Assembly: GCA_002010065.2 (NCBI GenBank)
Contig: MTMD02000002.1
Span: 320,001 to 384,000, forward strand
Direction: 5' to 3'
DNA from: Candidatus Pyrohabitans jungbluthii
GTDB taxonomy: Archaea > Hydrothermarchaeota > Hydrothermarchaeia > Hydrothermarchaeales > BMS3B
Length of the DNA: 64,000 nucleotides
The notes under the pieces are model-generated. The model did not search any database and was not told where the DNA came from. It saw nothing but the letters and a program-made list of their open reading frames with translations. Positions 1 to 64,000 of the stretch are shown one piece after another. The position numbers were made by a program, and so were the translations under genes. How positions within the stretch are numbered: position 1 is the first letter of the stretch; the number at the start of each line of letters is the position of its first letter.

Positions 1-792
1 CTCGCCCAGCTCCTCTATAGCGCGCAACACGTAGTCGCGCCTGCCTACGCTCACACCGCCGCTGGTGACAACGCAGTCGTAGCGCTTCGCTGCGCTGGCA
101 AGCGCTTGCTTTGTGGCTTCGTAGTCATCCTCAATTGCGCCGAGATAGCTCGTCTCGCATCCCCACTGCTCCAGCAGAGCCATTACCACGAAGGAGTTTA
201 TGTCGCGGAGCAAGCCCCTGGCAATTTCATTGCCCGTTGCGAGCACAGCTACTCGAGGCTTGCGATACACTTCCACCTCTTCGATGCCCTGGCCTTTTAG
301 AATTCCAAACTCCTGTGCTCTTATCCTTGTTTTCGCTCTTAGGATAACCTCCCCCTTGCGGTAGTTGCTTCCCTGAGGCACCACCTTGGTCCCCTTCTCA
401 ATGGGGATACCGTACAGCAATTCGCCCTCAAGGCGGGCATCCTCTAAGCGGAGTACGCAATCTGCACCCGGAGGTAGGAACGCTCCCGTTGCGATGTACA
501 TCGCCTCGCCTTCGCGAAGCTCAGGTAGAGACTCATAAGCATCGCCAGCGTAGATGCTCCCTACCACGCGCAGAGGATAACGTTCAGCATCTTCGCTACG
601 CATTGCGTAGCCATCGTAGCTGGCTATGTCGTGGGGTGGTGAGTCCTCTGTGGCGAGGATATCCTTAGCCAGCTCCCGTCCGAGGAGCGAGAGCTCCACC
701 CTCGCAACTTCCGTCTCGCGATTGAAGTAAAACCCCTCTCTTAGCGTGTGGATAATCTCCCGCGCTCTGCTCAGAGGAACCAGCGTTTCCAC
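1..792 (-). CDS. moeA: Molybdopterin molybdenumtransferase MoeA (3' end runs off the window)
   Basis: Not in the ORF track. Manual translation from GTG at 792 gives METLVPLSRAREII...LGRELAKDILATEDSPPHDIASYDGYAMR...YIATGAFLPPGADCVLRLED...VVTSGGVSVGRRDYV, which are MoeA motifs. Confidence 0.9.
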   Translation of the reverse strand, partial: METLVPLSRAREIIHTLREGFYFNRETEVARVELSLLGRELAKDILATEDSPPHDIASYDGYAMRSEDAERYPLRVVGSIYAGDAYESLPELREGEAMYIATGAFLPPGADCVLRLEDARLEGELLYGIPIEKGTKVVPQGSNYRKGEVILRAKTRIRAQEFGILKGQGIEEVEVYRKPRVAVLATGNEIARGLLRDINSFVVMALLEQWGCETSYLGAIEDDYEATKQALASAAKRYDCVVTSGGVSVGRRDYVLRAIEELGE

Positions 793-799
793 CCCTCAT

Positions 800-1104
800 C
801 ACCTAAACGTTTCTATTTAAATTTCTCTAATATTTAAACAAATACAAATATAAAAACCTTTTTAGAAAAAAAATTTTATAATTTAAACCGAAGCAATTTT
901 AATTTTATAAAAGCTTTATATTAGTAGATTCAATTATTTACTGGTTCAGATATTTTATTATATTTTATATACCGCTTTAGTATATAAGAATGAAAAATCT
1001 TAATTTCTACAATTATTGAAAAATAATTCTAAAAAGGTTTTTATTTTACCACCACACTAAAAAATTAAAATGTATTTTTAATTTAAAATGGGGGGAATGA
1101 TAGA
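800..1104. promoter_or_regulatory. AT-rich divergent promoter region between moeA and the molybdoenzyme operon
   Basis: Very AT-rich 300 bp intergenic region with several TTTTATAA/TATATAA TATA-like boxes; the flanking genes diverge. Confidence 0.6.
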
Positions 1105-3741
1105 ATGAAGATATCTAGGAGGGAATTCTTGAAGAAGTCGAGCCTTATAGCAGGAATGGCTGCTCTTGGCTCGCAGGTGGTTTCGCTGAGCAGTGTAGCC
1201 GCAGAGGCGAGCAAAGCTCAGGGAAAAGTTAAGCAGGTTGCAGCCACAGTAAGCGAAGATGTTCTCATACCCAGCACGGACATAATGTGTGTGAACTTCT
1301 GCGGAATAAGGGTGAGGAGGGTAAACGGCGTAATCCGTGCGATCTACGGCAATCCGGCGAGCCCCTACAACGTTGGACACCTATGTCCCAAGGGGCAGAG
1401 TGGTATTTTTGATGTGTACAATCCATACAGGGTAAAGGCTCCGCTCAAGCGCACAAATCCCAACAAGGACCCGAGGGAGGATCCAAAGTGGAAGGAGATA
1501 AGCTGGGAGGAGGCATTAAACGAGGTTGCAGCAAAACTCAAGGAAGTTAGAGCAAAAGACCCGAGGGGTTTGACATTCTTCTGGGGTCACGGTAAATATC
1601 TGGTGCAGGACAAGTACCTGAAAGCCTTCTGCAAAGCCTTTGGCACGCCAAACAATGTTCACCGCACCACCGTATGCGAAGCTGCTCGCCACGTTGCGGA
1701 TGAGCTCACCTGGGGTGGACATGGATTTCTCCCGGATCTGGAGTACACCCGCTACTACGTGAACATGGGGGCGAACTTCACAGAGGGGGAGCAGTGGGCT
1801 CGCTGGCTGGACAGAACATGCATGGATGCCATAGTTAACAGGGGACTCAAGCTCGTTGTGGTTGAGCCCAGGCTGAGCAATCTCGCAGCGAAAGCTCACG
1901 AATGGATACCAATAAAGCCTGGTACAGACGTGGTATTCCTCTTAGCCATGGCGAAAGAGCTCATACTCAACGGCTACGTGGATAAGGAGTTTCTGATAGA
2001 GTACACAGATGCACCCTTCTTAGTTGGCGAGGATAAGAAGTTCCTGAGAGATGAGAACGGCAATGCTCTAGTGTGGGACAAGAAAGCAAGCCAGGCGGTA
2101 CCCTATGATGATGCCGAAGAGATAGCTCTTGATGCAAAGGTTACAGTAGATGGCAAGGAGTACAGAACCGCCTTCAGGGTGTTCAAGGACTATGTGCTCA
2201 GCCTAAGCCTGAGTGAGGCAGAAGAGATAACAGGCGTGCCCGCAGAGACCATAAGGAAGGTCGCCAAGGAGTTTGGGGAGAACGCCCACATCGGCGCCAC
2301 GGTGGTAATGGACGGCAAGGTGCTGCGCTATCGCCCCGTTGCCATACATACCTTCAGGGGAATGAGCGCAAAGGAGTATGGAAGCCAGCAGTGGAGGGCA
2401 GCCTGGATTGTGCAAATGCTTGTGGGCAACTTAGATGCTGTGGGAGGAATTCGACTATACCATGCAAACCCGGACTACAAGAACATGAAGCCCTCCACGT
2501 GCGAATACCCGCCCAGCAGGGTAGACCTTGCAGGAAGCGTATTCTTCCCACATGCCACGCACAATGTGGCGCAGCAGCCTGCCCTTACGTTTGCGGAGCC
2601 TGAGAAGTACGGCTTGCCCTATAAGCCGGAGATGGCGCTGGTGTATGCCACCAACAGGCTCATCTCCACCTCTGAGGTGGAGAAGCAGATAGAGGGCTTC
2701 AAGAAGGTATACATGGTAAACATAAACCTCGTGCTGGACGAGATTGCCCAGATGTCTGACATAGTACTGCCAAACAAGAGCTACCTCGAGTGCTGGCACT
2801 TCAGCCCAACAAGGTGGACTCCTGACTCGAGCCACAGCGCAATCCGCCAGCCGATTGTAAATGCCTACAACCTGCCCTACCAGGACTTCGACATCCTCTG
2901 GGAACTGGCGAAGAGGGCTGGCTTCTTGGATGAGTACGTGGATGCCATAAACAAGAACTGGAATCTCAAGGACGACAAGAAGTTCGAGAAGGGCAGGGAC
3001 TACGACGCCAAGGAATCGGTGAAGATTATATGGGAGGCAAAGACAGGCAAGCCCCTCGAGTATGCCATAAAACACGGTCTTGTGGCGAAGAAGGTGAGCG
3101 TGGAGGAAAGGTACCTGCATGATGCTGAGAAGTTCAGAGGCAAGGGCAAACCAAAGATGCACTTCTATGCAGAGCAGCTTGTTCATACAAAGGAGAAAGT
3201 CCTCGAAATCGCAAAGAAGGAGCCAAAGGTCAGGAAGGTGTTTGAGGAGTGGTACGGAGAGACCGATCTTGAGAAGCTCCTTGACATAAAGCTTTCGCCA
3301 ATACCCCTGAAGGAGCACGCCTTCCCGGTGCCGCACAAGCAAGCAAAGGACTACCCGCTGTATCTCATAACCTACAAGAGAATGTACAGAAACCAGGCAA
3401 ATCCAGATGCCTTAAACCCGGTTCTCAACGAGGTTGCCCACGACTCCAGCTACAATTACATGCTGATTAACACCGTCAAGGCCAAGGAGCTCGGGATAAA
3501 GGATGGCGACGAAGTATGGATAGAGTCCAGAGTTGGAAAGGTCAAGGCAATAGCAAAGCTTACTGAGGGAATTCGCCCGGACACGGTGGCTGTGAGCTAC
3601 CACTATGGAAGGTTCTCTTCAGCCTTCCCGGAGTATGCCAAGAAGGGCACTGCAATAAACTTCGTTCTGGAACTCCATCCAGACATGATCTCAGGGCACA
3701 ACTCCTTCCTAGACACCAAGGTTAAGGTGTACAAGGCGTGA
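1105..3741 (+). CDS. Tat-exported molybdopterin (bis-MGD) oxidoreductase catalytic subunit, Psr/Phs/Arr/Anr clade
   Basis: Twin-arginine SRREFLK; FS0 motif D-x2-C-x3-C-x27-C (TDIMCVNFC...LCPKG); ArrA-like KRTNPNKDPREDPKWKEISWEEAL; putative Mo-ligand Cys in GTPNNVHRTTVC; C-terminal molydopterin-binding domain. Confidence 0.9.
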   Translation: MKISRREFLKKSSLIAGMAALGSQVVSLSSVAAEASKAQGKVKQVAATVSEDVLIPSTDIMCVNFCGIRVRRVNGVIRAIYGNPASPYNVGHLCPKGQSGIFDVYNPYRVKAPLKRTNPNKDPREDPKWKEISWEEALNEVAAKLKEVRAKDPRGLTFFWGHGKYLVQDKYLKAFCKAFGTPNNVHRTTVCEAARHVADELTWGGHGFLPDLEYTRYYVNMGANFTEGEQWARWLDRTCMDAIVNRGLKLVVVEPRLSNLAAKAHEWIPIKPGTDVVFLLAMAKELILNGYVDKEFLIEYTDAPFLVGEDKKFLRDENGNALVWDKKASQAVPYDDAEEIALDAKVTVDGKEYRTAFRVFKDYVLSLSLSEAEEITGVPAETIRKVAKEFGENAHIGATVVMDGKVLRYRPVAIHTFRGMSAKEYGSQQWRAAWIVQMLVGNLDAVGGIRLYHANPDYKNMKPSTCEYPPSRVDLAGSVFFPHATHNVAQQPALTFAEPEKYGLPYKPEMALVYATNRLISTSEVEKQIEGFKKVYMVNINLVLDEIAQMSDIVLPNKSYLECWHFSPTRWTPDSSHSAIRQPIVNAYNLPYQDFDILWELAKRAGFLDEYVDAINKNWNLKDDKKFEKGRDYDAKESVKIIWEAKTGKPLEYAIKHGLVAKKVSVEERYLHDAEKFRGKGKPKMHFYAEQLVHTKEKVLEIAKKEPKVRKVFEEWYGETDLEKLLDIKLSPIPLKEHAFPVPHKQAKDYPLYLITYKRMYRNQANPDALNPVLNEVAHDSSYNYMLINTVKAKELGIKDGDEVWIESRVGKVKAIAKLTEGIRPDTVAVSYHYGRFSSAFPEYAKKGTAINFVLELHPDMISGHNSFLDTKVKVYKA

Positions 3742-3755
3742 GGGGGTGAGGGAAG

Positions 3756-4427
3756 ATGGTTAAATATGGTCTTGTCATCGACCTGAAAAAGTGTATAGGC
3801 TGCAGGAGCTGTGTCGCTGCGTGCAAGATCGAGAATATGGTTCAGCCTGGTAATTACTGGAACTTTGTCCTCGAGTACGAGCAGGGCAAGTATCCGAATG
3901 TTCGCAGAGTCTTCGTTCCCATAAATTGCCAGCACTGCGAGAATCCGCCCTGTGTTAAGGCATGCCCGGCAAAGGCGATAAGCAAGAACGAGTATGGCGT
4001 TGTGCTGATAGACTACGACAAGTGCAAGGGCTACAGGTACTGCATCGCCGCATGCCCCTACGGAGTAATCCACTTCATTGACAAGATAAGGTACCTCTAT
4101 CCAGAAGACAATCCCGATAAAGCTCCCACACCGTATGAGCAGATTCCCGCCGAAGCGAGACATCCACTGCACAGAAAGAAGCCTGGCATTGCTGAGAAGT
4201 GTACCCTGTGCTGGCACCGCATTGAGAAGGCCCTGAAAGAAGGGAAGGAGCCGGGAAGCGATTACGACACATCGCCAGCGTGCGTTCCCGTTTGCCCAGC
4301 AGGTGCGAGATATTTCGGCGACCTCGATGATCCGAACAGCGTGGTTTCAAAGCTCATCGCTGCGAGGCGGGCGATCCAGCTCAAGAAGGAGTACGGCACA
4401 AGACCGCAGGTTTACTACCTGGTGTGA
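3756..4427 (+). CDS. Four-cluster Fe-S electron-transfer subunit (DmsB/NrfC/PsrB/ArrB family)
   Basis: MVKYGLVIDLKKCIGCRSCVAACK, CQHCENPPCVKACP, CKGYRYCIAACPY, KCTLC...PACVPVCP. Confidence 0.93.
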   Translation: MVKYGLVIDLKKCIGCRSCVAACKIENMVQPGNYWNFVLEYEQGKYPNVRRVFVPINCQHCENPPCVKACPAKAISKNEYGVVLIDYDKCKGYRYCIAACPYGVIHFIDKIRYLYPEDNPDKAPTPYEQIPAEARHPLHRKKPGIAEKCTLCWHRIEKALKEGKEPGSDYDTSPACVPVCPAGARYFGDLDDPNSVVSKLIAARRAIQLKKEYGTRPQVYYLV

Positions 4428-4437
4428 GGTGATGAAG

Positions 4438-4833
4438 ATGAAGTTTAAGTTTCTGGTGTTCGCTTCCCTTGCTCTTCTCTTCCTCTTTGCAGCGTGCGCC
4501 CAGAAGCCAGAGGTCGAGGAGAAGGTGATTGAGAAAGAAGTGCCTATGAACCTCCCTGATACAGCGAAGAAGATAGCGGCTGGCGAAATTGAAGTTGGTG
4601 AGGAGTTTGGCATGGAGATTGGGCAGCGCTACCATACAATACACGCAGATACCCTCGGCTTAGCCTGCACCACCTGTCACGTTAAGAGCTATGCTGATGA
4701 CTACATCTACCAGAGGAAGTACAAGGTTCCTGTGAGAGGCGCCCCCGGACCTGTGGACAGAGGCGTCTGCCTGGGCTGTCACAAGGAGAATGGACCGGCG
4801 GCGACATCGCTCTATGGCACAGCCAGTGACTGA
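4438..4833 (+). CDS. Diheme c-type cytochrome lipoprotein
   Basis: Start re-called at ATG 4438 after SD GAGGTGA; lipobox LFAAC; two CxxCH motifs (CTTCH, CLGCH). Confidence 0.8.
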   Translation: MKFKFLVFASLALLFLFAACAQKPEVEEKVIEKEVPMNLPDTAKKIAAGEIEVGEEFGMEIGQRYHTIHADTLGLACTTCHVKSYADDYIYQRKYKVPVRGAPGPVDRGVCLGCHKENGPAATSLYGTASD

Positions 4834-4864
4834 CCTCTCTTTTCTTTCTTTTTGAGGTGCTAAT

Positions 4865-5560
4865 ATGGAGCAGCTTAATAAGCTTGCGGAGAACAGGAGC
4901 AGGATTTACGGCTTTCTCTGCGAGTTTTATAACGGGGTGCCCAGAGAGGAGTTCGTGAAGAAGCTTCTTAGTGAGGACTTCCTTAGGGAGTTGAAGAATC
5001 TAGCAACCCTCGCGGAGGGTGAACTCAGAGAGGGTGCAGAACTTTTAGAGCAATTCCTCAGGCTTAACTCTGAAAGAAACATAGAGGAGCTGACAGAGCA
5101 GCTTGCGGTTGAATTCACAAGGCTTTTCAGAGGCATAAAGCCAAAGTACAGTCCCCCACCACCGTATGAGTCTGTGTACAGAGACGAAGGCAGGGTGATG
5201 GGCGCTTCTACGCTTCAAGTGATGAACACTTACCTCGATGCTGGTTTTGCCCTGAACGAGGAATACGGAGGACCCCCGGATTATATAGGCACAGAGCTCA
5301 AGTTTCTTGCGCTTGCGAGCTACCGCGAGGCAGAGAGCTGGGGAAAGGGCGATAGAAGGGAAGCGGAGAGATTGCTTAGGGTACAGCAGCGCTTTATTGA
5401 AGAGCATGCTCTGGCATGGATTCCAAGGTTCTGCGATGTAATACTGCAGGAGGCTGAGAGCGAGTTTTATAAAGGTGTGGCGAAGCTTACTCGCGGGTTT
5501 CTGAGACTGGATGCAGAGCAGATAGCAGAGACCCTAAAGCTTGTGGAGGAAGAAGGATGA
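4865..5560 (+). CDS. TorD/DmsD-family molybdoenzyme maturation chaperone
   Basis: EFTRLF...PPPYESVY, PPDYIGTELKFL, FIEEHALAW, FYKGVAKL motifs. Confidence 0.92.
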   Translation: MEQLNKLAENRSRIYGFLCEFYNGVPREEFVKKLLSEDFLRELKNLATLAEGELREGAELLEQFLRLNSERNIEELTEQLAVEFTRLFRGIKPKYSPPPPYESVYRDEGRVMGASTLQVMNTYLDAGFALNEEYGGPPDYIGTELKFLALASYREAESWGKGDRREAERLLRVQQRFIEEHALAWIPRFCDVILQEAESEFYKGVAKLTRGFLRLDAEQIAETLKLVEEEG

Positions 5561-6141
5561 AGGAGCTCGATTTCGCAATTGCTATTCACGGGCATAAGGC
5601 TCCGGGAATAGTGCTTGGCGTGAGGATGGCAAAGCTTGCGTATGAGCTTCTTGGCAAGCCCAAGCGAGGCAGGGGCTTAACAGGCATCGTGGAAACAAAA
5701 GTCTGTCTTCCCGATGCTCTGATGGCAGTCGCAGGCACGACGCCGGGCAATGGAAACCTCATAATCTATGACCTGGGCAAGCTTGCCCTCTCTCTCACCA
5801 AATATCCCTCAGGAGAGGGATATAGAGTTGCGCTCAGAAGCGAGGCAGCAGGCTTAGACGAAGCACTTGAAAAGTTCATGTACCGCAAGGGTAAGCTCAC
5901 CCACGAGGAAAGAGACAGGGTGGCGGACATATTTTACAGCATGGATGAGAAGTACTTTAAGGTAGAGAAGGTCAAGCTCACCCTGCCTTTAACACCAACA
6001 CGCACACCCATAGCCAAGTGCTCTTCTTGCGGCGAGCTTCAGCCTCAGGGATTTATGCTTAATGGAAGCTGCAGGGTATGCGCGGGCGAGAGCTATTTTG
6101 AAAAGCTGGAGGAGGTGATAACGTATGTTAGGACAGAGTGA
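5557..6141 (+). CDS. FmdE-family protein with C-terminal zinc finger
   Basis: [27 protein letters not shown]; C-terminal CSSCGE...CRVC. Confidence 0.8.
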
Positions 6142-6271
6142 GCTTCTTATAATCTTGGGCATTGTTGTTCTGCTTTTCGGCGCAAATAAGCTGCCTGAGC
6201 TGGCACGCTCACTTGGCAGAGCCAAGGTGGAGTTTAAGCGTGGCATGGAGGATGAGGGTAGCGAGAAATGA
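6125..6271 (+). CDS. tatA: Twin-arginine translocase TatA/E subunit (48 aa; below the ORF-track cutoff)
   Basis: [40 protein letters not shown]; SD GGAGGTGA upstream; ATGA overlap with the next gene. Confidence 0.9.
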
Positions 6272-6289
6272 TCGGCTCTGGAGAAGTGG
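6218..6289 (+). repeat. 72-bp inverted repeat, copy 1 (tatA/tatB junction)
   Basis: Matches the reverse complement of 11263-11334 at 71/72 positions on manual comparison. Confidence 0.85.
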
Positions 6290-6486
6290 TCGTCATAACT
6301 CTTCTCGCCCTCCTCTTCTTTGGCCCTGAAAAGCTTCCTGAGCTGGCAAGAAGTCTTGGAAAGGCGTATGCCGAGTTTAAAAATGCCCAAGAGGAAGTTG
6401 AAAGGCAGATAAATAGGGAAATGCTGGAAGAGAAAAATATAGATATAAAAAAAGATATTGAATTGATAAATGAGGAAGCAGATTAG
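6268..6486 (+). CDS. TatA/TatB-family subunit
   Basis: [34 protein letters not shown]. Confidence 0.9.
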
Positions 6487-6532
6487 CTATGCTTCTCAAA
6501 AAATTTATAACTATGGCAATAAATGTAAAATT

Positions 6533-7438
6533 ATGCGTTTCCTTATTTTACTAATCCTGCTGCTCTTCTCTGCCTGCACCGCAGAGGAGCAGGCTATCGA
6601 GGTGAACTTCAGCGATGTGGTTGAGATTAGAAATCCGGGAGAAGAAGATAGCGCTGTGGTAATTGGGGTTTCCAACATTCTCTCACCTGTGGAGACGGTA
6701 ACCTACTATGAAGACCTCTTTGACTACCTTTCAAAAAAGCTTGGAAAGAAGGTAAAACTTGTACAGCGCAGCAACTATGCCGAGATGAATGAACTTTTGA
6801 GGCTGGGGAGAGTTGACCTCGCCTTTGTGTGCTCTCGAGCTTATATAGCCGGAGCCATGCAGTTTGGGCTGAAACTCCTCGTGGTGCCTGTGGTTTACGA
6901 TGAAGGACCTGTTTACTACTCCTACATAATAGTGAATAAAGACAGCAACATAAACAGCTTCGTAGAGCTTCGTGGGAAAAGCTTTGCCTTCGCAGACCCT
7001 CTCTCAAACTCAGGGGAGCTTTACCCCAGGTATCTGCTTGCGAAGATGAACGAAACCCCGGACACCTTCTTCTCCCACTACTTCTACACCTACAGCCACG
7101 ACAAGAGCATCGAAGCTGTAGCCTCTGGCATAGTTGACGGCGCTGCAGTGGACAGTCTGATATGGGACTATAAAAATATGACTGAGCCATGGGTAACCTC
7201 CCGCACGAGGATAATCAAGGTTTCTCCACCCTTTGGCATTCCACCTGTCGTGGCAAGTCCATACAGCGATAAGGAACTGGTTGAAGAGATAAGGAACATA
7301 CTCCTGAGTATGCATGAGGATGAGGATGGCAGAAAGATACTAAGGAAGCTCCACATAAAGCGCTTCATACTCCCTGAAAATGCTTCCTACGCCTCCATAG
7401 AAGAGATGCTGCACGTGGTTGAAGGAAATGTTACCTGA
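6533..7438 (+). CDS. PhnD-fold oxyanion-binding lipoprotein, AioX/ArxX/ArrX-like
   Basis: ATG 6533 lies about 25 nt after AATTTATAA; lipobox LFSAC; VQRSNYAE, DLAFVCS (Cys), FADPLSNSG, YSHDKSIEAVASG, AVDS; directly upstream of a kinase and not with ABC permease/ATPase genes. Confidence 0.82.
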   Translation: MRFLILLILLLFSACTAEEQAIEVNFSDVVEIRNPGEEDSAVVIGVSNILSPVETVTYYEDLFDYLSKKLGKKVKLVQRSNYAEMNELLRLGRVDLAFVCSRAYIAGAMQFGLKLLVVPVVYDEGPVYYSYIIVNKDSNINSFVELRGKSFAFADPLSNSGELYPRYLLAKMNETPDTFFSHYFYTYSHDKSIEAVASGIVDGAAVDSLIWDYKNMTEPWVTSRTRIIKVSPPFGIPPVVASPYSDKELVEEIRNILLSMHEDEDGRKILRKLHIKRFILPENASYASIEEMLHVVEGNVT

Positions 7439-9446
7439 GGTAAAGTTTGGCGTCAGGGCAAAGTTCGTCCTTTCAATAATACTCGCTCTTTTAATTCTTG
7501 GCGCCCTTTCAGCAGTTATAATGCAGACTGTCTTAAAGTCGGTGCTCCTACAGGGGCTCACCAGAGACGGCTTTACCCTTGGTGAAAACCTCGCCACGGC
7601 TATAACAGAGCCCCTTCTGACAGAGGATGTGGTCTCCCTGCATCGCATGCTGAAGGAGTTTAAGTCCAGCCGGGAGGATGTTGCTTACTTATACGTGCTC
7701 AATCAGAATGGCGAAGTTGTGGCGAGCACTTTTGAGGGGGGCTTCCCGAGGGGGCTGCTAAACCTTCGCGGAGCTGGAGTAACGACCATAAAGAATGAAA
7801 GGGGAGAGCACATCCGCGACCTTGCCATACCGGTGCTTGAAGGCAAGGCTGGAGAGCTCCACCTTGGGCTCACAGAAGAGCTTGTCAGAGCAAGAGTTTC
7901 TGAAGCTACGCGAAAGCTGATGCTCGGCATAACTTTGCTTTTGCCAATAGCTGTGCTTGTTGGCTATGCCTTTGGAAACCTTATCACCACGCCTATAAAA
8001 GAGCTGGAGGTAGGAGCGAGAGCCCTGGAGAGGGGAGAGCTTGATTACAGGATAAAGCTTCGAAGCAGAGACGAGTTTTCTGTGCTTGCAGAAGCCTTCA
8101 ACAGCATGGCTTCTGAACTTGAAAAGAACATCCAAGAAATAAAGAGATACTCATGCTCTCTAGAAAAGCTGGTGGAGGAGCGCACCAAGGAGCTTCTCCT
8201 TCTCCAGAGGATTAACAACCTTTTAAATACCGGTGCAAGCCTTGAGGAGATTCTCGATGAGATTACCAAGGGGATAGTGAAGGTCTTCGGCTACGACGCC
8301 TGTGCTGTGCACCTGCTCAAAGGCGAAGATACGCTGGTGTGCAGAAGCTACTACATGGATTCAGCGCTGATAAAAAAGCTTGAAGAACTCACGGGCAAGA
8401 GGACAGACGGGTATGAGATGAAGCTCACGGAGGACAACCCCATAAGCAGGATAGTTTTTGAAAGGGAGCCGTTTTTAACTGACGATGTGGAGAATCTGAT
8501 AAAATACCATACTCAAGATAGAAAGATAAGAGTATTGGCGAAGGTTATAACTAAGCTTGTGCCTGCACGCTTTGGTTTGGGGATCCCCCTGATATCCAGG
8601 GAGAGGGTTGTGGGAGTTATCGGAATAGGGAGCAGAAAACCCCTGGAAGATAGCGATGTGACTAGGCTTATGAACTTCGCCTCCCAGGCGGGCATCGCTG
8701 TGGAGAAGGCTATACTCGAGGAGAGGCTACTTGAATACTCTCGAGAGCTTGAGCGTAAGGTAGAGGAGCGCACAAAACAGCTTCTCCACGCAGAGCGCTT
8801 AGCTACAATAGGTACCCTTGCCTCAGGAGTAGCGCATGAGATAAACAACCCCATAACAAGTATAATGCTTGATGCTGAAAGGATCAGGGACGAGATGCTC
8901 GATGAGAAGGAGGTAAAGGAGATAGCAAAGGGGATAGTAAAACAGGTGGAGAGGATTCAGAGGATAACCCGAAGCCTGCTCATGTTTTCAAGGCATGCGG
9001 AGATGGAGGCAAGGGAGGTTGACCTCAACCAGATTGTGGAGGAGTCTCTGAATGTGCTGAAGCCGAAGCTTAAAAGAGTGACGGTGGAGAAGAGGCTGGA
9101 AAAGCTACCCCACGTGTGGGGCGACCCGGCTCAGCTTCAGCAGGTCTTTGTCAACCTTATTCTCAATGCTGTGCAGGCAATGCCTGATGGCGGCAGGCTA
9201 ACAGTAATAACAAGAAGGGAAGGTAGGGAGGTGGTGGCGGAGGTTAGCGACACAGGTGTGGGCATACCTGAGGAGCACTTAAGCAAGATATTTGACCCCT
9301 TCTTTACGACAAAGAAGGTAGGGGAGGGCACGGGATTAGGGCTGAGTATCTGCTTAGGCATAGTTGAGCGCCACAATGGCAGAATAGAAGTAAAGAGTAA
9401 AGTAGGAGAAGGAACAACATTTACTGTGTGCCTGCCTCTGAGGTGA
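7428..9446 (+). CDS. Membrane sensor histidine kinase (TM-extracellular domain-TM-HAMP-GAF-HisKA-HATPase)
   Basis: HAMP (PIKELE...RDEFSVLAEAFNSM), GAF-like middle region, H-box AHEINNP, N/G boxes NLILNA, DTGVGI, FFTTK, GTGLGL. Confidence 0.93.
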   Translation: MLPEVKFGVRAKFVLSIILALLILGALSAVIMQTVLKSVLLQGLTRDGFTLGENLATAITEPLLTEDVVSLHRMLKEFKSSREDVAYLYVLNQNGEVVASTFEGGFPRGLLNLRGAGVTTIKNERGEHIRDLAIPVLEGKAGELHLGLTEELVRARVSEATRKLMLGITLLLPIAVLVGYAFGNLITTPIKELEVGARALERGELDYRIKLRSRDEFSVLAEAFNSMASELEKNIQEIKRYSCSLEKLVEERTKELLLLQRINNLLNTGASLEEILDEITKGIVKVFGYDACAVHLLKGEDTLVCRSYYMDSALIKKLEELTGKRTDGYEMKLTEDNPISRIVFEREPFLTDDVENLIKYHTQDRKIRVLAKVITKLVPARFGLGIPLISRERVVGVIGIGSRKPLEDSDVTRLMNFASQAGIAVEKAILEERLLEYSRELERKVEERTKQLLHAERLATIGTLASGVAHEINNPITSIMLDAERIRDEMLDEKEVKEIAKGIVKQVERIQRITRSLLMFSRHAEMEAREVDLNQIVEESLNVLKPKLKRVTVEKRLEKLPHVWGDPAQLQQVFVNLILNAVQAMPDGGRLTVITRREGREVVAEVSDTGVGIPEEHLSKIFDPFFTTKKVGEGTGLGLSICLGIVERHNGRIEVKSKVGEGTTFTVCLPLR

Positions 9447-9450
9447 GAGC

Positions 9451-10107
9451 GTGGCGAGAGTTCTTGTGGTTGACGACGACGAAGCTGTGTGTAGAAGTTT
9501 GAAACAGACGCTAACCTCAAACGGCTTCAGTGTGGATGCCACAACTTCACCACAGGAGGCTATTGAACTTCTGCGCGATAACAGCTATGACATTGCAATC
9601 TACGACCTTGTAATGCCCGACATTGACGGCATTGAGCTTCTCAGAGAGACAAAAAAGATAAACTCTGCCCTGCCTGTGGTTATGATAACAGCTTTTGCAA
9701 CAATTGAGAGCGCCGTCGAAGCGATGAAGCGGGGTGCAAGTGACTATATAGAGAAGCCTTTCACCAAGAAGGATATTCTCACAATTGTGAGGCGTGCTTT
9801 AGAAGAGGCCAAGTTCAGAAAGAGCATTTTAGAGCTCTCCACCAGTAGAGAGGTTGAAGAGGTTATAAGCTCCCTCAACTCCCCGCTGAGGAGATTGATA
9901 CTCAGCTACCTTGAGGAGAGGGGGGAGAAGCTCAGCTTCACCCAGCTCCAGCGAGGCGTAGGCGAGCGCGATGCCACAAAGTTCAACTTCCACCTGAGAA
10001 AGCTGAAGGAAGCAGGTCTGGTGGAGCAGGACGAAGATAAGCGATACACACTTACACAGAAGGGCAGGAAGGCTTTGGAGGTAATAAGCAGCCTTGCTGA
10101 GGTGTAG
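9451..10107 (+). CDS. Response regulator, REC fused to ArsR-like winged HTH
   Basis: VLVVDDD, YDLVMP, ITAF, KPF; C-terminal LNSPLRRLIL...FTQL...KFNFHLRKLKEAGLV...YTLTQKG. Confidence 0.9.
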   Translation: MARVLVVDDDEAVCRSLKQTLTSNGFSVDATTSPQEAIELLRDNSYDIAIYDLVMPDIDGIELLRETKKINSALPVVMITAFATIESAVEAMKRGASDYIEKPFTKKDILTIVRRALEEAKFRKSILELSTSREVEEVISSLNSPLRRLILSYLEERGEKLSFTQLQRGVGERDATKFNFHLRKLKEAGLVEQDEDKRYTLTQKGRKALEVISSLAEV

Positions 10108-10143
10108 CTAGCAGGCAGATTTTTATCTCTCCATGCTTTTGAA

Positions 10144-10303
10144 TGGACCCTGATTATGATGTTCAGCCTGAAGGGATACCTTATTGTACAGACCCCGCTG
10201 GATGTCATCCACATCGCCATTCCCCTCCTGTTCTACTTCGTAATTAAATAGGAGCTGACTATTCGAAGACAGTGCCCTGTCTTTCACCACAGCCAGCAAT
10301 AAG
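10144..10303 (+). pseudogene. acr3: Decayed fragment of an Acr3 arsenite/antimonite efflux transporter
   Basis: Manual translation gives WTLIMMFSLKGYLIVQTPLDVIHIAIPLLFYFVIK*, then shifted frames IGADYSKT and LSFTTASN. These match the Acr3 C-terminal motifs (MFSLKG..I...PLDV..IAIPLL.YF; GADY....LSFTAASN). Confidence 0.75.
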
Positions 10304-10364
10304 AGTGTTAAGAAAGGTATTCTACAATCAATTTTTAAAATATTCCATAAGTATCAAAAAAATT

Positions 10365-11015
10365 TTATAATCTCTCCGTCTCCAGTCTCAACAACAGTCT
10401 TTCCACTATTGCCACACCTTCGCTGGTTAGCTGATACTGTCCTGCCCTGTTTTTACTCACTATTCCCGCCTCGCTGAGAACGCGAAGATGAAAGCTCAGT
10501 TTTGATGGGTCGTCCATCTCTATGCTCCTGGCAACCTCAGAAAACCTCCTCGCGCCTGCGTGAAGGAGGTAGAGAGCTATCTTCTTGCGTATCGGGTTTG
10601 AAAGCGCCTTGATTACAGCATCATTAAGCCTCGCCTCAACTTTGCGCTCTAACCTCGCCTCTTCTAAGGTTTTCTTGACGATACTCACCAGCTCGCCTAC
10701 ATTGAAGGGCTTTACAAGAAAGTCACTCGCTCCGAGCTTCATCGCCTCCACCACGTCAGCTATAGAGGGAAAGGCGCTGATTATTATCACCTTGGTCTCC
10801 GGTGAAATCCTCTTTATCTCATCCAGTGCTTCTAGGCCACGGATATCTGGAAGCACCAGGTCGAGGAGCACCAGGTCAGGTTGATTTTCCGTCAGCCTGG
10901 CAATCCCATCGGCGGCGCTCTCCGCGGTCAACACCTCAAAGCCATACCTGCGCAGTGCCTTTTCCAGCACGCTTGTAGTGTGCCTATCGTCATCCACAAT
11001 AAGTATGGTGCTCAT
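10365..11015 (-). CDS. Response regulator, REC + ArsR-like wHTH (no adjacent kinase)
   Basis: ILIVDDD, LDLVLP, KPF; ALSNPIRKKI...RFSEV...SKLSFHLRVLSEAGIV. Confidence 0.9.
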   Translation of the reverse strand: MSTILIVDDDRHTTSVLEKALRRYGFEVLTAESAADGIARLTENQPDLVLLDLVLPDIRGLEALDEIKRISPETKVIIISAFPSIADVVEAMKLGASDFLVKPFNVGELVSIVKKTLEEARLERKVEARLNDAVIKALSNPIRKKIALYLLHAGARRFSEVARSIEMDDPSKLSFHLRVLSEAGIVSKNRAGQYQLTSEGVAIVERLLLRLETERL

Positions 11016-11284
11016 ATCCCCTTTCCAGTCTTTTCCTTTATTTCATCCAGAATCTGGGCGATTGATTTATTCTCTGTGGATATGCCCAGATTTTCCGCGA
11101 TTTCCGTAAACTCCCTCTTATACACGCTCAGCTCTCCTGTCAGATCCCTCTCCAGCTCTTCCGCTGCTCTTCGATACTCTGCCACTGCCTTGCCCATACT
11201 CCTTGCCAGGTCTGGAAGCTTCTCAGGCCCAAAGAAGAGGAGGGCGAGAAGCGCTATGACAGCCACTTCTCCAGAGCCAATCAT
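11012..11284 (-). CDS. TatA/TatB-family subunit
   Basis: [33 protein letters not shown]. Confidence 0.9.
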
Positions 11285-11334
11285 TTCTCGCTACCCTCAT
11301 CCTCCATGCCACGCTTAAACTCCACCTTGGCTCT
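11263..11334 (-). repeat. 72-bp inverted repeat, copy 2
   Basis: Reverse complement of 6218-6289 with one mismatch. Confidence 0.85.
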
Positions 11335-11430
11335 ACCAAGGCTGCGGGCAAGCTCAGGCAGCTTATTTGCGCCGAAGAGAAGCACAACTAAAGCAAGCAC
11401 CACCAGAAGTTCTGTGTTCCCTACCAGCAT
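11281..11430 (-). CDS. tatA: TatA/E subunit (49 aa; below the ORF-track cutoff)
   Basis: [49 protein letters not shown]; SD AGGTGA upstream. Confidence 0.9.
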
Positions 11431-11581
11431 ACTATCACCTGGTATTTACTTTTGAATCACCTATCCTTAAAACTTTATTTTAAAAGAAATTTTATATAAA
11501 GGAGATTTTATATTAAAAAATAAAAAGTAAAATTTTACTAAAGTTAACAAAGCTTGATACTATAGCATCCAAGAAAGAAAA

Positions 11582-12574
11582 ATGAGCGGAAGGAAAACAT
11601 TGAGATGGGTGGCAATACTTCTGCTGGTTCTCCTCGCAGCATACGTCTCAGGCAAAAATAGCGGGGACATGCCTGAAGTTGAGTTAGAGAAGTCTCATTA
11701 CTACTATGATGTGCTAGTGCATGGGGGTTACCTGTACGCCACCTCCCCCTGGGGCTTGGAGGTGTTCTCTATTGACGGGGGAAAAATTTCCCTCACAGGT
11801 GGTTATGAAACCAAGGGTGAGGCTCAGACGCTTGCTCTCTCCAAGGAAAGACTCTACCTCAGCGATGCCACAGGCAGGCTATATGTGTTCGATGTAAGCA
11901 CGCCCGCACGACCGCGTTTGATAGCTGAGCTAGAGCTGGACAAAATCGCCCAGAGGATTGTAATTTCTGGAGATAGGGCATATCTAGCGTGTGTCTCTTC
12001 TGGGCTGGTAATTCTGGACCTTCAGAACCTTGAAGAGGTTGGATTCTACAAGCCCAAAAACTACAGCTATCCTAAGGGAATATGCCTCCAAGATGGAAAG
12101 CTGTACATCGCAGACTTCACCATGAGGCTTTACGTCGCAGACGTGGTGGACGACTCCCTAATTTTTCTGGCCTCCCACCCAACCAGCAGCGTGGCCCACG
12201 ACGTTCTCGCTTGGGAGAGCTTTGTCTACGTTGCAAGCTCCGACGGGGGCGTGGACGTATTTAAGGTCTCTGGAAAAGAGCTGGAATTGGTACAGAACCA
12301 TCCTCTCCCCGGCTTTGCTCTTCGCCTGGCCAGGTATGGAAATTACCTCCTGGTTACCCTCGCCGATGAAGGTGTGGCTTTGCTCGAGATACAGAAGGAC
12401 GGCAGGCTTGAGCTTGTTGCACAATACGACACCCCTGGCAACGCGTACGGCATAGCTCTTGCCAATGGCTACGCATATGTGGCGGACTATGACGGAGGCA
12501 TAGTGGTGTTTGACCTCTCGCAGCTTCCGGAGCTTGTGCCAGTGGATTTCGCTAGGCCAGAGGTGAGCCCATGA
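11582..12574 (+). CDS. Membrane-anchored/secreted LVIVD-repeat beta-propeller protein
   Basis: N-terminal hydrophobic segment; repeated units such as GLEVFSI, RLYVFDVSTP, GLVILDL, YDTPGNAYGIALANGYAYVADYDGGIVVFD. Confidence 0.8.
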   Translation: MSGRKTLRWVAILLLVLLAAYVSGKNSGDMPEVELEKSHYYYDVLVHGGYLYATSPWGLEVFSIDGGKISLTGGYETKGEAQTLALSKERLYLSDATGRLYVFDVSTPARPRLIAELELDKIAQRIVISGDRAYLACVSSGLVILDLQNLEEVGFYKPKNYSYPKGICLQDGKLYIADFTMRLYVADVVDDSLIFLASHPTSSVAHDVLAWESFVYVASSDGGVDVFKVSGKELELVQNHPLPGFALRLARYGNYLLVTLADEGVALLEIQKDGRLELVAQYDTPGNAYGIALANGYAYVADYDGGIVVFDLSQLPELVPVDFARPEVSP

Positions 12575-14028
12575 AAGCAAGCGTTAGCACCAAGATGATG
12601 CTCGCCATAGGCTTAATCGTATTTCTCTCCGTAGAGGGCATCTTCTACTACATGAGCGAAAGCCACGAGAGGAGCATGATGGAGCAGCTCCGCCAGCAGG
12701 CGAAGAGCATCGCTGATCAAATACTCCTGATAAGGCTTTGGGCGGCGGAGCATAGAGAGCGCGTTGCGCCTGTGCCCGCGGAGCTCACCTACGAGCTCTC
12801 AGAACTTTCAAATGAACTGTACGACTACAAGATTCAGCTTGTAACCCTAAGACCCAGAGACCCCGAAAACTATCCCTCTGATAATTTTGAGAGAAGGGTG
12901 ATTCAGGAGTTTATACAGGGAAAGAGCAAGGAAGAGTATGCGATAAATGGCGAGTTTTACGAGTATGCTGTACCTCTCTATGTAGAAGAACCCTGCCTTA
13001 AATGCCACATTGACCAGGGCTATCGCGTGGGCGACCTGCGCGGCGCACTGGTGGTAGAGATACCAGTTAGCGAGGTGATGGCATCTCTCGCAAAAACCAG
13101 GAAGGAACTTATTGTCTATGGATTTGTGATTTCTCTCGGCATTATGCTGGCGATTCTGGGTATTATGAGGATAGTGGTCATAAAGCCTTTGAACAAGGTT
13201 AAGGAAGCCGCGATGAAGCTAGCGAAGCGCGACTATTCTGCTCGCGTTGAGGTGAGCAACGACGATGAATTGGGCGAATTAGCGAGGGTTTTCAACAGCA
13301 TGGTGGAGGAGCTCAAGAACAAAGAGGCGCAGGTGATTCAAAGCGAGAAGATGGCGACCGTTGGTAAGCTCGCCGCTGGAATAGCGCATCAGATAAACAA
13401 CCCCCTCGCCAATATAATACTCTACTCCCAGATTCACCGTGAAGAGGTGGACGATGAGGAGACAAAAAAGGTGCTGGAGATAATTGAAGAGGAAGCTTCT
13501 CTCGCCTCAAAGGTTGTACAAGGCCTTCTGGACTTCTCCAGGTATCGGGAATTCAAGCGCGAGGCTGTGCAGATTAACGAGGTTATAAGAAAAATGTTAA
13601 ATATACTTAAACCTCAACTACAGTACAAGAACATTAAGCTGGAACTAAACCTCGACGAGAACTTGCCGGAGATTCAGGGCGATTCAGCAAAACTTCTCGA
13701 CGCCTTCATAAACATTGCCACAAATGCGATAGATGCCATGAAGGAAGGTGGAAGGCTGAGTATACGCACAGGTAAAAGCGATGGAAAAGTGGTGGTGGAA
13801 ATCGCCGACACCGGCATGGGCATACCTGAGGAGCATCTCAGCAAGATATTTGACCCCTTCTTCACCACCAAGGAGGTGGGCAAGGGCACGGGCCTAGGAC
13901 TTTATATTACTTATAGTATAATTAATAAGCATGGTGGCGAGATAGAGGTGGAGAGCAAGGTCGGAAAGGGTACAAAATTTACTATATATCTACCAGGTGA
14001 GGTGAATGCAGGAAATACTTATAGTTGA
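12571..14028 (+). CDS. Heme-c-binding sensor histidine kinase (DUF3365/Tll0287-like domain-HAMP-HisKA-HATPase)
   Basis: Extracellular [13 protein letters not shown]...[15 protein letters not shown]...[11 protein letters not shown] between two TM helices; HAMP; H-box AHQINNP; HATPase boxes. Confidence 0.88.
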
Positions 14029-14659
14029 GGACGACCCCAAACTTAGAGAGGGGCTTAGAATACTCCTGGAAAAGAAGGGGTACTCGCCCAAGATCGCCGA
14101 GGATGGGGTAAAGGCAATAAATATGATTAAAAAGCAGAAATTTGACCTGGTAATCACTGATCTCGTGATGCCAGGCGCTGATGGCATGGAAGTGCTGAGG
14201 AATGTTAAGAAGTACTCCCCCCTCACCAAGGTGATAATAATCACCGCCTTTGGTACCGTCGATAGTGCCGTGCGCGCGATGAAGATGGGGGCGAGCGACT
14301 ATATACTAAAACCCTTTAAGGTGGAAGAGATAAGAAACAAGATTCTGCGTCTGCTGGAAGAGACCCGCATAGAGGAGGAAAGCAGGGAGAAGATGGAGAC
14401 GCAGGAAACCGGCAAGGACGTGCTCAAGTCTCTCTCAAACCCCATAAGGCGCAGGATAATGGAGTACCTCCATGCCAAGGGTAAGGCGAGGTTCACGGAT
14501 ATAATGAACTACCTTGGTATAGATGAGCCAGCTAAACTCGGCTTTCACCTGCGGGTGCTGAAGCAGGCCGGGCTAATAGCGCAGGATGAAAACCGCCACT
14601 ACTATATCTCCGAGGCTGGAAAGCGCGCTTTCATGACACTGCTTTCCCTGGAAGGGTAG
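14006..14659 (+). CDS. Response regulator, REC + ArsR-like wHTH
   Basis: ILIVEDD, TDLVMP, KPF; SLSNPIRRRI...RFTDI...KLGFHLRVLKQAGLI. Confidence 0.9.
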   Translation: MQEILIVEDDPKLREGLRILLEKKGYSPKIAEDGVKAINMIKKQKFDLVITDLVMPGADGMEVLRNVKKYSPLTKVIIITAFGTVDSAVRAMKMGASDYILKPFKVEEIRNKILRLLEETRIEEESREKMETQETGKDVLKSLSNPIRRRIMEYLHAKGKARFTDIMNYLGIDEPAKLGFHLRVLKQAGLIAQDENRHYYISEAGKRAFMTLLSLEG

Positions 14660-14831
14660 CATTTAAATAAAATCGTTGAATTCGGATAGAAGGTTAAATT
14701 GATATATTTGAAAGGAGGGGGGCGACTAAAAATTTAGTTTAACTATATGCAGTGATATAAACTAATTTTTAAAAAAAAGATTTTATCATTTTAAAATTTA
14801 GTGAATATCAATGCGAAGCGGAGGTGAAAAT
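14660..14831 (+). promoter_or_regulatory. AT-rich napA promoter region with SD GGAGGTGA (14820-14827)
   Basis: AT-rich intergenic region with TATA-like boxes; strong SD before ATG 14832. Confidence 0.55.
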
Positions 14832-17291
14832 ATGGAAATAAGCATGAGCAGGCGCGAGTTTATAAAAGCCTCAGCAGCAACTGCGGCGATGCTTGCCGCT
14901 GGGATGAGTGCCCCAGCGATGGCAGCGCAGGGTGATGGCGAGATAAAGTTTGGCCGCGCTCAGTGTAGATTCTGCGGTACAGGGTGCACAGTACTCGTGG
15001 GCGTGCGCAACGGTAAAGTGGTTGCCGTCAAGGGTGATGCCAACTCGCCCATAAACTTCGGCAGGCTGTGCATGAAGGGCTACTCCCTGCCTCACATAAT
15101 GTACGGAGGCGGCGGCAAAGAGCGCCTGACCAAGCCAATGATCAGACAGCCCGACGGTAGCTTCAAGGAGGTAAGCTGGGACGAAGCTCTGGAGCTGATC
15201 GCAGATACCTTTGCGAAGTACATCAAGGAGTACGGCCCAGACAGCGTTGCCTGGTACGGCTCAGGGCAGAACAACACTCAAGAAGCGTACGCTGCCAACA
15301 AGCTGTTTAAGGGCATAATTGGCACGGCTAACGTTGAAGGTAACCCCAGGCTGTGTATGGCTTCTGCGGTAGGAGGGTACCTCAACACCTTTGGCGCAGA
15401 TGAGCCCGCTGGGAGCTATGACGACATAGACTATGCGGACACCTTCTTCATAATAGGCTCAAACATGGCGGAGCAGCATCCAATGCTCTTCCGCAGGGTT
15501 ATAGACAGGAAGAGCGCCTACCCGGACAGGGTGCGCGTCATTGTAGCAGACCCGCGCACAACACCTACTGCGAGGTACGCTGACCTTCACCTCAAATTCA
15601 AGCCGGGTACAGACATGTACCTGCTCAACGCAATGGCTTATGTTATAATAGAGGAGGACTTAGTTGACTATGAGCACCTGAAGTACTGCACCTTTGCCAA
15701 GGGGCTGGGCAAGGGCGAGGCTCTCGATTTTGATGCCTTCAGGGAGTTTCTGAAGGATTACGCGCCGGAGAAAGTGGAGGAGATAACCGGTGTTCCCGCG
15801 GAGGACATACGCTTAGCTGCGAAGTGGTTCGGGCGCAGAGGTTACTCAACCCTCAGTCTGTGGACCATGGGCTTGAACCAGCGCACTCAGGGCGTGGAGC
15901 TCAACTGCCAGGTGCACAACCTGCATCTGCTTACAGGTAAGATAGGCAAGCCCGGATGCGATTCTCTGAGCTTAACAGGGCAGCCCAACGCCTGCGGTGG
16001 CACTCGAGAGCAGGGCGGCTTAACTCACATCCTGCCGGGTCACCGTAAGGTTGCGAACGAGCAGCACCGCAAGGAGGTTGCTGAGGTCTGGGGCGTGCCC
16101 GTTGAGCAGATGCCCACGAAGCCCACTGGGCCAGCGGTCAACATGTTCATGCGCCTGGAGAAGGGGGAGATCAAGGCGATATGGATAAACACCACAAACC
16201 CGGCGCAGAGTTTGCCCAACGCAGACCGTTACCGTGAGGCAATGCGCAAGGCGTTTACTGTGGTGAGCGACATCTATCCCACGCGAACCACAGAAGTGGC
16301 GACGGTGATTCTGCCCAGCGCCATGTGGGTAGAGAAAGAAGGCATAATGGGTCAAACCGATAGAAGAAGCCAGTTCACGCCCAAGCTGGTTGACCCGCCA
16401 GGCGAGGCAAAGCCCGACTTCTGGCAGATTAACGAGGTCGCCAGACGCATCGCTGAAAAGCTTGGCAGAAAGACGAAGTTTAAAGTGAGAGACAGGAAGG
16501 AGCCAGTTAATGTCATCAAAGAAATAGAGGTCTATGGTCTGGGCTTCTACGATGACCCCAGGGTCCAGGAAGGAGAGATGACACCAGAGGAAGCTGCCTG
16601 GAACGAGTACAGAGTGCTCACAAAGGGTCGGGATGTTGACCTCTATGGCGCAACCTACGAGAAGCTCAAAGCCCACGCTGGCGGCGTACAGTGGCCATGC
16701 CCGAGCACAGAGTTTGACAACCGCGGCAGCAACAAGCGCTACATCTCCCGCGAGTATGCTATAAAGGTCTTCGGAACAGACAAGAAGAGGTATGCCACCG
16801 GCTACGTTACGCTCTACGACCAGCACCTGGAGGAGGAAGGCTACCCAGGACCAATAAACTACTACGGCAAGAAGGGCAAGGCGGTGATTCGCGCTCTAAT
16901 GCCAACTGTCGACTACGAGATGCCCGACAGCAGCTATCCCTTCGTGCTCAACACCGGCAGAGTTATCGAGCACTGGCACACTGGCACGATGACCATGCGT
17001 GTGCGCCTACTGCGTGAGCTTAATCCAGCGGCCTACGTGGAGATTCACCCAAGCGATGCTGAGAAGCTGGGCGTAAAGAGCGGTGAGAATGTGATGCTTA
17101 TCTCACCGCGCGGCAGCATTATACTCCCCGCCTGGGTAACAGAGCGCGCTCAGCCTGGCATGGTGTTCGTGCCCTGGTTCGACGAGACTAAGCTTATCAA
17201 CGACCTCACCGTGGACGTGCCCGAGAGCTGGTCAAAAGCGGCTGAGCCTGACTACAAGGTGTGCAAGATTAAGGTGGTCAAGGCCACCTAA
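14832..17291 (+). CDS. napA: Periplasmic-type nitrate reductase catalytic subunit NapA
   Basis: Tat SRREFIK; CRFCGTGC...LCMKG; GSGQ; NPRLCMASAV; SNMAEQHP; WTMGLNQ; SLTGQPNACG; TGRVIEHWHTGTMTMRV. Confidence 0.95.
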   Translation: MEISMSRREFIKASAATAAMLAAGMSAPAMAAQGDGEIKFGRAQCRFCGTGCTVLVGVRNGKVVAVKGDANSPINFGRLCMKGYSLPHIMYGGGGKERLTKPMIRQPDGSFKEVSWDEALELIADTFAKYIKEYGPDSVAWYGSGQNNTQEAYAANKLFKGIIGTANVEGNPRLCMASAVGGYLNTFGADEPAGSYDDIDYADTFFIIGSNMAEQHPMLFRRVIDRKSAYPDRVRVIVADPRTTPTARYADLHLKFKPGTDMYLLNAMAYVIIEEDLVDYEHLKYCTFAKGLGKGEALDFDAFREFLKDYAPEKVEEITGVPAEDIRLAAKWFGRRGYSTLSLWTMGLNQRTQGVELNCQVHNLHLLTGKIGKPGCDSLSLTGQPNACGGTREQGGLTHILPGHRKVANEQHRKEVAEVWGVPVEQMPTKPTGPAVNMFMRLEKGEIKAIWINTTNPAQSLPNADRYREAMRKAFTVVSDIYPTRTTEVATVILPSAMWVEKEGIMGQTDRRSQFTPKLVDPPGEAKPDFWQINEVARRIAEKLGRKTKFKVRDRKEPVNVIKEIEVYGLGFYDDPRVQEGEMTPEEAAWNEYRVLTKGRDVDLYGATYEKLKAHAGGVQWPCPSTEFDNRGSNKRYISREYAIKVFGTDKKRYATGYVTLYDQHLEEEGYPGPINYYGKKGKAVIRALMPTVDYEMPDSSYPFVLNTGRVIEHWHTGTMTMRVRLLRELNPAAYVEIHPSDAEKLGVKSGENVMLISPRGSIILPAWVTERAQPGMVFVPWFDETKLINDLTVDVPESWSKAAEPDYKVCKIKVVKAT

Positions 17292-17395
17292 AACCTTTTT
17301 TATTTTTAAAGCAGGTTTTGCTAAATTTTATTTTATAATTAGATTTATAAATTATTGGAGGGTTATACTTAAAATAAAAGTTTTTGGTGTTATAT

Positions 17396-17845
17396 ATGCG
17401 GCTTGCAGTAGTGCTTTTCCTGATAATGCTCATACTCGCAGGGTGTGTTGAGAAGGAAGAGGCAGTTGTAGCTACAGAGAAGAAACCTGCACCGCCGCTG
17501 GTTGAGGAAGCTCCCGAAGCCCCTGAAACCCAACTTCAGAAAGAAAAAGTTGAAAAAAAAGCTGGACTGACAATAGCCGATATTCTAAATAACCCAGCGG
17601 CATACGAAGGCAAGGAGGTAACACTGCGCGGCAGAGCTACGCCTGGCTTAGCCTTTGAATTTGTGGATGAGCAGCCCTATTTGCTGAGCGATGGTACGGG
17701 GGAGATATGGGTGATTACCCGGGCTATGATGCCTATGCAGGGGGCTGAAGTAACGGTGAGAGGCGAGGTGGTGGTACCCTACCAGATTAAGGGCCGCCAC
17801 TACGAGGTTGCGATCATTGAGATTGATAGGGAGGAAGAGTATTGA
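17396..17845 (+). CDS. Lipoprotein with C-terminal OB-fold-like domain
   Basis: Lipobox LAGC; Pro/Glu linker; TIADILNNPAAYEGKEVTLRG...YLLSDGTGEIWV...GAEVTVRG. Confidence 0.7.
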   Translation: MRLAVVLFLIMLILAGCVEKEEAVVATEKKPAPPLVEEAPEAPETQLQKEKVEKKAGLTIADILNNPAAYEGKEVTLRGRATPGLAFEFVDEQPYLLSDGTGEIWVITRAMMPMQGAEVTVRGEVVVPYQIKGRHYEVAIIEIDREEEY

Positions 17846-18585
17846 GGCTGAGCAGGAGGAGCTTTATAAGGAGCTCTGCGCTGCTGTGGCTTGGCTTTTT
17901 CGGGTTTAAGATGAGAAGAGAGGTGCCTGTCATCCGTCCTCCAGGCGCGACGAGTGATTTTCTTGCACGCTGCATACGCTGCGGTAAGTGCGGCGAAGCC
18001 TGCCCCTATGACTCCATAAAGTTTTTCGACATAAGCGCGGGCGCAAACGTGGCAACGCCCTACATAGACCCCCTTGAGACGCCGTGCTATCTCTGCCTTA
18101 AGCGCACCAGCGAGGGCAAGGACGAGCCCCTCAGCGACTACCTTCTGTGTGGCGAAGCCTGTCCCACGGGCGCACTGAAGAAGATTAAGAACGACAGGGA
18201 TACGCTGCTTTCACTTCCCGATGAGCTGAAGATGGGCATTTCTGTGCTAAACCGCGATATTTGCCTAGCCTGGCAATACGATTCCTGCGGGGAGTGCTAC
18301 TACAACTGCCCTCTACGCGACGACGCCATGCTGGATTACCCGCCAAACGAGGTTATCACAGGTGCAGTAGGGATTCGCCCCTATGTTAATGAGAAGCACT
18401 GCGTGGGCTGCGGAATGTGCAACTACGTGTGCCCCGTGAATGAAAAGATAGCAAAGGCTACGGTAGAGCCTGGAAGGAAGCTTACATACTTCGAGGAGCG
18501 CTACGCTGCCATGGTGAGAAATGTTATAGGCAAAGCAGGACGCGAAGTAAAGCTCCCAGCGGTGCGTGTGGTTAAGAGGGTGTAG
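17842..18585 (+). CDS. napG: NapG/MauM ferredoxin-type protein
   Basis: Tat-like SRRSFI; IRPPGA..FLARCIRCGKCGEACP; TPYIDP..PCYLC; CLAW..CGECYYNCP; CVGCGMCNYVCP. Confidence 0.9.
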   Translation: MRLSRRSFIRSSALLWLGFFGFKMRREVPVIRPPGATSDFLARCIRCGKCGEACPYDSIKFFDISAGANVATPYIDPLETPCYLCLKRTSEGKDEPLSDYLLCGEACPTGALKKIKNDRDTLLSLPDELKMGISVLNRDICLAWQYDSCGECYYNCPLRDDAMLDYPPNEVITGAVGIRPYVNEKHCVGCGMCNYVCPVNEKIAKATVEPGRKLTYFEERYAAMVRNVIGKAGREVKLPAVRVVKRV

Positions 18586-18586
18586 C

Positions 18587-19432
18587 ATGAAGGTAAAGGT
18601 GATAAGGCGGGTGTTTCAGCTTGCTGTGCTTGCCGTGCTCATCGCTGTGCCTATTTACACCCAGAACCCCATAGAGTGGGCGCCCTCGCGCATAGCTCTG
18701 GGAGAGCTTCCTCCCCCCAGGGTTTCTCAGGTGTGGGGTGACACCTGGAGCTTCAGCTTTTACGGCATAAACATAACCCATCCCCTCGCCGCTCTAGAAG
18801 CGATTCTCGCTGCAAAGGTGGTTTACCTCCCCCTTCTAATGGCAACGCTTCTCCCCCTGGCAATAACGCTGCTTCTGGGCAGGGTATTCTGCTCCTGGCT
18901 GTGCCCTGTTGGCTTTCTGCTGGAGCTGAATCAGAGGCTCAGGGGTTTCCTCAGGGAAAAAGGCATCGCAAAGGATGTAAAGCTGCGCGATTACCGATAC
19001 CACTTACTCGGCTTTACCTTAGCGCTTACCTTCTTCTTTGCCACGCCTGTGGTTTCCGCATTTGACCCGCCTCATGTGTTTGGAAGGGAGCTTTTCTATC
19101 TGTTCACTTACCATAGCGTAAGTTTAGGAGGCATAGCCCTGCTAATTGGAATCTTTGCATTCGAAACTCTCGCCTCTGAGCGCGCTTGGTGCCGCTCGTT
19201 CTGCCCAGCGGGAGGCCTTCTTTCTCTTCTCGGAGCGAAAAGGCTTATTAAAATACAGAAAAAAAAGGAGCGCTGCGTGCTCTGCGGGGAATGCAACATT
19301 GCATGCCCCTACAATCTGCGTCCGGTTGAGCTGGGCATAGATAAGGATTTTAATGATAAAACTTGCGATAACTGTGGGCTGTGCAGGGATGCATGCCCTG
19401 CTGGGGCCCTGTACTATACTATAAGGAGGTGA
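18587..19432 (+). CDS. napH: NapH/MauN membrane Fe-S protein
   Basis: GRVFCSWLCPVG; RAWCRSFCPAG; CVLCGECNIACP; CDNCGLCRDACP; several TM helices. Confidence 0.9.
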   Translation: MKVKVIRRVFQLAVLAVLIAVPIYTQNPIEWAPSRIALGELPPPRVSQVWGDTWSFSFYGINITHPLAALEAILAAKVVYLPLLMATLLPLAITLLLGRVFCSWLCPVGFLLELNQRLRGFLREKGIAKDVKLRDYRYHLLGFTLALTFFFATPVVSAFDPPHVFGRELFYLFTYHSVSLGGIALLIGIFAFETLASERAWCRSFCPAGGLLSLLGAKRLIKIQKKKERCVLCGECNIACPYNLRPVELGIDKDFNDKTCDNCGLCRDACPAGALYYTIRR

Positions 19433-19437
19433 AAGAG

Positions 19438-19674
19438 TTGCCAGTATCTGGAGCTGTTGTTGTGCCTGTGCCGGGCAAAGAGAAAGAGGTAGAGAAGAGT
19501 CTCAGAGCTCTGCCCGGCGTGGAGGTTAAAGGCAGGGGAAGCAAAGGTATCGCCGTTGTAATGGAGGGCGAGTCAACAAAGGAGCTGAAGAAGCTATCAG
19601 AGAAGATAGAGAAGTGGGACGACGTTGTGGACTTCCAGCTTGTGTACCTTAACGTGGAGGACGAGGTGGAGTGA
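19438..19674 (+). CDS. napD: NapD chaperone
   Basis: TTG start after SD GGAGGTGA; MPVSGAVV...LPGVEV...IAVVMEGES...LVY; located in the nap operon. Confidence 0.8.
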   Translation: MPVSGAVVVPVPGKEKEVEKSLRALPGVEVKGRGSKGIAVVMEGESTKELKKLSEKIEKWDDVVDFQLVYLNVEDEVE

Positions 19675-20783
19675 GCAAGCTAGGCTTTGTGGGTACGCCG
19701 TGTCAGATTCAGGGACTGAGAAAGGCCCAGGCTTTGGGTGACCAGCTTAAGCAGAACTGGGCAAATAGGGTAGGCTTTACTGTAGGTCTTTTCTGCATGG
19801 GCAACTGGAGCTACCCCTGTATCAAGGGTTACCTGGAGAAGCACGGGATTGAGCTTGAAAAGGTGAGGAAGGTCGAGATCTCTGGCTACGAGGTTGAGGT
19901 TTCGCTTAATGGCAGCAAGCTTGTGATACCCCTCGCTGGTTTGAGAAAGTACGTCAAGCTTGCGTGTAAACTCTGCTTGGATTTTGCCTCTGAGCTTGCC
20001 GACATAAGCGTGGGCAGTATTGGCTCACCCCGTGGGTGGAGCACAGTAATTGTGCGCTCTAAGCTGGGGGAGGAAGTGGTTACCCGAGCGGAGGCGGCGG
20101 GAGAGATTGAGACTCGCGAAGTTGATGAGGAACAGCTCGCGAAGCTCGCAGAGGTTGCCGGAAAGAAGATTGAAAGGAACACCAGGAGAATTCTAGGCAG
20201 GGCAAGACAGGGCATGTCCATACCCCACTTCAATACGAGGCTTGGCACAAGCCTTGAGGAACTCCTGCCCCTCGCCCAGGGCAAGGGCTTTACTGAGCTC
20301 TGGAATGAGATAGTAGCCACTGGGTTATGCGACGCCTGCGGCGCATGCAGCGCTGCGTGCGAGTATATAGAGATGAGAAACGGCCTGCCGAGACTTAAAA
20401 AGCGCTGCCCACAGGATTGCAACAGGTGCTACCTCGCGTGCACTCGCACCGCACTGCCTGTTAGAGCGCTGGAAAAGAATCTCGACCTTGGAGATACTTA
20501 CAGGCAGTACCTGGGCAAGTACTGGCGCGTGTTGGCGGTGCGCGCCACCAGCGAGGAGCTACTCGCCCGCGCACAGAACGGCGGCGCTGTTACAGCACTG
20601 CTTAAATTTTCTTTAACTAGAGGTTTCATAGATGGGGTGGTGCTCACCTGCAGAGGCGAAGCGTGGGAACCTCGTGCAGTTCTCGCAAGAAGCGGGGCTG
20701 ATATTTCCAACTGTGCCGGTACAGTATACGCTGCCTCAACACCTCTTCCGCTGTTTAGGCGTATTAAACTTATATCAACCTAA
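19671..20783 (+). CDS. Circularly permuted F420-binding FrhB/FpoF-family protein
   Basis: FrhB C-domain motifs come first (GFVGTPCQ, GLFCMGNW, CKLCLDFASELADISVGSIGSPRGWSTVIVR), then ferredoxin (CDACGACSAAC, CNRCYLAC), then the FrhB N-domain (LGKY, AQNGGAVTALL, AGTVY). Confidence 0.85.
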   Translation: MSKLGFVGTPCQIQGLRKAQALGDQLKQNWANRVGFTVGLFCMGNWSYPCIKGYLEKHGIELEKVRKVEISGYEVEVSLNGSKLVIPLAGLRKYVKLACKLCLDFASELADISVGSIGSPRGWSTVIVRSKLGEEVVTRAEAAGEIETREVDEEQLAKLAEVAGKKIERNTRRILGRARQGMSIPHFNTRLGTSLEELLPLAQGKGFTELWNEIVATGLCDACGACSAACEYIEMRNGLPRLKKRCPQDCNRCYLACTRTALPVRALEKNLDLGDTYRQYLGKYWRVLAVRATSEELLARAQNGGAVTALLKFSLTRGFIDGVVLTCRGEAWEPRAVLARSGADISNCAGTVYAASTPLPLFRRIKLIST

Positions 20784-20872
20784 ACTAAATTTTAATTTTA
20801 AAATCTCTTTTAAACCACTTTTTAAAAAAACCTATTTAACATATGAGGGGAAGGTGATTACCGGGTGAGAAT

Positions 20873-22357
20873 ATGAGAGCAAAATATCTCTTAATTTTCG
20901 CAATAGCTGCAGCAATGGTGCTCAGCACAGTTAATGCACAGGGATTTAAAGAACCTGGTGCACCATGCCTGAGCTGCCACGATACAGTGACTCCTGGCAT
21001 AGTGAAGCAGTGGGAGGAGAGCAAGCACAGCAAAGTCGGGATAAAGTGCTACGTGTGCCACCTCGCTAAAGAGGACGACCCCTCTGGCTTTGAACACATG
21101 GGGTATAGAGTTACCGCCGTTGTGTCGCCACGCTACTGCGAGAGCTGCCATCCCAAGCAGGTAGCCGAGTTTTCAAAGAGCAAGCACGCATGGACAGCGT
21201 TCATAGGACCACTGAAGCCCTGGTACAAAGAGATGGTCAAGCAGGGCAAGGACCCACTGAAAGTGGAGACCGCTTTGGAAGTCAACCCCAGGGACTTCAT
21301 AAGAGACAAGCTCACGCCGCTCTATCCAGACAGCGGTGCCCTGAAGCGCGCGGGCTTGCTGGACTCAAAGGACTACAACCACGAGAACCAGGTGCTGGGC
21401 TGCCTTGAGTGTCACGGCTCCTACATAATAGCCAAGGACGGCAAGATCCTGGATGGCTGGCCCAACAACGGTATAGGCAGGGTTAACCCAGATGGTAGCC
21501 TTGGCTCCTGCACCGCCTGCCACACGAGGCACAGGTTCAGCATAGCAGAGGCGCGCAAACCCGAGACCTGCGGTCAGTGCCACCTCGGCCCAGACCACCC
21601 ACAGATAGAGATATACGAGGAGAGCAAGCACGGCAACATCTATGCGAGCAGCGGTGAGGAGTGGAACTGGGATGTTCCTCCAGGACAGTGGGGTCCGGAG
21701 GATATAGCTGCGCCCACCTGTGCAACCTGCCACATGTCTGGCTTTGGCGGCGTGGTTGAGAGCACCCACGACGTAGGTGCGAGGCTCTACTGGGAGCTCC
21801 AGCCCAAGAAGTCAGTGCCCCAGTGGGACGACCCGAGCTTAGTGCCTCTGGGCAAGCAGAAGCCTGACGAGGAGCAGGCGAAGAAGGGCAGAGCAGAGAT
21901 GAAGAAGGTTTGCAGGGTGTGCCACGCCAGCGACTGGGTTGACGGCTACTTCGAGAGCTTCGACAAGGTAGTCAACGACTACAACAAGGTCTATGACTAC
22001 ACCAAGAAGCTTCTTGACACAGCCTACGAGGAGGGCTTGATAGACAAGTCCAACCCCATCGACGAGATTCCAGAGATAATGTACTACTACATCTGGCACC
22101 ACGACGGTCGCAGGTGGAGGATGGGCGCCAGCATGATGGCACCCGACTGGACCCATTGGAACGGTGCAGTGGACGCGCTACTGGACAAGCTCAACATGAT
22201 GGAAGAATGGATAAAGATGCAGCGAGAGAAGAAGCAGCTCGAGGAGCGCGTTGCTGCACTTGAGCAGAAGAAGGGCGTGTGCGGTCCCACAGCGATTGCT
22301 GCGCTTGCACTGGTGCCAATCGCCGGCTATGCAGTGCTGAGGAGAAGGAAGCTCTAA
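20873..22357 (+). CDS. Octaheme hydroxylamine-oxidoreductase-family cytochrome c with CGP-CTERM anchor
   Basis: Signal peptide; eight CxxCH (CLSCH, CYVCH, CESCH, CLECH, CTACH, CGQCH, CATCH, CRVCH); CGQCHLGPDHPQIEIYEESKHG; C-terminal VCGP-TM-RRRK. Confidence 0.9.
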   Translation: MRAKYLLIFAIAAAMVLSTVNAQGFKEPGAPCLSCHDTVTPGIVKQWEESKHSKVGIKCYVCHLAKEDDPSGFEHMGYRVTAVVSPRYCESCHPKQVAEFSKSKHAWTAFIGPLKPWYKEMVKQGKDPLKVETALEVNPRDFIRDKLTPLYPDSGALKRAGLLDSKDYNHENQVLGCLECHGSYIIAKDGKILDGWPNNGIGRVNPDGSLGSCTACHTRHRFSIAEARKPETCGQCHLGPDHPQIEIYEESKHGNIYASSGEEWNWDVPPGQWGPEDIAAPTCATCHMSGFGGVVESTHDVGARLYWELQPKKSVPQWDDPSLVPLGKQKPDEEQAKKGRAEMKKVCRVCHASDWVDGYFESFDKVVNDYNKVYDYTKKLLDTAYEEGLIDKSNPIDEIPEIMYYYIWHHDGRRWRMGASMMAPDWTHWNGAVDALLDKLNMMEEWIKMQREKKQLEERVAALEQKKGVCGPTAIAALALVPIAGYAVLRRRKL

Positions 22358-22382
22358 GCTTCCTGTTCTTTTTCCTTTTTTT
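22358..22382 (+). terminator. Oligo-T archaeal terminator
   Basis: CTTCCTGTTCTTTTTCCTTTTTTT directly after the stop codon. Confidence 0.5.
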
Positions 22383-22432
22383 GAACATGTTCGCACAAAA
22401 TTATTTTATAAGTTTGGGGGTTATTTATTACT

Positions 22433-22552
22433 ATGAAGAAGTGTGAAAACTGTCAGCGGAGCGAGGAGGAAGTCCCTGTCCTCAAGTACTATCATAAGGG
22501 CGATAAGCACTACATTTGCTCGCGCTGCCTGCCAATGCTCATTCATGGTTAG
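22433..22552 (+). CDS. 39-aa zinc-finger-like microprotein (not in the ORF track)
   Basis: MKKCENCQRSEEEVPVLKYYHKGDKHYICSRCLPMLIHG*; TTTTATAA about 25 nt upstream; two CxxC pairs. Confidence 0.75.
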   Translation: MKKCENCQRSEEEVPVLKYYHKGDKHYICSRCLPMLIHG

Positions 22553-22557
22553 GTACT

Positions 22558-23748
22558 ATGATAACACTGATACTGCGCTTTCTTGCAGCGGCGCTTGTGT
22601 ATTTTATTGTAGCGCTACTTCTGGGTATAGCTCAGCTTTTTAATCTTTCTTTCCTTACCCCTGCTCACGTCCACCTTGCCTTTGTGGGCTTTGTTTGCGG
22701 TGTTATCATCGCTACAATGTACCAGCAGGTGCCCACGCTGACCGGAGCGGAGCTTCACAGTAAGCGAGCAGCGCGGGCGAGCTTCTGGTTTTTCAACGCT
22801 GGCATAGTGGTCTTCTCCGTGAGCTACCCAAAGTTCAGACTCCTCGCATCTGCAGGCGCTTTGCTATTGCTCATCGCCTTCTATCTTTTCACCTACAACG
22901 TCATAGCAACTATTTCCAACAGGAAGGGCGAGAGCTACGTATTCAAGTTCTACTCCGCCTCGAGCATTTTCCTGAGCATCGCCTCAACGCTGGGATTTCT
23001 GTTTACAGTCAACCCCTCACTAATAAGCTATCGCCCCACCCATGTTCACCTCGCTTTAGTGGGCGGAGTGGCGCTCATTATCGTGGGCGCAATGTCCTGG
23101 ATGCTCCCCATGGTTGTGGTTAAGGAGATTTACAGCAAACGCTGGATGGACTACGTGTTCTATGCTATTGTGGTCGCATCTCTCGGCTTAGCTTTTGGTC
23201 TCGCACTTTCCAAAACTCTTGCCCTGCTTTCTGGCTTCATTTTGCTGGCTGCTGTCCTGCTCTTCATCTGTGACATGGTGAAGAGCTACACCGCTCCGAC
23301 CAAAACGGCGTTCAAATCCACGCCTGTGGAGGCCAAGTTCTTCTTAGCTGCCCTAGCCTACCTTGCGCTTACACTGCTGCTTGGCTTAGCTCTGGTGCTG
23401 TTCCCCCTAGGCAGAGGCTTTGTGATTGCCCATGCCCATCTCGCCGCCCTTGGTTTTGTGGTTCAGACGGTAATTGGCGGGCTTTACCATGTGATACCTA
23501 CACTTGCATGGACGAAGCTCATAGCCAGCGAGAAGGAACGAGCGCCCTCCTCATTTAAAGAGCTTTTCTCAGCCGAGCGCTCGCGATGGGTTTTCATAGC
23601 TTTTAACGTGGGCACCCTCCTCCTCGCCTCTGGCTTTGCTTTCGCAATCAAAGGCGTAACCTTTTTTGGCGCACTTCTTGTTGCCTTCGCATGCATCGCC
23701 TTCGCAGCTGAGATGCTGGGTGTAATAAGGAGAGCTGGCGCTATTTGA
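22558..23748 (+). CDS. Polytopic membrane protein with three repeated HxH motifs (remote heme-copper oxidase subunit I/NnrS-like)
   Basis: About 12 TM helices in three repeats: AHVHLAFVGF, THVHLALVGG, AHAHLAALGF. Confidence 0.6.
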   Translation: MITLILRFLAAALVYFIVALLLGIAQLFNLSFLTPAHVHLAFVGFVCGVIIATMYQQVPTLTGAELHSKRAARASFWFFNAGIVVFSVSYPKFRLLASAGALLLLIAFYLFTYNVIATISNRKGESYVFKFYSASSIFLSIASTLGFLFTVNPSLISYRPTHVHLALVGGVALIIVGAMSWMLPMVVVKEIYSKRWMDYVFYAIVVASLGLAFGLALSKTLALLSGFILLAAVLLFICDMVKSYTAPTKTAFKSTPVEAKFFLAALAYLALTLLLGLALVLFPLGRGFVIAHAHLAALGFVVQTVIGGLYHVIPTLAWTKLIASEKERAPSSFKELFSAERSRWVFIAFNVGTLLLASGFAFAIKGVTFFGALLVAFACIAFAAEMLGVIRRAGAI

Positions 23749-23921
23749 GCCCGCGGAAGCTAAACAATTTTGGTGAGGATGGTTGATAACCGCCACTTGG
23801 CTGCTGCCAAGCGGCTGGGTGGGTGCAGCGCCCTTATCTGGTACGGAGGGGGTAATAGGGGCGGGGAAGGCGCACCTATATCTCAACTTTCTTATACCAT
23901 GAGTCACCATAGAAGTAGGGT

Positions 23922-24392
23922 ATGAAAATTAAAAAACCTGCCACAGAGAATGAACGCGTTCTCGCAACCTTTTTGCTTGTGTTCATAGTTTATTTTGGGC
24001 TGGACTCTCTCGCGTCGCTTGTATTTACAGAGGAGAGCCTTTCCTTTCTAAGATATCGCCTCACCCTCTCCTTCATTATAGGGATAATCGCAGGCGCGCT
24101 CTTCTACCTGTGGGCAAAGCCCGAGGAGGAAGAAAAGCCTGAGGAAAAGCCAAAGGTGCTGGACAAGAGCTATGCCATACTTGAGCGCGCCCTGAGCGAG
24201 GACGAAGCTTTGCTTCTCGAGATAATCAGAGAGAATGAGGGCATAACTCAGGACTCGCTTCGCTTTCGCACAGGTTTTTCCAAATCAAAGGTAAGCGCGC
24301 TCCTGCTCAACCTGGAGAAGAAGGGGATAATCACCAGGGAGAGGCTGGGAAGAACGTACAAGGTTTTTATTGCAGACTGGATTAAGAAGTGA
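23922..24392 (+). CDS. Membrane-anchored winged-HTH regulator
   Basis: Two TM helices, then LSEDEALLLEII..EGITQDSLRFRTGFSKSKVSALLLNLEKKGII.R. Confidence 0.75.
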   Translation: MKIKKPATENERVLATFLLVFIVYFGLDSLASLVFTEESLSFLRYRLTLSFIIGIIAGALFYLWAKPEEEEKPEEKPKVLDKSYAILERALSEDEALLLEIIRENEGITQDSLRFRTGFSKSKVSALLLNLEKKGIITRERLGRTYKVFIADWIKK

Positions 24393-24394
24393 TG

Positions 24395-25618
24395 CTATTC
24401 TGAAATTGCACTCCTGTGTCTTACTTTTGCCCGATTTATGGCGAGTATCAATCCTCCTGCCATCAACCAGGCGAGGACCAGGCTCAACGCGTCCAGTCTT
24501 ACGCCTGCGAGGGAGAGGACCGGCAAGAACAGACATGCGGCGAAGACGGTCTGCGACAAGCTCTGGGGTTTAAACATCTTTATGTAAGCCATATTCGTGC
24601 TTATCAACATAAGAACGAAGAAGAAGCTGGATATCTGAGCAAGCATCCCCACGCTCGGAAAGCCGAACATAATACCAGCTAAGAGCACGCTCGCTAAGGT
24701 GGTGCTGATCTTGAAGTCAACTAGGGACATCGGCAGAATACCGTCGCCTGCCATGGCACTCATTATGCGCGAGATTACCAGTATCTGTGCATTGATTACC
24801 GACATTGAGCCCAACAGAACCCCAGCAGCAACGATATAGCTGCCCTTTAAACCCAGCAGGTATTGCGCCACCTCCGCCAGAGGAATTAAACTGCCCGCCA
24901 GCTCAGCTGGCTTTTGCGTTGCAAGGGCAACAGTGGTTACAGCAGTGTATACAAAAATCGCAATGAGCAGTGTGGCAAGCATCGCCATGGGTAAAGTTCG
25001 TTTTGGATTTCTAACCTCCCCCGCCATACTACCAACAACCTCAAAGCCGGCGAAAAGGGTAAACGTCAACAGCGAACCTTGGAGCAGCATCTTTGGGGGA
25101 GGAAGCTCTACCTGCTGAGGCAGTACTTTCCCCTGCAGAAATCCGCTCAGAATGACTAGCGACACTATCGATAAGGTCGCGGCGGTGAACACCTTCTGCA
25201 CAAAAACAACCGAACGTATGCCTATTAGGTTAAGTAGGAGGTAGAAACAGATCACCGCTAAGCCTGCCCATAAACGTGAGGTGGGGATGAAAATCCCAAG
25301 ATAGTCCGCAAAGCCTAAGGCGACAAAGGCTCCCGCAGCCGCCGCTGAGAGGCAAAAACTCCAGCCTATGAAGAAGCCTCCTGCAGTGCCGAAGGCACGC
25401 TTGACAAACACATATAGTCCGCCGGTGCTGGGGAAAGTGCTCGCTAGCCTTGCGTGGGCGAGCACCGAAAATAAAAGGCTAAACCCGGTGAAAATGAACG
25501 CCAGAGGGGCGAGAGAGCCAGCAGTCCCTGCCAGCGGCGCGATTACGGTGAAGATTCCAGGACCTATGGTTGCACCTACCCCAATGGCAAGCGCATCGCG
25601 CAGCGTTAGAACCCGCAT
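24395..25618 (-). CDS. APC-family amino acid permease
   Basis: GVGATIGPGIF, PSTGGLYVF, FAGFE, GEVRNPKRTLP. Confidence 0.88.
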   Translation of the reverse strand: MRVLTLRDALAIGVGATIGPGIFTVIAPLAGTAGSLAPLAFIFTGFSLLFSVLAHARLASTFPSTGGLYVFVKRAFGTAGGFFIGWSFCLSAAAAGAFVALGFADYLGIFIPTSRLWAGLAVICFYLLLNLIGIRSVVFVQKVFTAATLSIVSLVILSGFLQGKVLPQQVELPPPKMLLQGSLLTFTLFAGFEVVGSMAGEVRNPKRTLPMAMLATLLIAIFVYTAVTTVALATQKPAELAGSLIPLAEVAQYLLGLKGSYIVAAGVLLGSMSVINAQILVISRIMSAMAGDGILPMSLVDFKISTTLASVLLAGIMFGFPSVGMLAQISSFFFVLMLISTNMAYIKMFKPQSLSQTVFAACLFLPVLSLAGVRLDALSLVLAWLMAGGLILAINRAKVRHRSAISE

Positions 25619-25641
25619 GTACTCAGAAATGGCTATTCCTC

Positions 25642-25914
25642 CTATAACCTTTCAATTATCCCCGCCTTCTCCAATCTCTTTCTGTAGTATGCAGCAGAAT
25701 TTTCACTTCTAAACCCCAGGATTTCTTTCAGCTTAGAGTCTTTTAGCCTCCCATCCTTCATCAGAGCAAGAAGCGCCCTAACTTCTTTCTCATTCAGCCG
25801 GGGGCTGAGATCTTTAACAATTCTGTTATTTTGAGTCAATGACGCGCCCTCCCTCTTGAGGATTCTAACCCTACTTGCTAACTTTCCAGCCCCATAATAT
25901 AAATATTCCCTCAC
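25642..25914 (-). pseudogene. Truncated Lrp/AsnC-type regulator (HTH only)
   Basis: LNEKEVRALLALMKDGR...RKRLEKAGII stops immediately after the HTH; no effector domain. Confidence 0.45.
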
Positions 25915-25998
25915 TCGAGGGATTATCGACTAAATCCCCTAATATAGACATTTTTGCTTTTTTTCTCTTAGCTTGTGTCAGAGTTGTTACGGGAACTT

Positions 25999-26880
25999 TC
26001 ACCTCTCTGATTCTGCCAAATATACTCCTGCAACTATCAATGCGGCATTGCCTATCATAAACAAGGTTACTTCTTCTTTTAAGAAAAAATATGCGAATAT
26101 TACAGTGAATACAGGAATCAAAAAGATGAAAAAACTCGCTTTAGAAGCGTCCATCCTCTTAAGCGCTTCGAACCAGAACAGGAAGCCGATGACCGTCGGA
26201 ACCACCGCAAGGGCTAGGATGATGCCCCACATATAACTGCTGAGATTTATCAGCGCGTTAATCGGTTCCACGAAGGGTGTGAAGATGAGCAAAAATATGG
26301 AGCCGATAGCAGTGCTCAGGCTGACTATGATGAGCGGCTCTCCATCTCTCAGGCCGATTTTCGAGAGGATTATGTAGAAGGCATAGCATATTGCCGAGAG
26401 AAGCATCAGGAAGTTTCCATACACGTAATCTGTGATTTCCATTAGAGAGGATAAATCGCCGTTAGTGGCGATCATCGCCGCTCCGGTTAAGGCGAGGGCT
26501 ACTCCGCCTGCCTTTCTCATACCCAGACTTTCCTTCAGAAATAATGCAGCCAGTGCTGCTGTGAACACAGGACTAGTGGTTTGTAGGACGCTGGATGCTG
26601 AGGCAGTGGTGTACTGCATCCCCACGTTTTGGAAGATATTCGGCAGAAAAATGCCCACCAGTCCTAAAGCCGAGAGCATCTTCAGATTCTTCCTGAGGTA
26701 AGCGGACACCTCACCTGGTCTATATCTCGAGTAAAGGATCGCCAAGAAGATAATGGAACCTATGAAGAAGCGCAATGCCGCCATGGTTACAGGGGGAATC
26801 TCTTTTAGTCCAACTTTTACAAGGATAAAAGATGAAGCCCAGGCAACTACTGCTGTGAGTATTAAAAGAATTGGCGACAT
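25999..26880 (-). CDS. DMT/EamA-family transporter
   Basis: Two EamA repeats (WASSFILVK..L..IPP...LRF; FLKE); about 10 TM helices. Confidence 0.9.
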   Translation of the reverse strand: MSPILLILTAVVAWASSFILVKVGLKEIPPVTMAALRFFIGSIIFLAILYSRYRPGEVSAYLRKNLKMLSALGLVGIFLPNIFQNVGMQYTTASASSVLQTTSPVFTAALAALFLKESLGMRKAGGVALALTGAAMIATNGDLSSLMEITDYVYGNFLMLLSAICYAFYIILSKIGLRDGEPLIIVSLSTAIGSIFLLIFTPFVEPINALINLSSYMWGIILALAVVPTVIGFLFWFEALKRMDASKASFFIFLIPVFTVIFAYFFLKEEVTLFMIGNAALIVAGVYLAESER

Positions 26881-27235
26881 TATTAAGACCCTTATAAGGA
26901 TATTACTTAAGATAGCTCATAACACACCATCTACTGCTTCCCTTACCTGCTAAATTTTACACTATATAAATATTACCTCAAAATAACTCTGACTAAGAAT
27001 TCGCATCCTTACTGCTGTTTTTGCAAAAATACATATTTTTAGTAATAAAATATTTAGATTTTGATTTTATTTTTTTATTATAAAATTACATGCCAAAAAA
27101 TGCATCGTTTTTAAATCATGGACGGTTTTGGACAATTATGTACCCTTCTGTGTAGTTTGTTGTTTTATCTCCTGCATGGTTGTCTCGGCAAATTATACTC
27201 GCCTCTGCGGAAAGGTATATGCCGAGGTGATTGAA

Positions 27236-27637
27236 ATGAAAAAGAGCGCAAAAATTGCAATCGCTGGTTTGGCGGTGCTTCTGCTGGTGGGAGGCGTCGC
27301 CTACGCCCACTGGGGCTTCCCTGGCGGTGGGTACGCAGCCCCAGGGTGGGGCTATGGAATGGGCATGATGGGCCCTGGAATGATGGGGTATGGAGGCTAC
27401 CCTGCCTGGGGCTACGGCTATGGCTTCGGAAAGGAACTAACCGATGAGCAGCGGGCAGAGATACAGGAGAAGATTCAGGAACTTCAGGAGAAAGGAGCCT
27501 ACCCGTGGGAGATTCGCACAGAGGTATTCAAGCTGTTACAGAAGTTCGGCGTGATAGACAATGAGACAACCCCAGTGCCAGGCTATGGATTTGCCCCAGG
27601 CTTCTATGGCTGCCCGATGTGGGGGTACGGCTGGTAA
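27236..27637 (+). CDS. Secreted Gly/Met/Tyr-rich protein
   Basis: ATG after SD GAGGTGA; signal peptide ending AYA; GYGMGMMGPGMMGYGG; helical LTDEQRAEI; C-terminal GCPMWG. Confidence 0.7.
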   Translation: MKKSAKIAIAGLAVLLLVGGVAYAHWGFPGGGYAAPGWGYGMGMMGPGMMGYGGYPAWGYGYGFGKELTDEQRAEIQEKIQELQEKGAYPWEIRTEVFKLLQKFGVIDNETTPVPGYGFAPGFYGCPMWGYGW

Positions 27638-27704
27638 CCCCCCACATTTTTCTTATTTAGGAAAGAGTATTAAGTAGGTAGGAGAATATTAGTATGGTGA
27701 CAGG

Positions 27705-28055
27705 GTGATGAAGAAGTACCTCAGCTATATAGCCTTTGCAATTCTAGGACTCCTGTTACTCCTGACAATTCTATATGAGACTGGCTCCCCGTGGGGCGTG
27801 TGCCAGGCGTGGGGCAGCATCATAGCTCCCGGCAGCATGGCGGAGATGCACCGCAGGCACATGTTCGGCTACGGTTTCCGTGGATTTGGGCTCCTATTCT
27901 GGGTGCTCGTCTTCGCATTTATATACCTGCTGATAGCTGGGGACAGAAAGGAAGAGGAGAGCGCTATAGATATACTGAACAAGCGCCTCGCCAGGGGAGA
28001 GATCACAAAGGAAGAGTACATGGAGATGAAGAGGGAGATTCTGGGCAAGGACTAG
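27705..28055 (+). CDS. SHOCT-domain membrane protein
   Basis: Two TM helices; MHRRHM; C-terminal SAIDILNKRLARGEITKEEY. Confidence 0.8.
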   Translation: MMKKYLSYIAFAILGLLLLLTILYETGSPWGVCQAWGSIIAPGSMAEMHRRHMFGYGFRGFGLLFWVLVFAFIYLLIAGDRKEEESAIDILNKRLARGEITKEEYMEMKREILGKD

Positions 28056-28693
28056 GGCTCAAGTATGCGAACTTCTATGCTCTCATCCTTTTCTGCAACC
28101 AGCTTGCGGAAAAGCTCAGGGTCTGCGCTGGTCTGGGGGATATAGTTGTAATGCATGGGTATGACCACGCTTGGTTTTATAGCCAGCGCTGCTTCTGCAG
28201 CCTCACGCACATCCATGGTGTAGTGCCCACCCGCAGGTAGCAAAGCCACGTCCGCCTTTACGTTGCTCATCTCAGGTATAAAGTCGGTATCGCCCGCATG
28301 GTAAATACGCACGTCATTTATGCTCACCACCACACCTACACCTAAGCCGCGGGGGTGGAAGGGTTTTGCTTTGTTGTACGCCTCCACCGCCTCAACCTTA
28401 ATCTCGCCAATCTCGACGCTGTCTCCAGCCTTAATCACCCTCACATCACCAGAGCAGCGCCTTGCACAGCCCTGCGTTGTGATTATAACCGTCGATGTCT
28501 TCATTATCTTGCCTGCGTTCTCCACGGCGCAGTGGTCGAAGTGCTCGTGAGTCATAACTATTACATCCGCAGCTTCGGCACTGTCTGGTATAACGTATGG
28601 GTCTATGTAGACAATGCCTGCGTTGCCCTTCAGCTTGAAGCTTGCATGCCCGAACCAGGTTATCTCCACCCCTTTAAACTTGGTGGTGTTCAT
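28052..28693 (-). CDS. Metallo-beta-lactamase-fold hydrolase
   Basis: WFGHASF, IDPY, THEHFDH, YHAGDT, IPMHY. Confidence 0.9.
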   Translation of the reverse strand: MNTTKFKGVEITWFGHASFKLKGNAGIVYIDPYVIPDSAEAADVIVMTHEHFDHCAVENAGKIMKTSTVIITTQGCARRCSGDVRVIKAGDSVEIGEIKVEAVEAYNKAKPFHPRGLGVGVVVSINDVRIYHAGDTDFIPEMSNVKADVALLPAGGHYTMDVREAAEAALAIKPSVVIPMHYNYIPQTSADPELFRKLVAEKDESIEVRILEP

Positions 28694-28803
28694 CCTATCA
28701 CCCCTTAATAAATACTCCGCTGGCGAAGGATAAGTAGTTTTTGTTATACCAGCCAGTGATTTCCAAACTTCAGCTTTATATACATGAAAGCACTAATAAT
28801 ATT

Positions 28804-29352
28804 ATGGAGAGGAGATTAATCAAACTACTGGTCCTCCTAATACTCCCTTTTGGCATAACTTTTTCCTTCTTGATTTTAAACTATGGCGGAAATGTCAGTC
28901 TGGGCCTCGATTACTTTTCTACCTACACCCAGCCATACTACAACATGCGGTTTATGGCAGCCACCGCTGTGGCGATAAGCAATTCCAACGCTGCAATTGA
29001 GAGGCTCAACCTCGCGATTGAGTACATTGAGAAGGGCATGCTAAGCCAGGCTTCACAGGAGGTTGAGGAAGCCGGGGAGTTTATCTCAGCCTTCGAGGAG
29101 GCTCTGCTAAAGGTGGAAGAGGAGATTTACAGCGAGGAGAGCAGGCAGGCGTACAGTTCAATGAGGGTGATGCTTGACGCACAGAAGGAGTGCTACTTGT
29201 ACCTCAAACAGATCCTGAGGAAGGCTCGTACAGGCGAGGATTACTCGGAGGAGATGAGGAGGTACAACCGCGCAGCGATGCGCTACATGGCACATGCAAG
29301 TGTAGTGTTTGAGTTCCAGAAGCACGCCACAGGTGTGGTGGTGGCCAAGTAG
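28804..29352 (+). CDS. Hypothetical membrane-anchored helical protein
   Basis: N-terminal TM followed by a helical region; no motif recognised. Confidence 0.55.
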   Translation: MERRLIKLLVLLILPFGITFSFLILNYGGNVSLGLDYFSTYTQPYYNMRFMAATAVAISNSNAAIERLNLAIEYIEKGMLSQASQEVEEAGEFISAFEEALLKVEEEIYSEESRQAYSSMRVMLDAQKECYLYLKQILRKARTGEDYSEEMRRYNRAAMRYMAHASVVFEFQKHATGVVVAK

Positions 29353-29361
29353 ACACGGGGT

Positions 29362-30639
29362 CTAAACACCCGCCTTTGCAATAAAGTCCTCAAGCCTCGA
29401 CTGCCTTAAGATGGTGCTCCTCTTCAGGTACTCTCTGAGGGGGATTTTCAGCCTCGCCGCTAGGCTCTCAAGCGCCTCGCCCAGCGTGGTGAAGCGCTCG
29501 TAGGGGTTGCGAAACGCCTGCCTAACGTTTTCGCGCACCTCCCAGACGCCGACGGGCATTATGTAGCCCTCGTATATCTCACGGAAGACCACAACGCCCG
29601 CCTGACGCCGCATCTTTGCCAGAGCTTCGAGCACAGCAAAGCGCGCCGCGTAGTAGCCTCCACCCTCCTGCTCTGCATAGCTGCTGCGCCCGTGGTAGCC
29701 CTCGTGCTCTATATTAATCGCGGGCTTGTCAAGAGCTAGAGTCCAGAGCGTATTCGGCGCCCACGCTTCAAACTGCTCATACTCCCACCTTCTCGGCATT
29801 AGCAGAATCTCGAAGTGGTTGTCTAAGTATGTGTTGTGGTACACACGGTACTCGTTTATTACAGGATAGTTATGAATCTCCCTCATCAGTGCTTTGCCCA
29901 GAAGGTCGTCCACCGCGGTTATGCTCCAGCGCGTTGGCACCAGGCGGCGGCGCTCCTCGTAACCAAGAGCACCTGAGGACAGCACCCTCGTCAAGTAGTA
30001 CACATCATAACCCTCGCGGTAGAGCGTGGTTGCGGCGAAGCTTGCGCTCACCTCATCGCCTGCAAGGGCGTCGACCTTCTTTGGAATCTTCGGGTTCTCA
30101 GCCAGCGTCAGCTTCTTAAGGGGAGCCGTAGGGCCCAGAGGCTGAGTTAAAGGGGAGAAGCTTATCCCATAGCTGGGCCTGCGCTCAAATTGCACCTCTG
30201 TATCCGGGGCATTTACGGAGAGGGCAACCTCCTGGGCTTGTTCCACTATGCGCGAGCGCTCAGCTACGTGGTGCCTCACCTTTGAGCGCACCAGCAGGGA
30301 GCGCATCCTTATAATCTCGTCGAAGTCTAAGCCATACCACCTCGCCGGGTCATCGTATAGCTCGGGGCTCTCCTCGCTTACCGACGTGAGCGGACCCACG
30401 AAGACGTTGGGGTAACCCTTCCAGCCTACGAAGATGCTGGGCGAAGGGCCAAAGAGGCTTTCCTTCAGCTTCCTCTCAATTGGGCTCCTTATCTTAATCC
30501 GTGCCAGCAGCGGGCAGGAAGGGCGACCACACAGCAGCCTGCCCCCCTTGCAGGCTAAGCACAGCTCCCGCGACATTGGTCTAAGCTTGAGTATCGCCTT
30601 GACTATCTCGCAGCTGGGCTTCTTCTCCGCGAGGGGCAT
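29362..30639 (-). CDS. nreA: Archaeal DNA repair protein Nre
   Basis: CLACKGGRLLCGRPSCP; PSIFVG..GYP.V; RRLVPTRWSITAVD; GGYYAAR; C-terminal PIP box QSRLEDF. Confidence 0.92.
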   Translation of the reverse strand: MPLAEKKPSCEIVKAILKLRPMSRELCLACKGGRLLCGRPSCPLLARIKIRSPIERKLKESLFGPSPSIFVGWKGYPNVFVGPLTSVSEESPELYDDPARWYGLDFDEIIRMRSLLVRSKVRHHVAERSRIVEQAQEVALSVNAPDTEVQFERRPSYGISFSPLTQPLGPTAPLKKLTLAENPKIPKKVDALAGDEVSASFAATTLYREGYDVYYLTRVLSSGALGYEERRRLVPTRWSITAVDDLLGKALMREIHNYPVINEYRVYHNTYLDNHFEILLMPRRWEYEQFEAWAPNTLWTLALDKPAINIEHEGYHGRSSYAEQEGGGYYAARFAVLEALAKMRRQAGVVVFREIYEGYIMPVGVWEVRENVRQAFRNPYERFTTLGEALESLAARLKIPLREYLKRSTILRQSRLEDFIAKAGV

Positions 30640-30670
30640 GGTAATTATATGTGCGTCTAGGTTAAAGAAG

Positions 30671-31039
30671 CTAACTCAAACTTCGAAGCTTCTTCAGCGA
30701 CTCTATGCTCCCCGACTTTTTGTAATATTCCTTCGCCTTCTCGCGGTTGCCCTTTTTAACGTAGAGGTCGCCGAGAAGGTTGTAAACCACCTCGTTCCCA
30801 TAGATGCCCAAGCTTAAGGCGTAGTCAAGCATCTCCTCAGCCCTGCGCAGGTTTCCCTGTCTCATCGCCTCTTCAGCCTGGGTGCAGTAGCTCATCTTCT
30901 TGCCATACTTCTTCTTCAGCCCCTCAAGCTCCTCCCGCGAGGCATGCTTCTTCAATAACTGCGTAACCTCTTCAGCGCTGAGCTTCTCCAGATCTATGCC
31001 GTACTTCTTTAAAAGCTCCTTCTCCTGCTTGGGAGTCAT
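30671..31039 (-). CDS. TPR-containing hypothetical protein
   Basis: VYNLLGDLYVKKGNREKAKEYYKKS TPR-like motif. Confidence 0.6.
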   Translation of the reverse strand: MTPKQEKELLKKYGIDLEKLSAEEVTQLLKKHASREELEGLKKKYGKKMSYCTQAEEAMRQGNLRRAEEMLDYALSLGIYGNEVVYNLLGDLYVKKGNREKAKEYYKKSGSIESLKKLRSLS

Positions 31040-31076
31040 GAGAATGCGTGGGCGGCAATGGGATATAAGGCTTGCG

Positions 31077-31508
31077 CTAAAAGTTCCAAAGGTAGGGCTT
31101 CTTCACCCGCTCGCCAGCAAAGGCCACGCCCTCCGCACGAAGCAGCCTTCGCTTGACTTCGCCGCCGTAGGCATAGCCTCCCACGCGAAAGTCGCTCCTC
31201 ACCACGCGGTGACAGGGCACAATGATGGGGAAGGGGTTCTTTGCCATCACATTGCCCACGGCGCGGGCAGCGCCCGGGTAGCCTGCCGCCTTTGCAAGCG
31301 TTGCGTAGGTCGCAACTTTGCCGGGAGGTATCTCCCTCGCCTTTTCCATTACCGCCCTTTCAAAGGGTGTAAAGCCGGAAAGGTCGAGCTTCATGCTTCG
31401 CGGCAGCGCAGGAAGCACTTCTCTTGCTTCTCCGAGGATGGTGATGCGTTTGACAACACCCTGTTCTTGCATTACCTTCACTTTAAAGCCAGCGTAGGAG
31501 TAGAGCAT
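31077..31508 (-). CDS. ogt: Methylated-DNA-protein-cysteine methyltransferase
   Basis: IPPGKVATY, ARAVG, NPFPIIVPCHRVV. Confidence 0.93.
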   Translation of the reverse strand: MLYSYAGFKVKVMQEQGVVKRITILGEAREVLPALPRSMKLDLSGFTPFERAVMEKAREIPPGKVATYATLAKAAGYPGAARAVGNVMAKNPFPIIVPCHRVVRSDFRVGGYAYGGEVKRRLLRAEGVAFAGERVKKPYLWNF

Positions 31509-31602
31509 GCAACTGTCTCGCCTTTATATATTTTATTGCTTTCGTTTGCATTCTGAATGAAGGCATCTGTAGAGAATACTCGAGTAATACTGGAGGAATA
31601 CC

Positions 31603-31791
31603 ATGCCAAAGGTAACCGTTGATATACCCCAGGAGCTTTACGATGACATGATGGCGCATGTTGGCAGGGATAAGAAGTTTGTTAACGCGAGCGATGCAAT
31701 ACGCACGGCGATACGAAAAATGCTGGACCAGCTGGACGAAATAGACCGGCGGCGGGGCAGGCTGAAGGAGGTAAAAGAGTGCGAGGAGTAG
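31603..31791 (+). CDS. Ribbon-helix-helix (CopG-like) protein
   Basis: KVTVDIPQELY...FVNASDAIRTAIRKML. Confidence 0.8.
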   Translation: MPKVTVDIPQELYDDMMAHVGRDKKFVNASDAIRTAIRKMLDQLDEIDRRRGRLKEVKECEE

Positions 31792-32462
31792 CGCTGCTCA
31801 GCTCCGGCATGGATTCGGTGGTTGCCACGGCGCTGGCGGTGAGAGAGGGAGAGGTTACGCTTGCGCTAACCTTCGACTACGGGCAGCGCGCAGCAGAGCG
31901 GGAGAAGGAGTACGCCGCCAGGGTGTGCGAGGCTTTGAAGATAGAGCACAGGGTGATTGCCCTGCCATGGCTAAAAGAGATAACCTACACCGCACTTGTC
32001 GCTGAAAAAGAAGCCCTGCCGGAGCTTTCTCCAGAGGAGCTGGACTCGAGCAAGGCTGAGGAAAGCGCTCGGCGCGTGTGGGTGCCCAATCGCAACGGCG
32101 TGTTTATAAACATCGCTGCCAGCTTCGCCGAAGCTCTGGGTTGCGACACCATCGTAGTCGGCTTCGACGCCGAGGAAGCGGCGACCTTTCCCGACAACTC
32201 CCGCGAGTATGTAGAGGCCGCAAATAAGGCGCTGAGCTACTCCACCCTCTCGGGGGTTAAGATATACGCCCCGCTTATAGATAAAAACAAGAGCGAAATT
32301 GCAGAGCTGGGTTTGAAGATAGGCGCACCTCTCGAGTGGAGCTGGAGCTGCTACCGCGGCGAGGCTAAGCCGTGCCTGCGCTGCGAGTCGTGCCTGCGCC
32401 GCGCCAGAGCGTTTGAGAGCATAGCTAAGAAAGACCCCCTTCTGGAGAGGCTGGGGCTATGA
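31779..32462 (+). CDS. queC: 7-cyano-7-deazaguanine synthase
   Basis: LLSSGMDS, FDYGQR, VPNRN, FPDN, WSCY...CLRCESC. Confidence 0.93.
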   Translation: MRGVALLSSGMDSVVATALAVREGEVTLALTFDYGQRAAEREKEYAARVCEALKIEHRVIALPWLKEITYTALVAEKEALPELSPEELDSSKAEESARRVWVPNRNGVFINIAASFAEALGCDTIVVGFDAEEAATFPDNSREYVEAANKALSYSTLSGVKIYAPLIDKNKSEIAELGLKIGAPLEWSWSCYRGEAKPCLRCESCLRRARAFESIAKKDPLLERLGL

Positions 32463-33016
32463 GGGTGATTTTTCCAGAGGAGAGAATAACCTATACAGGT
32501 GAGGAACTCGCCTCGCTCTGGGCGTACCACCGCTTTCGGGTGCAGGAAGACAGCATTGTCGCCTTCCGCGGTGGGTGCGAGGTTAAAGCAGAGCACATGA
32601 TAGATCTGGAGGATAGGCTTGGGGAGGCGGAGATTTACTCGCCTGACATGCTCCATTTCATTGTGGAGCACTTCGATTCCACGAGTCTAAAGCTGACCTA
32701 TGCGAGGCAGCGCCTTCTCGCAGCGATTGCATGCGAGGCGATTGCAAAGCTGGGATATGAGGTTGTTCGCAGAGGAGATGACCTCTATTACGAAGAAAAG
32801 AAGCTGAGCGTCAGCATAGCGAGTGTTTCCCCGGTCAGCGCGAAGATTCACTTCGGAATCAATGTGAAGAGCGACAAGTATATGAGTCTTGAGAGGATGG
32901 GGGTGAAGAACCCCATGAAGCTCCTCCGCAGAATAGCTAAGGCGTATGCGGATGAAATTTCAGATATAGAGCGCGACCTGCGCAAGGCTAAGCCCCTGGG
33001 GGTGTACCATGGTTAG
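32459..33016 (+). CDS. DUF366-family protein
   Basis: YTGEEL..LWAY, DSIVAFRG.C.V, MIDLED, MLHFIVEHFD, RRGDDLY, KLSVSIA, KIHFGINV. Confidence 0.8.
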   Translation: MRVIFPEERITYTGEELASLWAYHRFRVQEDSIVAFRGGCEVKAEHMIDLEDRLGEAEIYSPDMLHFIVEHFDSTSLKLTYARQRLLAAIACEAIAKLGYEVVRRGDDLYYEEKKLSVSIASVSPVSAKIHFGINVKSDKYMSLERMGVKNPMKLLRRIAKAYADEISDIERDLRKAKPLGVYHG

Positions 33017-33728
33017 TGCTCCCCTGCTGGAGGTCTTCTGCTCTGTGCAGGGCGAGGGGCCTTTTCTGGGCGCGAGGCAGGTTTTTATACGCTTCGCTGG
33101 CTGCAACCTCGCCTGCGACTACTGCGACACTCCCACAGGAGAAACACCTCACTGCAAAGTGGAGCGCGTCCCGGGCTCTGGAGAATTTACGCTCGTCGCC
33201 AATCCCGTCTCGACTGAGCTTGCCTCAGAGCTTGCCAGGAGCTACGGTAAGGTGCATTCCCTCGCTCTCACCGGCGGCGAGCCCCTGCTGTACGCGGAGT
33301 TTATAAAAGCCCTTGATGCTGGCGTGCCCCTCTATCTGGAGTCCAACATGACGTTGCCAGAGAAGGCGAGAAAGGTAAAAAACGTTATTTCCATCGTTGC
33401 GGGCGACTTTAAGGTTAGAGAGGTGCTCCACGGCGTAAGGAAGAGCTATGAGGAGCTGAAGGAGGCTACGATCGCGTGCTTCAAGGTTTTGAGGAGTTCA
33501 CGCGAGAGGTACACCTTCTGCAAGATTGTGCTCCCCTCGCGCTTTGACGCCGAGGAGGTGCTCGCCAATGTGGAATCAGTAAAGGAGTACATAAGCATGG
33601 TGGTGCTTCAGCCCGTGTGGCAGGATGCGCCTCCGCAAGAAGAGATTCTATCCCTGCAGGAGAGGCTTTTGGATGTTGTGGAGACGAGGATAATTCCCCA
33701 GACGCATAAGATTCTTGGCATGCGATGA
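33009..33728 (+). CDS. queE: 7-carboxy-7-deazaguanine synthase (radical SAM)
   Basis: EVFCSVQGEG, FIRFAGCNLACDYCDT, TGGEPL, PQTHK. Confidence 0.92.
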   Translation: MVSAPLLEVFCSVQGEGPFLGARQVFIRFAGCNLACDYCDTPTGETPHCKVERVPGSGEFTLVANPVSTELASELARSYGKVHSLALTGGEPLLYAEFIKALDAGVPLYLESNMTLPEKARKVKNVISIVAGDFKVREVLHGVRKSYEELKEATIACFKVLRSSRERYTFCKIVLPSRFDAEEVLANVESVKEYISMVVLQPVWQDAPPQEEILSLQERLLDVVETRIIPQTHKILGMR

Positions 33729-33737
33729 GGTGAGGCT

Positions 33738-34070
33738 ATGAGGTTAGGCATTGTAGAACATTTCGATGCCGCGCATTATTTACCAGAGCACAAAAGCTGT
33801 GGAATAATGCACGGTCACACGTATAAGGTTGAGGTAATCCTTGAGGGCGAGCCCAAGGATGGGATAATTATTGACTTCGCGGACGTTAAGGCAGCTCTTC
33901 GCGAGGTACTCGCTGAGTACGACCACCGCGTGCTCAACGAGCTTCTCCCTTACCCGAGTGCAGAGAACATCTGCATAAGCATTTATAAGAAGCTCAAGAC
34001 CAAGCTGAACTTCCCTCTCACTGTACGCCTGTGGGAGGGCGAAGGCAAGTGGGTGGAGATTGGAGACTGA
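33738..34070 (+). CDS. queD: 6-carboxy-5,6,7,8-tetrahydropterin synthase
   Basis: FDAAHYL, CGIMHGHTY, DF, YDHRVLN, PSAEN. Confidence 0.92.
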   Translation: MRLGIVEHFDAAHYLPEHKSCGIMHGHTYKVEVILEGEPKDGIIIDFADVKAALREVLAEYDHRVLNELLPYPSAENICISIYKKLKTKLNFPLTVRLWEGEGKWVEIGD

Positions 34071-34797
34071 GGTGAGGACAACGCAGGCTGTGATCCTCGC
34101 CGGGGGTAAGGGGAAGAGGCTCCAGCCCTTTACCAGTGCTGTGCCAAAGGCGATACTCCCGGTAAGGGGCAAAGCCGTGATTCTCCACCAGCTCAAAGCG
34201 CTGGAGGAGGCAGGTATTGAGGAGGTGCTGGTGGTTAGGGGCGCGCAGGGAGAGAAAATAGAGCGCTTTCTAAGCTCTCAAGGAAAGAGGGTGAAGTTTA
34301 TCACGCAACCTAAGCCTCTTGGCTCCGCCCACGCTCTCAGTCTGGCGCTCCCCCATCTCCAGGGTGACTTCGTCGCCTTGGCGTGCGATTACGTCTTTCC
34401 GTCCGCGCACCTTAAAGAGCTTCTCCGCATGCACCATTCGGCGAAGGCTGCGGCTACGCTGAGCCTGAAGCGCATGGACAGGGATAAAATAAAAGAAGCC
34501 AGCACCGTTATGCTCAGGGAGGGCAGGGTGGTTAGGATAGTGGAAAAGCCCAGCGAAGAGGAGATACTCAGCGAGATTGCGGCGGCTCCGCTATATGTTT
34601 TCAGCCCGCAAGCCAAGCCCTTCATCGCCAGCGTTGAGGTCTCGCCTCGAGGAGAGTATGAGATTCCCAGCGCGATTCAGAACATGATAAACGCCGGTTT
34701 AGAGGTTCGCGGAGTGCTCACACAGGAGTGGGCACACCTCTCGCGCTGGCAGGACCTGCTCAGGCTGAACTTTCCCTATCTCGCAGACTACCTCTAA
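34060..34797 (+). CDS. Sugar-phosphate nucleotidyltransferase
   Basis: ILAGGKGKRLQPFT..PK, QPKPLGSAHA, VEKP, SPRGEYEI. Confidence 0.88.
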   Translation: METEVRTTQAVILAGGKGKRLQPFTSAVPKAILPVRGKAVILHQLKALEEAGIEEVLVVRGAQGEKIERFLSSQGKRVKFITQPKPLGSAHALSLALPHLQGDFVALACDYVFPSAHLKELLRMHHSAKAAATLSLKRMDRDKIKEASTVMLREGRVVRIVEKPSEEEILSEIAAAPLYVFSPQAKPFIASVEVSPRGEYEIPSAIQNMINAGLEVRGVLTQEWAHLSRWQDLLRLNFPYLADYL

Positions 34798-35348
34798 TAC
34801 TCAAGCTTATCCAGCATCTCCCGCAATCGCGTGAGTCTCGCGGAGAAGCCCTCCCATTCCCCAAGCTCTATCGGCTTATCCAGCGCATCTGAGAAATTCA
34901 ACCTCAGAAAGTGGCTGTAGTGCTGGTGGTACTCCAGAGCAAGGTCGAAGTAGCGCATCTCAAGCTTCTTGGGCGGGTGGTACAGGAGCTTTATGTCTTC
35001 CTCAAGCTCAGCCGCCAGGGTTTTAATCTCAGCCAAAATGCGACCTGCCACCCTCTCCCAGGCAACCTCCTCAAAACCCCGCTTGGTTAAACCCTCCTCC
35101 AGTAGGGCCTTTTTAACCTCCACCTTTGAATCGCCCTCAAAATTAGGTCCATGCACAAAAGCCAAGCCACGAAGGGTGCTTTCCTCTGGCTCAAGTGCAA
35201 GAAGCACCTTATCTTTAGCGAGGTTCTCAAGGTTCCTGTTCAGCGTCTCGCGGTTAACCTCGCCCTTTATCCTTGAAATTACCTTTTCCGCCTCTTCTGG
35301 AGAAAAAAGAAATAGTTCGCTGGCGATGGCAAGGATGAGCTCTCTCAT
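34794..35348 (-). CDS. Hypothetical protein
   Basis: ORF overlaps the UPF0147 gene by ATGA and has typical codon usage. Confidence 0.6.
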   Translation of the reverse strand: MRELILAIASELFLFSPEEAEKVISRIKGEVNRETLNRNLENLAKDKVLLALEPEESTLRGLAFVHGPNFEGDSKVEVKKALLEEGLTKRGFEEVAWERVAGRILAEIKTLAAELEEDIKLLYHPPKKLEMRYFDLALEYHQHYSHFLRLNFSDALDKPIELGEWEGFSARLTRLREMLDKLEY

Positions 35349-35602
35349 GTCTTTATGGTCTCAAGTTCACTGGAAATGTTCCAGATTATTGTTCTTGCAT
35401 GCAGAGGCAGGTTCCTGTCGTTGCTTATCTCCTCCAAGATATAGATGGCAGAGCTTACCCTTACCCCTAAATCCTCCTTTTCGTTCATTAATGTGTTTTT
35501 CGCCTCCTCCGCGGCTCTGCGAATGTTGCGGGGAATGGATGTATCCTCAATCACCTGGTTCAGAACTTCGCAAATCTGTCTTACCTTTTCCTCGTGTTCC
35601 AT
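35345..35602 (-). CDS. UPF0147-family protein
   Basis: DTSIPRNIRRAA...LEEISNDRNLPLHARTIIW. Confidence 0.9.
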   Translation of the reverse strand: MEHEEKVRQICEVLNQVIEDTSIPRNIRRAAEEAKNTLMNEKEDLGVRVSSAIYILEEISNDRNLPLHARTIIWNISSELETIKT

Positions 35603-35690
35603 GTAATCACCTCCAAAAAGGCGGAAAAGTAATTCGACGAGCAGGTCACTACCTTATATATTTTTTACGTTATAAAAAATTACTGGTAGT

Positions 35691-36053
35691 ATGGAAAAGG
35701 AGGCTACGATTAAGAAGATGGCTGAGCTGCTGCTGAGCAGGGCTACAATGCTCGCTTACCACTGCCCCAACTGCGGCGCGCCGCTATTCGAGAAGGAAGG
35801 TAAGGTGCTGTGCCCTACCTGCGGCGAGGTCAAGGTGATACGGGAGGGCGAAGAAGCGGAGGGGAAAGAGGAGAGCATCCCTCAGGCTAAGGCAGAGGTT
35901 GAGCCCCAGGAAGGGGATGAGATTCTCCTGGAGAAGAGGAAGGAATTGCTTCTGCGCCTGAAGGAGGAGAAGGATTTAAGGGTTATACTGGATATTCTGG
36001 ATGCGATAAAGCGGATAGATGAGATTATGAAGAGTAAAACTTCAGATAGGTAA
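35691..36053 (+). CDS. UPF0148 / Sjogren autoantigen-like Zn-ribbon protein
   Basis: KMAELLLSRATMLAYHCPNCGAPLF..GKVLCPTC. Confidence 0.85.
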   Translation: MEKEATIKKMAELLLSRATMLAYHCPNCGAPLFEKEGKVLCPTCGEVKVIREGEEAEGKEESIPQAKAEVEPQEGDEILLEKRKELLLRLKEEKDLRVILDILDAIKRIDEIMKSKTSDR

Positions 36054-36122
36054 TATTTAGTAAAATTTAGATTCCAGTAAAAAATAACAGAGGGGACCTG
36101 CTTTTAATAGAAAACTTCTGAA

Positions 36123-36704
36123 TTAGTTAATAAGATCACGCAATCTCTCTATTCTCCTATCTAAAGATTGATAGCTGTTATACTGAACATCCTCGAGGCT
36201 GTGAAGAGGATAGACGCGATTCTCAAGGGCGTCTCCGAATACAAGGTCGCAGAGCAGGGAAACCCTTTCATACCTTCTGCTGAGGAGATAAAAGGTATAG
36301 CCGAGGCAGCCACTTCTTCTCGGGTCATGGTCATGCCAGAAAAAGCCGCCTCCCATTAGAATTTGCTTTGGGGCAAAGCTATTAATAAAATTAAAGAACC
36401 TTCTCCAGCCGAAGAAGCCCACGGGTCTTGGGCTATCAGCAAAGGTTTCCACAAAATAAAACTCTCTCCAAGGAGCAAGTCTGCCGAAATGTTCTGCGCT
36501 TCTCTCAATCTTCCCCTTCTCCTCAAGCACAACAATAGGCCCATTAAACCGGCGCAGAAACTCCGCAAGGTTCCTGTAGTAGTCAGCGAGTAGAGGGCTC
36601 TTCTGAAGGAAGAGGGGGTGCACGAGAATTGCGATATTTTCTGCTCTGCTCGGTGGATAGCCTTTTAGTGAATATATTCCTTTATTGAGCTTAAATAGCC
36701 TCAT
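36123..36704 (-). CDS. Hypothetical protein
   Basis: 193-aa ORF following glyS, with ILVHP and GCL motifs; AT-richer than the flanks. Confidence 0.55.
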   Translation of the reverse strand: MRLFKLNKGIYSLKGYPPSRAENIAILVHPLFLQKSPLLADYYRNLAEFLRRFNGPIVVLEEKGKIERSAEHFGRLAPWREFYFVETFADSPRPVGFFGWRRFFNFINSFAPKQILMGGGFFWHDHDPRRSGCLGYTFYLLSRRYERVSLLCDLVFGDALENRVYPLHSLEDVQYNSYQSLDRRIERLRDLIN

Positions 36705-36714
36705 TACGCAGCAC

Positions 36715-38424
36715 CTAAGAGAGCAGCTCTGGGAAGCTCTTTTTCCCCTCTATCAAATCACATAAAATCTCCGCCACTTCGCCTCTTGGTACGCGCACCT
36801 GCTGCGCTGAGTCGCGCTCCCTTATCGTGACCGTCTCATCTTCAAGGGTGTCGAAATCTATGGTTACCGCGAAGGGCACGCCTATCTCGTCCACGCGAGC
36901 ATAGCGCCTGCCTATGGAGTCGCTGGCGTCGTAGAGCGCGAGAATGCCAGCACGTTTAACCTCATCGAATATCTCCCTCGCCACCTTTACAAGCTCCTCG
37001 CGGTTGAGCAGCGGGAACACCGCCGCCTTCACCGGCGCCAGCCTGGGGCTGAGCCTCAGCACGTTCTTGCCCTCTCGCTGGTAGTAGGCGTTTTCAAGCA
37101 CGCAGTAAAAGATGCGGTCAATCCCAAAGCTGGGCTCAATAACGTGGGGGATGAACTTCTCACCGGTTATCGTCTCCTCCACCTCTTTTACCTCAGCGTG
37201 CTCCCGCGTAATGGTCACCTTCTCTTCAGCGACGCTAATCTCAACGCTACCCTGCTCGGCGAAGCGCTCCACTTCGCTCTCGGGAAGCTCCTTCAGTGCC
37301 TCCGCAACCTTCCCCGCGAGGCGCTTAAACTCGGGCCCGAGCTTTGACATTTTCGGCTCTAGCACAAGGCGCCTGCGCTTGATTGGCTCGGGAAACTGAC
37401 GAAAGGCGCGCAGCTCAACGCCACTGTGCTTTTCGTGCGCCTTTAAGTCGTAATCTGTTCTGTCAGCTATACCCACTACCTCAATCCAGCCGAAACGTTG
37501 CGTTCGCACCTCAGCGTCCCAGCAGTCAGCGGCGTAGTGAGCCATCTCCTCGCGGAGGTGCTGCCTGAAGCGCAGCTTTTCGTAGGGTATCCCCAGCTCA
37601 AGCAAGAAGCGCTGGGTGTGCACTAGATAATAGCACAGAAACTCATGCTTCACAATGCCGCGCTCTACCGCCTCCCTCGCGGTGAGTTCCACCACATCCT
37701 CCTGTTCCTGAGGCAAGAGCCTGAGCTTCTCCTCGGCGTAGCGTGAGAAGTTGGGGTGCGTTTTGTCCTTGGGGTCTATGAATATCTCCACCTCAGCTTG
37801 GGTAAACTCACGCAGACGAATTAAGCCCTGCCTCGGCGAAATCTCGTTTCTGTAAGCTTTGCCTATCTGCGCAACGCCGAAGGGCAGCTTCTTGCGGTAG
37901 AAGGAGTAAAGCCTGGGGAAAAGAATGAACATGCCCTGCGCTGTCTCAGGGCGCAGGTAGCCCACCTTCTTCCTCCCCGGTCCAATGTAGGTCTTGAACA
38001 TAAGGTTATAGCTGTAAACCTCGCTGAGCTTGCCCCCGCAGTCTGGACATCGCAGCTTATGCTCGCGTATAAGCTTATCCAGCTCCTTGAAGCTCAGCCC
38101 GTCGGTTTTTATATCCAGGGCTGCGCTGATCAGATGGTCTGCGCGAAAAGCTGAGCCGCACTTCTCGCAGCTCACCAGAGGGTCGACGAAGTTGCTCACG
38201 TGCCCAGAGGCTATAAACACATCCTCAGGTGAAATCGTGGGAGAGGAAATTTCAAAGAAGCCCTCCTCCACGACGAAGTAGCGACGCCATATATCTTCCA
38301 AGTTCTTCTTCAGCGCCGCCCCGAGAGGCGCGTAGTCATAGAATCCACTAACCCCACCGTAGATCTCATAGCTCGGGTTTATGAAGCCCCTTCTCAGGGC
38401 TATCTCCATTACGTCGCCGCTCAT
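36715..38424 (-). CDS. glyS: Glycine-tRNA ligase (archaeal/eukaryotic type)
   Basis: YEIYGGVSGFYDY, LRPETAQG, RNEISPRQGLIRLREFTQAE, EPSFGIDR, SIGRRYAR.DEIG. Confidence 0.97.
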   Translation of the reverse strand: MSGDVMEIALRRGFINPSYEIYGGVSGFYDYAPLGAALKKNLEDIWRRYFVVEEGFFEISSPTISPEDVFIASGHVSNFVDPLVSCEKCGSAFRADHLISAALDIKTDGLSFKELDKLIREHKLRCPDCGGKLSEVYSYNLMFKTYIGPGRKKVGYLRPETAQGMFILFPRLYSFYRKKLPFGVAQIGKAYRNEISPRQGLIRLREFTQAEVEIFIDPKDKTHPNFSRYAEEKLRLLPQEQEDVVELTAREAVERGIVKHEFLCYYLVHTQRFLLELGIPYEKLRFRQHLREEMAHYAADCWDAEVRTQRFGWIEVVGIADRTDYDLKAHEKHSGVELRAFRQFPEPIKRRRLVLEPKMSKLGPEFKRLAGKVAEALKELPESEVERFAEQGSVEISVAEEKVTITREHAEVKEVEETITGEKFIPHVIEPSFGIDRIFYCVLENAYYQREGKNVLRLSPRLAPVKAAVFPLLNREELVKVAREIFDEVKRAGILALYDASDSIGRRYARVDEIGVPFAVTIDFDTLEDETVTIRERDSAQQVRVPRGEVAEILCDLIEGKKSFPELLS

Positions 38425-38436
38425 GTCCCCAAAAAA

Positions 38437-39270
38437 TTAAAACATAGCCTTCAGAAGGCTTATGTCCTTGACCATGCCTATGAGGTCACCCTCCGCGTTA
38501 ATCACAGGAATCTGCTCTATGCGCTTCTTTGCCATACGCTTGGCACACTCGCTAACGCTTGTGCGCTTTGTCACCGTAACCACGTCCTTCACCATGACAT
38601 CCTTAACCCGCTTATCTGGCAGCTCTAAGCGCTTTTTGGTTATATATATAACGTTCTTTGAATCCCAGCCCCAGCGGTCGCCCTCTGTCCCGCCAGAAAG
38701 CTCTGATTTGTGGGTGCTCTCAGTTATTTCAAAAACCTTAAGCAGGTCGGTGTCGCCGATTATACCAGACATCTTGCCCTCGTTGTCAAGTACAGGCAGA
38801 GCGCGCTCCCCGCTGAGGCGCATTATCTCATACGCCACCTTAAGCGGAGTCTCTTCCCATACTGTGGTAATCTTCGACTCCATATACTTCTCCACGGGCT
38901 CTGAGATGTTCATCTTGGCAATAGCACGCCACACTATATCGCTAACAGTTACTATTCCCACGAGATGAGAGTCGGTAACCACCGGCATTCTCCTGAAATT
39001 CTTCTCCAGAAAAGCGCGAGCCACGTTTTTGATGTCCTCCTCAGGTGTGGTTGTGTGAACCTCTCGCGTCATGAGCAGCGCAAGCTGCCCCTCCTCAGGG
39101 TTCCGCGCAAAATCACTCCTGGTTACTATGCCCATTAATTCTTTAGTACCCCGCTTAACCACGGGTATGCCAGAGATGTTGTGCTTTAACAAAAGCTCCA
39201 GCGCTTCGGAGCTGTTCCCAGGTACTTCAGCATACACTACATTCTCTGTCATTATGTCCTTGACCTTCAC
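38437..39270 (-). CDS. CBS-domain protein (four CBS repeats)
   Basis: VKDIMT, ISGIPVV, RRMPVV, ALPVLD, QIPVI. Confidence 0.9.
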   Translation of the reverse strand: MKVKDIMTENVVYAEVPGNSSEALELLLKHNISGIPVVKRGTKELMGIVTRSDFARNPEEGQLALLMTREVHTTTPEEDIKNVARAFLEKNFRRMPVVTDSHLVGIVTVSDIVWRAIAKMNISEPVEKYMESKITTVWEETPLKVAYEIMRLSGERALPVLDNEGKMSGIIGDTDLLKVFEITESTHKSELSGGTEGDRWGWDSKNVIYITKKRLELPDKRVKDVMVKDVVTVTKRTSVSECAKRMAKKRIEQIPVINAEGDLIGMVKDISLLKAMF

Positions 39271-39288
39271 AGCAGGAGCCTCCTGAAG

Positions 39289-39717
39289 TTACTTATGGAC
39301 AACCATCACCGGGCAAGAAGAAGTTCTCACCACCTTCTCGGCAACACTACCGAGTAAAAACCTATCTAAACCTGTTCTTCCGGCGGTGCCCATAACTATT
39401 AGATCGGCATTTTTCTCCTTCGCGGTCTCTACAATCTCCTCCGCTGGTATGCCCTCTTTGATTATCGTCTCGTACTCCACTCCAAGCTCTTCCGCAAGCT
39501 TTTCCACAGTCTCAAGCGCTTTCTTTCCCTCTTCCTCGAGCAGGACGCGCATACTTTCCCACACAGCCTCGGTGGGTATACCTGCAAAGGCGGAGATATC
39601 TATAACGTACAGTCCGTAAACCTTGGCGTTGAGCGCCTTAGCGAGCTTCACCCCATGCTCCACCGCCTGTTCGGCGATTTCTGAACCATCTGTGGGTATG
39701 AGTATGTTCTTATACAA
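39289..39717 (-). CDS. Universal stress protein
   Basis: ILIPTDGS, DLIVMGTAGRTGLDRFLLGSVAEKVVR. Confidence 0.93.
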   Translation of the reverse strand: MYKNILIPTDGSEIAEQAVEHGVKLAKALNAKVYGLYVIDISAFAGIPTEAVWESMRVLLEEEGKKALETVEKLAEELGVEYETIIKEGIPAEEIVETAKEKNADLIVMGTAGRTGLDRFLLGSVAEKVVRTSSCPVMVVHK

Positions 39718-40804
39718 TTCCGTTACCTCCCAGCAGAGCGTCGCCTTTTACTATGCCTTTAATGTCGCTTATTTCAAACCTATGTACTATTCCTAACACA
39801 GGGTCATATATATAATTATTGTTCCGAAAAATCACAAACGAGGCGGGGTTGCCCTCTTCGATGGCGTTGCTCTCCAGCTTTAACAGCTTCCTTGCGTTAA
39901 GCGTCGCCGCCTTTAGGATTTCCCTGGCGTCCAAGCCATAGTCTCTACTTAACCCGCGGGCAAGCTTAAAGGCGAACTCCATCTCGCGGAGCATGTTTAG
40001 CGAATTTGCCATTGCATTGTCTGTGCCCAGAGCTACGAGGGTACCCTCCAGCATCTCCCTTATCCTAGGCAATCCCACAGCGAAGCTTCCGTTGGCTCGA
40101 GGGCAGAGCACCACCGGCAAGCGCCTGCGCAGTACCTCTTCTATGCTCGCCTCGCTTGCGTTGGTTAAATGCACCACGAAGTCAGGATTAAGCTTCAACA
40201 CCTGCGCCACGTCGTCGCTCACCTCGGCGCAGTGCACTGCAAACAGCTTGCCCATGCGATTGGCAAGGCGGCGCAGCTTGGCGAGCTCCTCCATATTGTA
40301 ATCAGCGACGCTGCTTATGCCGATGCCGTCGCAGTGTTCCAGAAGCTTCTCGGGGGAGTCGCCATTCGGACGCCCGAGCACAACCGCCTCCACAGGCGAA
40401 GCTCTGGCGACGCTTCTCAGCAACTTTACACCTCTCGCTCCACCCTCACGAAAGTCCGCAAAGGTTAGCGTGCCCGAGGCGAGCATCTCCTTAAGCGCCG
40501 ACTTCATCCCCTGCTTAACCTTTTCCTCATCTTTGAGCAGCTCAAACTTCACCCCGCCTTTGCCCACTCGCTCGGAAATGCTTTTGTATGCCGCCACATC
40601 CTTAGCGTAGGCGTCGCCTATGTGGGTGTGCGCGTTGGTAAAGCTGGGACAGATAATCCCTCGCTTTAAGTCAACATAGCCCCTCTTACCAGGGTTGCCC
40701 TCACCCACCTCCGCGATTATCCCATCTTCCACCACAACATAGCCCCGCGTGGGCTCAAGTTCTTCTCCAGCTAAGACTACGGCGTTGCCAAAGATGCGCT
40801 TCAT
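39710..40804 (-). CDS. Amidohydrolase/deaminase-family metalloenzyme
   Basis: NAHTHIGD, DFREGG, HCAE, VHLT, LGTDN. Confidence 0.88.
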   Translation of the reverse strand: MKRIFGNAVVLAGEELEPTRGYVVVEDGIIAEVGEGNPGKRGYVDLKRGIICPSFTNAHTHIGDAYAKDVAAYKSISERVGKGGVKFELLKDEEKVKQGMKSALKEMLASGTLTFADFREGGARGVKLLRSVARASPVEAVVLGRPNGDSPEKLLEHCDGIGISSVADYNMEELAKLRRLANRMGKLFAVHCAEVSDDVAQVLKLNPDFVVHLTNASEASIEEVLRRRLPVVLCPRANGSFAVGLPRIREMLEGTLVALGTDNAMANSLNMLREMEFAFKLARGLSRDYGLDAREILKAATLNARKLLKLESNAIEEGNPASFVIFRNNNYIYDPVLGIVHRFEISDIKGIVKGDALLGGNGIV

Positions 40805-40844
40805 TCCCCAATAATCTTTTATTAACTCACGCAAAGTTTAATTC

Positions 40845-41924
40845 ATGCTGGAGTGGGTGATGCTGAGCTTGGCGCTGATTGGCGCGTTGGCTGCGAGCTA
40901 CACCGACTTGAAGCATGGGATTATCCCGAATAAGCTCACCTTTTCCCTCTTCTTCGCTGGCATCGCTGGCAACGTCGCAATAGCCCTTATCAGCGGCGAC
41001 CACAGCTTGATATTCGACCTCGGCAAGGCGATTCTCGCAACCTTCGCCTTAGGCTATGCGCTGTGGCTTCTGGGCGGCATGGCCGCGGGCGACGTAAAGG
41101 AGTTTCTTTTCCTCGCTGCGCTATTGCCCAGGTATCCCGAGGTTCTCAGGAATTACTTCTCCCCGAGCTTGGCGTGGTACCCCTTTCCGTTGAGTGTATT
41201 TATAAACACCTTCGTGGCGATTTTCCCTTTCCTCTTCATCTATGCCTTCGCCATATCCATAAAAAAGAAGGTGAAAATGCGAGAATTTTTAGAGCCCCTG
41301 CTTAAACCCGGGCAGAAGCTGAAAAATGTCTTCTACCTTGCTGGAGCATTTTCGGTTGGCATGCTTCTGGGCAAGGGCATAGCTGCGCTTGGTTTCATAG
41401 TGCTTATTTTCCTGTTAAAGAAGGAGGTATATAGGGTTGCTGCAACCTCCGTGGCACTGCTCCTGGCGATTGCCACCGGCAGCGCTGAACCCCTTGCCAT
41501 ACTCAGGTACTACCTTTTAATAGCGGGTGTGCTCCTCCTTTTTGCCCTCTTCTGGAACAGTCTCAAAATCCTAAGGGCTTCACTTAAGGAAGAGGTTAAA
41601 ATCTCCACCCTCGAAGAGGGCGTAATACCTGCGGAAGAGATTTATATCCGCAACGGCGAAATTATTAGAGAGGAAAAAAGCATCCTTGAAAAAATAAAGG
41701 AGTATGTGAACCCCGGAACCATGAAGAGGGGCACACTTATCGTCGGAACAGCGGCAGCCGGGCTTACAGAACAGCAGATAGCTACGCTCCGCAGGCTGGT
41801 GAGCGAAGGTAAACTCGAGGACAGGATAAAAATTAAAGCGAGGATGCCTTTCGCCCCGGCGATATTCCTTGGGTTGCTCTTAGCCTTGGTATTTGGGGAT
41901 TTAAGCAAAATGGTGAGCTTATGA
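40845..41924 (+). CDS. A24-family prepilin peptidase (EppA-like)
   Basis: SYTDLKHGIIPN, GGMAAGDVK, C-terminal MPFAPAI; extra TM helices; adjacent to pilin genes. Confidence 0.88.
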   Translation: MLEWVMLSLALIGALAASYTDLKHGIIPNKLTFSLFFAGIAGNVAIALISGDHSLIFDLGKAILATFALGYALWLLGGMAAGDVKEFLFLAALLPRYPEVLRNYFSPSLAWYPFPLSVFINTFVAIFPFLFIYAFAISIKKKVKMREFLEPLLKPGQKLKNVFYLAGAFSVGMLLGKGIAALGFIVLIFLLKKEVYRVAATSVALLLAIATGSAEPLAILRYYLLIAGVLLLFALFWNSLKILRASLKEEVKISTLEEGVIPAEEIYIRNGEIIREEKSILEKIKEYVNPGTMKRGTLIVGTAAAGLTEQQIATLRRLVSEGKLEDRIKIKARMPFAPAIFLGLLLALVFGDLSKMVSL

Positions 41925-42463
41925 GAAATAAAGCGCAGATAACCCTTGAGGCGATTCTAATCATAGCCTTTTTCGTTCTAGTGCTTGTAGCGGTCAGCTT
42001 CCCTATGAGCTTTAAGGTCTCTGAGGCAGGGAGAGATGTCTCGAGGGTGCTTGAGATTAGAAACAATCTGGAAAAGGTGGTCTCAGCTATTAAAGTTGTC
42101 CAAGCCCTTGGGCCAGGGGCGGTGCGCACCGTTACCATAACTTCAGATTCAAAGCGCTGGGCACTTGCAACCGGCGACCCAGTAACTGGGTCTTCAATCA
42201 GTTACTGGATAGCGTGGGAAGAAAAGAAGAGAATTCCTGCCGAGCTTGCTTATACCACCACCTTCGACGCATCTCGCCATTTCGGTGGAATGGGAAGGAA
42301 CATCTCGGGCATAAATGCAGATGCTTTTAATTATATCTATTTTGATGGCGATGGCAAAGGCTCCTTTGAGGTGAGGGTTGAAAATACCAACAGTGCAGGA
42401 GTAGAGTCTCGTATCCTCATTTCGAGGAGCGGCAGTACAATAAATATAACTCTTGCCCCGTGA
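41921..42463 (+). CDS. Class III signal peptide (pilin-like) protein
   Basis: MRNKA/QITLE followed by a hydrophobic helix. Confidence 0.82.
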   Translation: MRNKAQITLEAILIIAFFVLVLVAVSFPMSFKVSEAGRDVSRVLEIRNNLEKVVSAIKVVQALGPGAVRTVTITSDSKRWALATGDPVTGSSISYWIAWEEKKRIPAELAYTTTFDASRHFGGMGRNISGINADAFNYIYFDGDGKGSFEVRVENTNSAGVESRILISRSGSTINITLAP

Positions 42464-42473
42464 GGATAGAGAG

Positions 42474-42992
42474 ATGAACAGAAGGGCGCAGATAACTGTT
42501 GAGGCGCTGATAATAATGGGCGCGATACTCCTCATTCTCCTCTCTGTTTCCGTTCCTCTTGCCATTTATTCAGGCCGCTCTGCAAGAGATGTGCAGCATG
42601 CAAGTGATGCGCGCTATGTTGTGGAGGAAATCGCAGCCGTCGCCAACAGCGTATCCAATGAGTACGAAAGGCGAACCTTAACGCTATACGTACCCGGCTA
42701 CACCTCCGCGGGTAAAGATGTGAACGGCTTGCCACTAATAGAAAAAACCACCAGGATAACCACATCCCAGGACGGAGACGCTCTCGTAGCCTATCTCACG
42801 CAGGTGAGGCGGCGTGAGGATGGTAGTGTTGTGCAGAACGACACCTACAACTTTACTGTGGAACTCTATGGAAAGGGCTGGATTATAATGGCAGCTAACG
42901 GCAGCGTCGCGGACATAGTTGAGTCCTCCGGGGCTTGGTACAGCATAAATATTACCCTTAAAAACATAACCTTCTCAAGGGAGGCGTCATGA
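42474..42992 (+). CDS. Class III signal peptide (pilin-like) protein
   Basis: MNRRA/QITVE followed by a hydrophobic helix. Confidence 0.82.
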   Translation: MNRRAQITVEALIIMGAILLILLSVSVPLAIYSGRSARDVQHASDARYVVEEIAAVANSVSNEYERRTLTLYVPGYTSAGKDVNGLPLIEKTTRITTSQDGDALVAYLTQVRRREDGSVVQNDTYNFTVELYGKGWIIMAANGSVADIVESSGAWYSINITLKNITFSREAS

Positions 42993-43474
42993 AAGGACAG
43001 GTTTCCATTGAGGTTGCCCTGATGGCGGGCATGGCAATACTCGTGATTGTGAGCCTTGTCAACATTAACTTTGAAAGGCTCCACATGGCGAGAGAGCTAG
43101 GCGAGGCGGGCGAGGCGAAGATGATAGGCACCATCATCGCAGAGGCGATAAACAATGCCTATGCCAACGGCGAGGGCTTCCAGGTATACCTTTCTCCAGA
43201 GCAGCTGAACTTCACAAGGCTTGGGGAGGTGGAAAAAATGGGTGGTCTCGCAATAATGCTTCCAATAACCATAAACAACTCTGCCAGAGAGGTTGTAATA
43301 AAGAAAAATACGTCAAAGACAGGAGGCAAAGCCTGGAGCATGGCGGTTTCCTTTATACCCAACAATGTCATCCGCATGGACCCGAGTAACGATTATCCTG
43401 AGGTTACAGTGCGCAACAATGGCACAAACATTATTATTTATGCGGATGATACACATATCGATACCGTGAGCTGA
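42989..43474 (+). CDS. Class III signal peptide (pilin-like) protein
   Basis: MKG/QVSIE followed by a hydrophobic helix. Confidence 0.82.
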   Translation: MKGQVSIEVALMAGMAILVIVSLVNINFERLHMARELGEAGEAKMIGTIIAEAINNAYANGEGFQVYLSPEQLNFTRLGEVEKMGGLAIMLPITINNSAREVVIKKNTSKTGGKAWSMAVSFIPNNVIRMDPSNDYPEVTVRNNGTNIIIYADDTHIDTVS

Positions 43475-43479
43475 GGCGC

Positions 43480-43947
43480 ATGATGGCATTAAGGGATAGT
43501 AGGGGACAGGTCTCCCTTGAATTTATAATTCTGGTAGGGGCGATACTGGTAATGGTGGTTGCAGCCTTTCCCTACATAGCCCGTGCGAACGAGCTCAACA
43601 AGGCACTCGCCGCTGCCAGGGACGGCGCCACCTTCGCTGCGGGAATGAGGGGGCTGGGCTATAGGGGTGAGAACGTTGCGGAGATCCCACCCGGTGTTGT
43701 GAAGATAAAAAAGATTGAGATGGTAAATCAAGGAAATTATAGCAACCTTCAGTGGTACCGCTTTGAAATTCACATCTCGGCTCCGAGCTACATAACCAGC
43801 AACAGTACCTACAGGCAGAGTCTTTGCGGGACTGTTACAAATCAGGCGATGCGATATGTTTATTATGCATTTAACGGAGAATGGAAGGACTACTCGCGGG
43901 TAAACACTACATACTACTCCTTCACTGCAGGCTGTGAGTTTGAATGA
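43480..43947 (+). CDS. Class III signal peptide (pilin-like) protein
   Basis: DSRG/QVSLEF; ELNKALAAARDG. Confidence 0.82.
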   Translation: MMALRDSRGQVSLEFIILVGAILVMVVAAFPYIARANELNKALAAARDGATFAAGMRGLGYRGENVAEIPPGVVKIKKIEMVNQGNYSNLQWYRFEIHISAPSYITSNSTYRQSLCGTVTNQAMRYVYYAFNGEWKDYSRVNTTYYSFTAGCEFE

Positions 43948-43958
43948 GGTAGGAAAGC

Positions 43959-44714
43959 ATGGACATTGCCGAAGAAATAGGTGAGCTCACTTTCAGAACT
44001 GCGAGCAAGGTCTACTACCATGCCCTGGGTTTTCTGATAAAGTTCATTCTCTGGCTTCGCAGGCTGCGCGCCTACCTCGGTGAGGTGGAGGTTCGCAGAG
44101 TATATCCCTTTTTTGAAAGAAGAGGTGTGGAATTCCAAGATTATGTCATACTTAAAGCGCAGCTATTCACCTTCCTCTTCTTCATAATTGCAGTGCTATT
44201 TATATTTAATTTTATTAGTTTCGGGACTGCTCTTCCCCTGCTTGTGCTTTCTGGCCTATCATCACTTTTCCAGGCCTTTGGTCAGGTGAAGAAATACTTC
44301 TCCCAGGATTATCCTCCCTACAGGGACTTTTTCCTTGCGTACTTTATAATTACCCTGCTCCTTCTCATATTCAAGGCGCTTATGCCTCGCGTATCGTGGC
44401 GCTACCCGTATATCCACTTCCTCCTGGTTTCGCTGATCGCTGTAGTCGCCTTCTCCGCCTACTTTAGGCATCGCTATGCCCGCGACTACACCTTCGGCAG
44501 GGTGGTAAAGGCAGGAAGCATCGCAAGGGTTAAGGTGAACTACGACATACGCTCTGGTATAAAGCCGGGGGTGCACCTCCTGCCAAATGACGTGAATGCA
44601 AGGGAGGGCGACATTGTAAAGCTCCGCGTGGAGAAAAGCTTTTTTAACCTGCGCGGCAATCGCGTGTCTGAGATCCTAGAGGTGCTGGGTAATGCGGGAT
44701 TACGAGGTGGTTAG
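43959..44714 (+). CDS. DUF2101-like membrane protein
   Basis: Four TM helices; DYPPYRDFF; RYARDYTFGRV; YDIRSGIKPG; pilin-locus context. Confidence 0.7.
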   Translation: MDIAEEIGELTFRTASKVYYHALGFLIKFILWLRRLRAYLGEVEVRRVYPFFERRGVEFQDYVILKAQLFTFLFFIIAVLFIFNFISFGTALPLLVLSGLSSLFQAFGQVKKYFSQDYPPYRDFFLAYFIITLLLLIFKALMPRVSWRYPYIHFLLVSLIAVVAFSAYFRHRYARDYTFGRVVKAGSIARVKVNYDIRSGIKPGVHLLPNDVNAREGDIVKLRVEKSFFNLRGNRVSEILEVLGNAGLRGG

Positions 44715-45069
44715 CCTCTCACTGGCGATATCGACTGTTGGCATACTCCTGCTTTTCTTTGCAGCCAGCATTGCTGAGCCCAGGGAGGTTAGCATAGGCG
44801 AGCTTAGCAGCGCTCACCTGGGCGCCAAAGTAAAGGTTGCTGGAGAGGTGGTGAGGGTTAGGAACCACGATGAGGGGCACGTTTTTCTGCGCGTGAGCGA
44901 CGGTAAAGGTGAGGTGGCAGTACCCCTATTTAAAAAAGTAGCTGAAGGCGTGGACAAGAGCTGCCTCAGAGAAGGCGCAAAAATTGAGCTTATTGGCAGA
45001 GTTGAAGAGTACCGCGGCGAGCTTGAGGTGATACCACGGGAGGGGGATGAGGTACGTTGCTTGACGTAG
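44692..45069 (+). CDS. Membrane-anchored OB-fold protein
   Basis: TM helix, then KVKVAGEV...HVFLRVSDGKGEV...GRVEEYRGELEV. Confidence 0.8.
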   Translation: MRDYEVVSLSLAISTVGILLLFFAASIAEPREVSIGELSSAHLGAKVKVAGEVVRVRNHDEGHVFLRVSDGKGEVAVPLFKKVAEGVDKSCLREGAKIELIGRVEEYRGELEVIPREGDEVRCLT

Positions 45070-46262
45070 TGGTGTTCACCCTGCTGGGCTGTGTTTGCGG
45101 TGTAATCACCGGCTTGGTGCCCGGGCTTCACGTGAACAACGTGGTGATAATCCTTGTTTCCCTATCTGCGCTGCTTATTGATAGCTTCGGTCTCTGGTCT
45201 CTGCTGGCTTTTATAGTTGCCCTGAGCGTGATGCACTCCTTCGTGGACTACGTGCCTGCAATTCTCGTGGGCGCACCTCAGGAAGATAACGTGCTTTCCA
45301 CGCTTCCTGGACAGCGTCTCCTCAGCCAAGGCAGGGGCTATGAGGCGATTCGCCTTACGGTGCTTGGTGGCCTGGGGGCGACGCTTTTTAGTGCCTTAAC
45401 CCTTCCCTTCCTCTACTTTGCTCTACCTCAGATTTACCCAGTGGTAAGGCAGCACATTCCGCTGCTCCTAGCTATGGTGCTCGCCTACATGGTTTACCTG
45501 GAGAAAGGGCTGAGGAAGAGGCTTTATGCAATGCTCGTGGTCTTCTATTCCGGAGCGCTGGGCTACATAATCTTAAACTACCCGGTGCTCTCACCGCAGT
45601 ACGCGCTCTTCCCGGCGCTTACCGGCTTCTTTGGGATAAGCACCATCTTAACGTCTCTCCGCCTGCGAAGCGCACCCCCGGCGCAGAGTTTGACTTACAG
45701 TGAAGGCTACTACTCCCGCGGCGTCGCCGCAGGTGCGATTGGCGGAATACTCGCCGGCCTGCTACCCGGTATAGGCTCTGCCCAGAGTGCGCTTCTGGTG
45801 CAGAGCTTTTTCAAACGTCGCGATGAGAAGGAGTTTCTCGTTGCCCATGGTGGTGTGAACACCGCAGCAGCGATTTTTGCGCTCCTTGCACTCTACTTAA
45901 TAGGCAACCCCCGCAGCGGCGCCAGCGTTGCGGCGGCTATGCTTATAGGCGAAGCGGAGCTGGCGGATTTCACATTCATGCTAGCTGTGGCAATGCTCAC
46001 CTCCTCCTTTGCCGCCTTAGCTACGCTTCTTATCGCCAGGGCAGCAATAAAGAGAATAGGAAGAATAAACTACACGACGCTTTCCCTCGCTGTGCTTGCC
46101 TTTCTAGGGCTGAGCATCCTTCTCTTTACGGGCTTCTATGGTGTGCTTGTAGCGATTACGAGCACCGCAATAGGCATGCTCGCCGCCTTCGCCGGAGTGA
46201 GAAGGTCCCACTGCATGGGGGTGCTTATTCTCCCCACTATAATTTACTTCCTTGGCATTTGA
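45057..46262 (+). CDS. Archaeal TctA-like (DUF112) membrane protein
   Basis: GVITGLVPGLHVN, HSFVDYVPAI.VGAP, LPG, GNPRSG. Confidence 0.82.
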   Translation: MLDVVVFTLLGCVCGVITGLVPGLHVNNVVIILVSLSALLIDSFGLWSLLAFIVALSVMHSFVDYVPAILVGAPQEDNVLSTLPGQRLLSQGRGYEAIRLTVLGGLGATLFSALTLPFLYFALPQIYPVVRQHIPLLLAMVLAYMVYLEKGLRKRLYAMLVVFYSGALGYIILNYPVLSPQYALFPALTGFFGISTILTSLRLRSAPPAQSLTYSEGYYSRGVAAGAIGGILAGLLPGIGSAQSALLVQSFFKRRDEKEFLVAHGGVNTAAAIFALLALYLIGNPRSGASVAAAMLIGEAELADFTFMLAVAMLTSSFAALATLLIARAAIKRIGRINYTTLSLAVLAFLGLSILLFTGFYGVLVAITSTAIGMLAAFAGVRRSHCMGVLILPTIIYFLGI

Positions 46263-46331
46263 GCTTTGATGTTGGGATACAAATAGACAAATTTTTTATA
46301 CCCTCACAGCGAATCTTAACCGGGACTTTAG

Positions 46332-48746
46332 ATGGCAGCAGCGAAGGAGAAAATCATACCAGTGGCGATAGAGGAGGAGATGAAGCGCTCCTACATAGAT
46401 TACGCGATGAGCGTAATCGTGGGTAGAGCTCTCCCAGACGTGCGCGACGGCTTGAAGCCAGTGCACCGCCGCATCCTATATGCGATGTACGAGCTTGGCT
46501 TGTTTCACAACCGCCCGTATAAGAAGAGTGCGCGCATCGTTGGTGAGGTGCTCGGTAAGTACCACCCTCATGGTGACGCCGCTGTATACGACGCCCTTGT
46601 TAGGATGGTTCAGGACTTCTCCTTGCGCTATCCCTTAATCGACGGGCAGGGAAACTTTGGAAGCGTAGACGGCGACGCCCCGGCGGCGATGCGCTACACC
46701 GAGGCGAGGCTTGCGAAGATAGCTGAGGAGATGCTGGCGGACATTGAGAAGGATACCGTTGACTTCGTCCCCAACTTCGATGAATCTTTGCAAGAGCCCA
46801 GCGTGCTACCCGCGAAGCTTCCCAACCTGCTGGTGAACGGCTCCTCTGGCATCGCCGTGGGAATGGCGACCAATATCCCGCCGCACAACCTCTGCGAGGT
46901 GTGCGACGCCATAGCCATGCTCATAGACAACCCCGACGCCACCCTTGAAGAGCTTATGGAGGTCATCCATGGGCCGGACTTCCCCACGGGCGCGTATATC
47001 TTGGGCAAGAAAGGGATAATTCAAGCCTACTCCACCGGGAGGGGCACAATCAGGCTTAGAGGGAGGACGCACATAGAGGAGGACAAGCGCAAGAAGCGGA
47101 TTATTATCACCGAGATCCCATACATGGTGAACAAGGCGAAGCTCATAGAGAGCATCGCCGAACTTGTGAGAAATAAGAAGATAGAGGGCATCACAGACAT
47201 ACGCGACGAGAGCGACCGCGAGGGTATGCGCGTTGTTATTGAGCTAAAACAGAGCGCTTCTCCTGAGGTGATTCTCAACCAGCTCTACAAGAACACACAG
47301 CTTGAGACCACCTTCGGGATTATTAATCTTGTTCTCGTCGACGGTGAACCTCGTGTTTTAAACCTGCGCGACACCATCTTGGAGTTTATAAAGCACCGCA
47401 AGCAGGTTGTAACCAGAAGGACGCGCTTTGAGTTGAGCAAAGCTGAGAAGCGCGCCCACATCTTAGAGGGGCTGCGCATAGCTTTGGAGAACATAGATGC
47501 AGTTATAAAGCTCATTCGTGGCTCGCCAAGCGTTGAGGAAGCCAAGGCTAAGCTTATGGAGCGCTTTTCGCTGACCGATACCCAAGCCCAGGCGATTCTG
47601 GACATGCGCCTCCAGAAGCTTACCGCTCTCGAAAGGGAGAAGATTGAGGAGGAGTACCGCAAGCTTCTCAAGGAGATAGATTACCTTCGCAGCCTATTAG
47701 CCAGTGAGAAGAAGATTCTTCAGGTGATTAAGAAGGAGACGCTGGAGATTAAGCAGAAGTACGGGGATGAGCGCAGGACTGAGATTGTCGCGGAGGCAGA
47801 GGAAATAAGCATCGAAGATTTAATCGCCAAGGAGGAAATGGTGGTTACTATCACACAAGGAGGCTATATAAAGCGCCTGCCCGTGAGCACCTATCGCCAG
47901 CAGCGCCGCGGTGGCAGAGGCATAGTGGGGGTTGAAGCAAAGGAGGACCAGGTGAAGGATATCTACGTGGCCTCAACCCACGACTATATGCTGTTCTTCT
48001 CAAACACCGGCAAGGTGTACTGGCGCAAGGTCTATGAGATCCCCACCGCCGGCAGGTATTCCAGGGGCAAAGCGATGGTCAACCTCCTTGAGGAGGCGGC
48101 CAACGAGAGGATCACAGCCACGCTGGCGGTGCGCGACTTCTCCGAGGAACGCTACGTGTTCTTCGCTACAAAGCAGGGTAAAGTTAAGAAGACACCGCTG
48201 AGCGCCTTCAGCAACCCCCGCAGAGGCGGAATACTTGCGATAAGCTTAGCAGAGGGCGATGAGCTGGTTGAGGTTGAACTGACCGACGGCAGGCAGGAGA
48301 TACTCCTAGCAACGCGCTACGGCAAGGCTATACGCTTCTCTGAGCAGGACGTCAGGGCGATGGGGCGCACTGCAATGGGGGTTACCGGAATAACACTGCG
48401 CAGGAAAGACGAGGTTGTTGGAGTAGAGGTTGTTAAGCCGGGCACCACCATACTTGCGGTTACTGAAAACGGCTATGGAAAGCGCACTCCCATTGAGGAG
48501 TACCCGCTTCAGAGGCGGGGAGGCAAGGGCGTGATTAACATTATACCGAGCGTGCGCAATGGTTTGGTGGTGGGCGTGCTCAGCGTTCTGGACAGCGATG
48601 AGGTGGTGCTCACAAGTGCGAAAGGTGTGGTTATCCGTCTCAAGGCGAAAGAGATATCTGTGATGGGGAGGAATACCCAGGGCGTAAGGCTGATGAAGCT
48701 GGAGGAGGGGGATCGAGTCGTTGCGCTTGCGAAGGTGAGGGAGTAG
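46332..48746 (+). CDS. gyrA: DNA gyrase subunit A
   Basis: [41 protein letters not shown], GyrA-box QRRGGRG, C-terminal beta-pinwheel repeats. Confidence 0.97.
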
Positions 48747-48747
48747 T

Positions 48748-48816
48748 TCCGTCACCCTATCGTGCTCCGCACGAGACGGGTAACTCCGTCACCCGCAAGC
48801 GAAGCTTCCGGGTAAC
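48748..48816. repeat. Tandem pair of palindromic units TCCGTCACCC-(inner stem-loop)-CGGGTAAC
   Basis: Unit 1 is 48748-48784 and unit 2 is 48785-48816; each folds into a hairpin. Confidence 0.6.
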
Positions 48817-49002
48817 CGTTAATAATCCTAAGCGCTGCTTGTGGAGGCAGCACCCTCTTGCTCAACTTATGTTAATTTTACTTACTTTTTGCAATATCTA
48901 TATTAAAATACCAAATCAAAATGTTTATATAGTATGAAGATTATTAATAATGCTAACAAGTAATCCGAATTTGTTCGGAAGTTCAAACTCGGGGGAAGAG
49001 AT

Positions 49003-50949
49003 ATGGGACAAAAAGTGCAAATGCAGCAGGATTCGACTGACATTGCTCTCTTCGTTAAGGTCAGTGAGGGCGATGTGATAACCTGGGATAAAAGCAGGAT
49101 TGTGAAGTCACTGCTCAAGGAAACCACGATAGATGAGGCTACCGCACACCTAATCGCCGACAGGGTTGAGAGGATTATCCGCGACTCTGGTATTGAGTTC
49201 ATCACAGGTCCGCTAATCCGCGAGATCGTTAACGCTGAACTCATAAAGCTCAAGCTTGAGGAGCAGCGCAAGCAGTACACCCGCCTTGGTATGCCAATCT
49301 ACGACGTTGAACAGCTCATAACAAAGCAGAACAAGGAAAATGCCAACGTGCCTCATGGGCCAGAAGCGACCAACCTGAGCTTAGCCGAGAGTATAAAGAA
49401 GCAGTACGCTCTGCTAAAGGTGTTCTCACCCGACGTGGCACTCGCCCATGAGCGGGGCGATATTCACCTGCACGACTTAGGGTTTATAGACCGCCCTTAC
49501 TGCTCAGGTAATAGCATCGAGTACGTGAAGAAGTTCGGTCTCAACCTGCCCAACGCTCTTTCAATTTCAAAGCCAGCGAAGCATCCCGAGGTGCTGGTTC
49601 TCCACCTCATAAAGTTCTCAGCCGCCCTGCAGGGCGTGTTCGCGGGTGCAATAGGCTGGGATGCGGTGAACCTCTTCATGGCACCCTACTTCGTGGGGAA
49701 GTCGGACGAGGAGCTGGAGCAGGTCGCGCAGATGCTGGTCTTTGAGTTCGCCCAGCAGGCGGTTGCCAGAGGGGGACAGAGCATATTCAGCGATCTCAAC
49801 CTCTACTGGGAGGTGCCAAAGCACTTCGCCGACGTCGAAGCTATTGGCCCTGAGGGCAAGTACACGGGCAACACCTATGAGGATTACCTGCCCGAGGCGC
49901 AGCGCTTCGCGAGGGCTTTGATAAAGGTGTACATGCAGGGCGACGGCATGGGCAGGCCCTTCTTCTTCCCAAAGCCCCAGCTCCACATAACTGAACGCCT
50001 CTTCCGCACCGAGGGCTACGAGGAGTTTCTGTACGAGATAGCCCAGCTCTCCTCTGAGCGGGGCAACAGCTATTACGTGTTCGACCGCGGCGAAACCGCG
50101 AAGATTAGTGAGTGCTGCCGCCTTGCGTTCAAGCTGGATGAGAATGACCTGCGCGATGCCAAGACGCCCTGGAAGATGCGCTATTCTGCAATGCAGAATG
50201 TGACAATAAACCTGCCTCGCATTGCCTACGAGGCGAATGGCAACGACGACCTGCTGTTTGAGATTCTCTCGCAGAGAATGAAGCTCGCAGCCGAGGCGCA
50301 CGTTGCCAAGCGTGGCTTCATAACCAGGCTTCTTAACCTAGGGCTTCGCGGACCCCTCGGTTTGCTTGCCATGGATAAAGACGGCGAGCCCTACTACCGC
50401 CTGCACCGCGCCACCTTCCTCATGGGAATGCTGGGCTTGAATGAGCTGGTGCAGTACCACCTGGGCGAGGAGATGCACGAGAGCAATTATGCCCTTCGCT
50501 TTGGCTTGAAGGTCATAGCCCACATGAACAAGGAAAGTGAGCGCCTGAGCGAGGAGTACGATATGCGCTTCGTGCTGGAGCAGACTCCAGCGGAGAGCAC
50601 CGCTTACCGCATGGCAAAGCTCGACTTGGAGCACTATCCCAGCGAGACGCGAGAGGTGGTGAAGGGTAGCATAGAGCGCGGCGAGGTCTACTATACCAAC
50701 TCCACCTACCTGAACATCTCCGCACCAATATCGCCAATAGAGCGGGTTAAGAAGGAAGGGATGTTCCATCCCATGATTCACGCTGGCAGCCTCACCCACA
50801 TCTGGCTGGGCGAGGCGAAGCCTGACCCTGAAGCAATAGCCAAGTTCGTAGTGCGCACCTTCAAGCACACCACCAACGATCAGATAGCCTTCTCCCCCGA
50901 GTTCTCCTCATGTTTAGACTGTGGGCGGGTAGATCGCGGGCTGTGGTAG
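49003..50949 (+). CDS. nrdD: Class III (anaerobic) ribonucleotide reductase, catalytic core with ATP-cone; lacks the glycyl-radical C-terminus
   Basis: ATP-cone WDKSRIVKSL; AHERGDIHLHDL; PYCSG; FFFPKP; SECCRL; NVTINLPRIA; EQTPAES; YYTNS; ends CLDCGRVDRGLW*. Confidence 0.93.
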   Translation: MGQKVQMQQDSTDIALFVKVSEGDVITWDKSRIVKSLLKETTIDEATAHLIADRVERIIRDSGIEFITGPLIREIVNAELIKLKLEEQRKQYTRLGMPIYDVEQLITKQNKENANVPHGPEATNLSLAESIKKQYALLKVFSPDVALAHERGDIHLHDLGFIDRPYCSGNSIEYVKKFGLNLPNALSISKPAKHPEVLVLHLIKFSAALQGVFAGAIGWDAVNLFMAPYFVGKSDEELEQVAQMLVFEFAQQAVARGGQSIFSDLNLYWEVPKHFADVEAIGPEGKYTGNTYEDYLPEAQRFARALIKVYMQGDGMGRPFFFPKPQLHITERLFRTEGYEEFLYEIAQLSSERGNSYYVFDRGETAKISECCRLAFKLDENDLRDAKTPWKMRYSAMQNVTINLPRIAYEANGNDDLLFEILSQRMKLAAEAHVAKRGFITRLLNLGLRGPLGLLAMDKDGEPYYRLHRATFLMGMLGLNELVQYHLGEEMHESNYALRFGLKVIAHMNKESERLSEEYDMRFVLEQTPAESTAYRMAKLDLEHYPSETREVVKGSIERGEVYYTNSTYLNISAPISPIERVKKEGMFHPMIHAGSLTHIWLGEAKPDPEAIAKFVVRTFKHTTNDQIAFSPEFSSCLDCGRVDRGLW

Positions 50950-50966
50950 AACAGGAGGTGAAAGAA

Positions 50967-51437
50967 ATGGAAGAAGACATAATAAGCAACACGTGCCCCC
51001 ACTGTGGAAGCCACAACGTGGAGTACATAACCCGCGTAACTGGCTTCTTCTCTAAGGTGGGGAGCTGGAATAAGGGCAAGATAGCCGAACTCCGTGACAG
51101 GAGGCAGGCTATAGAGTGGAACAAGCGAAGCTTTCTGGGCAACGCTGGAAGCGTGCCTACCACGGCGACGCAGCGCAGGATAAAGCTCTTCTGGAAGCAG
51201 AACTGCCCGCGCTGCCCTGCTGCCAAGGAGCTTGCTGCAAAGCTGGAGGCGAAGGGTATTAAGGTGGAGTACTACGACGTGGAGAGCGTCGAGGGTATGG
51301 CAGAGGCAGGAATGCACTCTGTATTAGCGACGCCGAGCATCGTCGTGGTTGACGGCGAGGATGAAGAGATCGCCGCGTGGCGTGGCTCCGTGCCCAGCGA
51401 GCAGGAGCTTGCCGCGGCGGTGATGGGTGCAAACTAA
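50967..51437 (+). CDS. NrdD C-terminal half-Zn-ribbon and glycyl-radical domain fused to a glutaredoxin/thioredoxin domain
   Basis: Own SD GGAGGTGA (50954-50961); CPHCGSHNVEYITRVTGFFS..WNKGKIAELRDR; then KLFWKQNCPRCPAAK...VLATPSIVV. Confidence 0.88.
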   Translation: MEEDIISNTCPHCGSHNVEYITRVTGFFSKVGSWNKGKIAELRDRRQAIEWNKRSFLGNAGSVPTTATQRRIKLFWKQNCPRCPAAKELAAKLEAKGIKVEYYDVESVEGMAEAGMHSVLATPSIVVVDGEDEEIAAWRGSVPSEQELAAAVMGAN

Positions 51438-51470
51438 CCCACCCCTTTTTATTTTTGGAGGCGATAAAAA

Positions 51471-51908
51471 GTGGGATATGGAGCAATAAAAGTTGAGGAC
51501 ATAGAAATAATTAAAAAAATACTCCTACGCGAGGGGTTTTATGAGCCTATATTACAAACATGGAAAGATGGTCAAGTATTTGGCTTAGTTAAACCTTTAA
51601 ATGAACTGTTTGAAGTACATATACGAGCTTATGAAGATAACACCCTTGATGCAGAAGTGGAGTTATCTAGAGAATATTTAGAACATATTTTTAATGAAAG
51701 TAGGCCATATTATGGATTTTTAATTGAAATACTAAGAGATTATAAGGTACCATACAGAGTTATAAAATCGATCCCTCCAGATCCAAAGCTCATCTCAGTA
51801 CCAGAGATATTAATCAAATGGAAGCCACTAATGGCACTAGCTGTGATATTCGTTGGAATTGCTTTAATTGGAACATCAAATAAGCAAAATAATGGCATAT
51901 CTGTTTAA
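51471..51908 (+). CDS. Hypothetical protein (AT-rich) with C-terminal TM
   Basis: LQTWKDGQVFGLVK...EVHIRAY...AEVELSREYLEH; AT-rich codon usage. Confidence 0.65.
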   Translation: MGYGAIKVEDIEIIKKILLREGFYEPILQTWKDGQVFGLVKPLNELFEVHIRAYEDNTLDAEVELSREYLEHIFNESRPYYGFLIEILRDYKVPYRVIKSIPPDPKLISVPEILIKWKPLMALAVIFVGIALIGTSNKQNNGISV

Positions 51909-51927
51909 ATTAAAAAGAGGCATAAAA

Positions 51928-52635
51928 ATGCAAATCAAAGGCGTGCTCGAGACGAGCTTTGTAGACTGGGACGGGAAGATAGTCTCCACCATCTTCCTCC
52001 CCAGCTGCAACTTCCGCTGTGGCTTCTGCCATAACCACAAGCTGGTACTCAGCCCTGAGAGCTTTGAGGATGTGCCCTTAGACTATCTCCTTCGCTTCTG
52101 GCGGCGCAACCGCGATTTCCTCGACGGGGTGTGCATAACCGGTGGCGAGCCTACGCTGCACAAGGATTTACCCCAGCTATGTGCCACGATTAAGGAGCTT
52201 GGGTTGGAGGTGAAGCTGGATACGAACGGCTCCAACCCGGAGATGCTGCGCTCGCTTATCAAAGAAAAGCTTGTTGACTACATCGCCATGGATGTTAAGG
52301 CACCTCTGCGCGCCAAGGATTATTCCCGCGTGGCTGGCGTGGATATAAATGGCGAGCTTCGCCGCATAGAAAAGAGCATCGACATTATAATAACCTCCCG
52401 CATCGACCACGAGTTCCGCACCACTGTGATTAAGGGTGTGCACGGCGAGGATGAGGTCGAAGCTATAGCGCGCTCTTTGCAGGGTGCGAAGCGCTACGTG
52501 CTCCAGAAGTTTGTGCCTCACCTGGCGATGAGCGAAGAGCTTCGCAGGCTGGCGATGTTCAGCGATGAGGAGATGGATGCCCTGGTAGAGGCGGCGAGAC
52601 GGTATGTTCCTAATGTGAAGTGGAGGGGGAAGTGA
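51928..52635 (+). CDS. nrdG: Anaerobic RNR activating enzyme (radical SAM)
   Basis: SFVDWDGK, CNFRCGFCHN, ITGGEPTL, KLDTNGS, YIAMDVK, EFRTT. Confidence 0.92.
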   Translation: MQIKGVLETSFVDWDGKIVSTIFLPSCNFRCGFCHNHKLVLSPESFEDVPLDYLLRFWRRNRDFLDGVCITGGEPTLHKDLPQLCATIKELGLEVKLDTNGSNPEMLRSLIKEKLVDYIAMDVKAPLRAKDYSRVAGVDINGELRRIEKSIDIIITSRIDHEFRTTVIKGVHGEDEVEAIARSLQGAKRYVLQKFVPHLAMSEELRRLAMFSDEEMDALVEAARRYVPNVKWRGK

Positions 52636-52741
52636 TAGAAGAAGGATTGAGAAATGGGCCAATTTAGAATAGGAGAGGCGCATCATAAAAAATCGCATTT
52701 CATTATTGTAATTTTAGCAGTTGTGTAAAGTTTCAAGGGAT

Positions 52742-54499
52742 ATGGAAACTAAAAAAATCCAAAATAAGAATAAAAATAAGAAAATTAAGAGGAACATAGT
52801 TGAATATCTAAAAAATTTTTGTAATAGGCACAATAAGTTAGTAACCGGAGCTATTGGTTTTGTATTAGGTATCGTACTAACTTCGTATTTATCTCCAATA
52901 TTAGCACATATTTTCCCTTCTATTGATAAAGAACCACCAACAATTATTGAGGTTACTCCATTACCAAATTCAAACCTTTTCAATCTATCAGATATAAGAG
53001 TCAAAATTGAGGATAGTGGAGGATCTGGTTTAGACTTAGAGAGTTCTTTCATAAAGTTAACTGGAGCATATTCGGGAGAGATTAATGGTACCAAAATAAG
53101 CAAAGATAAGGTCTTAATTTTTATACCAAGCGAAAAATTAAAACCTGATATGTATACTGCTGAGTTTTTTATTAGAGATAGAGCTGGTAATCTAAAAAAA
53201 GATTTTTCAAGATTTACATTGTTTGAAAAACCAAAACTCAGATTTGACTTTTACGAAATGCCTCACTTATATTCTGAGAATGACGATGTCCATGGAATTA
53301 AATGGAAAGACAGATATATTGCATACAGTTTCGCTATAATAAATGAGGGCGATACAGTATCTTTAGAAGATATTGAAGTGACTTTTGATTTTCCAGGAGT
53401 AATACTAAACTATATTGTTATGGCAAAGACAAGCTGTGTAAATTGTAATATTATAGAAGCTCAATCAACTCCTTCAATAGTTTATGGAGGAAAAACAGAA
53501 ACAAACTTTTCTACATGTCAATTGATTATTGATATTGAAAAACTACCTCCTGGTGGTATCTTTGCGGGCATGATATTCATAGACCCTCAATATACGCCAA
53601 AATCTAATGAAGTAATCACATTTTGTGAATTTGGAAGTAGATATTATGGACATTATTTTTATAAGCAATTAGGGTGGACTCATCAAGGCAGTATTGAAGG
53701 AGAAATAAAGATGAGTCGGGATGCCTGGATAAATAAGGGAATTTTTTTGAGAAATATGGGAATAAAATATAATTTTCCAGAATATGTCAAAAATTCCTTA
53801 AATGCTTTTGATAATGCTATTAAAATCGATAAGAATAGTAGTGTCGCCTGGAATGAAAAAGGCATTTCACTTGCATATTTAGGGAATTTTTCAGGCGCAA
53901 TTCAAGCGTTTAATAAATCTATAAACATAAGTCCTAATTTTGAAAAACCATATTACAACATTGGCCTGATTTATTTTAAACTCAAAAATTGCGATATTGC
54001 AACAAATTATGCAAATAAAGCATTAGAAATCAACCCAAATTACGAAAAAGCGAACGAAATAATAAAAAATTGTGAAAAAGAAAATATAATTGCCCCAAGA
54101 GATATAAAAAATAAAATAAAAGATATAAATGAAAACGAAGGAACAATTATATTTACCACTAGTGACAGCAATTTATTCGAATCTGTTGGAGATATAATAA
54201 TATTTGATTTTCCAGTCGGAAGTTCTAGATTTATATTAAGAAGAGATGCGAATTTTAATTTATTTTTTGAGCATATAAGCATTCAAACAGGTATAAGAGT
54301 AGCTAAGATAAATCTAAGCGAATTTAAAAAGTGTGATAAACTCTTTATTGCACTAACATGGTCAAGAAAGGAAAATAAACTGTCTTTGGGTTGTTTAGGT
54401 GATAGAAAATTGGTCACAGAAAAGGCGATACAAATTGATAATAAAAATCTATTAATAAAAAATTTTTTAGAAGTACAACAATTTTTACAAGTAAAATAA
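52742..54499 (+). CDS. AT-rich membrane-anchored protein with Ig-like and TPR domains
   Basis: TM helix; DKEPPTI...DSGGSGLD...RDRAGN (Ig-like); TPRs AWNEKGISLAYLGNFSGAIQAFNKSINISP and YYNIGLIYF. Confidence 0.75.
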   Translation: METKKIQNKNKNKKIKRNIVEYLKNFCNRHNKLVTGAIGFVLGIVLTSYLSPILAHIFPSIDKEPPTIIEVTPLPNSNLFNLSDIRVKIEDSGGSGLDLESSFIKLTGAYSGEINGTKISKDKVLIFIPSEKLKPDMYTAEFFIRDRAGNLKKDFSRFTLFEKPKLRFDFYEMPHLYSENDDVHGIKWKDRYIAYSFAIINEGDTVSLEDIEVTFDFPGVILNYIVMAKTSCVNCNIIEAQSTPSIVYGGKTETNFSTCQLIIDIEKLPPGGIFAGMIFIDPQYTPKSNEVITFCEFGSRYYGHYFYKQLGWTHQGSIEGEIKMSRDAWINKGIFLRNMGIKYNFPEYVKNSLNAFDNAIKIDKNSSVAWNEKGISLAYLGNFSGAIQAFNKSINISPNFEKPYYNIGLIYFKLKNCDIATNYANKALEINPNYEKANEIIKNCEKENIIAPRDIKNKIKDINENEGTIIFTTSDSNLFESVGDIIIFDFPVGSSRFILRRDANFNLFFEHISIQTGIRVAKINLSEFKKCDKLFIALTWSRKENKLSLGCLGDRKLVTEKAIQIDNKNLLIKNFLEVQQFLQVK

Positions 54500-54827
54500 A
54501 TAATTTACTATCTTATGAAACAGCCGGGCTCTTTTATCTGATGCCTGGTACTGTCAGAGCTATATTTTTCTTTTCTTTTTCTCCCTGAAGTATAATCAGT
54601 ATCAAAATTGCATTCCCATACAATTTTGTTCTAACACCTCACTTTTTCAATGTGCGCAGAATATCCCTTGCCCTCTGGTTTACTAAGTCCTCTGACCTAA
54701 ACATAATCTTAGTTTAATTTTGGTGTTAAAATTTAAACGCAGTTAAGGAAAAGTCAGGTTCGTCAGACCGGCTATTGAAGTGGTGCCGTAACCTTCTTTA
54801 AGTCGGATGTTAAAAAAGTTAGATATT

Positions 54828-55127
54828 ATGAGTATGAAAACAAGACAAGAGATAATCAAAAAACTGAGAGAGGAACTTCCTTATCTCAGGGAGAAATTTA
54901 ATGTCAGTAGAATAGCTCTTTTTGGCTCATACGCCAGGGGGGAACAGAGAGAAGGTAGCGATATAGATATTCTGGTAGAGTTTGAGAAACCAGTTGGATT
55001 TATAAAGTTCATAAAGCTTGAAAACTATTTAAGCGAGAAACTCGGGGTAAAGGTTGAGCTTGTAACTCCAGATGCTCTCAAGCCTCTAATAAAGCCTTCT
55101 ATTATCAGGGAGGCTGTTTATGTCTAA
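54828..55127 (+). CDS. MNT (minimal nucleotidyltransferase) antitoxin
   Basis: LFGSYARGEQREGSDIDILVEF. Confidence 0.92.
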   Translation: MSMKTRQEIIKKLREELPYLREKFNVSRIALFGSYARGEQREGSDIDILVEFEKPVGFIKFIKLENYLSEKLGVKVELVTPDALKPLIKPSIIREAVYV

Positions 55128-55479
55128 AAAGAGGGACATCAGACTATTTTTAATGGATATAATCGAGGCTATTGAAAATATAATGGAATACACTCATGGA
55201 ATGGACTATGAAGATTTTATTAAGGATAAGAAGACCATGGATGCTGTCATAAGAAACCTTGAAATTGTAGGAGAAGCTGTTAAAAGCATGCCTGAAGAAA
55301 TTAAGAAGGATTATCCCGAGGTTGACTGGAAGGAAATAGCTGGAATGAGAGACAAGTTGATACACGAGTATTTTGGTGTAAGCTATCAGATTGTATGGGA
55401 AACTATAAAAGGAGACCTCCCCGCTTTTGAATACCAGATAGAAAGGATATTGGAAGATATTGCTCAACAAAAAGAATAA
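55120..55479 (+). CDS. HEPN (DUF86/HepT-like) RNase toxin
   Basis: DAVIRNLEIVGEA; W..IAGMRDKLIHEYF (Rx4HxY); overlaps the MNT gene. Confidence 0.92.
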   Translation: MSKKRDIRLFLMDIIEAIENIMEYTHGMDYEDFIKDKKTMDAVIRNLEIVGEAVKSMPEEIKKDYPEVDWKEIAGMRDKLIHEYFGVSYQIVWETIKGDLPAFEYQIERILEDIAQQKE

Positions 55480-55546
55480 CTCTAAAACTCTTCTCATATT
55501 CTCTAAATAAAACTTCCTATTTCAATGATGGATTTGAATTCCGTGG

Positions 55547-56125
55547 CTATATCCCCTCCCTCACAATAAGCTCATACAACCTCGTAACCCGGTAGTACTT
55601 GTGGTGGGTTCTTGTCTCCTTTTTTGGCTTTGCTCTCCTGTGCTTTCTCTTCAGCACCTTTGCCCTGCAGAGGTCAACAAGCCTTTCCTCTCTCAGAGTT
55701 TCAAGCAGAGCCTTTGTTCTTTCAACTGGAAGGGAGAGAGTCTTCGAAATATGGAGGTGGTTCTCGCATCCCGCTTTCTTAAGAAACTCAAGAAGCTCAA
55801 AGGCTTCCTCTGAATAGCGTTCTTTGAAGTACAGGGCAATTCCCCTCTTCAACAAGCTTCTTAGAAGGTGCTCGCCCTTTCTGCTTAGAGTGAAGTACAG
55901 GTGGTGCTTTCTCACCTCAAGGGTTAGCTTAAATCTCGCCTCACTTTTCTTTATCGCCGAGCCTGAGGAGCGCTCAACAAGGCAAGCTTCTTCAAGACGC
56001 CTTAGAGTGTGCATCACCTCATCCCTCGGAAATTTGAGCCTCTTTGCAATCGCATTTGCGTAGTCTGCATTCGCTCTTCTCAGGTGGATGAGAATATAAA
56101 GCTCCTCAGGCGAAAGCTCAAGCAT
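55547..56125 (-). CDS. DUF2250-like tandem winged-helix protein
   Basis: ILIHLRRANADYA...KHHLYFTLSRKG; second internal copy ending THHKYYRVTR. Confidence 0.65.
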   Translation of the reverse strand: MLELSPEELYILIHLRRANADYANAIAKRLKFPRDEVMHTLRRLEEACLVERSSGSAIKKSEARFKLTLEVRKHHLYFTLSRKGEHLLRSLLKRGIALYFKERYSEEAFELLEFLKKAGCENHLHISKTLSLPVERTKALLETLREERLVDLCRAKVLKRKHRRAKPKKETRTHHKYYRVTRLYELIVREGI

Positions 56126-56213
56126 AGAGAAAAGCTCTTTACTCAGCCATAAAAATTTTCAGATTGGTGGATATACTTTTAGAGCTAACAAAAAGAAGAT
56201 GAAGTTTGGAGAT

Positions 56214-56582
56214 TCAACCCCTCTCAACCCTCACCCTGTCCCCATCTTTTGCCTTCTTTAAAACGCTGACATCGCCCGTAATCCTTCCGATGAGATTTAC
56301 TGGCTCAATAGCTCGAGGCTCTCCCGAGACGCTCGCTGGCGTAGGTCCGAAAAATATAGCTATAGCCTTGCCGGCGCACCAGAAGCAGATATTTCCCACT
56401 TCCTGCTCCTGCTTTGCGCCCTCCTCCAGCTCAGCCTCCACAGGGACGTAAAAGTATATCTCATCCCCCCAGCGGTTAACCTCCGACTCAAGGGGCAGGC
56501 TCTGGTACACCTTTTTTGCCGTCGGGGTATCGAAAAGTTCGCCCGTAACTTCAATGCCGTTGATGATTATCTTTACCTTCAC
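56214..56582 (-). CDS. Cyclophilin-like (TM1367/DUF369) protein
   Basis: LPLESEVNRWGDEIYF, GNICFW..GKAIAIFFGPTP, VNLIGRI. Confidence 0.85.
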   Translation of the reverse strand: MKVKIIINGIEVTGELFDTPTAKKVYQSLPLESEVNRWGDEIYFYVPVEAELEEGAKQEQEVGNICFWCAGKAIAIFFGPTPASVSGEPRAIEPVNLIGRITGDVSVLKKAKDGDRVRVERG

Positions 56583-56663
56583 CGCAATGCCTCCTCAGCC
56601 CTTTCCAATCTGTATAATATAAACCATCAGATTATAAAGGATACCTAAAATTTAACGGATCCA

Positions 56664-57281
56664 CTAATTCTCCTCAAAGTACTTATTCAGAACCTTTTTC
56701 ATTCCGCGCCGGAGCATGTCAGACGCGGTTGAGATGCTTATGCCGAAGTGTTTTGCTATTGCCCTTATTCCGACCTTCTTCGGAGTGTCGAAGTAGCCGT
56801 TCACCAGCGCATACTCTAAGATTTCCTCCTCCTTCTCAGTAAGAAGCTCCTTCTCGCCCTCAAGCTCGCCTATCCTCTTTATCTCAAAGGAGTAGTTCTT
56901 CTCCTCAAGAATCTGTGCCAGCTTTATCAGCGAGGAGCGCCTGGCGATGATATCCCACTCCACGCCTTCCTCGGTGTGCCTCGCCGACTTTATGAAGCAC
57001 CCCGCCTCGAGGATGCTTCTCGCGGGTATGCACTGGTGCACCGCCAGCGCCGCCTTGGCCTTGGACTCCGAGACCTTATTGATATCCTCCACACTGTCGG
57101 AGTTTATCGCGCTAAGCACCTCGTCAAGGCATGCGTCGGACTCTATCTGGAGGAGACTCTTCACCCCCTCGTTGTCATAGGGCGCAGCGTCGAGAAGCTT
57201 CACCTTTGCCTTGTTAAAGGCACGTACGGCAGCGACAGCGCAGGTTTCGGGCATCCTTATTTTGAGTTTCGCCTCAATCAC
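56664..57281 (-). CDS. Bat/HTH_10-type archaeal transcriptional regulator
   Basis: LTEKEEEILEYALVNGYFDTPKKVGIRAIAKHFGIS.STAS..LRRG. Confidence 0.88.
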   Translation of the reverse strand: MIEAKLKIRMPETCAVAAVRAFNKAKVKLLDAAPYDNEGVKSLLQIESDACLDEVLSAINSDSVEDINKVSESKAKAALAVHQCIPARSILEAGCFIKSARHTEEGVEWDIIARRSSLIKLAQILEEKNYSFEIKRIGELEGEKELLTEKEEEILEYALVNGYFDTPKKVGIRAIAKHFGISISTASDMLRRGMKKVLNKYFEEN

Positions 57282-57384
57282 ATTTTTTTATTAATAAATT
57301 ACCCTCAATAAATATTCCGAACATTTTCGTAAAAAGGGCATAAGTTTTGAAGATGTGGCGAGAGTATGAAAAGGTTTGGATATC

Positions 57385-57693
57385 CTACTGATACTCCCGC
57401 CAGGTGAACTTGCACTTGGTGCAGCGGTAGAAGCGCGTCTCGGCTTCGTCTGCCTTGCGCGTTTGCAGAAGCCACCACTCCGCCTCGAGGTTGCCGCATT
57501 TCGGGCACTCCGCTCGCGTCGTGGGAAGGGTTCTTACCTCCTGCTCTACCACAAGCATCTTATCCTTCTTCTCCTCCTTGCTCACAATCTTGTAGTCGGA
57601 CTCGTTTGCTATTTCAGCCTCTGCACCGCAGCGGGTGCACACCAGCTTCTTGTTCTTCGGCAGCATCAGGCTACCGCACTTATCGCAGAACAT
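57385..57693 (-). CDS. tfs: Transcription elongation factor TFS (RpoM-like)
   Basis: MFCDKCGSLM...CPKCGN...QTRKADEAETRFYRCTKC. Confidence 0.95.
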   Translation of the reverse strand: MFCDKCGSLMLPKNKKLVCTRCGAEAEIANESDYKIVSKEEKKDKMLVVEQEVRTLPTTRAECPKCGNLEAEWWLLQTRKADEAETRFYRCTKCKFTWREYQ

Positions 57694-58120
57694 ATTGCCT
57701 CCTCTTCATGTAGTCTTTTATTATATCAGCATGGTCGAAGGCAAGGCTCAGCTTTATCGCCTCTTCGAGGGTGAAGAGCCTCGCTTCGGCGGCGTCATCC
57801 TTACCTTTTAACTCGCCCTCACCGCGGGCGATGAAGCAGATGCTCACCACATGCCCTCGGGGGTCGCGCTCTGGCGCTGAGTATACGCCAAGCAATTCCT
57901 TAACGTCAACCTCCAAATTTGTCTCCTCTTTGGCCTCGCGCCTCGCCGCCTCCTCAACACGTTCGCCGCACTCCACAAACCCGCCGGGGAGAGCCCAGGA
58001 GCCCGCGAAGGGCTCATGCTTCCTGCGAATGAGCACTATTTGCTCGCCCACCTCGATTATTATGTCCACCGCGAGCGCTGGCGCCGGTCTAGAGCCGCAG
58101 ACGCAGGGACAGCGCATCAC
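57680..58120 (-). CDS. NUDIX hydrolase (ADP-ribose pyrophosphatase-like)
   Basis: WALPGGFVECGERVEEAARREAKEET, RDPRGH, LAFDH. Confidence 0.92.
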   Translation of the reverse strand: MMRCPCVCGSRPAPALAVDIIIEVGEQIVLIRRKHEPFAGSWALPGGFVECGERVEEAARREAKEETNLEVDVKELLGVYSAPERDPRGHVVSICFIARGEGELKGKDDAAEARLFTLEEAIKLSLAFDHADIIKDYMKRRQYVLR

Positions 58121-58650
58121 TCCACCTCCTTGTAGGCATGGAGAAGCGCCGGCAGCATGCCGATTACAGTGCAGGTCTCGAAGGGCACAGCTTTGCCTGA
58201 AAGCTCTAAGTGATGCCTAGCCATGCTCAGCACCTCTTTTGGCAAGCCCCGCCTCCCCAAGCCCATTACCACCAGGAAGGACTTGCCTCGCTTAGCTCGC
58301 GCAGCCAGCTCTCTGGGTGAGATGTGCTTCTCCTGTGCAGGCTTCGACGTTGCTGCCACCACCTCGCCGAGCTGGGGAGGGAACCCACGGCGGGGAAACT
58401 CAAAGATGTTCAGCCTGCCCTTAGATGCGAGTAGCTTCAAGTAGCGTCCGCCTTCGCCTATGGTGGTGTCGCTCGCAAGTTCTTCCACAATGCTTGAGAA
58501 GCTGCCCTCAAAAGGGAAGCCAAAAAGCGCAAGGTTTACCTCAAAGGCATAGCAAACTGGCGCCGCCCTGGCTATGCTTCGCTTGTGGATGTCGTGCAAC
58601 CTCGCAGCATCGTAGCTGTTGTATAACCCCAGGGTTATCCTTCCTCCCAT
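58117..58650 (-). CDS. DUF531-family (SPOUT-like) protein
   Basis: TLGLYNSYD, RAAPVCYAF, TTIGEGG, GFPPQLG, GLGRRGLPK, ETCT. Confidence 0.8.
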   Translation of the reverse strand: MGGRITLGLYNSYDAARLHDIHKRSIARAAPVCYAFEVNLALFGFPFEGSFSSIVEELASDTTIGEGGRYLKLLASKGRLNIFEFPRRGFPPQLGEVVAATSKPAQEKHISPRELAARAKRGKSFLVVMGLGRRGLPKEVLSMARHHLELSGKAVPFETCTVIGMLPALLHAYKEVE

Positions 58651-59084
58651 ATTGCATTACCCGCCTGTGCGAGAAGCGCCGCGAAGGCAGCTACCGACGC
58701 TGCTCTGAGTTCTCCCTCACGAGCCCCACGAAGCTTGTCCTCGAGTAAAGCAACGCACTCCTCAAGCGTTAGCGCTCCCTGAAGAAACGCTTGAGCAAGT
58801 AAGCTCTCGGCGAAGTCGCCCAGTTTGTGTTTATCTACCCGCGTGCCCGCACGCTCTCGCAGTCCTGCCTTAACCACAGCCTCCGCGAGAATTGAGTTGG
58901 AAACCTTCCTTCCCACCACCCTGCCAAGCGCCCGCGAAAGCGCGAGGGAGTAGATTAGGTTGGCTATGCTATCGCCAAGCGGAGAAAGCTCAGCAAAGCT
59001 GGTATCAAATCCCAGTACCGGGTAGCTTCTTTTCTTCTCCTTAGCTTTCCAGCTTCTTCTGCAGCTCATCAAACTCCTTCGCAA
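58635..59084 (-). CDS. Archaeal RNase III-like domain protein (start uncertain)
   Basis: LGDSIANLIYSLALS, KVSNSILAEA, DKHKLGDFAESL. Confidence 0.7.
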   Translation of the reverse strand: MRRSLMSCRRSWKAKEKKRSYPVLGFDTSFAELSPLGDSIANLIYSLALSRALGRVVGRKVSNSILAEAVVKAGLRERAGTRVDKHKLGDFAESLLAQAFLQGALTLEECVALLEDKLRGAREGELRAASVAAFAALLAQAGNAIWEEG

Positions 59085-59526
59085 CTTCTTTAAGCACCTG
59101 CTTCAGCACAAAGCGAGGTGGCGAGGGAATGCCGTAGTCCAGCTTTTTTGCCTCGCTCACATAGCGTTCGAGTATTGACTTGGCTATGCCCGTCTTCTCA
59201 GCCAGCTCGTCTAAGTCGGCCTTGAGCAGGGCGTTAGCTGTGGTAATCCCCGCCTCCGCAAGCTGCTCCTTCCGCTTTGGGCCTATGCCCGGCACGGCTG
59301 TTATCTCAACCTCCTTCTCACTCTCGCGGGGCACCTCTATCCCAGCTTTAACCTTGAGGTAGACCACGGGCTGAGAGAGCAGCGGATGGGCTATGCGATA
59401 CGACGCAGCCACTACCGCGTCGTTTTGGTTAAGTGCCTGACGCAGCAGATTGCAGAAGGTGTGATCTTCACCTGCGAGCTCAAACTCCAGCTCAGTATCG
59501 TTCTCCCTGATAACCCTTATCTCCAC
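59041..59526 (-). CDS. rpoL: RNA polymerase subunit Rpo11 (L) with internal HhH insertion
   Basis: ELEFELAGEDHTFCNLL...ASYRIAHPL; located between csl4 and tfs; 161 aa. Confidence 0.9.
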   Translation of the reverse strand: MEIRVIRENDTELEFELAGEDHTFCNLLRQALNQNDAVVAASYRIAHPLLSQPVVYLKVKAGIEVPRESEKEVEITAVPGIGPKRKEQLAEAGITTANALLKADLDELAEKTGIAKSILERYVSEAKKLDYGIPSPPRFVLKQVLKEVAKEFDELQKKLES

Positions 59527-59537
59527 GTCACAACCCC

Positions 59538-60107
59538 CTATATAACTCCCTTGCCATACTCTGTGGAATATTTCCGCGATTCATACCTGCCACAGTTGGG
59601 GCACACTAGCTTATTACCCTCAAGCCTCAGCGCTATGTTGCAGTTGGTGCAGTAAGCTTTGATGGCGCCAAGCGGGCGCTCAACCATAGACAAGGCGATG
59701 GGCACGCGCCTGGTGTTGGTAACCTTGGCAAGAACCACGTCGCCTATCTTGATCTCACGGTCTATGTCCTGTACATAGGTGTTGCGAAGCTGGGAGATGT
59801 GGATAGTGCCGTAAACATTGCCAGGAAGCTCGCGGCGGCTGCGCATAAGGCGTATAAGCTTCACCAAAGCAAACTGCTGCTTTACGTCTATTACCTTGCA
59901 CACCGCGATGTCGCCCACGCGAGGCTCTGGTATGATGTTTGTCTTGGGCTCAACCTCAATCTTACGCTCTTTCATGTCTATCTTGAGCACACCCGTAAGA
60001 GATGCGAATATCCTGCCGCTCTCCTCGTAGGTGCCTTTCCCCGGGATGAACTCCTCGCTGAACCCCAGCTCCTTGCCGGGGACAACAAACTCACCTGCCT
60101 CAACCAT
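59538..60107 (-). CDS. csl4: Exosome complex RNA-binding protein Csl4
   Basis: FVVPG..LG..EEFIPGKGTY, S1 domain IHISQ, GDVVLAKV, Zn ribbon CTNC...CPNCG..E.RK. Confidence 0.93.
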   Translation of the reverse strand: MVEAGEFVVPGKELGFSEEFIPGKGTYEESGRIFASLTGVLKIDMKERKIEVEPKTNIIPEPRVGDIAVCKVIDVKQQFALVKLIRLMRSRRELPGNVYGTIHISQLRNTYVQDIDREIKIGDVVLAKVTNTRRVPIALSMVERPLGAIKAYCTNCNIALRLEGNKLVCPNCGRYESRKYSTEYGKGVI

Positions 60108-60711
60108 CTCTAAGCCTCCTTATGCGGTATATATCAACCTCTATAAACTTCCTCTCCTTCCTGTGAAAATCATAGCTCCTGGGCAGCTCAAAGCTCACAG
60201 GCATGAGCTCTGCCACCTTACCACCAAGCTCTCGCACATAGCGAAGCACAAAGTCACGGGTCTCGCGCTTGTGAATTGAGTAAACCACAGGCGCAATCTC
60301 GAGGGCCTTCTCAAGGAAAGCCCTATCAGCACCTCTAACATGCACCCCAAAAGGCGGATTCTGAACCACGGTGTCGGCACTCCCGCTTATATCTCTGACG
60401 TCAGCCAGAATAAACTCTATGTTATCAAGAGCAAATTTTTCGGCATTTTTCTTCGCAATAGCTAGGGCTGAGCTGTCGCGGTCAACGCATATCACTAGTC
60501 TCGCGCCTAGAAGCGCGGCGCCTATGCCCAGTCTCCCCGTTCCGCATCCCAGGTCATAGACCACCTTCGTGTGGATGTCTCCTTTTAGATTCGCAAGTAT
60601 GAGAAGCTCCGCTGCAAGGGGGGCTGGCGTAACGTACTGCTCCAGCTCCAGCTTTGGCTCGCGAAAGCCCACGCACCTTTGAAGCATGATTTCAAGCTTT
60701 TTCTTGTCCAC
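60100..60711 (-). CDS. METTL5-like RNA methyltransferase
   Basis: LEQYVTP, VYDLGCGTGRL, VQNPPFG, FH. Confidence 0.9.
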   Translation of the reverse strand: MDKKKLEIMLQRCVGFREPKLELEQYVTPAPLAAELLILANLKGDIHTKVVYDLGCGTGRLGIGAALLGARLVICVDRDSSALAIAKKNAEKFALDNIEFILADVRDISGSADTVVQNPPFGVHVRGADRAFLEKALEIAPVVYSIHKRETRDFVLRYVRELGGKVAELMPVSFELPRSYDFHRKERKFIEVDIYRIRRLRDG

Positions 60712-60790
60712 ACTCTAAACTTGCGCAAACTTTATAAACTCTTTATGTTCTAATATGTTCACCACACTAAAACAGAATGGAGGTGCTGCA

Positions 60791-61147
60791 TTGGCGAAGA
60801 TTCTCGTTACCGCTTCCCATGGTACAGACGACCCAAACCGCGCCACTCTCGCATTTCTCGCTGCGAAGGCGGCGAAGGAGAACGGCGATGAGGTGAATGT
60901 CTTTCTAATGAACGACGCAGTGATGCTAGCCAAGAAGGGCGTGGCAGAGCACATTCAGGGCGTTGGATTAGCGCCCTTCCCGGAGCTTCTGGAGGTGCTT
61001 CAGATCCTAGAGGTACCTCTGCTGGTGTGCAAGCCCTGCGCTGAGGCGAGAGGTATAACAAAGGAGGACCTAGTCGAGGGTGCAAGCTTCGCCGGCATGT
61101 ACGATCTCACAAAGCTTGCACGCGAGAGCAGCGTTCTGAGCTTTTAG
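60791..61147 (+). CDS. DsrE/DsrF-like protein
   Basis: TTG start after SD GGAGGTG; HGTDDPNRA, VFLMNDAV, VCKPCAEARG. Confidence 0.85.
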   Translation: MAKILVTASHGTDDPNRATLAFLAAKAAKENGDEVNVFLMNDAVMLAKKGVAEHIQGVGLAPFPELLEVLQILEVPLLVCKPCAEARGITKEDLVEGASFAGMYDLTKLARESSVLSF

Positions 61148-61152
61148 CTCCT

Positions 61153-61554
61153 CTATTTTTTATTTAATCTTGGTTCATACGTCCATATCGTAAATCTATA
61201 AGCAGAATAGTCTGATATAATCATAAGTATGAATGCAATTATTGGACCCATACGTTTTAATTCAAATGCGGAATAGAGTTAAATGAAGAAATAAAATGCC
61301 GCAAAAATAAAAAGTGCGAAGAATATTCTGAAATGATAAAATTTATAAATTATTTTTATTTTCTTCATTTTATCTGCAGTATCGGGCTTATCATCCTCTT
61401 CTTCCCCATATATTAAACGCACAATAAGTCTTGCAGGAATGAACAGTAAATAACTTGCAACTATTGCCATAGTAACTTGAAATAAAGGGCTTTCTCCAAT
61501 GAAATCGTCTTGGTAAATGATAAACAATGCAAAATCCAAAATATGCAAAATCAT
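61153..61554 (-). pseudogene. AT-rich membrane protein gene interrupted by an in-frame TAA at 61279-61281
   Basis: The frame stays open for 41 codons past the stop (LYSAFELKRMGPIIAFILMIISDY...), including another hydrophobic helix. Confidence 0.4.
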
Positions 61555-61579
61555 TTACCGTCTGGAAAATATCGGACAC

Positions 61580-62146
61580 TCACCTAAGTCTTGGAATAAT
61601 CGCCGGCATCCGGGAGCAGTAGCTCTGGTAAGCCTCGCCGAACTCCTCGCGGAGTCTGCGCTCCTCCATGTAGATGCCAAAGGCGAAGTAGAGCGTTGCG
61701 AGAAGGTAGAGCAGAGCATCAAGGCTACGAATCTCTGGCGAAGCCCAGATGAAGAGTATCGCCCCCAGATACATGGGGTGGCGCACCTTCGCGTAGAGCC
61801 CGGAGGTTACCAGCCTCTTCTGCTCCGGCTTGAGACCGAGAAACTCAGCCGCTCCCGTCTGAATAAGGCTAGCTGCAAGAATTGCTGCACCAGCCAGTTT
61901 AACCAGGAGCAACGCCGCAAAGCCGGCAAGGGAGAGCAGCACAGGCGTTTCTCCACGCTTCATAAGCCAGTAGGCTGCGAAGGGCAGCGCTGTTGGAAAG
62001 CTAAGAATGGTGTAGAGCAGGCGGTACCTAACGCCGCGAGGCTTAAGCACCGCTTCAACCCGCCGCTTGAAGAAATTTGCGGCTGTGAGAGAGTGGACAA
62101 GGGCAAATAGTCCAAACAGCAGGCTCAGCGTTACATAGACGCTCAT
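61580..62146 (-). CDS. Isoprenylcysteine carboxyl methyltransferase / MddA-like membrane methyltransferase
   Basis: FALVHSL, YRLLY, LVTSGLYAKVRHPMYLG, EERRL...FGEAY..Y...P.IIP. Confidence 0.82.
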   Translation of the reverse strand: MSVYVTLSLLFGLFALVHSLTAANFFKRRVEAVLKPRGVRYRLLYTILSFPTALPFAAYWLMKRGETPVLLSLAGFAALLLVKLAGAAILAASLIQTGAAEFLGLKPEQKRLVTSGLYAKVRHPMYLGAILFIWASPEIRSLDALLYLLATLYFAFGIYMEERRLREEFGEAYQSYCSRMPAIIPRLR

Positions 62147-62147
62147 A

Positions 62148-62330
62148 CTAATCCCTGAAGGCAAAGGTTACGCTGACGCTGGCGGTTATCTCCTCCCCTC
62201 CGGGTAAAATTGGCGTCTGCGCCTTTGCAATGCCCATCTCAGCCCTGGCGATTGTCCTGTTCACCTCTCCCTCACTTGCAAGGCAGCCACCAAAGAAAAG
62301 TAGCAGGAAAAGTATGTAAACAATTTTCAT
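62148..62330 (-). pseudogene. Internally deleted SIMPL (DUF541)-like lipoprotein remnant
   Basis: Lipoprotein signal FFGGC joined almost directly to the SIMPL-type C-terminal strand TPILPGGEEITASVSVTF; only 60 aa. Confidence 0.45.
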
Positions 62331-62340
62331 ACCGCAAAAC

Positions 62341-64000
62341 TCAGCCCTTTAACGTCGGGAGGAGTATCCTGAAGGTGCTCCCCTTCCCGGGCTCGCTCTC
62401 CACGCTTATCTCACCTCCGTGACGCCTTATTATGCTGTGGCTTACCGCAAGTCCCAAGCCGGTACCGTTCTTCTCCTTTGTTGTGAAGAAGGGGTCAAAA
62501 ATTCGCGACAGGTGCTCCTTCTTTATACCCACCCCAGTGTCGCTTATCTGAATCTCCACGATGCCGTTCCTTTTCCGCGTAGTTATGCGTATCTCTCCTC
62601 CCCGAGGCATAGCGTGGCACGCATTGGTTATAAGGTTCACCAAGACCTGCTGAAGCATCGTCTTATCTCCCGCCACCTTGGGAACCTTCTCAAGCTTCTT
62701 CACTACTCTTACGCGGTGCCTCTCAATTATATTTCCTAAGAAACCCAGCGTCTCCTCAATCGCGGCGTTTATATCCACCTCCTCAAAGTTTACGAAGCCC
62801 TCCCTGGAGAACTCCAGCAGCCCGCGTATTATGTTCGAGGCGCGCTGCACCTGCTGGAGTATCATATCCACATCCTCCTCCTTCGCTTTGCCTGCCTGCA
62901 TGTCCTCCTTTATAAGCTGCGCAAGCAGGTAGATGTTATTCAGCGGGTTGTTGAGCTCATGCGCTATGCCCGCAGCCAGCATGCCCAGCGAAGCAAGCTT
63001 TTCTGAGATTAGAATCTTCTGCTCCATCTGCTTGCGCTGGGTAACGTCGCGAGAAATCGCGAGAACCATCTTCTTCCCGCGGAATTCCATGAGCTTTGCG
63101 CTGACCTCTACCGGATAAGTGGTGCCATCTCTGCGGAGGTGCTCGGACTCAAAGAAGATGCTCTTCTTCTCAAGAAGCTCTTTTATAACATCTGGGAACT
63201 TCTCCCTCCTATCCTCCGGGAGAATATCCTGAATCCTCATTCTAAGAAGCTCTTCCCTGGTGTAGCCGAGGCGCTTTGCACCGGTCCTGTTAACCTCAAG
63301 TATGTTTCCCTCAAAATCATGCAGAAATATGGAATCCAGAGCACTTTCAATAAGAGTGCGATACTTCTCCTCGCTCTCGCGCAGCGCCTCCTCGGCGCGC
63401 TTCCGCTCTATCACAAAAGCAATGTGACTGGCGATGGTCTGGGCCAGCTGGACTTCCTCCTCACTGAAGCGGTGGGGTTTGTTGTAATAACTCATGAACT
63501 TCCCCAGCAGCCGTCCCTGGGACACGAGGGGAATGAACCCCAAGGCGTGGATGCCTTCACCGAGGATCACTGCCCGCAGCGCCTCTAAACCTGGCTCCTC
63601 TGCCACATTGGAGATGAGAATCGGCTGCGGGTTCTTTTCGTTGGGCGACCAAGGCGAATGTCCTTCCACGGCCTTCCTGTAGCCCTCTGAAAGCCCTCGC
63701 CAGGCTTTGAAGCGCATGACACCATCCGGGTCAAACAGCAGGATGGCGGCTCTATCCGCCTTAAGCGTGCGCTGCAGAGCGTTTAATGCTTCTTCGTAAA
63801 TCTCCTCAATAGCCCCTGCCCTGCTGACAGCCTCTGCCATGTGGTAGATAGTCTGGAGCTGGTCCAGGCGGCGATGAAGCTCTTCCTCGGCGCGCTTTCG
63901 CTGGGTGATGTCCCGCATAATCGATATGAAGCCCTTAATCTTTCCCTTATCGTCCTTCAGAGCGGTAGCGGTAAGTTCTACAGGAAACCGCTCCCCGCTC
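62341..64000 (-). CDS. PAS-GAF-PAS sensor histidine kinase (5' end outside the window)
   Basis: The frame stays open past 63918 (SGERFPVELTATALKDDKGKIKGFISIMRD, a PAC motif); GAF; PAS; H-box AHELNNP; HATPase boxes. Confidence 0.92.
   Translation of the reverse strand, partial: SGERFPVELTATALKDDKGKIKGFISIMRDITQRKRAEEELHRRLDQLQTIYHMAEAVSRAGAIEEIYEEALNALQRTLKADRAAILLFDPDGVMRFKAWRGLSEGYRKAVEGHSPWSPNEKNPQPILISNVAEEPGLEALRAVILGEGIHALGFIPLVSQGRLLGKFMSYYNKPHRFSEEEVQLAQTIASHIAFVIERKRAEEALRESEEKYRTLIESALDSIFLHDFEGNILEVNRTGAKRLGYTREELLRMRIQDILPEDRREKFPDVIKELLEKKSIFFESEHLRRDGTTYPVEVSAKLMEFRGKKMVLAISRDVTQRKQMEQKILISEKLASLGMLAAGIAHELNNPLNNIYLLAQLIKEDMQAGKAKEEDVDMILQQVQRASNIIRGLLEFSREGFVNFEEVDINAAIEETLGFLGNIIERHRVRVVKKLEKVPKVAGDKTMLQQVLVNLITNACHAMPRGGEIRITTRKRNGIVEIQISDTGVGIKKEHLSRIFDPFFTTKEKNGTGLGLAVSHSIIRRHGGEISVESEPGKGSTFRILLPTLKG

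Follow-up and report, generated by a model that had tools for sequence, protein, structure and literature searches.

In aio operons, the enzyme has a cytochrome c partner, and moeA lies nearby. In the AioX, ArxX and ArrX three-component systems, the binding protein (X) is directly followed by a membrane kinase (S) and a response regulator (R), with AAA+/sigma-54 outputs in AioR and ArxR and a FixJ/CitB-type output in ArrR. The arr genes of Chrysiogenes are under XSR control, and none of thiosulfate, tetrathionate, sulfate and selenate was bound by AioX, ArxX or ArrX in vitro (PMC5908839). XSR modules in Archaea are already known from the arr/arx clusters of 'Ca. Methanoperedenaceae', which the available part of that report judges to be horizontally acquired (PMC13685797). 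Like the locus described here, these clusters are archaeal and combine Mo, Fe-S and TorD-like genes, XSR and tatA adjoining the enzyme, but in the same part of the report their enzymes either cluster with ArrA, showing RGRY, or belong to an Arx-like group that reads SGRN(R/Q)G, and the clusters encode ArrC/ArxC membrane subunits but lack a gene for a diheme cytochrome (PMC13685797).

Gene organization of the locus

The window, a 64,000-nucleotide stretch of the genome of Candidatus Pyrohabitans jungbluthii, contains ten co-oriented genes at 1105-10107, of which adjacent ones overlap or are separated by no more than 31 nt according to ORF calls, Pfam and NCBIfam. The features, in window coordinates, are as follows.

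1..792, minus strand: MoeA-like molybdopterin molybdotransferase (Pfam MoeA_N and MoCF_biosynth), extending past the window edge and divergent to the operon
793..1104, no strand: AT-rich intergenic region with inverted repeat I1
1105..3741, plus strand: catalytic Mo/W-bisPGD subunit, 878 aa (Pfam Molybdop_Fe4S4, Molybdopterin, Molydop_binding)
3756..4427, plus strand: four-cluster Fe-S electron-transfer subunit, 223 aa (Pfam Fer4_11)
4432..4833, plus strand: small membrane-tethered diheme cytochrome c (CTTCH and CLGCH, lipobox-like FAAC)
4865..5560, plus strand: TorD/DmsD-family Tat proofreading chaperone (Pfam Nitrate_red_del, 103.5 bits)
5557..6141, plus strand: FmdE-like protein with a C-terminal Cys-rich finger (Pfam FmdE, 97.7 bits)
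6125..6271, plus strand: tatA-like gene 1, 48 aa (ORF and sequence; tblastn similarity to TatA)
6268..6486, plus strand: tatA-like gene 2, 72 aa (Pfam TatA_B_E, 59.9 bits)
6470..7438, plus strand: ArrX/AioX-type periplasmic binding protein X, PhnD fold (PDB matches to ArrX and AioX)
7419..9446, plus strand: sensor histidine kinase S (HAMP, GAF, HisKA, HATPase; hydrophobic segments)
9451..10107, plus strand: response regulator R (Pfam REC and archaeal winged helix, DUF7347/ArsR-like)
10117..10303, plus strand: broken Acr3/SBF-type arsenite efflux gene (split by a stop into two pieces that differ in frame)

The region 1105-10107 is predicted to be a single operon with all ten genes intact. Every element listed for this cluster in the original prediction was recovered by ORF, Pfam and NCBIfam analysis, the tat genes being two tandem tatA copies. 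The operon genes are 62-81% identical to relatives within the phylum, in which the operon is patchily distributed (6/38 genomes). The divergent position of moeA, which likely supplies cofactor for the operon enzyme, is shared with the relative L022 (81% identity). Divergent promoters are presumably located in 793..1104, where a near-palindrome, AAAAA(CC/GG)TTTTT, occurs in two inverted copies at ~851-862 and ~1040-1051; a block 5' of the start codon of the 1105 gene is kept in L022 and L001.

The acr3 remnant predicted behind the operon is real, as 10117-10254 of the window aligns, with one stop, to the Acr3 model (327 positions) over positions 215-260 (E 9.8e-10), and a further fragment (FTTASN) in a different frame reaches ~10303. 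The former is the sole Acr3 match in the genome (99.95% complete), which holds no intact Acr3 or ArsP beyond this remnant; the absence fits weak arsenic selection in the lineage. That Acr3 persists only as a remnant counts against arsenic or antimony as the substrate. At the same position, L022 has an unbroken gene for an Acr3-like membrane protein of 304 aa, which scores 48.8 bits against the Acr3 model.

The catalytic subunit and its family

The Mo subunit carries a Tat motif (SRREFLK at residue 4), an FS0 motif (D59-x2-C62-x3-C66...C94) and the segments W160-G-H-G-K-Y165 and H186-R-T-T-V-C191-E-A-A-R-H196, in which C191 is the Cys ligand assigned from sequence; WGHGKY (residues 160-165) and HRTTVC (186-191) had been correctly placed around it. 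The claim that the enzyme has neither R/KGRY nor GRGW holds to the letter, since neither RGRY nor GRGWG is read, but HGKY resembles (R/K)GRY as a conservative variant provided that the register shifts two residues. GQGRY occurs in 2 of the 76 proteins (71 loci) of the Mo-subunit cluster, a few of which are Mo enzymes of other kinds, among them AioA and ArxA. In program alignments, the arsenate-binding R165, Y166, H189, K198 and Y210 of ArrA correspond to H, G, R, H and F or are variable, which counts against an arsenic or antimony substrate, and a conservative oxyanion pocket emerges only with the two-residue shift.

The best full-length match among solved structures is ArrA (PDB 6cz7, E 4.3e-48). 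Against NCBIfam, the whole protein scored 205 bits to ArrA (cut-off 1600), whereas its N-terminal third reached 274 bits to PhsA (cut-off 694), the top single score; this higher PhsA value is a further point against arsenic or antimony. Assignment to ArrA, ArxA, PhsA/PsrA or TtrA was rejected, as the scores are far under every curated cut-off and the family forms its own clade (SH-aLRT 99-100), nested in none of the PhsA/Psr-like, TtrA-like and ArrA/ArxA groups. This clade, marked by the motifs H-G-[HQ]-G-[KR]-Y and H-R-T-T-x-C-E, is sister to an unnamed radiation, and its union with Arr/Arx was rejected by the AU test (p 0.0019). The representative P0217 (YGRNKMG), which may belong to the Methanoperedenaceae Arx-like group, is a basal branch of the larger clade that contains the family. 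At least 581 species-level genomes, bacterial and archaeal, carry the family, and a literature search found no name or paper for it. An uncharacterised lineage with bacterial-style three-component control in an archaeon had been proposed; the separate clade and the XSR genes bear this out, but the enzyme lineage is mostly bacterial, not archaeal, and archaeal XSR had precedent in the part of the Methanoperedenaceae report available (PMC13685797).

Comparison with described enzymes and partner proteins

ArrAB of Shewanella sp. ANA-3 (NF041714/NF041715) shares with the present system the Tat export, the N-terminal Fe-S motif, a Mo-ligating Cys within a segment resembling N-x-x-H-x-x-x-C-E, the four-cluster partner and the TorD chaperone. 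Apart from the low score, the separate clade and the lack of conservation of RGRY, H189, K198 and Y210 in program alignments, the window differs in having a diheme cytochrome c gene between the Fe-S and TorD genes and in lacking an ArrC-type membrane anchor gene. ArxAB(C)/arxXSR systems belong to the same superclade, and G-[HQ]-G-K-Y here and G-R-G-W-G in ArxA share G-x-G; bacterial loci of the family likewise have XSR with sigma-54 regulators and occur in denitrifying and phototrophic Proteobacteria. However, the family lies outside the Arx-containing clade, without GRGWG and without arxB2 or an ArxC-type gene. NapAB resembles it by analogy only, in that a Tat-exported Mo subunit is paired with a small c-type cytochrome carrying two hemes, to which some loci add a NapC-type quinol dehydrogenase. 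The present Mo subunit, however, falls within the Psr/Arr superclade, its Fe-S subunit is a protein of its own, and its cytochrome gives no NapB model match.

The Fe-S subunit has 15 Cys and no signal peptide; ArrB is its best NCBIfam match (178.8 bits, cut-off 450), followed by DsrO (156) and TtrB (141), all below cut-offs. The cytochrome begins with a hydrophobic stretch ending in FAAC and shows weak, below-cut-off matches to cytochrome c7/c3-type models. Its two CXXCH motifs and H67/H70 are invariant, and this invariance, together with the class-III cytochrome-like motifs, suggests low-potential bis-His hemes. The FmdE-like protein, presumed to be a maturation factor, was found in 9 of 80 homologue loci, all from archaeal or thermophilic lineages.

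The sensor module

The start of X is likely Met at 6533, ahead of a hydrophobic stretch ending in FSAC. Among PDB entries, X matched ArrX (6x6b) with E 9.3e-62, AioX with 1e-40 and PtxB with 8e-21; a weak TtrS match (E 2.2e-4) was also seen. The predicted PhnD-fold protein with AFVC was thereby placed: the motif occupies residues 118-121, and all seven AioX pocket residues listed in PMC5908839 are kept (Y103, C121, Y149, S179, S181, H210, D228), including the Cys absent from PhnD. X, single-copy in the genome, is by sequence a member of the AioX/ArxX/ArrX subfamily, which is related to the phosphite- and phosphonate-binding PtxB and PhnD. In kinase S, two hydrophobic segments flank an outward-facing loop of ~118 aa, followed by HAMP, GAF, HisKA (H473) and HATPase domains. 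The gene order follows the described X-S-R systems, from which the module differs in the GAF domain of the kinase and in the archaeal winged-helix output of the regulator, which has neither the sigma-54 nor the FixJ/CitB type.

Neighbourhoods of homologues

Neighbourhoods were counted in the best 80 homologue loci, 33 of which span 20 kb or more. Across the family, the genes keep the order enzyme, Fe-S, cytochrome, TorD, with Fe-S in 77, TorD in 68, cytochrome in 59 (tblastn) and X in 25 loci. A strong association with arsenic genes, as anticipated, was observed (Acr3 15, ArsC 13, AioA 6, ArxA 2); among the 33 longer loci, X was found in 16, Acr3 in 11 and any ars/aio/arx gene in 15. All eight Acr3 examples scanned scored above the curated cut-off, and AioA/AioB, ArsA and grx-ArsC were likewise confirmed. 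X-S-R directly adjoins the enzyme in genomes with no Aio, Arr or Arx match, for example L046/G841. Within the locus DNA covered, 44 of the 80 loci have neither an ars/aio/arx gene nor X, and sulfur genes occur at some (flavocytochrome c sulfide dehydrogenase 4, TauE 5, SoxH-like metallo-hydrolases 4, rhodanese 1), both of which count against arsenic or antimony; Acr3 and ArsC are the commoner genes in the flanks.

The family shares an island with AioA or ArxA, and one Azospirillum contig holds it together with both; L053 and L072 carry ArxA-type genes (GRGWG) next to, and distinct from, the family member. Aio, Arx or ArrA-like genes co-occur with the family in 12 of 50 genomes, which counts against the arsenic or antimony reading, and the true substrate may be none of theirs. 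Proteobacterial X proteins are AioX-like and come with AioR/ArxR-type sigma-54 regulators (cf. PMC5908839). Sigma-54 promoter-like sites lie 5' of the enzyme in five loci, all within the 20 having a sigma-54 regulator (background 26/2744 windows); a further match in the truncated locus L061 was set aside as an artefact. In six loci the enzyme is adjoined by a NapC/TorC-type quinol dehydrogenase, and seven have a PhsC-like cytochrome b. The carriers include many lithotrophs or denitrifiers and many sulfur oxidisers.

Proposed function and alternatives

The operon probably encodes an oxidoreductase for arsenic or antimony oxyanions that is coupled to cytochrome c and controlled by a three-component system (probability roughly 0.55), a chemistry proposed because the gene neighbours and the built-in sensor point to it. 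The enzyme would be respiratory, lie on the outer face of the membrane and be encoded together with its own sensor. The signal-less Fe-S partner would be exported along with the Tat-carrying Mo/W subunit, the diheme cytochrome c would be lipid-anchored, and TorD, FmdE and the two TatA copies would serve maturation and export. Arsenate/arsenite or antimonate/antimonite could be accommodated in a basic pocket near C191 formed by K164, Y165, R187, R195 and H196, with electrons moving along a route that would join Mo and FS0 to the four Fe-S clusters, both hemes and the electron chain of the membrane. Oxyanion-loaded X may dock on the kinase loop, and the kinase would phosphorylate the regulator, turning on the promoter 5' of 1105.

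As to direction, a reductase is slightly favoured over an oxidase by the putative low-potential hemes, the quinol dehydrogenase and PhsC-like genes, the position beside AioA or ArxA in one island, and the closeness of the window's X to ArrX rather than AioX. The cytochrome c partner and nearby moeA, as in aio operons, the many lithotrophic or denitrifying carriers, and the AioX-like proteobacterial X with AioR/ArxR-type regulators argue for the oxidase side.

A sulfur or selenium enzyme acting on thiosulfate, polysulfide, tetrathionate, sulfite, selenite or thioarsenate, its arsenic link being indirect (thioarsenic chemistry, shared islands), is unlikely, though it draws on several lines of evidence. 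PhsA gives the best single score, sulfur genes and PhsC-like cytochromes flank some loci, sulfur oxidisers are among the carriers, and PhnD-fold domains also sense tetrathionate and thiosulfate in TtrS, which X matches weakly; the Psr/Arr/Ttr superclade acts on S, Se and As compounds, as stated in the accessible portion of PMC7331816. Against it, the PhsA score is far under its cut-off, neither the PhsA clade nor the TtrA-like one includes the family, X keeps the subfamily Cys with six other pocket residues and its ArrX match, its relatives did not bind four of the S and Se oxyanions, and arsenic genes outnumber sulfur genes in the flanks.

The respiratory antimonate reductase AnrA of Desulfuribacillus stibiiarsenatis and Geobacter sp. 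SVR, a DMSO-reductase-family metalloid-oxyanion enzyme reported, in the parts of the sources available, as distinct from ArrA (PMC11521347, PMC13284237), could be this family or a direct orthologue group, which we consider rather improbable. An Sb(V)-reducing Azospirillum MAG is described with 'arrA' and 'anrA' in the excerpt available (PMC12183865), and the Azospirillum contig among our loci has an ArxA-type gene beside the family. Best matches numbering 120 in each of three homologue searches contained no Geobacter or Desulfuribacillus protein, and Bacillota genomes are absent from the 80 best loci. The Geobacter cluster is reportedly written anrXSRBAD, so that an XSR module would be shared, but with B before A and no cytochrome this order would depart from the conserved one.

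An enzyme for another oxyanion such as phosphite, or a decaying relic, is highly improbable: kinship of X to PtxB and PhnD, bis-His hemes suited to a very low-potential donor, the broken acr3 and the patchy distribution would fit, but the PtxB match is far lower than those to ArrX or AioX, no ptx or phn transport genes were seen in the flanks, and the ten genes are intact, tightly packed and well matched in relatives.

With the arsenic or antimony oxidoreductase as the preferred reading, a vent archaeon appears to carry an intact operon for an exported Mo/W enzyme of a widespread, unnamed family.

Operon content and genomic context

The operon under study consists of ten co-oriented genes, which overlap or are separated by no more than 31 nt according to the ORF calls. 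It is preceded by a 312-bp AT-rich gap, beyond which lies a divergent moeA. The co-oriented cluster of the original prediction, running from the molybdoenzyme through the regulator to an acr3 remnant, was recovered in all its parts by ORF calling and searches with Pfam and NCBIfam models.

Genes of the operon (window 1105-10107, co-oriented)
Mo/W-bisPGD catalytic subunit (1105-3741), 878 aa, Tat motif; Pfam and NCBIfam
Four-cluster Fe-S protein, 223 aa; Pfam and NCBIfam
Small diheme protein, ~133 aa, two CXXCH motifs after a lipobox-like signal
TorD-family chaperone; Pfam/NCBIfam
FmdE-like protein; Pfam/NCBIfam
Two tatA genes in tandem
PhnD-fold binding protein (X); Pfam/NCBIfam
Kinase (S), two hydrophobic segments followed by HAMP, GAF and HisKA; Pfam/NCBIfam
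Regulator (R), REC and winged helix; Pfam/NCBIfam

With three Pfam domains, a Cys ligand, a Tat signal and the four-cluster Fe-S partner, the catalytic subunit belongs to the DMSO reductase (Mo/W-bisPGD, MopB) superfamily and to the complex iron-sulfur molybdoenzymes, and the parts, as predicted from their domains, are those of a standard periplasm-facing enzyme of the latter type. The cytochrome c would stand in for the quinol-binding anchor.

Directly 3' of the regulator lies a broken Acr3-type gene with an internal stop, which matches positions 215-260 of 327 of the model (E 9.8e-10), and a second Acr3-type fragment follows the regulator in a different frame. The window acr3 reached 38.1 bits against the cut-off of 282.8 bits for full-length Acr3 (TIGR00832) and is a pseudogene remnant; it is the sole Acr3 match in the 1.99-Mb, 99.95%-complete genome, in which an ArsP query found no match. 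The host is an archaeon, and the window also encodes Nre, an archaeal prepilin peptidase and class III signal peptides, and the nearest relatives of the cluster are found in Hydrothermarchaeota MAGs with 77-79% identity and identical gene order. No tRNA was detected in window 1-30000, and promoter and terminator scans with bacterial models stayed at chance level. An inverted pair of the near-palindrome AAAAA(CC/GG)TTTTT (window 846-883 and 1011-1051) is located in the divergent promoter region, and the one 5' of the enzyme gene, a candidate regulator site or promoter element, is kept in the two closest relatives (loci L022 and L001).

Directly after the operon, window 10365-23748 encodes a second respiratory module.

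Features of the second respiratory module
10365-11015, minus strand, REC/winged-helix regulator
11012-11284, minus strand, tatA
11582-12574, LVIVD beta-propeller protein
12571-14028, kinase with Tll0287-like sensor domain
14006-14659, regulator
14811-17291, NapA-like enzyme (674 bits, under the cut-off of 904)
After the NapA-like enzyme, NapG-like, NapH-like, then FrhB-like proteins
20873-22357, multiheme cytochrome
End of the module, 410-aa ORF matching the C-terminal part of COX1 only

Farther downstream (window 49003-51437), the anaerobic ribonucleotide reductase NrdD is encoded by a 648-aa ORF and an overlapping 175-aa ORF, in which the last NrdD segment is joined to a thioredoxin/glutaredoxin-like domain, an arrangement that could represent a frameshift or a split gene.

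Phylogenetic position of the catalytic subunit

The catalytic subunit fell below the cut-offs of all three curated models, with 205.3 bits against the ArrA model NF041714 (cut-off 1600), 274.1 bits against the PhsA/PsrA model NF012032 (cut-off 694, chiefly over residues 1-302) and 75.3 bits against the TtrA model NF011567 (cut-off 1750, C-terminal region only). The closest solved structures by sequence were ArrA 6cz7 over the full length (E 4e-48) and Thermus PsrA over the N-terminal part (E 6.5e-41). References for the trees were picked by curated score and comprised six ArrA from other genomes above the cut-off (1676-1742 bits), four PhsA above the cut-off and TtrA-like proteins at 1414-1538 bits, below the cut-off of 1750; ArxA was represented by two genes with FGRGWG, both neighbours of members of the family, as the clade of the window subunit and its homologues is called here, and a further locus considered as an ArxA reference (L091) was left out for a wrong long ORF.

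The family formed a separate clade with 99-100 SH-aLRT both under LG+G4 on 78 rows and under LG+C20 PMSF on 54 rows, and it was excluded from the clades of Arr/Arx (support 100), PhsA/Phs-like and TtrA-like enzymes, so the phylogeny proposed at the outset, built with these references, placed the enzyme outside all three. An exclusive union of the family with Arr/Arx was rejected by the AU test (p 0.0019), which used 35 of the 54 rows under LG+G4 and a group named after inspection of the tree. The sister of the family is a big radiation of unnamed enzymes. This radiation (representatives P0127-P0216) consists of 840-930-aa enzymes with other active-site loops, such as GGGG...C-G-N-x-x-H, many of them seemingly without a Tat signal. 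Scanning the 56 nearest representatives at 50% identity with NCBIfam models gave no match at E <= 1e-130.

No specific family name occurred among the best 120 matches of each homologue search, in which generic names were found, including 'molybdopterin-dependent oxidoreductase', 'anaerobic selenocysteine-containing dehydrogenase' and 'phenylacetyl-CoA:acceptor oxidoreductase', and cluster look-ups added no further name. A description or name of the clade was likewise not found in the article text available to the literature search. Going by the available text of the respective papers, the 'Unk' clade of Duval 2008 differs in its B-C-A gene order (PMC2500031), NaoABC is NapA/Rieske-like (PMC11521347) and the Thioalkalivibrio candidate is SoeABC (PMC6620896), and each was ruled out as the family. 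The published Sulfuritalea 'arrA' was ruled out as well, as the MAG has a separate ArrA-like gene with 984 bits. The antimonate reductase AnrA reportedly has a gene order unlike that of the family; the family may still, at a low probability, be AnrA or its orthologue group. It is accordingly rated as a lineage of the Psr/Arr/Ttr superclade that is uncharacterised, coupled to cytochrome c and equipped with arsenic-type sensing, and not as categorically new.

Active site

Two motifs are strongly kept in the family, namely H-G-[HQ]-G-[KR]-Y-L and N-x-[VI]-H-R-T-T-x-C-E-x-x-[RK]-H. According to the available text of PMC13685797, ArrA is recognised by (R/K)GRY together with H189, K198 and Y210 in ANA-3 numbering. 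The catalytic subunit lacks this set in the program alignments, as both HMMER and MAFFT placed the W-G-H-G of the family opposite R163-G-R-Y166 of ArrA, an R opposite H189, an H opposite K198 and an F or a variable residue opposite Y210. The XGRGWG motif of ArxA is absent too, the family having [WH]-G-[HQ]-G-K-Y and the neighbouring ArxA-type genes FGRGWG. The alignments thus agree with the earlier claim that neither the ArrA nor the ArxA motif is present, and H-G-K-Y resembles R-G-R-Y only if the register is shifted by two residues, which would pair the two and turn all contacts into conservative changes. Of the 76 proteins in the Mo-subunit cluster, two have G-Q-G-R-Y.

In the sub-branch of the window enzyme, Asp replaces the first Cys of the N-terminal cluster motif (residue 59 of the catalytic subunit), with 13 D versus 37 C among the family sequences that have the motif. 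Asp at this Fe-S ligand co-varies with a one-residue insertion (GHLC) ahead of the fourth Cys, and it could alter the type or potential of the cluster.

Sensor module

The window X matched the solved arsenate-binding ArrX with E 9.3e-62 and the arsenite-binding AioX with E 1e-40. All seven pocket residues of AioX (Y88, C106, Y131, S161, S163, H192 and D210) are kept, the equivalents in the alignment being Y103, C121, Y149, S179, S181, H210 and D228; the residue list is that of PMC5908839, in the available text of which the pocket Cys is described as missing from PhnD. The genomic context is also that of the AioX/ArxX/ArrX subfamily, with X beside a kinase, a regulator and a molybdoenzyme, as in 25 of the best 80 of at least 581 loci. 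X is thus assigned to this subfamily by its sequence, and selective binding of arsenite or arsenate is a prediction.

Proteobacterial X proteins near the family scored 190-206 bits as AioX versus 125-135 bits as ArrX. As far as the available text of PMC5908839 goes, XSR phylogeny tracks organismal phylogeny and selectivity is not set by the pocket residues alone, and whether an X resembles ArrX or AioX is therefore a poor guide to its ligand. XSR modules and tatA adjoining arr/arx clusters have already been described in Archaea, in Methanoperedenaceae (available text of PMC13685797). The bacterial-style three-component control claimed for this archaeon is supported by the presence of X, S and R, with the difference that the bacterial-type oxyanion sensor is joined to an archaeal winged-helix regulator.

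Distribution and gene neighbourhoods

With one genome taken per species, a pattern scan yielded at least 599 stretches, at least 581 of which encode a relative. The best 80 of these loci span Hydrothermarchaeota, Archaeoglobaceae, Pyrodictiaceae and Bathyarchaeia among archaea, and Aquificaceae, Thermodesulfobacteriota, Nitrospirota, Kryptonia, WOR-3 and many Alpha-, Beta- and Gammaproteobacteria among bacteria, including cultured Rhodoplanes, Noviherbaspirillum and Photobacterium. Carriers include Thiobacillus, Sulfuritalea, Accumulibacter, Rhodoplanes, Azospirillum, Aquificaceae, Archaeoglobaceae and Hydrothermarchaeota, and several are in culture, among them Sulfuricystis multivorans, Rhodoplanes elegans DSM 11907, Noviherbaspirillum sp. 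ST 5-3 and Photobacterium proteolyticum 13-12. Few representatives, with 51, 45 and 40% identity, stand for the family in the 50%-identity library, and other full-length relatives there do not exceed 39%. The distribution is accessory and patchy, since only six of 38 Hydrothermarchaeota genomes carry the family, with three of five in the genus and none of six in the rest of the family-level group. A plasmid search for the family returned only a Sporomusa gene with 28% identity.

Genes near the family at the best 80 of at least 581 loci (many loci are short; 33 are of at least 20 kb)
Fe-S subunit, 77
TorD, 68
Diheme cytochrome, 59
Binding protein X, 25
Sigma-54 regulator, 20
Soluble polyferredoxin, 19
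Acr3, 15
ArsC, 13
PhsC-like cytochrome b, 7
AioA, 6
NapC/TorC-type cytochrome, 6
ArxA, 2

Arsenic genes were thus found near homologues, as the proposed survey of neighbourhoods had sought. Of the 33 loci of at least 20 kb, 16 have X, 11 have Acr3 and 15 have at least one ars/aio/arx gene; by a rough estimate, about 1% of random 20-kb windows are expected to hold acr3. All eight Acr3 cases that were scanned with curated models were confirmed, and AioA/AioB, ArsA and grx-ArsC likewise. A search of 50 of the 79 carrier genomes found true AioA (>1000 bits) in eight, an ArrA-like protein (~1000 bits) in two and an ArxA-like protein in two, and X-S-R directly adjoins the enzyme in genomes without Aio, Arr or Arx (for example, locus L046).

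Sigma-54 promoter-like sites were located 5' of the enzyme gene at five loci, each of them one of the 20 that have a sigma-54 regulator, the background being 26 of 2744 windows and one of 78 on the reverse strand; a sixth match (L061), from a truncated locus, was set aside as an artefact. The 540-aa polyferredoxin polyFd540 (19 loci) is read as a cytoplasmic maturation or electron protein and not as a membrane anchor, because it has no hydrophobic segment.

Several loci have features of their own. Three different arsenic-type molybdoenzymes share one island on a 49-kb contig of an Azospirillum MAG (G805:C519, part of which is locus L053), with AioA at ~1378-3756, the family member at ~20346-22898 and an ArxA-type gene with FGRGWG at ~29022-31478, together with Acr3. 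In Photobacterium (L044:9373-9981; L034), a gene for a NapC/TorC-type tetraheme cytochrome is directly 5' of the family operon and no X-S-R or ars genes occur within 10 kb, so that the same core is wired differently. A recurring trio of an MTH895/ArsE-type thioredoxin-like protein, an ArsP/SaoE-like permease and a SoxH-related metallo-hydrolase is found near the family at seven loci (L005, L041, L046, L049, L050, L052 and L079).

Function and direction

From the sensor and the gene neighbourhoods we infer that the substrate is an arsenic-group oxyanion. The window enzyme is slightly more likely to work as a reductase, at a rough probability of 0.55: the cytochrome has an invariant H-x-x-H and weak class-III signatures, which suggest bis-His hemes of low potential, quinol dehydrogenases of the NapC/TorC type or resembling PhsC adjoin the enzyme in some bacteria, and arsenite oxidases coexist with the family in the same islands. 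The opposite direction, in which it would serve as an oxidase, has a chance just short of even and is favoured by the cytochrome c partner, by hosts that include lithotrophs and denitrifiers, by regulators of the AioR/ArxR type and by a nitrate reductase cluster that resembles NapA/NapG/NapH and lies 4.7 kb downstream in the window.

Beyond the direction of catalysis, the clade may tentatively, with odds tilting somewhat against it, be proposed as a fourth, unrecognised class of As/Sb bioenergetic molybdoenzymes beside Aio, Arr and Arx, which would be wired to c-type cytochromes and not to an anchor that binds quinol, and would extend over hundreds of species, among them vent archaea, phototrophs and common sulfur oxidisers that denitrify. 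The question of function is directly testable, as several carriers are cultured. Surveys of As/Sb redox metabolism rest on the marker enzymes AioA, ArrA and ArxA, with AnrA as a recent addition. If the family turns over As/Sb oxyanions, marker surveys miss a lineage of at least 581 species-level genomes, and if it does constitute a fourth class, surveys of aioA, arrA and arxA would leave some of the metalloid redox cycling by microbes undetected.

What the first reader, a model, noticed from the sequence alone, without database searches (positions are those of the whole stretch)
49003..52635. Split class III RNR: glycyl-radical domain on a separate glutaredoxin-fused polypeptide, cut through the Zn ribbon
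Seen: NrdD stops at CLDCGRVDRGLW* with only the first CxxC. After 17 nt containing a perfect SD (GGAGGTGA), a new ORF in another frame begins MEEDIISNT-CPHCGS...ITRVTGFFS (second CxxC plus Gly-radical loop) and continues into a CPRC redoxin domain. A stop, SD and start at the break argue against a simple frameshift error. Known: the Gly radical is normally in the NrdD C-terminus, O2 cleaves the chain there, and GrcA/YfiD is a stand-alone spare radical domain for PFL. Some NrdDs use redoxins instead of formate. Inference: a two-subunit RNR with an exchangeable radical-plus-reductant subunit, joined through an inter-subunit Zn site.
Basis: partly seen in the sequence, partly recalled or inferred. 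Interest (0 to 1): 0.8.

Follow-up and report, generated by a model that had tools for sequence, protein, structure and literature searches.

The report
Two-piece anaerobic ribonucleotide reductase, radical-plus-thioredoxin subunit
This deep-subsurface archaeon encodes its oxygen-sensitive DNA-precursor enzyme as a large catalytic body plus a separate small protein that carries the radical glycine, half of a zinc site and a built-in thioredoxin, a conserved layout that I could not find described in print.

Summary
NrdD (49003-50949) stops after the first CxxC of its zinc ribbon. Seventeen bases later, behind GGAGGTGA, a 156-residue gene (50967-51437) supplies the second CxxC, the glycyl-radical loop (Gly26) and a thioredoxin-fold domain (CPRC). 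NrdG follows.

It is not an error. Contigs from 4 runs show the identical junction. All 11 genomes of the family carry it. Six more genomes of the order have the same break with the radical piece and the thioredoxin as separate small genes. Across these 17 loci the stop codon, spacer (13-226 nt) and frame offset (0, 1 or 2) vary, while an SD and a start codon (ATG in 16, GTG in 1) are always present.

Of the 120 closest NrdD clusters, 62 lack the radical domain, and 61 of the split forms make one clade. All parts are under purifying selection except the linker. A complex model scores 0.87 against 0.00 for controls, but likeness to one-chain NrdD structures may explain that.

Best reading: an obligate two-subunit, thioredoxin-type class III RNR bridged by a 2+2 Cys zinc site. 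"Exchangeable" remains untested.

This scan noted split NrdDs before on other DNA. The radical-plus-thioredoxin fusion is the new element here. Five literature searches found no description.

The parts
49003..50949 (+). nrdD body (648 aa plus TAG): weak ATP-cone-like N-terminus, NrdD barrel, beta-A Cys167, finger-loop Cys371-Cys372 (ECCR). It ends 8 residues after the first zinc knuckle.
   Evidence: PF13597 417.8 bits; TIGR02487 371.9 bits against a cut-off of 326.35. Invariant residues in 50 aligned split-type bodies. C167 aligns with T. maritima NrdD Cys125.
50911..50922 (+). First zinc knuckle, CLDC (Cys637, Cys640), the last conserved element of the body.
   Evidence: Invariant in 50 of 50 aligned bodies. 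Present in 62 of 62 GRD-less relatives. In the predicted interface, C637 touches C10 of the small chain.
50947..50966 (+). TAG stop of nrdD and the 17-nt spacer, with Shine-Dalgarno GGAGGTGA at 50954-50961.
   Evidence: A GGAGGT-type SD lies before the start codon (ATG in 16, GTG in L005) in 17 of 17 split loci, while stop codon, spacer length and frame offset vary.
50967..51137 (+). Small subunit, residues 1-57: second zinc knuckle CPHC (Cys10, Cys13; 50994-51005), glycyl-radical loop RVTG (Gly26; 51042-51044) and the following helix.
   Evidence: NRDD profile 522-560. Invariant in 22 of 22. dN/dS 0.026-0.050. Docks on body residues 631-640 and 372-373 in the model.
51138..51173 (+). Variable linker, residues 58-69.
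   Evidence: dN/dS 0.31-2.1. pLDDT below 50 for residues 59-66. Unconserved in alignment A2.
51174..51437 (+). Thioredoxin-fold domain, residues 70-156, with active site CPRC (Cys80, Cys83; 51204-51215) and cis-Pro Pro123, plus the stop codon.
   Evidence: PF13192, PF00462. (1J08, 1A8L, 1FO5). (pLDDT 86-91). (thioredoxins are the top Foldseek matches). C80, C83 and P123 invariant. dN/dS 0.037-0.122.
51471..51908 (+). ORF3: 145-aa protein of unknown family with a hydrophobic C-terminal stretch. A variable insert between the small subunit gene and nrdG.
   Evidence: No Pfam or NCBIfam match. Homologues at the same position only in L006-L008 (45-54% identity). No match in the other 24 loci searched, L002-L005 and L009-L028. 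Whether it belongs to the system is unknown.
51928..52635 (+). nrdG, the radical-SAM activase.
   Evidence: TIGR02495 NrdG2 205.6 bits against a cut-off of 131.15. Start inferred from relatives.

Best explanation
This is an obligate two-subunit class III (glycyl-radical) ribonucleotide reductase of the thioredoxin-dependent type.

The genes nrdD(body), grd-trx, (orf3) and nrdG lie head to tail on one strand. The 17-nt gap before grd-trx holds its own SD, and each protein is translated from its own start.

The 648-residue body holds the barrel, the beta-A cysteine (C167), the finger-loop cysteine pair (C371/C372) and only the first half of the C-terminal zinc ribbon (C637, C640). The 156-residue small subunit brings the other half (C10, C13). 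One Zn(Cys)4 site and a beta-strand pairing (body 631-638 with small subunit 17-23) then clamp the two chains together. This places Gly26 beside the finger-loop cysteines.

NrdG converts Gly26 to the glycyl radical, which generates the thiyl radical for nucleotide reduction. The disulfide formed in the body is then reduced by the thioredoxin domain (C80/C83), which hangs from the radical domain on a roughly 12-residue flexible linker. The thioredoxin domain is itself re-reduced by a cellular reductase.

History: a one-chain NrdD with a neighbouring thioredoxin gene was first broken between the two zinc knuckles. Later, in this family, the small radical gene fused with the thioredoxin gene downstream.

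Shown here: gene anatomy, conservation, selection, phylogeny and a structural model. Inferred: zinc bridging, radical placement, electron path and activity.
For: 1. The break is real. Identical junction in contigs of 4 runs.

2. It is conserved. The full-length small subunit is present in all 11 genomes of family f1 (3 genera, 60-100% identity). Six more genomes of the order have the same break with separate radical and thioredoxin genes.

3. The genes are independent cistrons. In 17 of 17 loci there is a stop codon (TAG, TAA or TGA), an SD and a start codon (ATG in 16, GTG in L005). Spacers run from 13 to 226 nt and the frame offset is 0, 1 or 2. In L009, L010, L014, L015 and L016 the second frame opens only after the nrdD stop.

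4. Breadth. 62 of the 120 best 90%-identity clusters end 6-15 residues after the first CxxC, and 58 are one-chain. On a tree built from the body alone, 61 split forms make one clade (SH-aLRT 100) and 2 lie apart, giving 2 changes.

5. Selection. dN/dS is 0.025-0.060 for the body, 0.026-0.050 for the radical part, 0.037-0.122 for the thioredoxin part and 0.31-2.1 for the linker. C10, C13, G26, C80, C83 and P123 are invariant in 22 of 22 sequences. C167, C371, C372, C637 and C640 are invariant in 50 of 50.

6. Cysteine bookkeeping. The Cys are split 2+2 here. In the other kind of split, the body keeps 4 and the small chain has 0.

7. Complex model. ipSAE 0.87 against a best control of 0.00. This mark was reached by 58 of 80 solved complexes and 2 of 110 mismatched pairs. 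Runs agree in at least 87% of contacts, and partner pLDDT is at least 81. Contacts include 631-638 with 17-23, 637 with 10, and 372-373. Because one-chain NrdD structures are solved, this pass may only reflect likeness to them.

8. Folded alone, the radical part is poorly ordered (pLDDT 40-62) while the thioredoxin part is confident (86-91).

9. Redoxin link. A thioredoxin gene sits directly between nrdD and nrdG in 8 one-chain relatives and in 5 of the 6 unfused split loci (L013-L017); in the sixth (G016) the search places a thioredoxin match about 50 nt after the radical piece. The finger loop reads ECCR, without the methionine that marks formate users. The xCCR-without-Met pattern is tied to thioredoxin use in passages of PMC9669993 and PMC4493059.

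10. A distant lineage made a radical-thioredoxin fusion independently (P0302, P0319, P0323).

11. The small subunit's loop is the only NrdD-type glycyl loop found in this 99.95%-complete genome.
Against: - There are no RNA, protein or activity data.
- The genome also holds a class I/II-type reductase (PF02867, 472.6 bits), so the split enzyme need not be essential.
- The complex model can pass from memory of one-chain NrdD structures. I did not see its coordinates, so the zinc geometry was not inspected.
- The thioredoxin active-site cysteines are not among the confidently placed interface residues.
- HMMER did not align the finger loop cleanly to phage T4 Cys290.
- The active-site glutamate that helps define thioredoxin-type NrdDs was not tested.
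- Many one-chain relatives have no thioredoxin gene within 3 kb: 39 of the 52 one-chain loci.
Confidence: 0.8

Rival explanations
1. Sequencing or assembly error, or a recently broken pseudogene of an ordinary one-chain NrdD.
For: A stop followed by a change of frame inside a conserved domain is what a 1-base indel would produce.
Against: The junction is identical in contigs of 4 runs at word depths of 227-1684. The same break is present in 17 genomes with varying spacers and in 62 protein clusters. Both pieces are under strong purifying selection. An SD plus a start codon is conserved.
Confidence: 0.01
2. Programmed recoding (frameshift or stop read-through) makes one continuous NrdD-thioredoxin chain from the two frames.
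For: In the window the second frame is open from 50910, overlapping the end of nrdD. In L003 and L006 the two genes are in the same frame, separated by one stop.
Against: The frame offset is 0, 1 or 2 and the stop is TAG, TAA or TGA among close relatives. In 5 loci the second frame opens only after the nrdD stop. Spacers reach 125 and 226 nt. Every locus has its own SD and start codon. Reading through the window's TAG runs into TGA four codons later.
Confidence: 0.03
3. The two chains do form the reductase, but the fused thioredoxin domain is not its electron donor. It could instead be a structural or regulatory add-on or a protector of the radical, with reduction by formate or a free redoxin.
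For: C80 and C83 are not in the confident interface of the model. 39 of the 52 one-chain relatives have no thioredoxin gene within 3 kb.
Against: CPxC and the cis-proline are invariant. The gene order nrdD-trx-nrdG recurs in split and one-chain relatives. The fusion arose independently in another lineage. The finger loop lacks the methionine linked to formate use (passages). In class I, a glutaredoxin fused to the radical subunit NrdB works as the reductant (PMC6187632; title and start of abstract seen).
Confidence: 0.12
4. The small subunit is mainly a replaceable cartridge. It is activated off the enzyme, docked, and swapped after oxygen damage, so the split is adaptive rather than neutral.
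For: Oxygen cleaves glycyl-radical enzymes at the radical glycine, and PFL is rescued by the small protein GrcA/YfiD (review PMC13450708, passages). The radical part is disordered when modelled alone. Other archaea keep free NrdD-type radical proteins beside a complete NrdD.
Against: This was not tested. A Zn(Cys)4 clamp and about 200 contacts suggest a stable complex. There is only one copy of the small gene in this genome. The split could be neutral.
Confidence: 0.3

Closest known systems
One-chain class III RNR NrdD with activase NrdG (phage T4 1H78/1H79, T. maritima 4COI/4U3E, P. copri 8P23, 9D3X)
   Same: Same barrel family, same C-terminal zinc ribbon plus glycyl loop by sequence, same adjacent radical-SAM activase.
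   Different: In all solved and described enzymes the zinc ribbon and the radical glycine are the C-terminus of the same chain. Here they lie on a second polypeptide, and the four zinc cysteines are divided 2+2 between chains.
Thioredoxin-dependent NrdD (Neisseria bacilliformis and T. maritima type, 'NrdD2'/NrdDh)
   Same: Beta-A cysteine, xCCR finger loop without methionine, and a redoxin partner (the original Wei et al. 2014 paper was not read and is cited only through these passages).
   Different: Those enzymes use a free thioredoxin. Here the redoxin is covalently tethered to the radical-bearing subunit. The motif is ECCR, not SCCR. This sequence clade is archaeal and only distantly related to T. 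maritima NrdD (phmmer E 3.6e-13).
GrcA/YfiD (and phage T4 Y06I), autonomous glycyl-radical 'spare part' of pyruvate formate-lyase
   Same: A small free-standing protein carrying a glycyl-radical domain that must dock into a large barrel.
   Different: GrcA is PFL-type and backs up an enzyme that has its own radical domain. Here the loop is NrdD-type, the body has no radical domain of its own, the piece carries half a zinc site and a thioredoxin, and it is encoded inside the operon. The 2026 review states that spare parts are known only for formate lyases (passages).
Split class II RNR NrdJa+NrdJb (Pseudomonas aeruginosa)
   Same: An RNR whose C-terminal cysteine-rich zinc module, needed for turnover, is encoded by a separate downstream gene (passages in PMC9669993 and PMC5704485).
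   Different: Different class (B12 enzyme). NrdJb carries no radical, and its zinc site lies within one chain.
Facklamia ignava NrdB with fused glutaredoxin (class I)
   Same: A redoxin fused to the subunit that harbours the radical, acting as the RNR reductant (PMC6187632; title and start of abstract seen).
   Different: Class I di-metal/tyrosyl subunit with an N-terminal fusion. Not a glycyl-radical domain.
Inter-chain zinc sites (Rad50 zinc hook, CD4/CD8-Lck zinc clasp; recalled, no call)
   Same: Two cysteines from each of two chains share one zinc ion to hold the chains together.
   Different: Unrelated proteins. Cited only as precedent for a 2+2 site.

Membership tests
Class III RNR (NrdD/NrdG) | NrdD ten-stranded barrel domain | tested here: met
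   PF13597 417.8 bits (cut-off 26.2). TIGR02487 371.9 bits (cut-off 326.35).
Class III RNR (NrdD/NrdG) | C-terminal glycyl-radical loop (RVxG[FY]) on the catalytic chain | tested here: not met
   The body ends at residue 648 without it. The loop (Gly26) is on the next gene's product, matching NRDD profile positions 522-560. The feature is therefore met only in trans.
Class III RNR (NrdD/NrdG) | Zn(Cys)4 ribbon before the glycyl loop | tested here: inconclusive
   All four cysteines are present and invariant, but split 2+2 over two chains. The model places them together. Metal binding cannot be shown with these tools.
Class III RNR (NrdD/NrdG) | Dedicated radical-SAM activase NrdG nearby | tested here: met
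   TIGR02495 205.6 bits (cut-off 131.15) at 51928-52635.
Class III RNR (NrdD/NrdG) | NTP reduction through a glycyl then thiyl radical | not testable with these tools
   Needs anaerobic reconstitution, EPR and activity assays.
Thioredoxin-dependent NrdD (NrdD2-like) | Beta-A cysteine plus double-cysteine finger loop without the upstream methionine | tested here: met
   C167 aligns with T. maritima Cys125. The ECCR motif is invariant. The criterion is taken from passages of PMC9669993 and PMC4493059.
Thioredoxin-dependent NrdD (NrdD2-like) | Active-site glutamate as proton source | not tested
   I could not map it reliably from the HMMER alignments.
Thioredoxin-dependent NrdD (NrdD2-like) | Turnover supported by a thioredoxin system, not formate | not testable with these tools
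   Only gene context supports it.
Thioredoxin-fold redoxins | Trx fold with CxxC and cis-proline | tested here: met
   PF13192 39.6 bits (cut-off 24.8) and PF00462 26.8 bits (cut-off 22.9). AF2 pLDDT 86-91. Thioredoxins are the top Foldseek matches, best E 1.2e-5 with probability 1.00. C80, C83 and P123 are invariant. The NCBIfam MJ0307 family is below its cut-off (33.7 against 92.75), so the domain is not filed in that equivalog.
GrcA/YfiD-type spare part | Homology to the PFL C-terminal glycyl-radical domain | tested here: not met
   The small protein matches the NRDD profile. No PFL or Gly_radical family is listed among its Pfam matches.
GrcA/YfiD-type spare part | Co-exists with a full-length enzyme that has its own radical domain | tested here: not met
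   The PF13597 search of this genome finds two bodies without a glycyl loop, and only this one loop.

The most novel reading that the evidence does not exclude
This would be a glycyl-radical enzyme whose radical cofactor is, by design, a separate small protein: a 'cartridge' that carries the radical glycine, half of an inter-chain zinc clamp and its own tethered electron donor. NrdG would activate the cartridge off the enzyme. It would dock by completing the Zn(Cys)4 site, and it could be discarded and replaced after oxygen damage without resynthesis of the 648-residue body.

Together with the free NrdD-type radical proteins found beside complete NrdDs in Thermoplasmata, this would extend the spare-part principle beyond pyruvate formate-lyase. 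A 2026 review lists that extension as an open question.
Probability: 0.3. Interest if true: 0.9.

Novelty: new variant of a known kind. Interest (0 to 1): 0.75.

Why it matters
Glycyl-radical enzymes are described as single chains that carry their radical at their own C-terminus. The only known free radical domains are the GrcA-type spare parts of pyruvate formate-lyase. A 2026 review says it is undetermined whether such proteins exist for other glycyl-radical enzymes.

A naturally two-piece class III RNR gives several openings:
- A direct handle on how the radical domain leaves and re-enters the barrel for activation.
- A test of the role of the NrdD zinc site, which here would be the inter-subunit clamp.
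- A minimal 17-kDa substrate for NrdG.
- A built-in reductant that could settle how thioredoxin reaches the class III active site.

It also affects annotation. Split-type bodies carry the plain name 'anaerobic ribonucleoside-triphosphate reductase' where a source names them, while the one small-subunit cluster that carries a source name is called 'hypothetical protein'.

Tried and rejected
- RNA evidence: no RNA holder was listed for 50500-51500, so nothing can be said about expression.
- Essentiality: rejected as an argument, because the genome also has a PF02867-type reductase.
- Pyrrolysine or stop read-through of the TAG: reading through meets TGA four codons later, and relatives use TAA or TGA.
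- Intein or intron split, as in the phage nrdD genes of PMC3653736 (passages): the spacer is 17 nt, and no extra domain is listed in the Pfam results.
- Mapping the finger-loop cysteine onto T4 Cys290, and mapping the NrdD2 glutamate: the HMMER alignments were not reliable there.
- Second NrdD-like gene of the genome as another client of the small subunit: it lacks the beta-A cysteine, the CC pair and the zinc cysteines. It descends from the order's one-chain NrdD lineage. There is no evidence that it uses the small subunit.
- Loci L023, L026 and L028, fetched, gave no match to my motif pattern and were not read further.
- Literature searches with no relevant result: 'split NrdD', 'NrdD split', 'truncated NrdD', 'split class III', 'NrdDa', 'two-subunit class III'; anaerobic RNR with 'autonomous glycyl radical' and 'spare part'; NrdD with 'separate gene', 'separately encoded', 'two polypeptides', 'separate open reading frame'.
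- Supplementary files were not consulted. RNRdb-based supplementary tables of PMC4493059 and PMC5704485 could list such sequences.

Full report
OBSERVATION.

The ORF 49003-50949 encodes 648 residues and ends eight residues after a CLDC motif, at a TAG. Seventeen bases follow, containing GGAGGTGA (50954-50961) five bases before an ATG at 50967. From that ATG a 156-residue ORF in the +2 frame runs to 51437.

This ORF begins with CPHC (C10, C13), continues with the loop ITRVTGFFS (Gly26) and ends in a domain with CPRC (C80, C83).

Profile searches show the break is clean. Pfam NRDD positions 1-517 of 562 are in the first protein and 522-560 in the second. NCBIfam TIGR02487 positions 1-537 and 539-580 are divided the same way.

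The C-terminal domain passes the Pfam cut-offs of Thioredoxin_3 and Glutaredoxin. It resembles archaeal glutaredoxin-like PDO and the MJ0307 thioredoxin in the PDB by sequence. It folds confidently as a thioredoxin (pLDDT 86-91; thioredoxins top the Foldseek list).

A 145-residue ORF of no known family (51471-51908) and the activase NrdG follow. NrdG scores 205.6 bits against a TIGR02495 cut-off of 131.15, and its start is most likely the ATG at 51928.

IT IS NOT AN ERROR.

Logan contigs of four runs from four studies cover 50700-51300 without a single difference or indel. Three runs may be the source of this DNA. The fourth is not flagged as a source, and its contig crosses the junction at word depth 1684.

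More tellingly, a search of 41 genomes found the full-length small protein in all 11 genomes of the window's family, which spans 3 genera at 60-100% identity. In six further genomes of the same order (G013, G016, G019, G025, G027, G033), NrdD also ends just after the first CxxC. There the radical piece is a 58-70-residue gene of its own, and a separate thioredoxin gene follows in L013-L017; for G016 the thioredoxin match is known only. NrdG was read downstream in L013-L017.

I tabulated the junction in all 17 loci:
- The stop is TAG, TAA or TGA.
- The spacer is 13-226 nt.
- The second gene lies in frame 0, +1 or +2 relative to nrdD.
- In five loci its frame opens only after the nrdD stop.
- Every locus has a GGAGGT-type SD and a start codon (ATG in 16, GTG in L005).

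This pattern fits two cistrons. It does not fit a sequencing slip, a pseudogene or programmed recoding.

HOW WIDE, AND HOW OFTEN.

I searched with residues 300-648 of the body. Among the 120 best 90%-identity clusters, 62 end 6-15 residues after the first CxxC and 58 are ordinary one-chain NrdDs. In the one-chain forms the two CxxC motifs are ten residues apart.

I built a tree on the body alone, cut before the zinc ribbon. It had 117 rows plus 2 outgroups. Four rows shorter than 590 residues were dropped. The method was quick IQ-TREE with LG+G4. It puts 61 split forms in one clade (SH-aLRT 100) and two (P0109, P0129) elsewhere, so two changes are needed. Source names attached to members include Hydrothermarchaeales, 'Candidatus Pyrohabitans', Methanobacteriota and Thermoproteota.

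The thioredoxin fusion occupies a sub-clade of the split clade: the family f1 rows, probably with their sister P0076. The P0076 pairing with a fusion protein rests only on matching contig length and source. One-chain relatives with the order nrdD-trx-nrdG exist: 8 of the 52 one-chain loci.

The simplest history is therefore:
1. A one-chain NrdD with a neighbouring thioredoxin gene.
2. A break between the two zinc knuckles.
3. In this family, fusion of the small radical gene to the thioredoxin gene.

An exhaustive profile search of 1.84 billion representatives found 1285 proteins at E up to 0.001, 230 up to 1e-10 and only one up to 1e-30. At 50% clustering, this fusion family is a single cluster.

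Among the best 150 hits were:
- 14 small proteins (54-104 residues) that match the radical part only.
- Three long NrdDs that match both parts (judged by matched ranges only, not read).
- Three small proteins of another lineage (P0302, P0319, P0323) that also join a glycyl loop to a CPxC thioredoxin, but without zinc cysteines (read). This is an independent invention of the same pairing.

SELECTION.

Against four congeners (dS 0.26-1.26), Nei-Gojobori dN/dS values are:

| Part | dN/dS |
|---|---|
| Body | 0.025-0.060 |
| Radical part (residues 1-57) | 0.026-0.050 |
| Thioredoxin part (residues 70-156) | 0.037-0.122 |
| Linker (12 codons) | 0.31-2.1 |

In 22 small-subunit clusters, C10, C13, the whole loop around G26, C80, C83 and P123 are invariant. 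In 50 bodies, C167, C371, C372, C637 and C640 are invariant.

HOW IT MOST LIKELY WORKS.

The four zinc cysteines of NrdD are conserved as a set but divided 2+2. In a different kind of split found in bacteria, the body keeps both CxxC motifs and the free radical protein has none (4+0). That the total stays at four argues that the site is completed across the interface here.

A complex prediction of body, small subunit and zinc gave ipSAE 0.87 against 0.00 for the best of three controls. The mark was reached by 58 of 80 solved complexes and 2 of 110 mismatched pairs. The runs agree in at least 87% of contacts, and partner pLDDT is at least 81.

In that model:
- Body residues 631-638 pair with small-subunit residues 17-23.
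- C637 touches C10.
- The finger-loop residues 372-373 are at the interface.

Because one-chain NrdD structures are solved, this pass may only show likeness to them. I did not see the coordinates.

Modelled alone, the radical part is poorly ordered (pLDDT 40-62) and the linker is below 50. That fits a piece which folds on docking.

The reductant assignment rests on four points:
- The recurrent nrdD-trx-nrdG context.
- The invariant CPxC and cis-proline.
- C167 aligning with T. maritima Cys125.
- The ECCR finger loop without the methionine that marks formate users. This criterion comes from passages of PMC9669993 and PMC4493059.

The active-site glutamate was not tested. Binding, zinc content, radical placement, electron path and activity are all inferred.

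WHAT SPEAKS AGAINST, OR IS OPEN.

- No RNA run holds the stretch, so expression is unknown.
- The genome has another reductase of the class I/II type, so the split enzyme need not be essential.
- The thioredoxin cysteines are not in the confident interface.
- 'Exchangeable' has no support here. The small gene is single, and its loop is the only NrdD-type glycyl loop found in this 99.95%-complete genome. It is therefore an obligate part, not a spare.

COMPARISON WITH WHAT IS KNOWN.

The system works like a thioredoxin-type class III RNR, and by its barrel and activase it is one. It fails one defining feature of the described family, the radical glycine on the catalytic chain, which it meets only in trans.

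The nearest analogies are:
- GrcA/YfiD of pyruvate formate-lyase. This is a free radical domain, but PFL-type and a back-up to a complete enzyme.
- The split class II enzyme NrdJa+NrdJb. Its C-terminal zinc/cysteine module is encoded by a separate gene.
- The glutaredoxin fused to the radical subunit NrdB of Facklamia ignava (title and start of abstract seen).

[quoted passage not shown] It adds that it is yet to be determined whether such proteins exist for others (PMC13450708, passages).

Phage nrdD 'split genes' in the literature are mostly interrupted by introns, inteins or homing endonucleases; one (phage phiAS4) is fragmented by an unexplained process (PMC3653736, passages).

Five full-text searches (and 54 for the fusion analogy) gave no paper that describes a class III RNR with its glycyl domain on a separate protein. 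Supplementary files were not consulted.

EARLIER NOTES OF THIS SCAN.

Looked up after my own analysis, earlier notes report split NrdDs on other DNA: phages, Caldisericota, Asgard archaea and Pseudomonas. Separately they report one-chain NrdDs with a C-terminal thioredoxin. None reports the radical-thioredoxin small subunit, and a sequence look-up with it found nothing.

The split as such is therefore a repeated find of this scan.

VERDICT.

The feature is real and conserved. It is most likely a functional two-subunit class III RNR with a zinc-bridged small subunit that unites the radical and the reductant. It is a new variant of a known kind, apparently undescribed in print, and it is readily testable.

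Noticed in passing
L032-L039 (e.g. L035 2889-3611 and 3893-4297); genomes G041, G042, G044: This is a family of proteins of about 98 residues (alignment A3). Each has an NrdD-type glycyl loop, no zinc cysteines and a novel N-terminal domain of about 60 residues. In Thermoplasmata and Methanobacteriota genomes it co-exists, unlinked, with complete one-chain NrdDs (profile positions 1-560). In L035 it sits directly after an NrdG gene. It looks like a GrcA-style spare-part candidate for class III RNR.
   Followed up: partly
L042 1160-5521, L044 33-5703, L059 1-5564, L058 1491-3946: A second kind of split occurs in uncultured bacteria. In L042, L044 and L059 the NrdD body keeps both CxxC motifs but stops just before the glycyl loop. 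A 98-residue free radical protein lies 0.25-2.4 kb downstream, followed by a thioredoxin gene and NrdG. In L058 only the free radical protein, the thioredoxin gene and NrdG are seen, and no NrdD body was found in the locus.
   Followed up: partly
G000 contig 5 = L030 955-3009 and 2963-3700: The same genome holds a second NrdD-like gene (684 aa, 30% identical). It lacks the beta-A cysteine, the CC finger loop, the zinc cysteines and any glycyl domain, and it ends at a degenerate first knuckle. It descends from the order's one-chain NrdD lineage (48-50% identity to those). An NrdG2-like radical-SAM gene follows, scoring at the family cut-off (131.1 bits). The ORF is intact and conserved in the genus (67-96% identity), so it may be a pseudo-enzyme or have a new function.
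   Followed up: partly
window 51471-51908: ORF3 encodes 145 residues with no family match and a hydrophobic C-terminal stretch. It sits between the small subunit gene and nrdG. Homologues at the same place occur only in one other genus (L006-L008, 45-54% identity), and it is absent from the closest congeners.
   Followed up: partly
L016 and L017 against the window (junction table): The break point has shifted within the split clade. In L016 and L017 the body ends 4 residues after CLDC, and the conserved xVRGI/L motif lies on the small protein. In the window and most others, the RGL motif ends the body.
   Followed up: no
L014 spacer (125 nt) and L016 spacer (226 nt) between body and radical gene: Both long spacers carry a possible small ORF that starts in an ATGA overlap with the nrdD stop (about 41 and about 75 codons). 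Their meaning is unknown.
   Followed up: no
P0302, P0319, P0323: These are small proteins (163-169 aa) of another lineage. They join an RIVGYY-type glycyl loop, preceded by a helix-like N-terminus without cysteines, to a CPxC thioredoxin. This is an independent radical-thioredoxin fusion. Their genomic context was not examined.
   Followed up: no
window 52721-54499: Directly after the nrd operon lies a 592-residue ORF that is strikingly rich in K, N and I, unlike its neighbours. It is possibly foreign DNA.
   Followed up: no

What the first reader, a model, noticed from the sequence alone, without database searches (positions are those of the whole stretch)
59041..59526. RNA polymerase Rpo11 (RpoL) with an inserted helix-hairpin-helix domain, a possible alpha-CTD analogue
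Seen: a 161-aa Rpo11, where the usual size is about 90-100 aa. Between the last beta-strand (PVVYLKVK) and the terminal helix (PRFVLKQVLKEV) lies about 70 aa: EITAVPGIGPKRKEQLAEAGITTANALLKADLDELAEKTGIAKSILERYVSEAKK, a tandem HhH like RadA-N or NusA-AR. Known: Rpo3/Rpo11 are homologous to the bacterial alpha N-terminal domain, and bacterial alpha-CTD is an HhH-fold domain contacting UP elements and activators; archaeal RNAP lacks it. Inference: a convergently acquired DNA- or activator-contact module on the assembly platform, notable in a genome with DNA-binding response regulators.
Basis: partly seen in the sequence, partly recalled or inferred. Interest (0 to 1): 0.75.

Follow-up and report, generated by a model that had tools for sequence, protein, structure and literature searches.

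The report
Rpo11 carrying an inserted HhH domain
In a whole phylum of uncultured hot-vent archaea, the small RNA polymerase subunit Rpo11 carries an extra, well-conserved domain of a DNA-binding type; I found no paper describing it and its role is untested.

Summary
Window 59041-59526 (-) encodes a 161-aa Rpo11. A complete (HhH)2 domain (residues 74-128) sits between the last beta-strand and the C-terminal helix.

It is the only rpoL in a 99.95%-complete genome. It lies at the canonical Csl4-rpoL position. Contigs from independent sequencing runs cover it without indels.

The long form is found in 36 of 38 genomes of the phylum Hydrothermarchaeota. The other two show no rpoL at all. All 57 other archaeal loci examined encode 86-113 aa. 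The insert is under purifying selection: dN/dS 0.01-0.20, against 0.07-0.27 for the core.

By fold the insert is a RadA/Rad51 N-terminal-type domain, not a bacterial alpha-CTD. Its nearest relative in the same genome is the HhH tail of ribosomal protein eL13, at 60% identity.

My best reading is a non-sequence-specific nucleic-acid contact, or a docking module, held on the polymerase's outer platform. The alpha-CTD analogy is only partly supported. The domain is anchored at both ends, and long Rpo11 also occurs in 11 genomes where the tested REC-wHTH query found no full-length match.

This is a new variant of a known kind, of moderate interest.

The parts
59041..59526 (-). rpoL gene: Rpo11 of 161 aa plus stop codon (59041-59043), GTG start at 59524-59526
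   Evidence: ORF list. Pfam RNA_pol_L_2 + HHH_5. Only rpoL in the genome.
59347..59526 (-). Rpo11 core, residues 1-60: four strands and helix 22-34 with the conserved GEDHTFCN motif
   Evidence: Pfam match 12-62. AF2 secondary structure. Foldseek rmsd 1.3-1.6 A to archaeal Rpo11 chains. Invariant E20, H22, F24, C25 in 19 sequences.
59308..59346 (-). Connector 1, residues 61-73 (AGIEVPRESEKEV), acidic and poorly conserved
   Evidence: Mean pairwise identity 0.32 over 24 sequences. pLDDT about 81 for block 61-70.
59143..59307 (-). (HhH)2 domain, residues 74-128, RadA/Rad51 N-terminal type
   Evidence: HHH_5 42.7 bits. HHH_5 in 23 of 24 inserts. AF2 of the insert alone, pLDDT 91.9. Foldseek RadA/Rad51 NTD TMq 0.67-0.77. 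dN/dS 0.01-0.20.
59281..59289 (-). First hairpin, G80-I81-G82
   Evidence: G80 in 23 of 24 and G82 in 21 of 24 long-form sequences. It is followed by K84 (20 of 24) and R85 (15 of 24). The glycine hairpin is missing or deleted in L022 and L024.
59185..59190 (-). Second hairpin, G113-I114
   Evidence: G113 in 19 of 24 sequences.
59116..59142 (-). Connector 2, residues 129-137 (LDYGIPSPP) with a conserved L-D-Y/F-G start
   Evidence: L129 17, D130 17, Y/F131 18 and G132 14 of 24. pLDDT 89-92. This motif is absent from eL13-HhH, which ends after the domain.
59044..59115 (-). C-terminal helix, residues 138-161, equivalent to the last helix of ordinary Rpo11
   Evidence: AF2 helix 136-160. Foldseek alignments to 1xpp and 8xmc_K run across the insert (159-160 columns, TMt 0.75-0.77).
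59538..60107 (-). Context: exosome cap subunit Csl4, directly upstream of rpoL
   Evidence: Pfam ECR1_N + S1. Csl4 lies next to rpoL in 23 of 23 long-form and 43 of 57 short-form loci.
58635..59084 (-). Context: archaeal RNase III-like ORF directly downstream. As listed, its 5' end overlaps rpoL by 44 nt.
   Evidence: Pfam Ribonucleas_3_2, match starting at residue 32. Present after rpoL in 21 of 23 long-form loci.

Best explanation
This is the organism's one and only Rpo11. It has kept its normal fold and has gained a complete RadA-N-terminal-type (HhH)2 domain in the loop between the last strand and the C-terminal helix. The gain dates to the ancestor of the phylum Hydrothermarchaeota and has been kept by selection, so every RNA polymerase in these cells carries it.

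Shown: the architecture, single copy, positional orthology, phylum-wide distribution, purifying selection, the fold class, and near-identity of the module to the HhH tail of eL13.

Inferred: the domain sits on the solvent side of the Rpo3/Rpo11 assembly platform, held fairly rigidly by two short connectors. There it acts as a non-sequence-specific binder of a nucleic-acid backbone, most likely duplex DNA, through its G-h-G hairpins and the basic residues after hairpin 1. That would give the polymerase an extra general hold on DNA or chromatin. It would raise affinity, retention or salt and heat tolerance. It would not act as a mobile promoter-element reader.
For: - **Architecture:**
- **Normal Rpo11 fold kept around the insert:** Foldseek rmsd 1.3-1.6 A over 63-65 columns to archaeal Rpo11 chains. 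Alignments to 1xpp and 8xmc_K span the insert at TMt 0.75-0.77.
- **Single copy:** PF13656 gives 1 match and PF01193 gives only Rpo3 plus this gene, in a genome 99.95% complete.
- **Orthologous position:** Csl4 is adjacent in 23 of 23 long-form and 43 of 57 short-form loci.
- **Distribution:** 36 of 38 phylum genomes across all 12 families. The 2 misses have no rpoL detectable at all. All 57 loci from other archaea encode 86-113 aa. Only 9 of the 150 listed hits in a 1.84-billion-protein library are long-form (8 full-length, plus P0026, which matches only residues 1-100).
- **Selection:** mean pairwise identity is 0.49 for the HhH domain against 0.55 for the core and 0.38 for the C-helix. dN/dS is 0.01-0.20 in 11 usable pairs against 0.07-0.27 for the core in 12 pairs, out of 13 pairs examined.
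- **Binding features:** G80 23, G82 21, G113 19, K84 20 and R85 15 of 24. Net charge of the domain runs from -3 to +10, positive in 17 of 24.
- **Fold:** RadA/Rad51 N-terminal domain, rmsd 1.2-1.8 A in the best alignments.
- **Precedent that HhH modules add general DNA affinity:** Topo V's HhH repeats contribute to salt resistance and processivity (PMC4200833 passage).
- **Precedent for an archaeal polymerase add-on touching duplex DNA:** Rpo13 (PMC13257274 passage).
Against: - No binding was tested, and I could not place the model on a polymerase structure. Whether the domain can reach any DNA or RNA path is therefore unknown.
- The platform lies away from the DNA cleft (my recollection of polymerase structures, not a call), and the connectors are short.
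- The most divergent members (L022, L024, P0040, P0029) lack the first glycine hairpin yet keep the domain. The conserved constraint may therefore not be canonical DNA-backbone binding.
- In the window's own genus the domain is neutral, with net charge -2 to +2.
- The nearest relative of the module sits on a ribosomal protein, where duplex-DNA binding is not an obvious need.
- RadA/Rad51 N-terminal domains also bind proteins. PDB entry 8xbw, listed, is titled as this domain bound to a histone H4 tail.
Confidence: 0.5

Rival explanations
1. Protein-docking module. The (HhH)2 domain is a landing pad on the platform for a transcription, chromatin or RNA-processing factor, not a nucleic-acid binder.
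For: The fold class also mediates protein contacts. The RAD51 N-terminal domain entry 8xbw, listed, is titled as bound to a histone H4 tail. Deep-branching members keep the domain without the first glycine hairpin. The domain is neutral in the window's genus. The Rpb3/Rpb11 platform is a known contact for Mediator and activators in eukaryotes (PMC13257274 passage).
Against: No partner is known or suggested by gene context. The neighbours are the same as in archaea with ordinary Rpo11. Canonical hairpins and the following basic residues are kept in most members.
Confidence: 0.2
2. Alpha-CTD analogue. The domain contacts upstream promoter DNA or DNA-bound activators such as the REC-wHTH regulators and mediates activation.
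For: Alpha-CTD uses an HhH motif on the homologous platform subunit (PMC3326320 passage; PMC13257274 passage). Five of 24 inserts give weak PF03118 matches, best E 5e-4. The genome has 29 REC-domain matches, and REC + ArsR-type wHTH proteins lie in the window.
Against: The window's insert gives no PF03118 match at E <= 10. No alpha-CTD chain is among the listed Foldseek hits. The domain is inserted with two short, confidently modelled connectors, not tethered by a long flexible linker. Eleven genomes carry the long Rpo11 without a full-length match to the tested REC-wHTH protein, four of them 95-100% complete. Trans_reg_C is absent. There is one copy per polymerase, not two.
Confidence: 0.12
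3. Structural passenger. A promiscuous small helical module that stabilises or solubilises the subunit, or helps assembly at high temperature, with no ligand of its own.
For: Very similar modules are attached to unrelated housekeeping proteins: eL13 in this phylum, eL32 in a PDB ribosome entry (1s72_Y) and P0035, and small membrane-anchored proteins. The eL13 fusion is patchy in the phylum, with 4 genomes holding a short eL13 of 69-96 aa. That shows the module can be dispensable on one carrier.
Against: On Rpo11 it was never lost in the 36 genomes where rpoL was found. Its dN/dS is as low as or lower than that of the core. Surface features typical of ligand binding (hairpins, K84, R85) are conserved.
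Confidence: 0.12
4. Artefact or non-functional copy: a misassembly, a gene fusion error, a mobile insertion, or a second normal rpoL that does the real work.
For: None found.
Against: Both borders of the insert are bridged by contigs from four runs in three studies, with no indels or joints. There are 36 independent genomes and purifying selection. No second rpoL exists. No intein or transposase family appears among the Pfam hits.
Confidence: 0.01

Closest known systems
Canonical archaeal Rpo11 / RpoL (e.g. PDB 4qjv, 4qiw, 2pa8, 8cro, 7ok0)
   Same: N-terminal strands and helix with the GEDHTxxN motif, a C-terminal helix, and gene position next to Csl4. Rmsd is 1.3-1.6 A over 63-65 columns.
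   Different: A 77-residue insertion carrying a whole (HhH)2 domain lies between the last strand and the last helix. NCBIfam RpoL equivalog models match only residues 1-65 and stay under their cut-offs (best 62.5 bits against 73).
RadA / Rad51 N-terminal (HhH)2 domain
   Same: Same fold: TMq 0.67-0.77, rmsd 1.2-1.8 A in the best alignments, 22-37% identity. Identity to the genome's own RadA N-terminus is 35% over 57 residues. Both are HHH_5.
   Different: Here the domain is inserted in a polymerase subunit instead of preceding a recombinase ATPase core. RadA is a far weaker match to the insert profile than eL13-HhH (30.3 against 83.8 bits).
eL13-HhH fusion of the same phylum (L082:1942-2352, 136 aa)
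   Same: The HhH module is 60% identical over 52 residues. It scores 56-90 bits against the Rpo11-insert profile, inside the range of the Rpo11 inserts themselves.
   Different: It is C-terminal behind a lysine-rich linker, not inserted. It is patchy in the phylum: the fused form was seen in 13 genomes, and a short eL13 without it in 4. The HhH tree is unresolved, so the direction of transfer is unknown.
Bacterial RNA polymerase alpha C-terminal domain (PF03118)
   Same: A small HhH-type domain on the homologous platform subunit. It binds DNA without direct base contacts (PMC3326320 passage).
   Different: No family-level match for the window's insert, and 5 of 24 weak matches. It is not among the listed fold hits. 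Alpha-CTD is C-terminal on a long flexible linker and present twice per enzyme. Here the domain is internal, doubly anchored and present once.
Topoisomerase V HhH repeats and HhH-polymerase chimeras
   Same: HhH modules added to a nucleic-acid enzyme to raise general DNA affinity, salt resistance and processivity (PMC4200833 passage and its reference list).
   Different: Topo V has 24 repeats at its C-terminus. Here there is one (HhH)2 unit inside a non-catalytic subunit, and no activity data exist.
Rpo13 of Thermoprotei and the 4Fe-4S domain of Rpo3
   Same: Lineage-restricted additions to the archaeal polymerase. Rpo13 contacts duplex DNA (PMC13257274 passage). This genome's Rpo3 carries the ferredoxin-like domain.
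   Different: Rpo13 is a separate subunit near Rpo5. The Rpo3 domain is an Fe-S module with an assembly role. Neither is an HhH domain or lies in Rpo11.

Membership tests
Rpo11 / RpoL / Rpb11 | Match to the Rpb11-type dimerisation domain model above its curated cut-off | tested here: met
   PF13656 63.5 bits against cut-off 27, residues 12-62.
Rpo11 / RpoL / Rpb11 | Full-length match to an NCBIfam RpoL equivalog above its cut-off | tested here: not met
   Best is NF002240 at 62.5 bits against cut-off 73. All nine RpoL models match only residues 1-65 because the insert breaks the alignment.
Rpo11 / RpoL / Rpb11 | Fold: two strand pairs, one helix and a C-terminal helix packed as in solved Rpo11 | tested here: met
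   AF2 pLDDT 90.2. Foldseek gives rmsd 1.3-1.6 A to archaeal Rpo11, and alignments across the insert to 1xpp and 8xmc_K reach TMt 0.75-0.77. This is a predicted model, not a solved structure.
Rpo11 / RpoL / Rpb11 | Orthologous gene position and single copy | tested here: met
   Csl4 is adjacent in 23 of 23 long-form and 43 of 57 short-form loci. One rpoL and one rpo3 in the genome.
Rpo11 / RpoL / Rpb11 | Heterodimer with Rpo3 and incorporation into the polymerase | not testable with these tools
   Inferred from single copy and conservation. No complex with Rpo3 was modelled.
(HhH)2 domain, HHH_5 / RadA-N type | Match to HHH_5 above its cut-off | tested here: met
   42.7 bits against 27. 23 of 24 inserts match at E <= 10, best E 1.6e-13.
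(HhH)2 domain, HHH_5 / RadA-N type | Two helix-hairpin-helix units with glycine hairpins | tested here: met
   G80 23, G82 21 and G113 19 of 24. Four helices at 83-126. Exceptions are L022 and L024, where hairpin 1 is degenerate.
(HhH)2 domain, HHH_5 / RadA-N type | Fold match to solved (HhH)2 domains | tested here: met
   RadA/Rad51 N-terminal domains at TMq 0.67-0.77. Foldseek E-values are weak (7e-3 and above) because the domain is short.
(HhH)2 domain, HHH_5 / RadA-N type | Non-sequence-specific nucleic-acid binding | not testable with these tools
Bacterial alpha-CTD (PF03118) | Match to the RNA_pol_A_CTD model | tested here: not met
   Not in the window insert's list at E <= 10. Five of 24 inserts match at E <= 10, best 5e-4.
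Bacterial alpha-CTD (PF03118) | Fold closest to solved alpha-CTD structures | tested here: not met
   No alpha-CTD chain is among the listed Foldseek hits up to rank 50. Lower ranks were not inspected.
Bacterial alpha-CTD (PF03118) | C-terminal position on a long flexible linker | tested here: not met
   It is an internal insertion with connectors of 13 and 9 residues, pLDDT about 81-92.

The most novel reading that the evidence does not exclude
The same HhH module sits on the RNA polymerase (Rpo11) and on the large ribosomal subunit (eL13) of one organism. It could be a shared address tag that holds both machines on the nucleoid or on one common partner. That would be a lineage-specific way to keep transcription and translation together in space. 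A variant is that the Rpo11 copy gives this phylum a bacterial-style platform contact for DNA-bound activators.
Probability: 0.07. Interest if true: 0.8.

Novelty: new variant of a known kind. Interest (0 to 1): 0.55.

Why it matters
Archaeal RNA polymerase is usually described as lacking any counterpart of the bacterial alpha-CTD. Apart from Rpo13 in some Thermoprotei, it also lacks accessory nucleic-acid-binding parts on its core. Here a whole phylum has built a DNA-binding-type domain into the smallest platform subunit and has kept it under selection. If it binds DNA or a factor, it is a new way for an archaeal polymerase to hold its template or to be regulated.

It is easy to test with recombinant Rpo3/Rpo11, or by grafting the domain into a tractable archaeon. 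The twin module on eL13 adds a second open question.

Databases already record the domain pair for these proteins (precomputed PF14520 + PF13656). Six full-text searches aimed at it found no paper that describes it.

Tried and rejected
- **Complex prediction.** I tested whether the Rpo11 HhH domain (alignment A3) pairs with the eL13 HhH domain (A4, residues 76-136). The verdict was 'no answer' (score 0.00, mark 0.32). I treat this as no evidence either way.
- **RNA evidence.** No RNA holder is listed for this stretch. This says nothing about expression.
- **Tree of 142 HhH domains.** It used 59 columns, and 77 of 138 inner branches were left open. Rpo11 and eL13 domains intermix and RadA lies apart. 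I draw no donor or order of events from it.
- **Placement on a polymerase or pre-initiation complex.** This was not possible because the tools return no coordinates. My statements on where the platform lies are recalled.
- **Intein or mobile-element reading.** Rejected, since there are no such Pfam hits and the insert is conserved phylum-wide.
- **Second rpoL.** Rejected.
- **NusA-AR likeness.** Never seen in the hit lists.
- **OmpR-type output domain.** Absent.
- **REC-wHTH co-occurrence.** Only one query protein was used, and 293 matches were not listed. Divergent regulators could have been missed.
- **Literature.** Searches found nothing on an Rpo11 HhH insertion.
  - Of PMC13257274, PMC8204694, PMC11162788, PMC3326320 and PMC4200833 I saw only passages found by term.
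  - For one search I saw the listing of 15 of 19 papers.
  - Supplements were closed and could hold domain tables I did not see.
- **The label 'Hydrothermarchaeota'.** It comes from record titles and one NCBI protein name. The phylum is the tool's unnamed GTDB group.
Full report
**The observation**

The minus-strand ORF at 59041..59526 is 161 aa with a GTG start. A GGGGG run lies 8-12 nt upstream, read directly. Pfam places the Rpb11-type dimerisation domain at residues 12-62 (63.5 bits, cut-off 27). It places an HHH_5 helix-hairpin-helix domain at residues 74-128 (42.7 bits, cut-off 27). NCBIfam RpoL models match only residues 1-65 and stay under their cut-offs. RadA, topoisomerase, eL32 and Y-family polymerase models touch residues 65-129.

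**Structure**

An AlphaFold2 model built on 17 relatives has mean pLDDT 90.2 and pTM 0.69. Its elements, in order, are:
- strands 2-8 and 12-18;
- helix 22-34;
- strands 38-44 and 54-59;
- four short helices between 83 and 126;
- one long helix at 136-160.

Foldseek against the PDB puts archaeal Rpo11 chains first, at rmsd 1.3-1.6 A over 63-65 columns. Two Rpo11/Rpb11-type chains (1xpp, 8xmc_K) align across the whole protein with the middle gapped out (159-160 columns, TMt 0.75-0.77). The last helix is therefore modelled where an ordinary Rpo11 has it. RadA/Rad51 chains appear at ranks 47-50 for the middle part.

Folded alone, the insert has pLDDT 91.9. The listed fold hits are RadA/Rad51-family N-terminal domains plus two Y-family polymerase (Dpo4-type) entries, with TMq 0.67-0.77. 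No bacterial alpha-CTD is among them. The Foldseek E-values for so short a domain are weak, 7e-3 at best.

**Is it the working rpoL?**

The window lies in a genome of 1.99 Mb that is 99.95% complete. PF13656 finds one gene there, and PF01193 finds only that gene plus one Rpo3. The Rpo3 is an ordinary 257-aa protein with the insert domain and a 4Fe-4S domain.

The gene order is methyltransferase, Csl4, rpoL, RNase III-like, NUDIX, TFS. Among 23 long-form loci from other genomes, the counts are:
- Csl4 adjacent in 23;
- RNase III-like in 21;
- NUDIX in 21;
- TFS in 20;
- methyltransferase in 19.

Among 57 loci with a short rpoL from other archaea, Csl4 is adjacent in 43, the methyltransferase in 43 and TFS in 40. 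Some loci are cut by contig ends. The long gene is thus the positional orthologue of ordinary rpoL.

Contigs from four sequencing runs in three studies, none flagged as a possible source, cover the gene. Pieces bridge both borders of the insert. No indels and no joints are reported, and one strain variant carries 33 substitutions and no gaps. No single piece spans the whole gene.

**Distribution**

- The word-indexed protein search returned 22 proteins. Twenty are 156-178 aa long, and 19 of these have both domains precomputed. Two are ordinary 89-aa forms. One is named by NCBI as from Candidatus Pyrohabitans, a Hydrothermarchaeota genus.
- The scan of one genome per species found 224 relatives and kept the best 80. 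Twenty-three loci (L002-L024) encode 145-180 aa with the insert. Their titles read Hydrothermarchaeota, or a generic 'archaeon' or 'Methanobacteriota'.
- The other 57 loci come from Bathyarchaeia, Hadarchaeota, Woesearchaeota, Nezhaarchaeota, Methanosarcinales and others. They encode 86-113 aa.
- In the tool's phylum set, 36 of 38 genomes from all 12 families have a match running from residue 1-2 through the insert.
- The two misses (G021, 93% complete; G029, 86% complete) show no rpoL of any kind with PF13656.
- One genome that NCBI labels Hydrothermarchaeota (L058, G038) has a normal 93-aa Rpo11. It is not in that phylum set, and its placement is unknown.
- The profile-free search of 1.84 billion representatives lists only 9 long-form clusters among the best 150, one of them a truncated 129-aa entry.

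**Selection**

Over 24 aligned sequences, mean pairwise identity by region is:

| Region | Mean pairwise identity |
|---|---|
| Core | 0.55 |
| HhH domain | 0.49 |
| C-terminal helix | 0.38 |
| Connector 1 | 0.32 |
| Connector 2 | 0.35 |

In 13 close pairs, dN/dS of the HhH domain is 0.01-0.20 (11 usable pairs). For the core plus C-helix it is 0.07-0.27 (12 usable pairs).

The hairpin glycines are largely kept: G80 in 23, G82 in 21 and G113 in 19 of 24. So are K84 (20) and R85 (15). The net charge of the domain runs from -3 to +10. It is 0 in the window.

The two sequences from the most distant family (L022, L024), and the representatives P0040 and P0029, keep the domain. Their first hairpin is degenerate or deleted.

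**Origin**

A profile of the insert, searched against all ORFs of the genome, scores as follows:

| Hit in the genome | Bits |
|---|---|
| C-terminal domain of a 136-aa protein | 83.8 |
| Y-family polymerase | 31.8 |
| RadA | 30.3 |
| DUF2589-DUF4332 protein | 23.2 |
| Mrr-type protein | 19.0 |

The 136-aa protein is ribosomal protein eL13 fused to HHH_5. The two modules are 60% identical over 52 residues, against 35% over 57 for RadA.

eL13-HhH proteins score 56-90 bits against the insert profile, within the range of the Rpo11 inserts themselves. The fused eL13 was seen in 13 phylum genomes. A short eL13 of 69-96 aa was seen in 4. No eL13 was found with this query in the three genomes of the two outlying families. 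The domain tree does not resolve who gave the module to whom.

**How it most likely works**

The shown facts say this is a selected, universal part of this phylum's polymerase, with the fold and most signature residues of a backbone-binding (HhH)2 unit.

I infer that it sits on the outer side of the Rpo3/Rpo11 platform. Two short connectors, modelled with confidence, would hold it there, and the second begins with a conserved L-D-Y/F-G motif that eL13-HhH lacks. I infer further that it adds a general hold on duplex nucleic acid. This parallels what is reported for the HhH repeats of topoisomerase V (PMC4200833 passage). It also parallels the DNA-contacting extra subunit Rpo13 (PMC13257274 passage). 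I give this 0.5.

A protein-docking role gets 0.2. It is favoured by the loss of hairpin 1 in deep branches and by the neutral charge in this genus.

**The alpha-CTD reading**

The background is sound, but the specific tests fail:
- the window's insert gives no PF03118 match, and only 5 of 24 inserts give weak ones;
- no alpha-CTD is among the listed fold hits;
- the domain is an internal, doubly anchored insertion, not a tethered C-terminal domain.

The REC + ArsR-type winged-HTH regulators exist, with three in the window and 29 REC matches in the genome. However, 12 of 38 phylum genomes lack a full-length match to the one tested. Eleven of those 12 carry the long Rpo11, and four of them are 95-100% complete. 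I give this reading 0.12.

**Novelty and verdict**

Sequence databases already hold these proteins with both domains marked. Eight full-text searches, six of them aimed at Rpo11 or RpoL with HhH terms, returned no paper that describes an HhH insertion in Rpo11. I could not see supplements.

I rate it a new variant of a known kind: a lineage-specific accessory domain on a core polymerase subunit. Interest is 0.55. The finding is solid and clean and the question it opens is easy to test, but the function is unproven and the organisms are uncultured.

Noticed in passing
G000:C5:13944-14351 (= L082:1942-2352, minus strand): Ribosomal protein eL13 of the same genome carries a C-terminal HHH_5 domain behind a lysine-rich linker. 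The domain is 60% identical to the Rpo11 insert. The fusion is patchy in the phylum: fused in 13 genomes, short eL13 in 4, and none found in the two outlying families.
   Followed up: partly
window 9451-10107 (+), 10365-11015 (-), 14006-14659 (+): Three response regulators, each with a receiver domain plus an ArsR-type winged HTH (HTH_20/HTH_5/DUF7347). The genome has 29 receiver-domain matches, which is many for an archaeon of 2 Mb.
   Followed up: partly
P0056 and P0161 (proteins): Other unusual Rpo11 forms exist in metagenomes. P0056 (130 aa) has a C-terminal UBA_HYPK-type domain. P0161 (137 aa) has an E1_FCCH-like stretch after the core. Their organisms are unknown.
   Followed up: partly
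L012 and L013 (one MAG; G015 contigs C52 and C89): Two different long-form rpoL genes lie in one metagenome bin, each preceded by a Csl4 match. This is either a mixed bin or a true duplication.
   Followed up: no
L058 / L086 (G038:C4:61270-61488): A genome labelled Hydrothermarchaeota by NCBI has an ordinary 93-aa Rpo11 and is not in the tool's phylum set. Its placement would help date the insertion.
   Followed up: no
L022, L024, P0040, P0029: The most divergent long forms keep the inserted domain but have lost or deleted the first G-h-G hairpin.
   Followed up: partly
window 58635-59084 (-): As listed, the RNase III-like ORF downstream of rpoL overlaps the rpoL 3' end by 44 nt. Its Pfam match starts only at residue 32, so the true start is probably further downstream.
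   Followed up: no
P0128, P0132, P0111, P0146 (proteins): Small proteins consist of a hydrophobic or proline-rich N-terminus followed by a very similar HHH_5 module. The module is widely reused in uncultured archaea.
   Followed up: no
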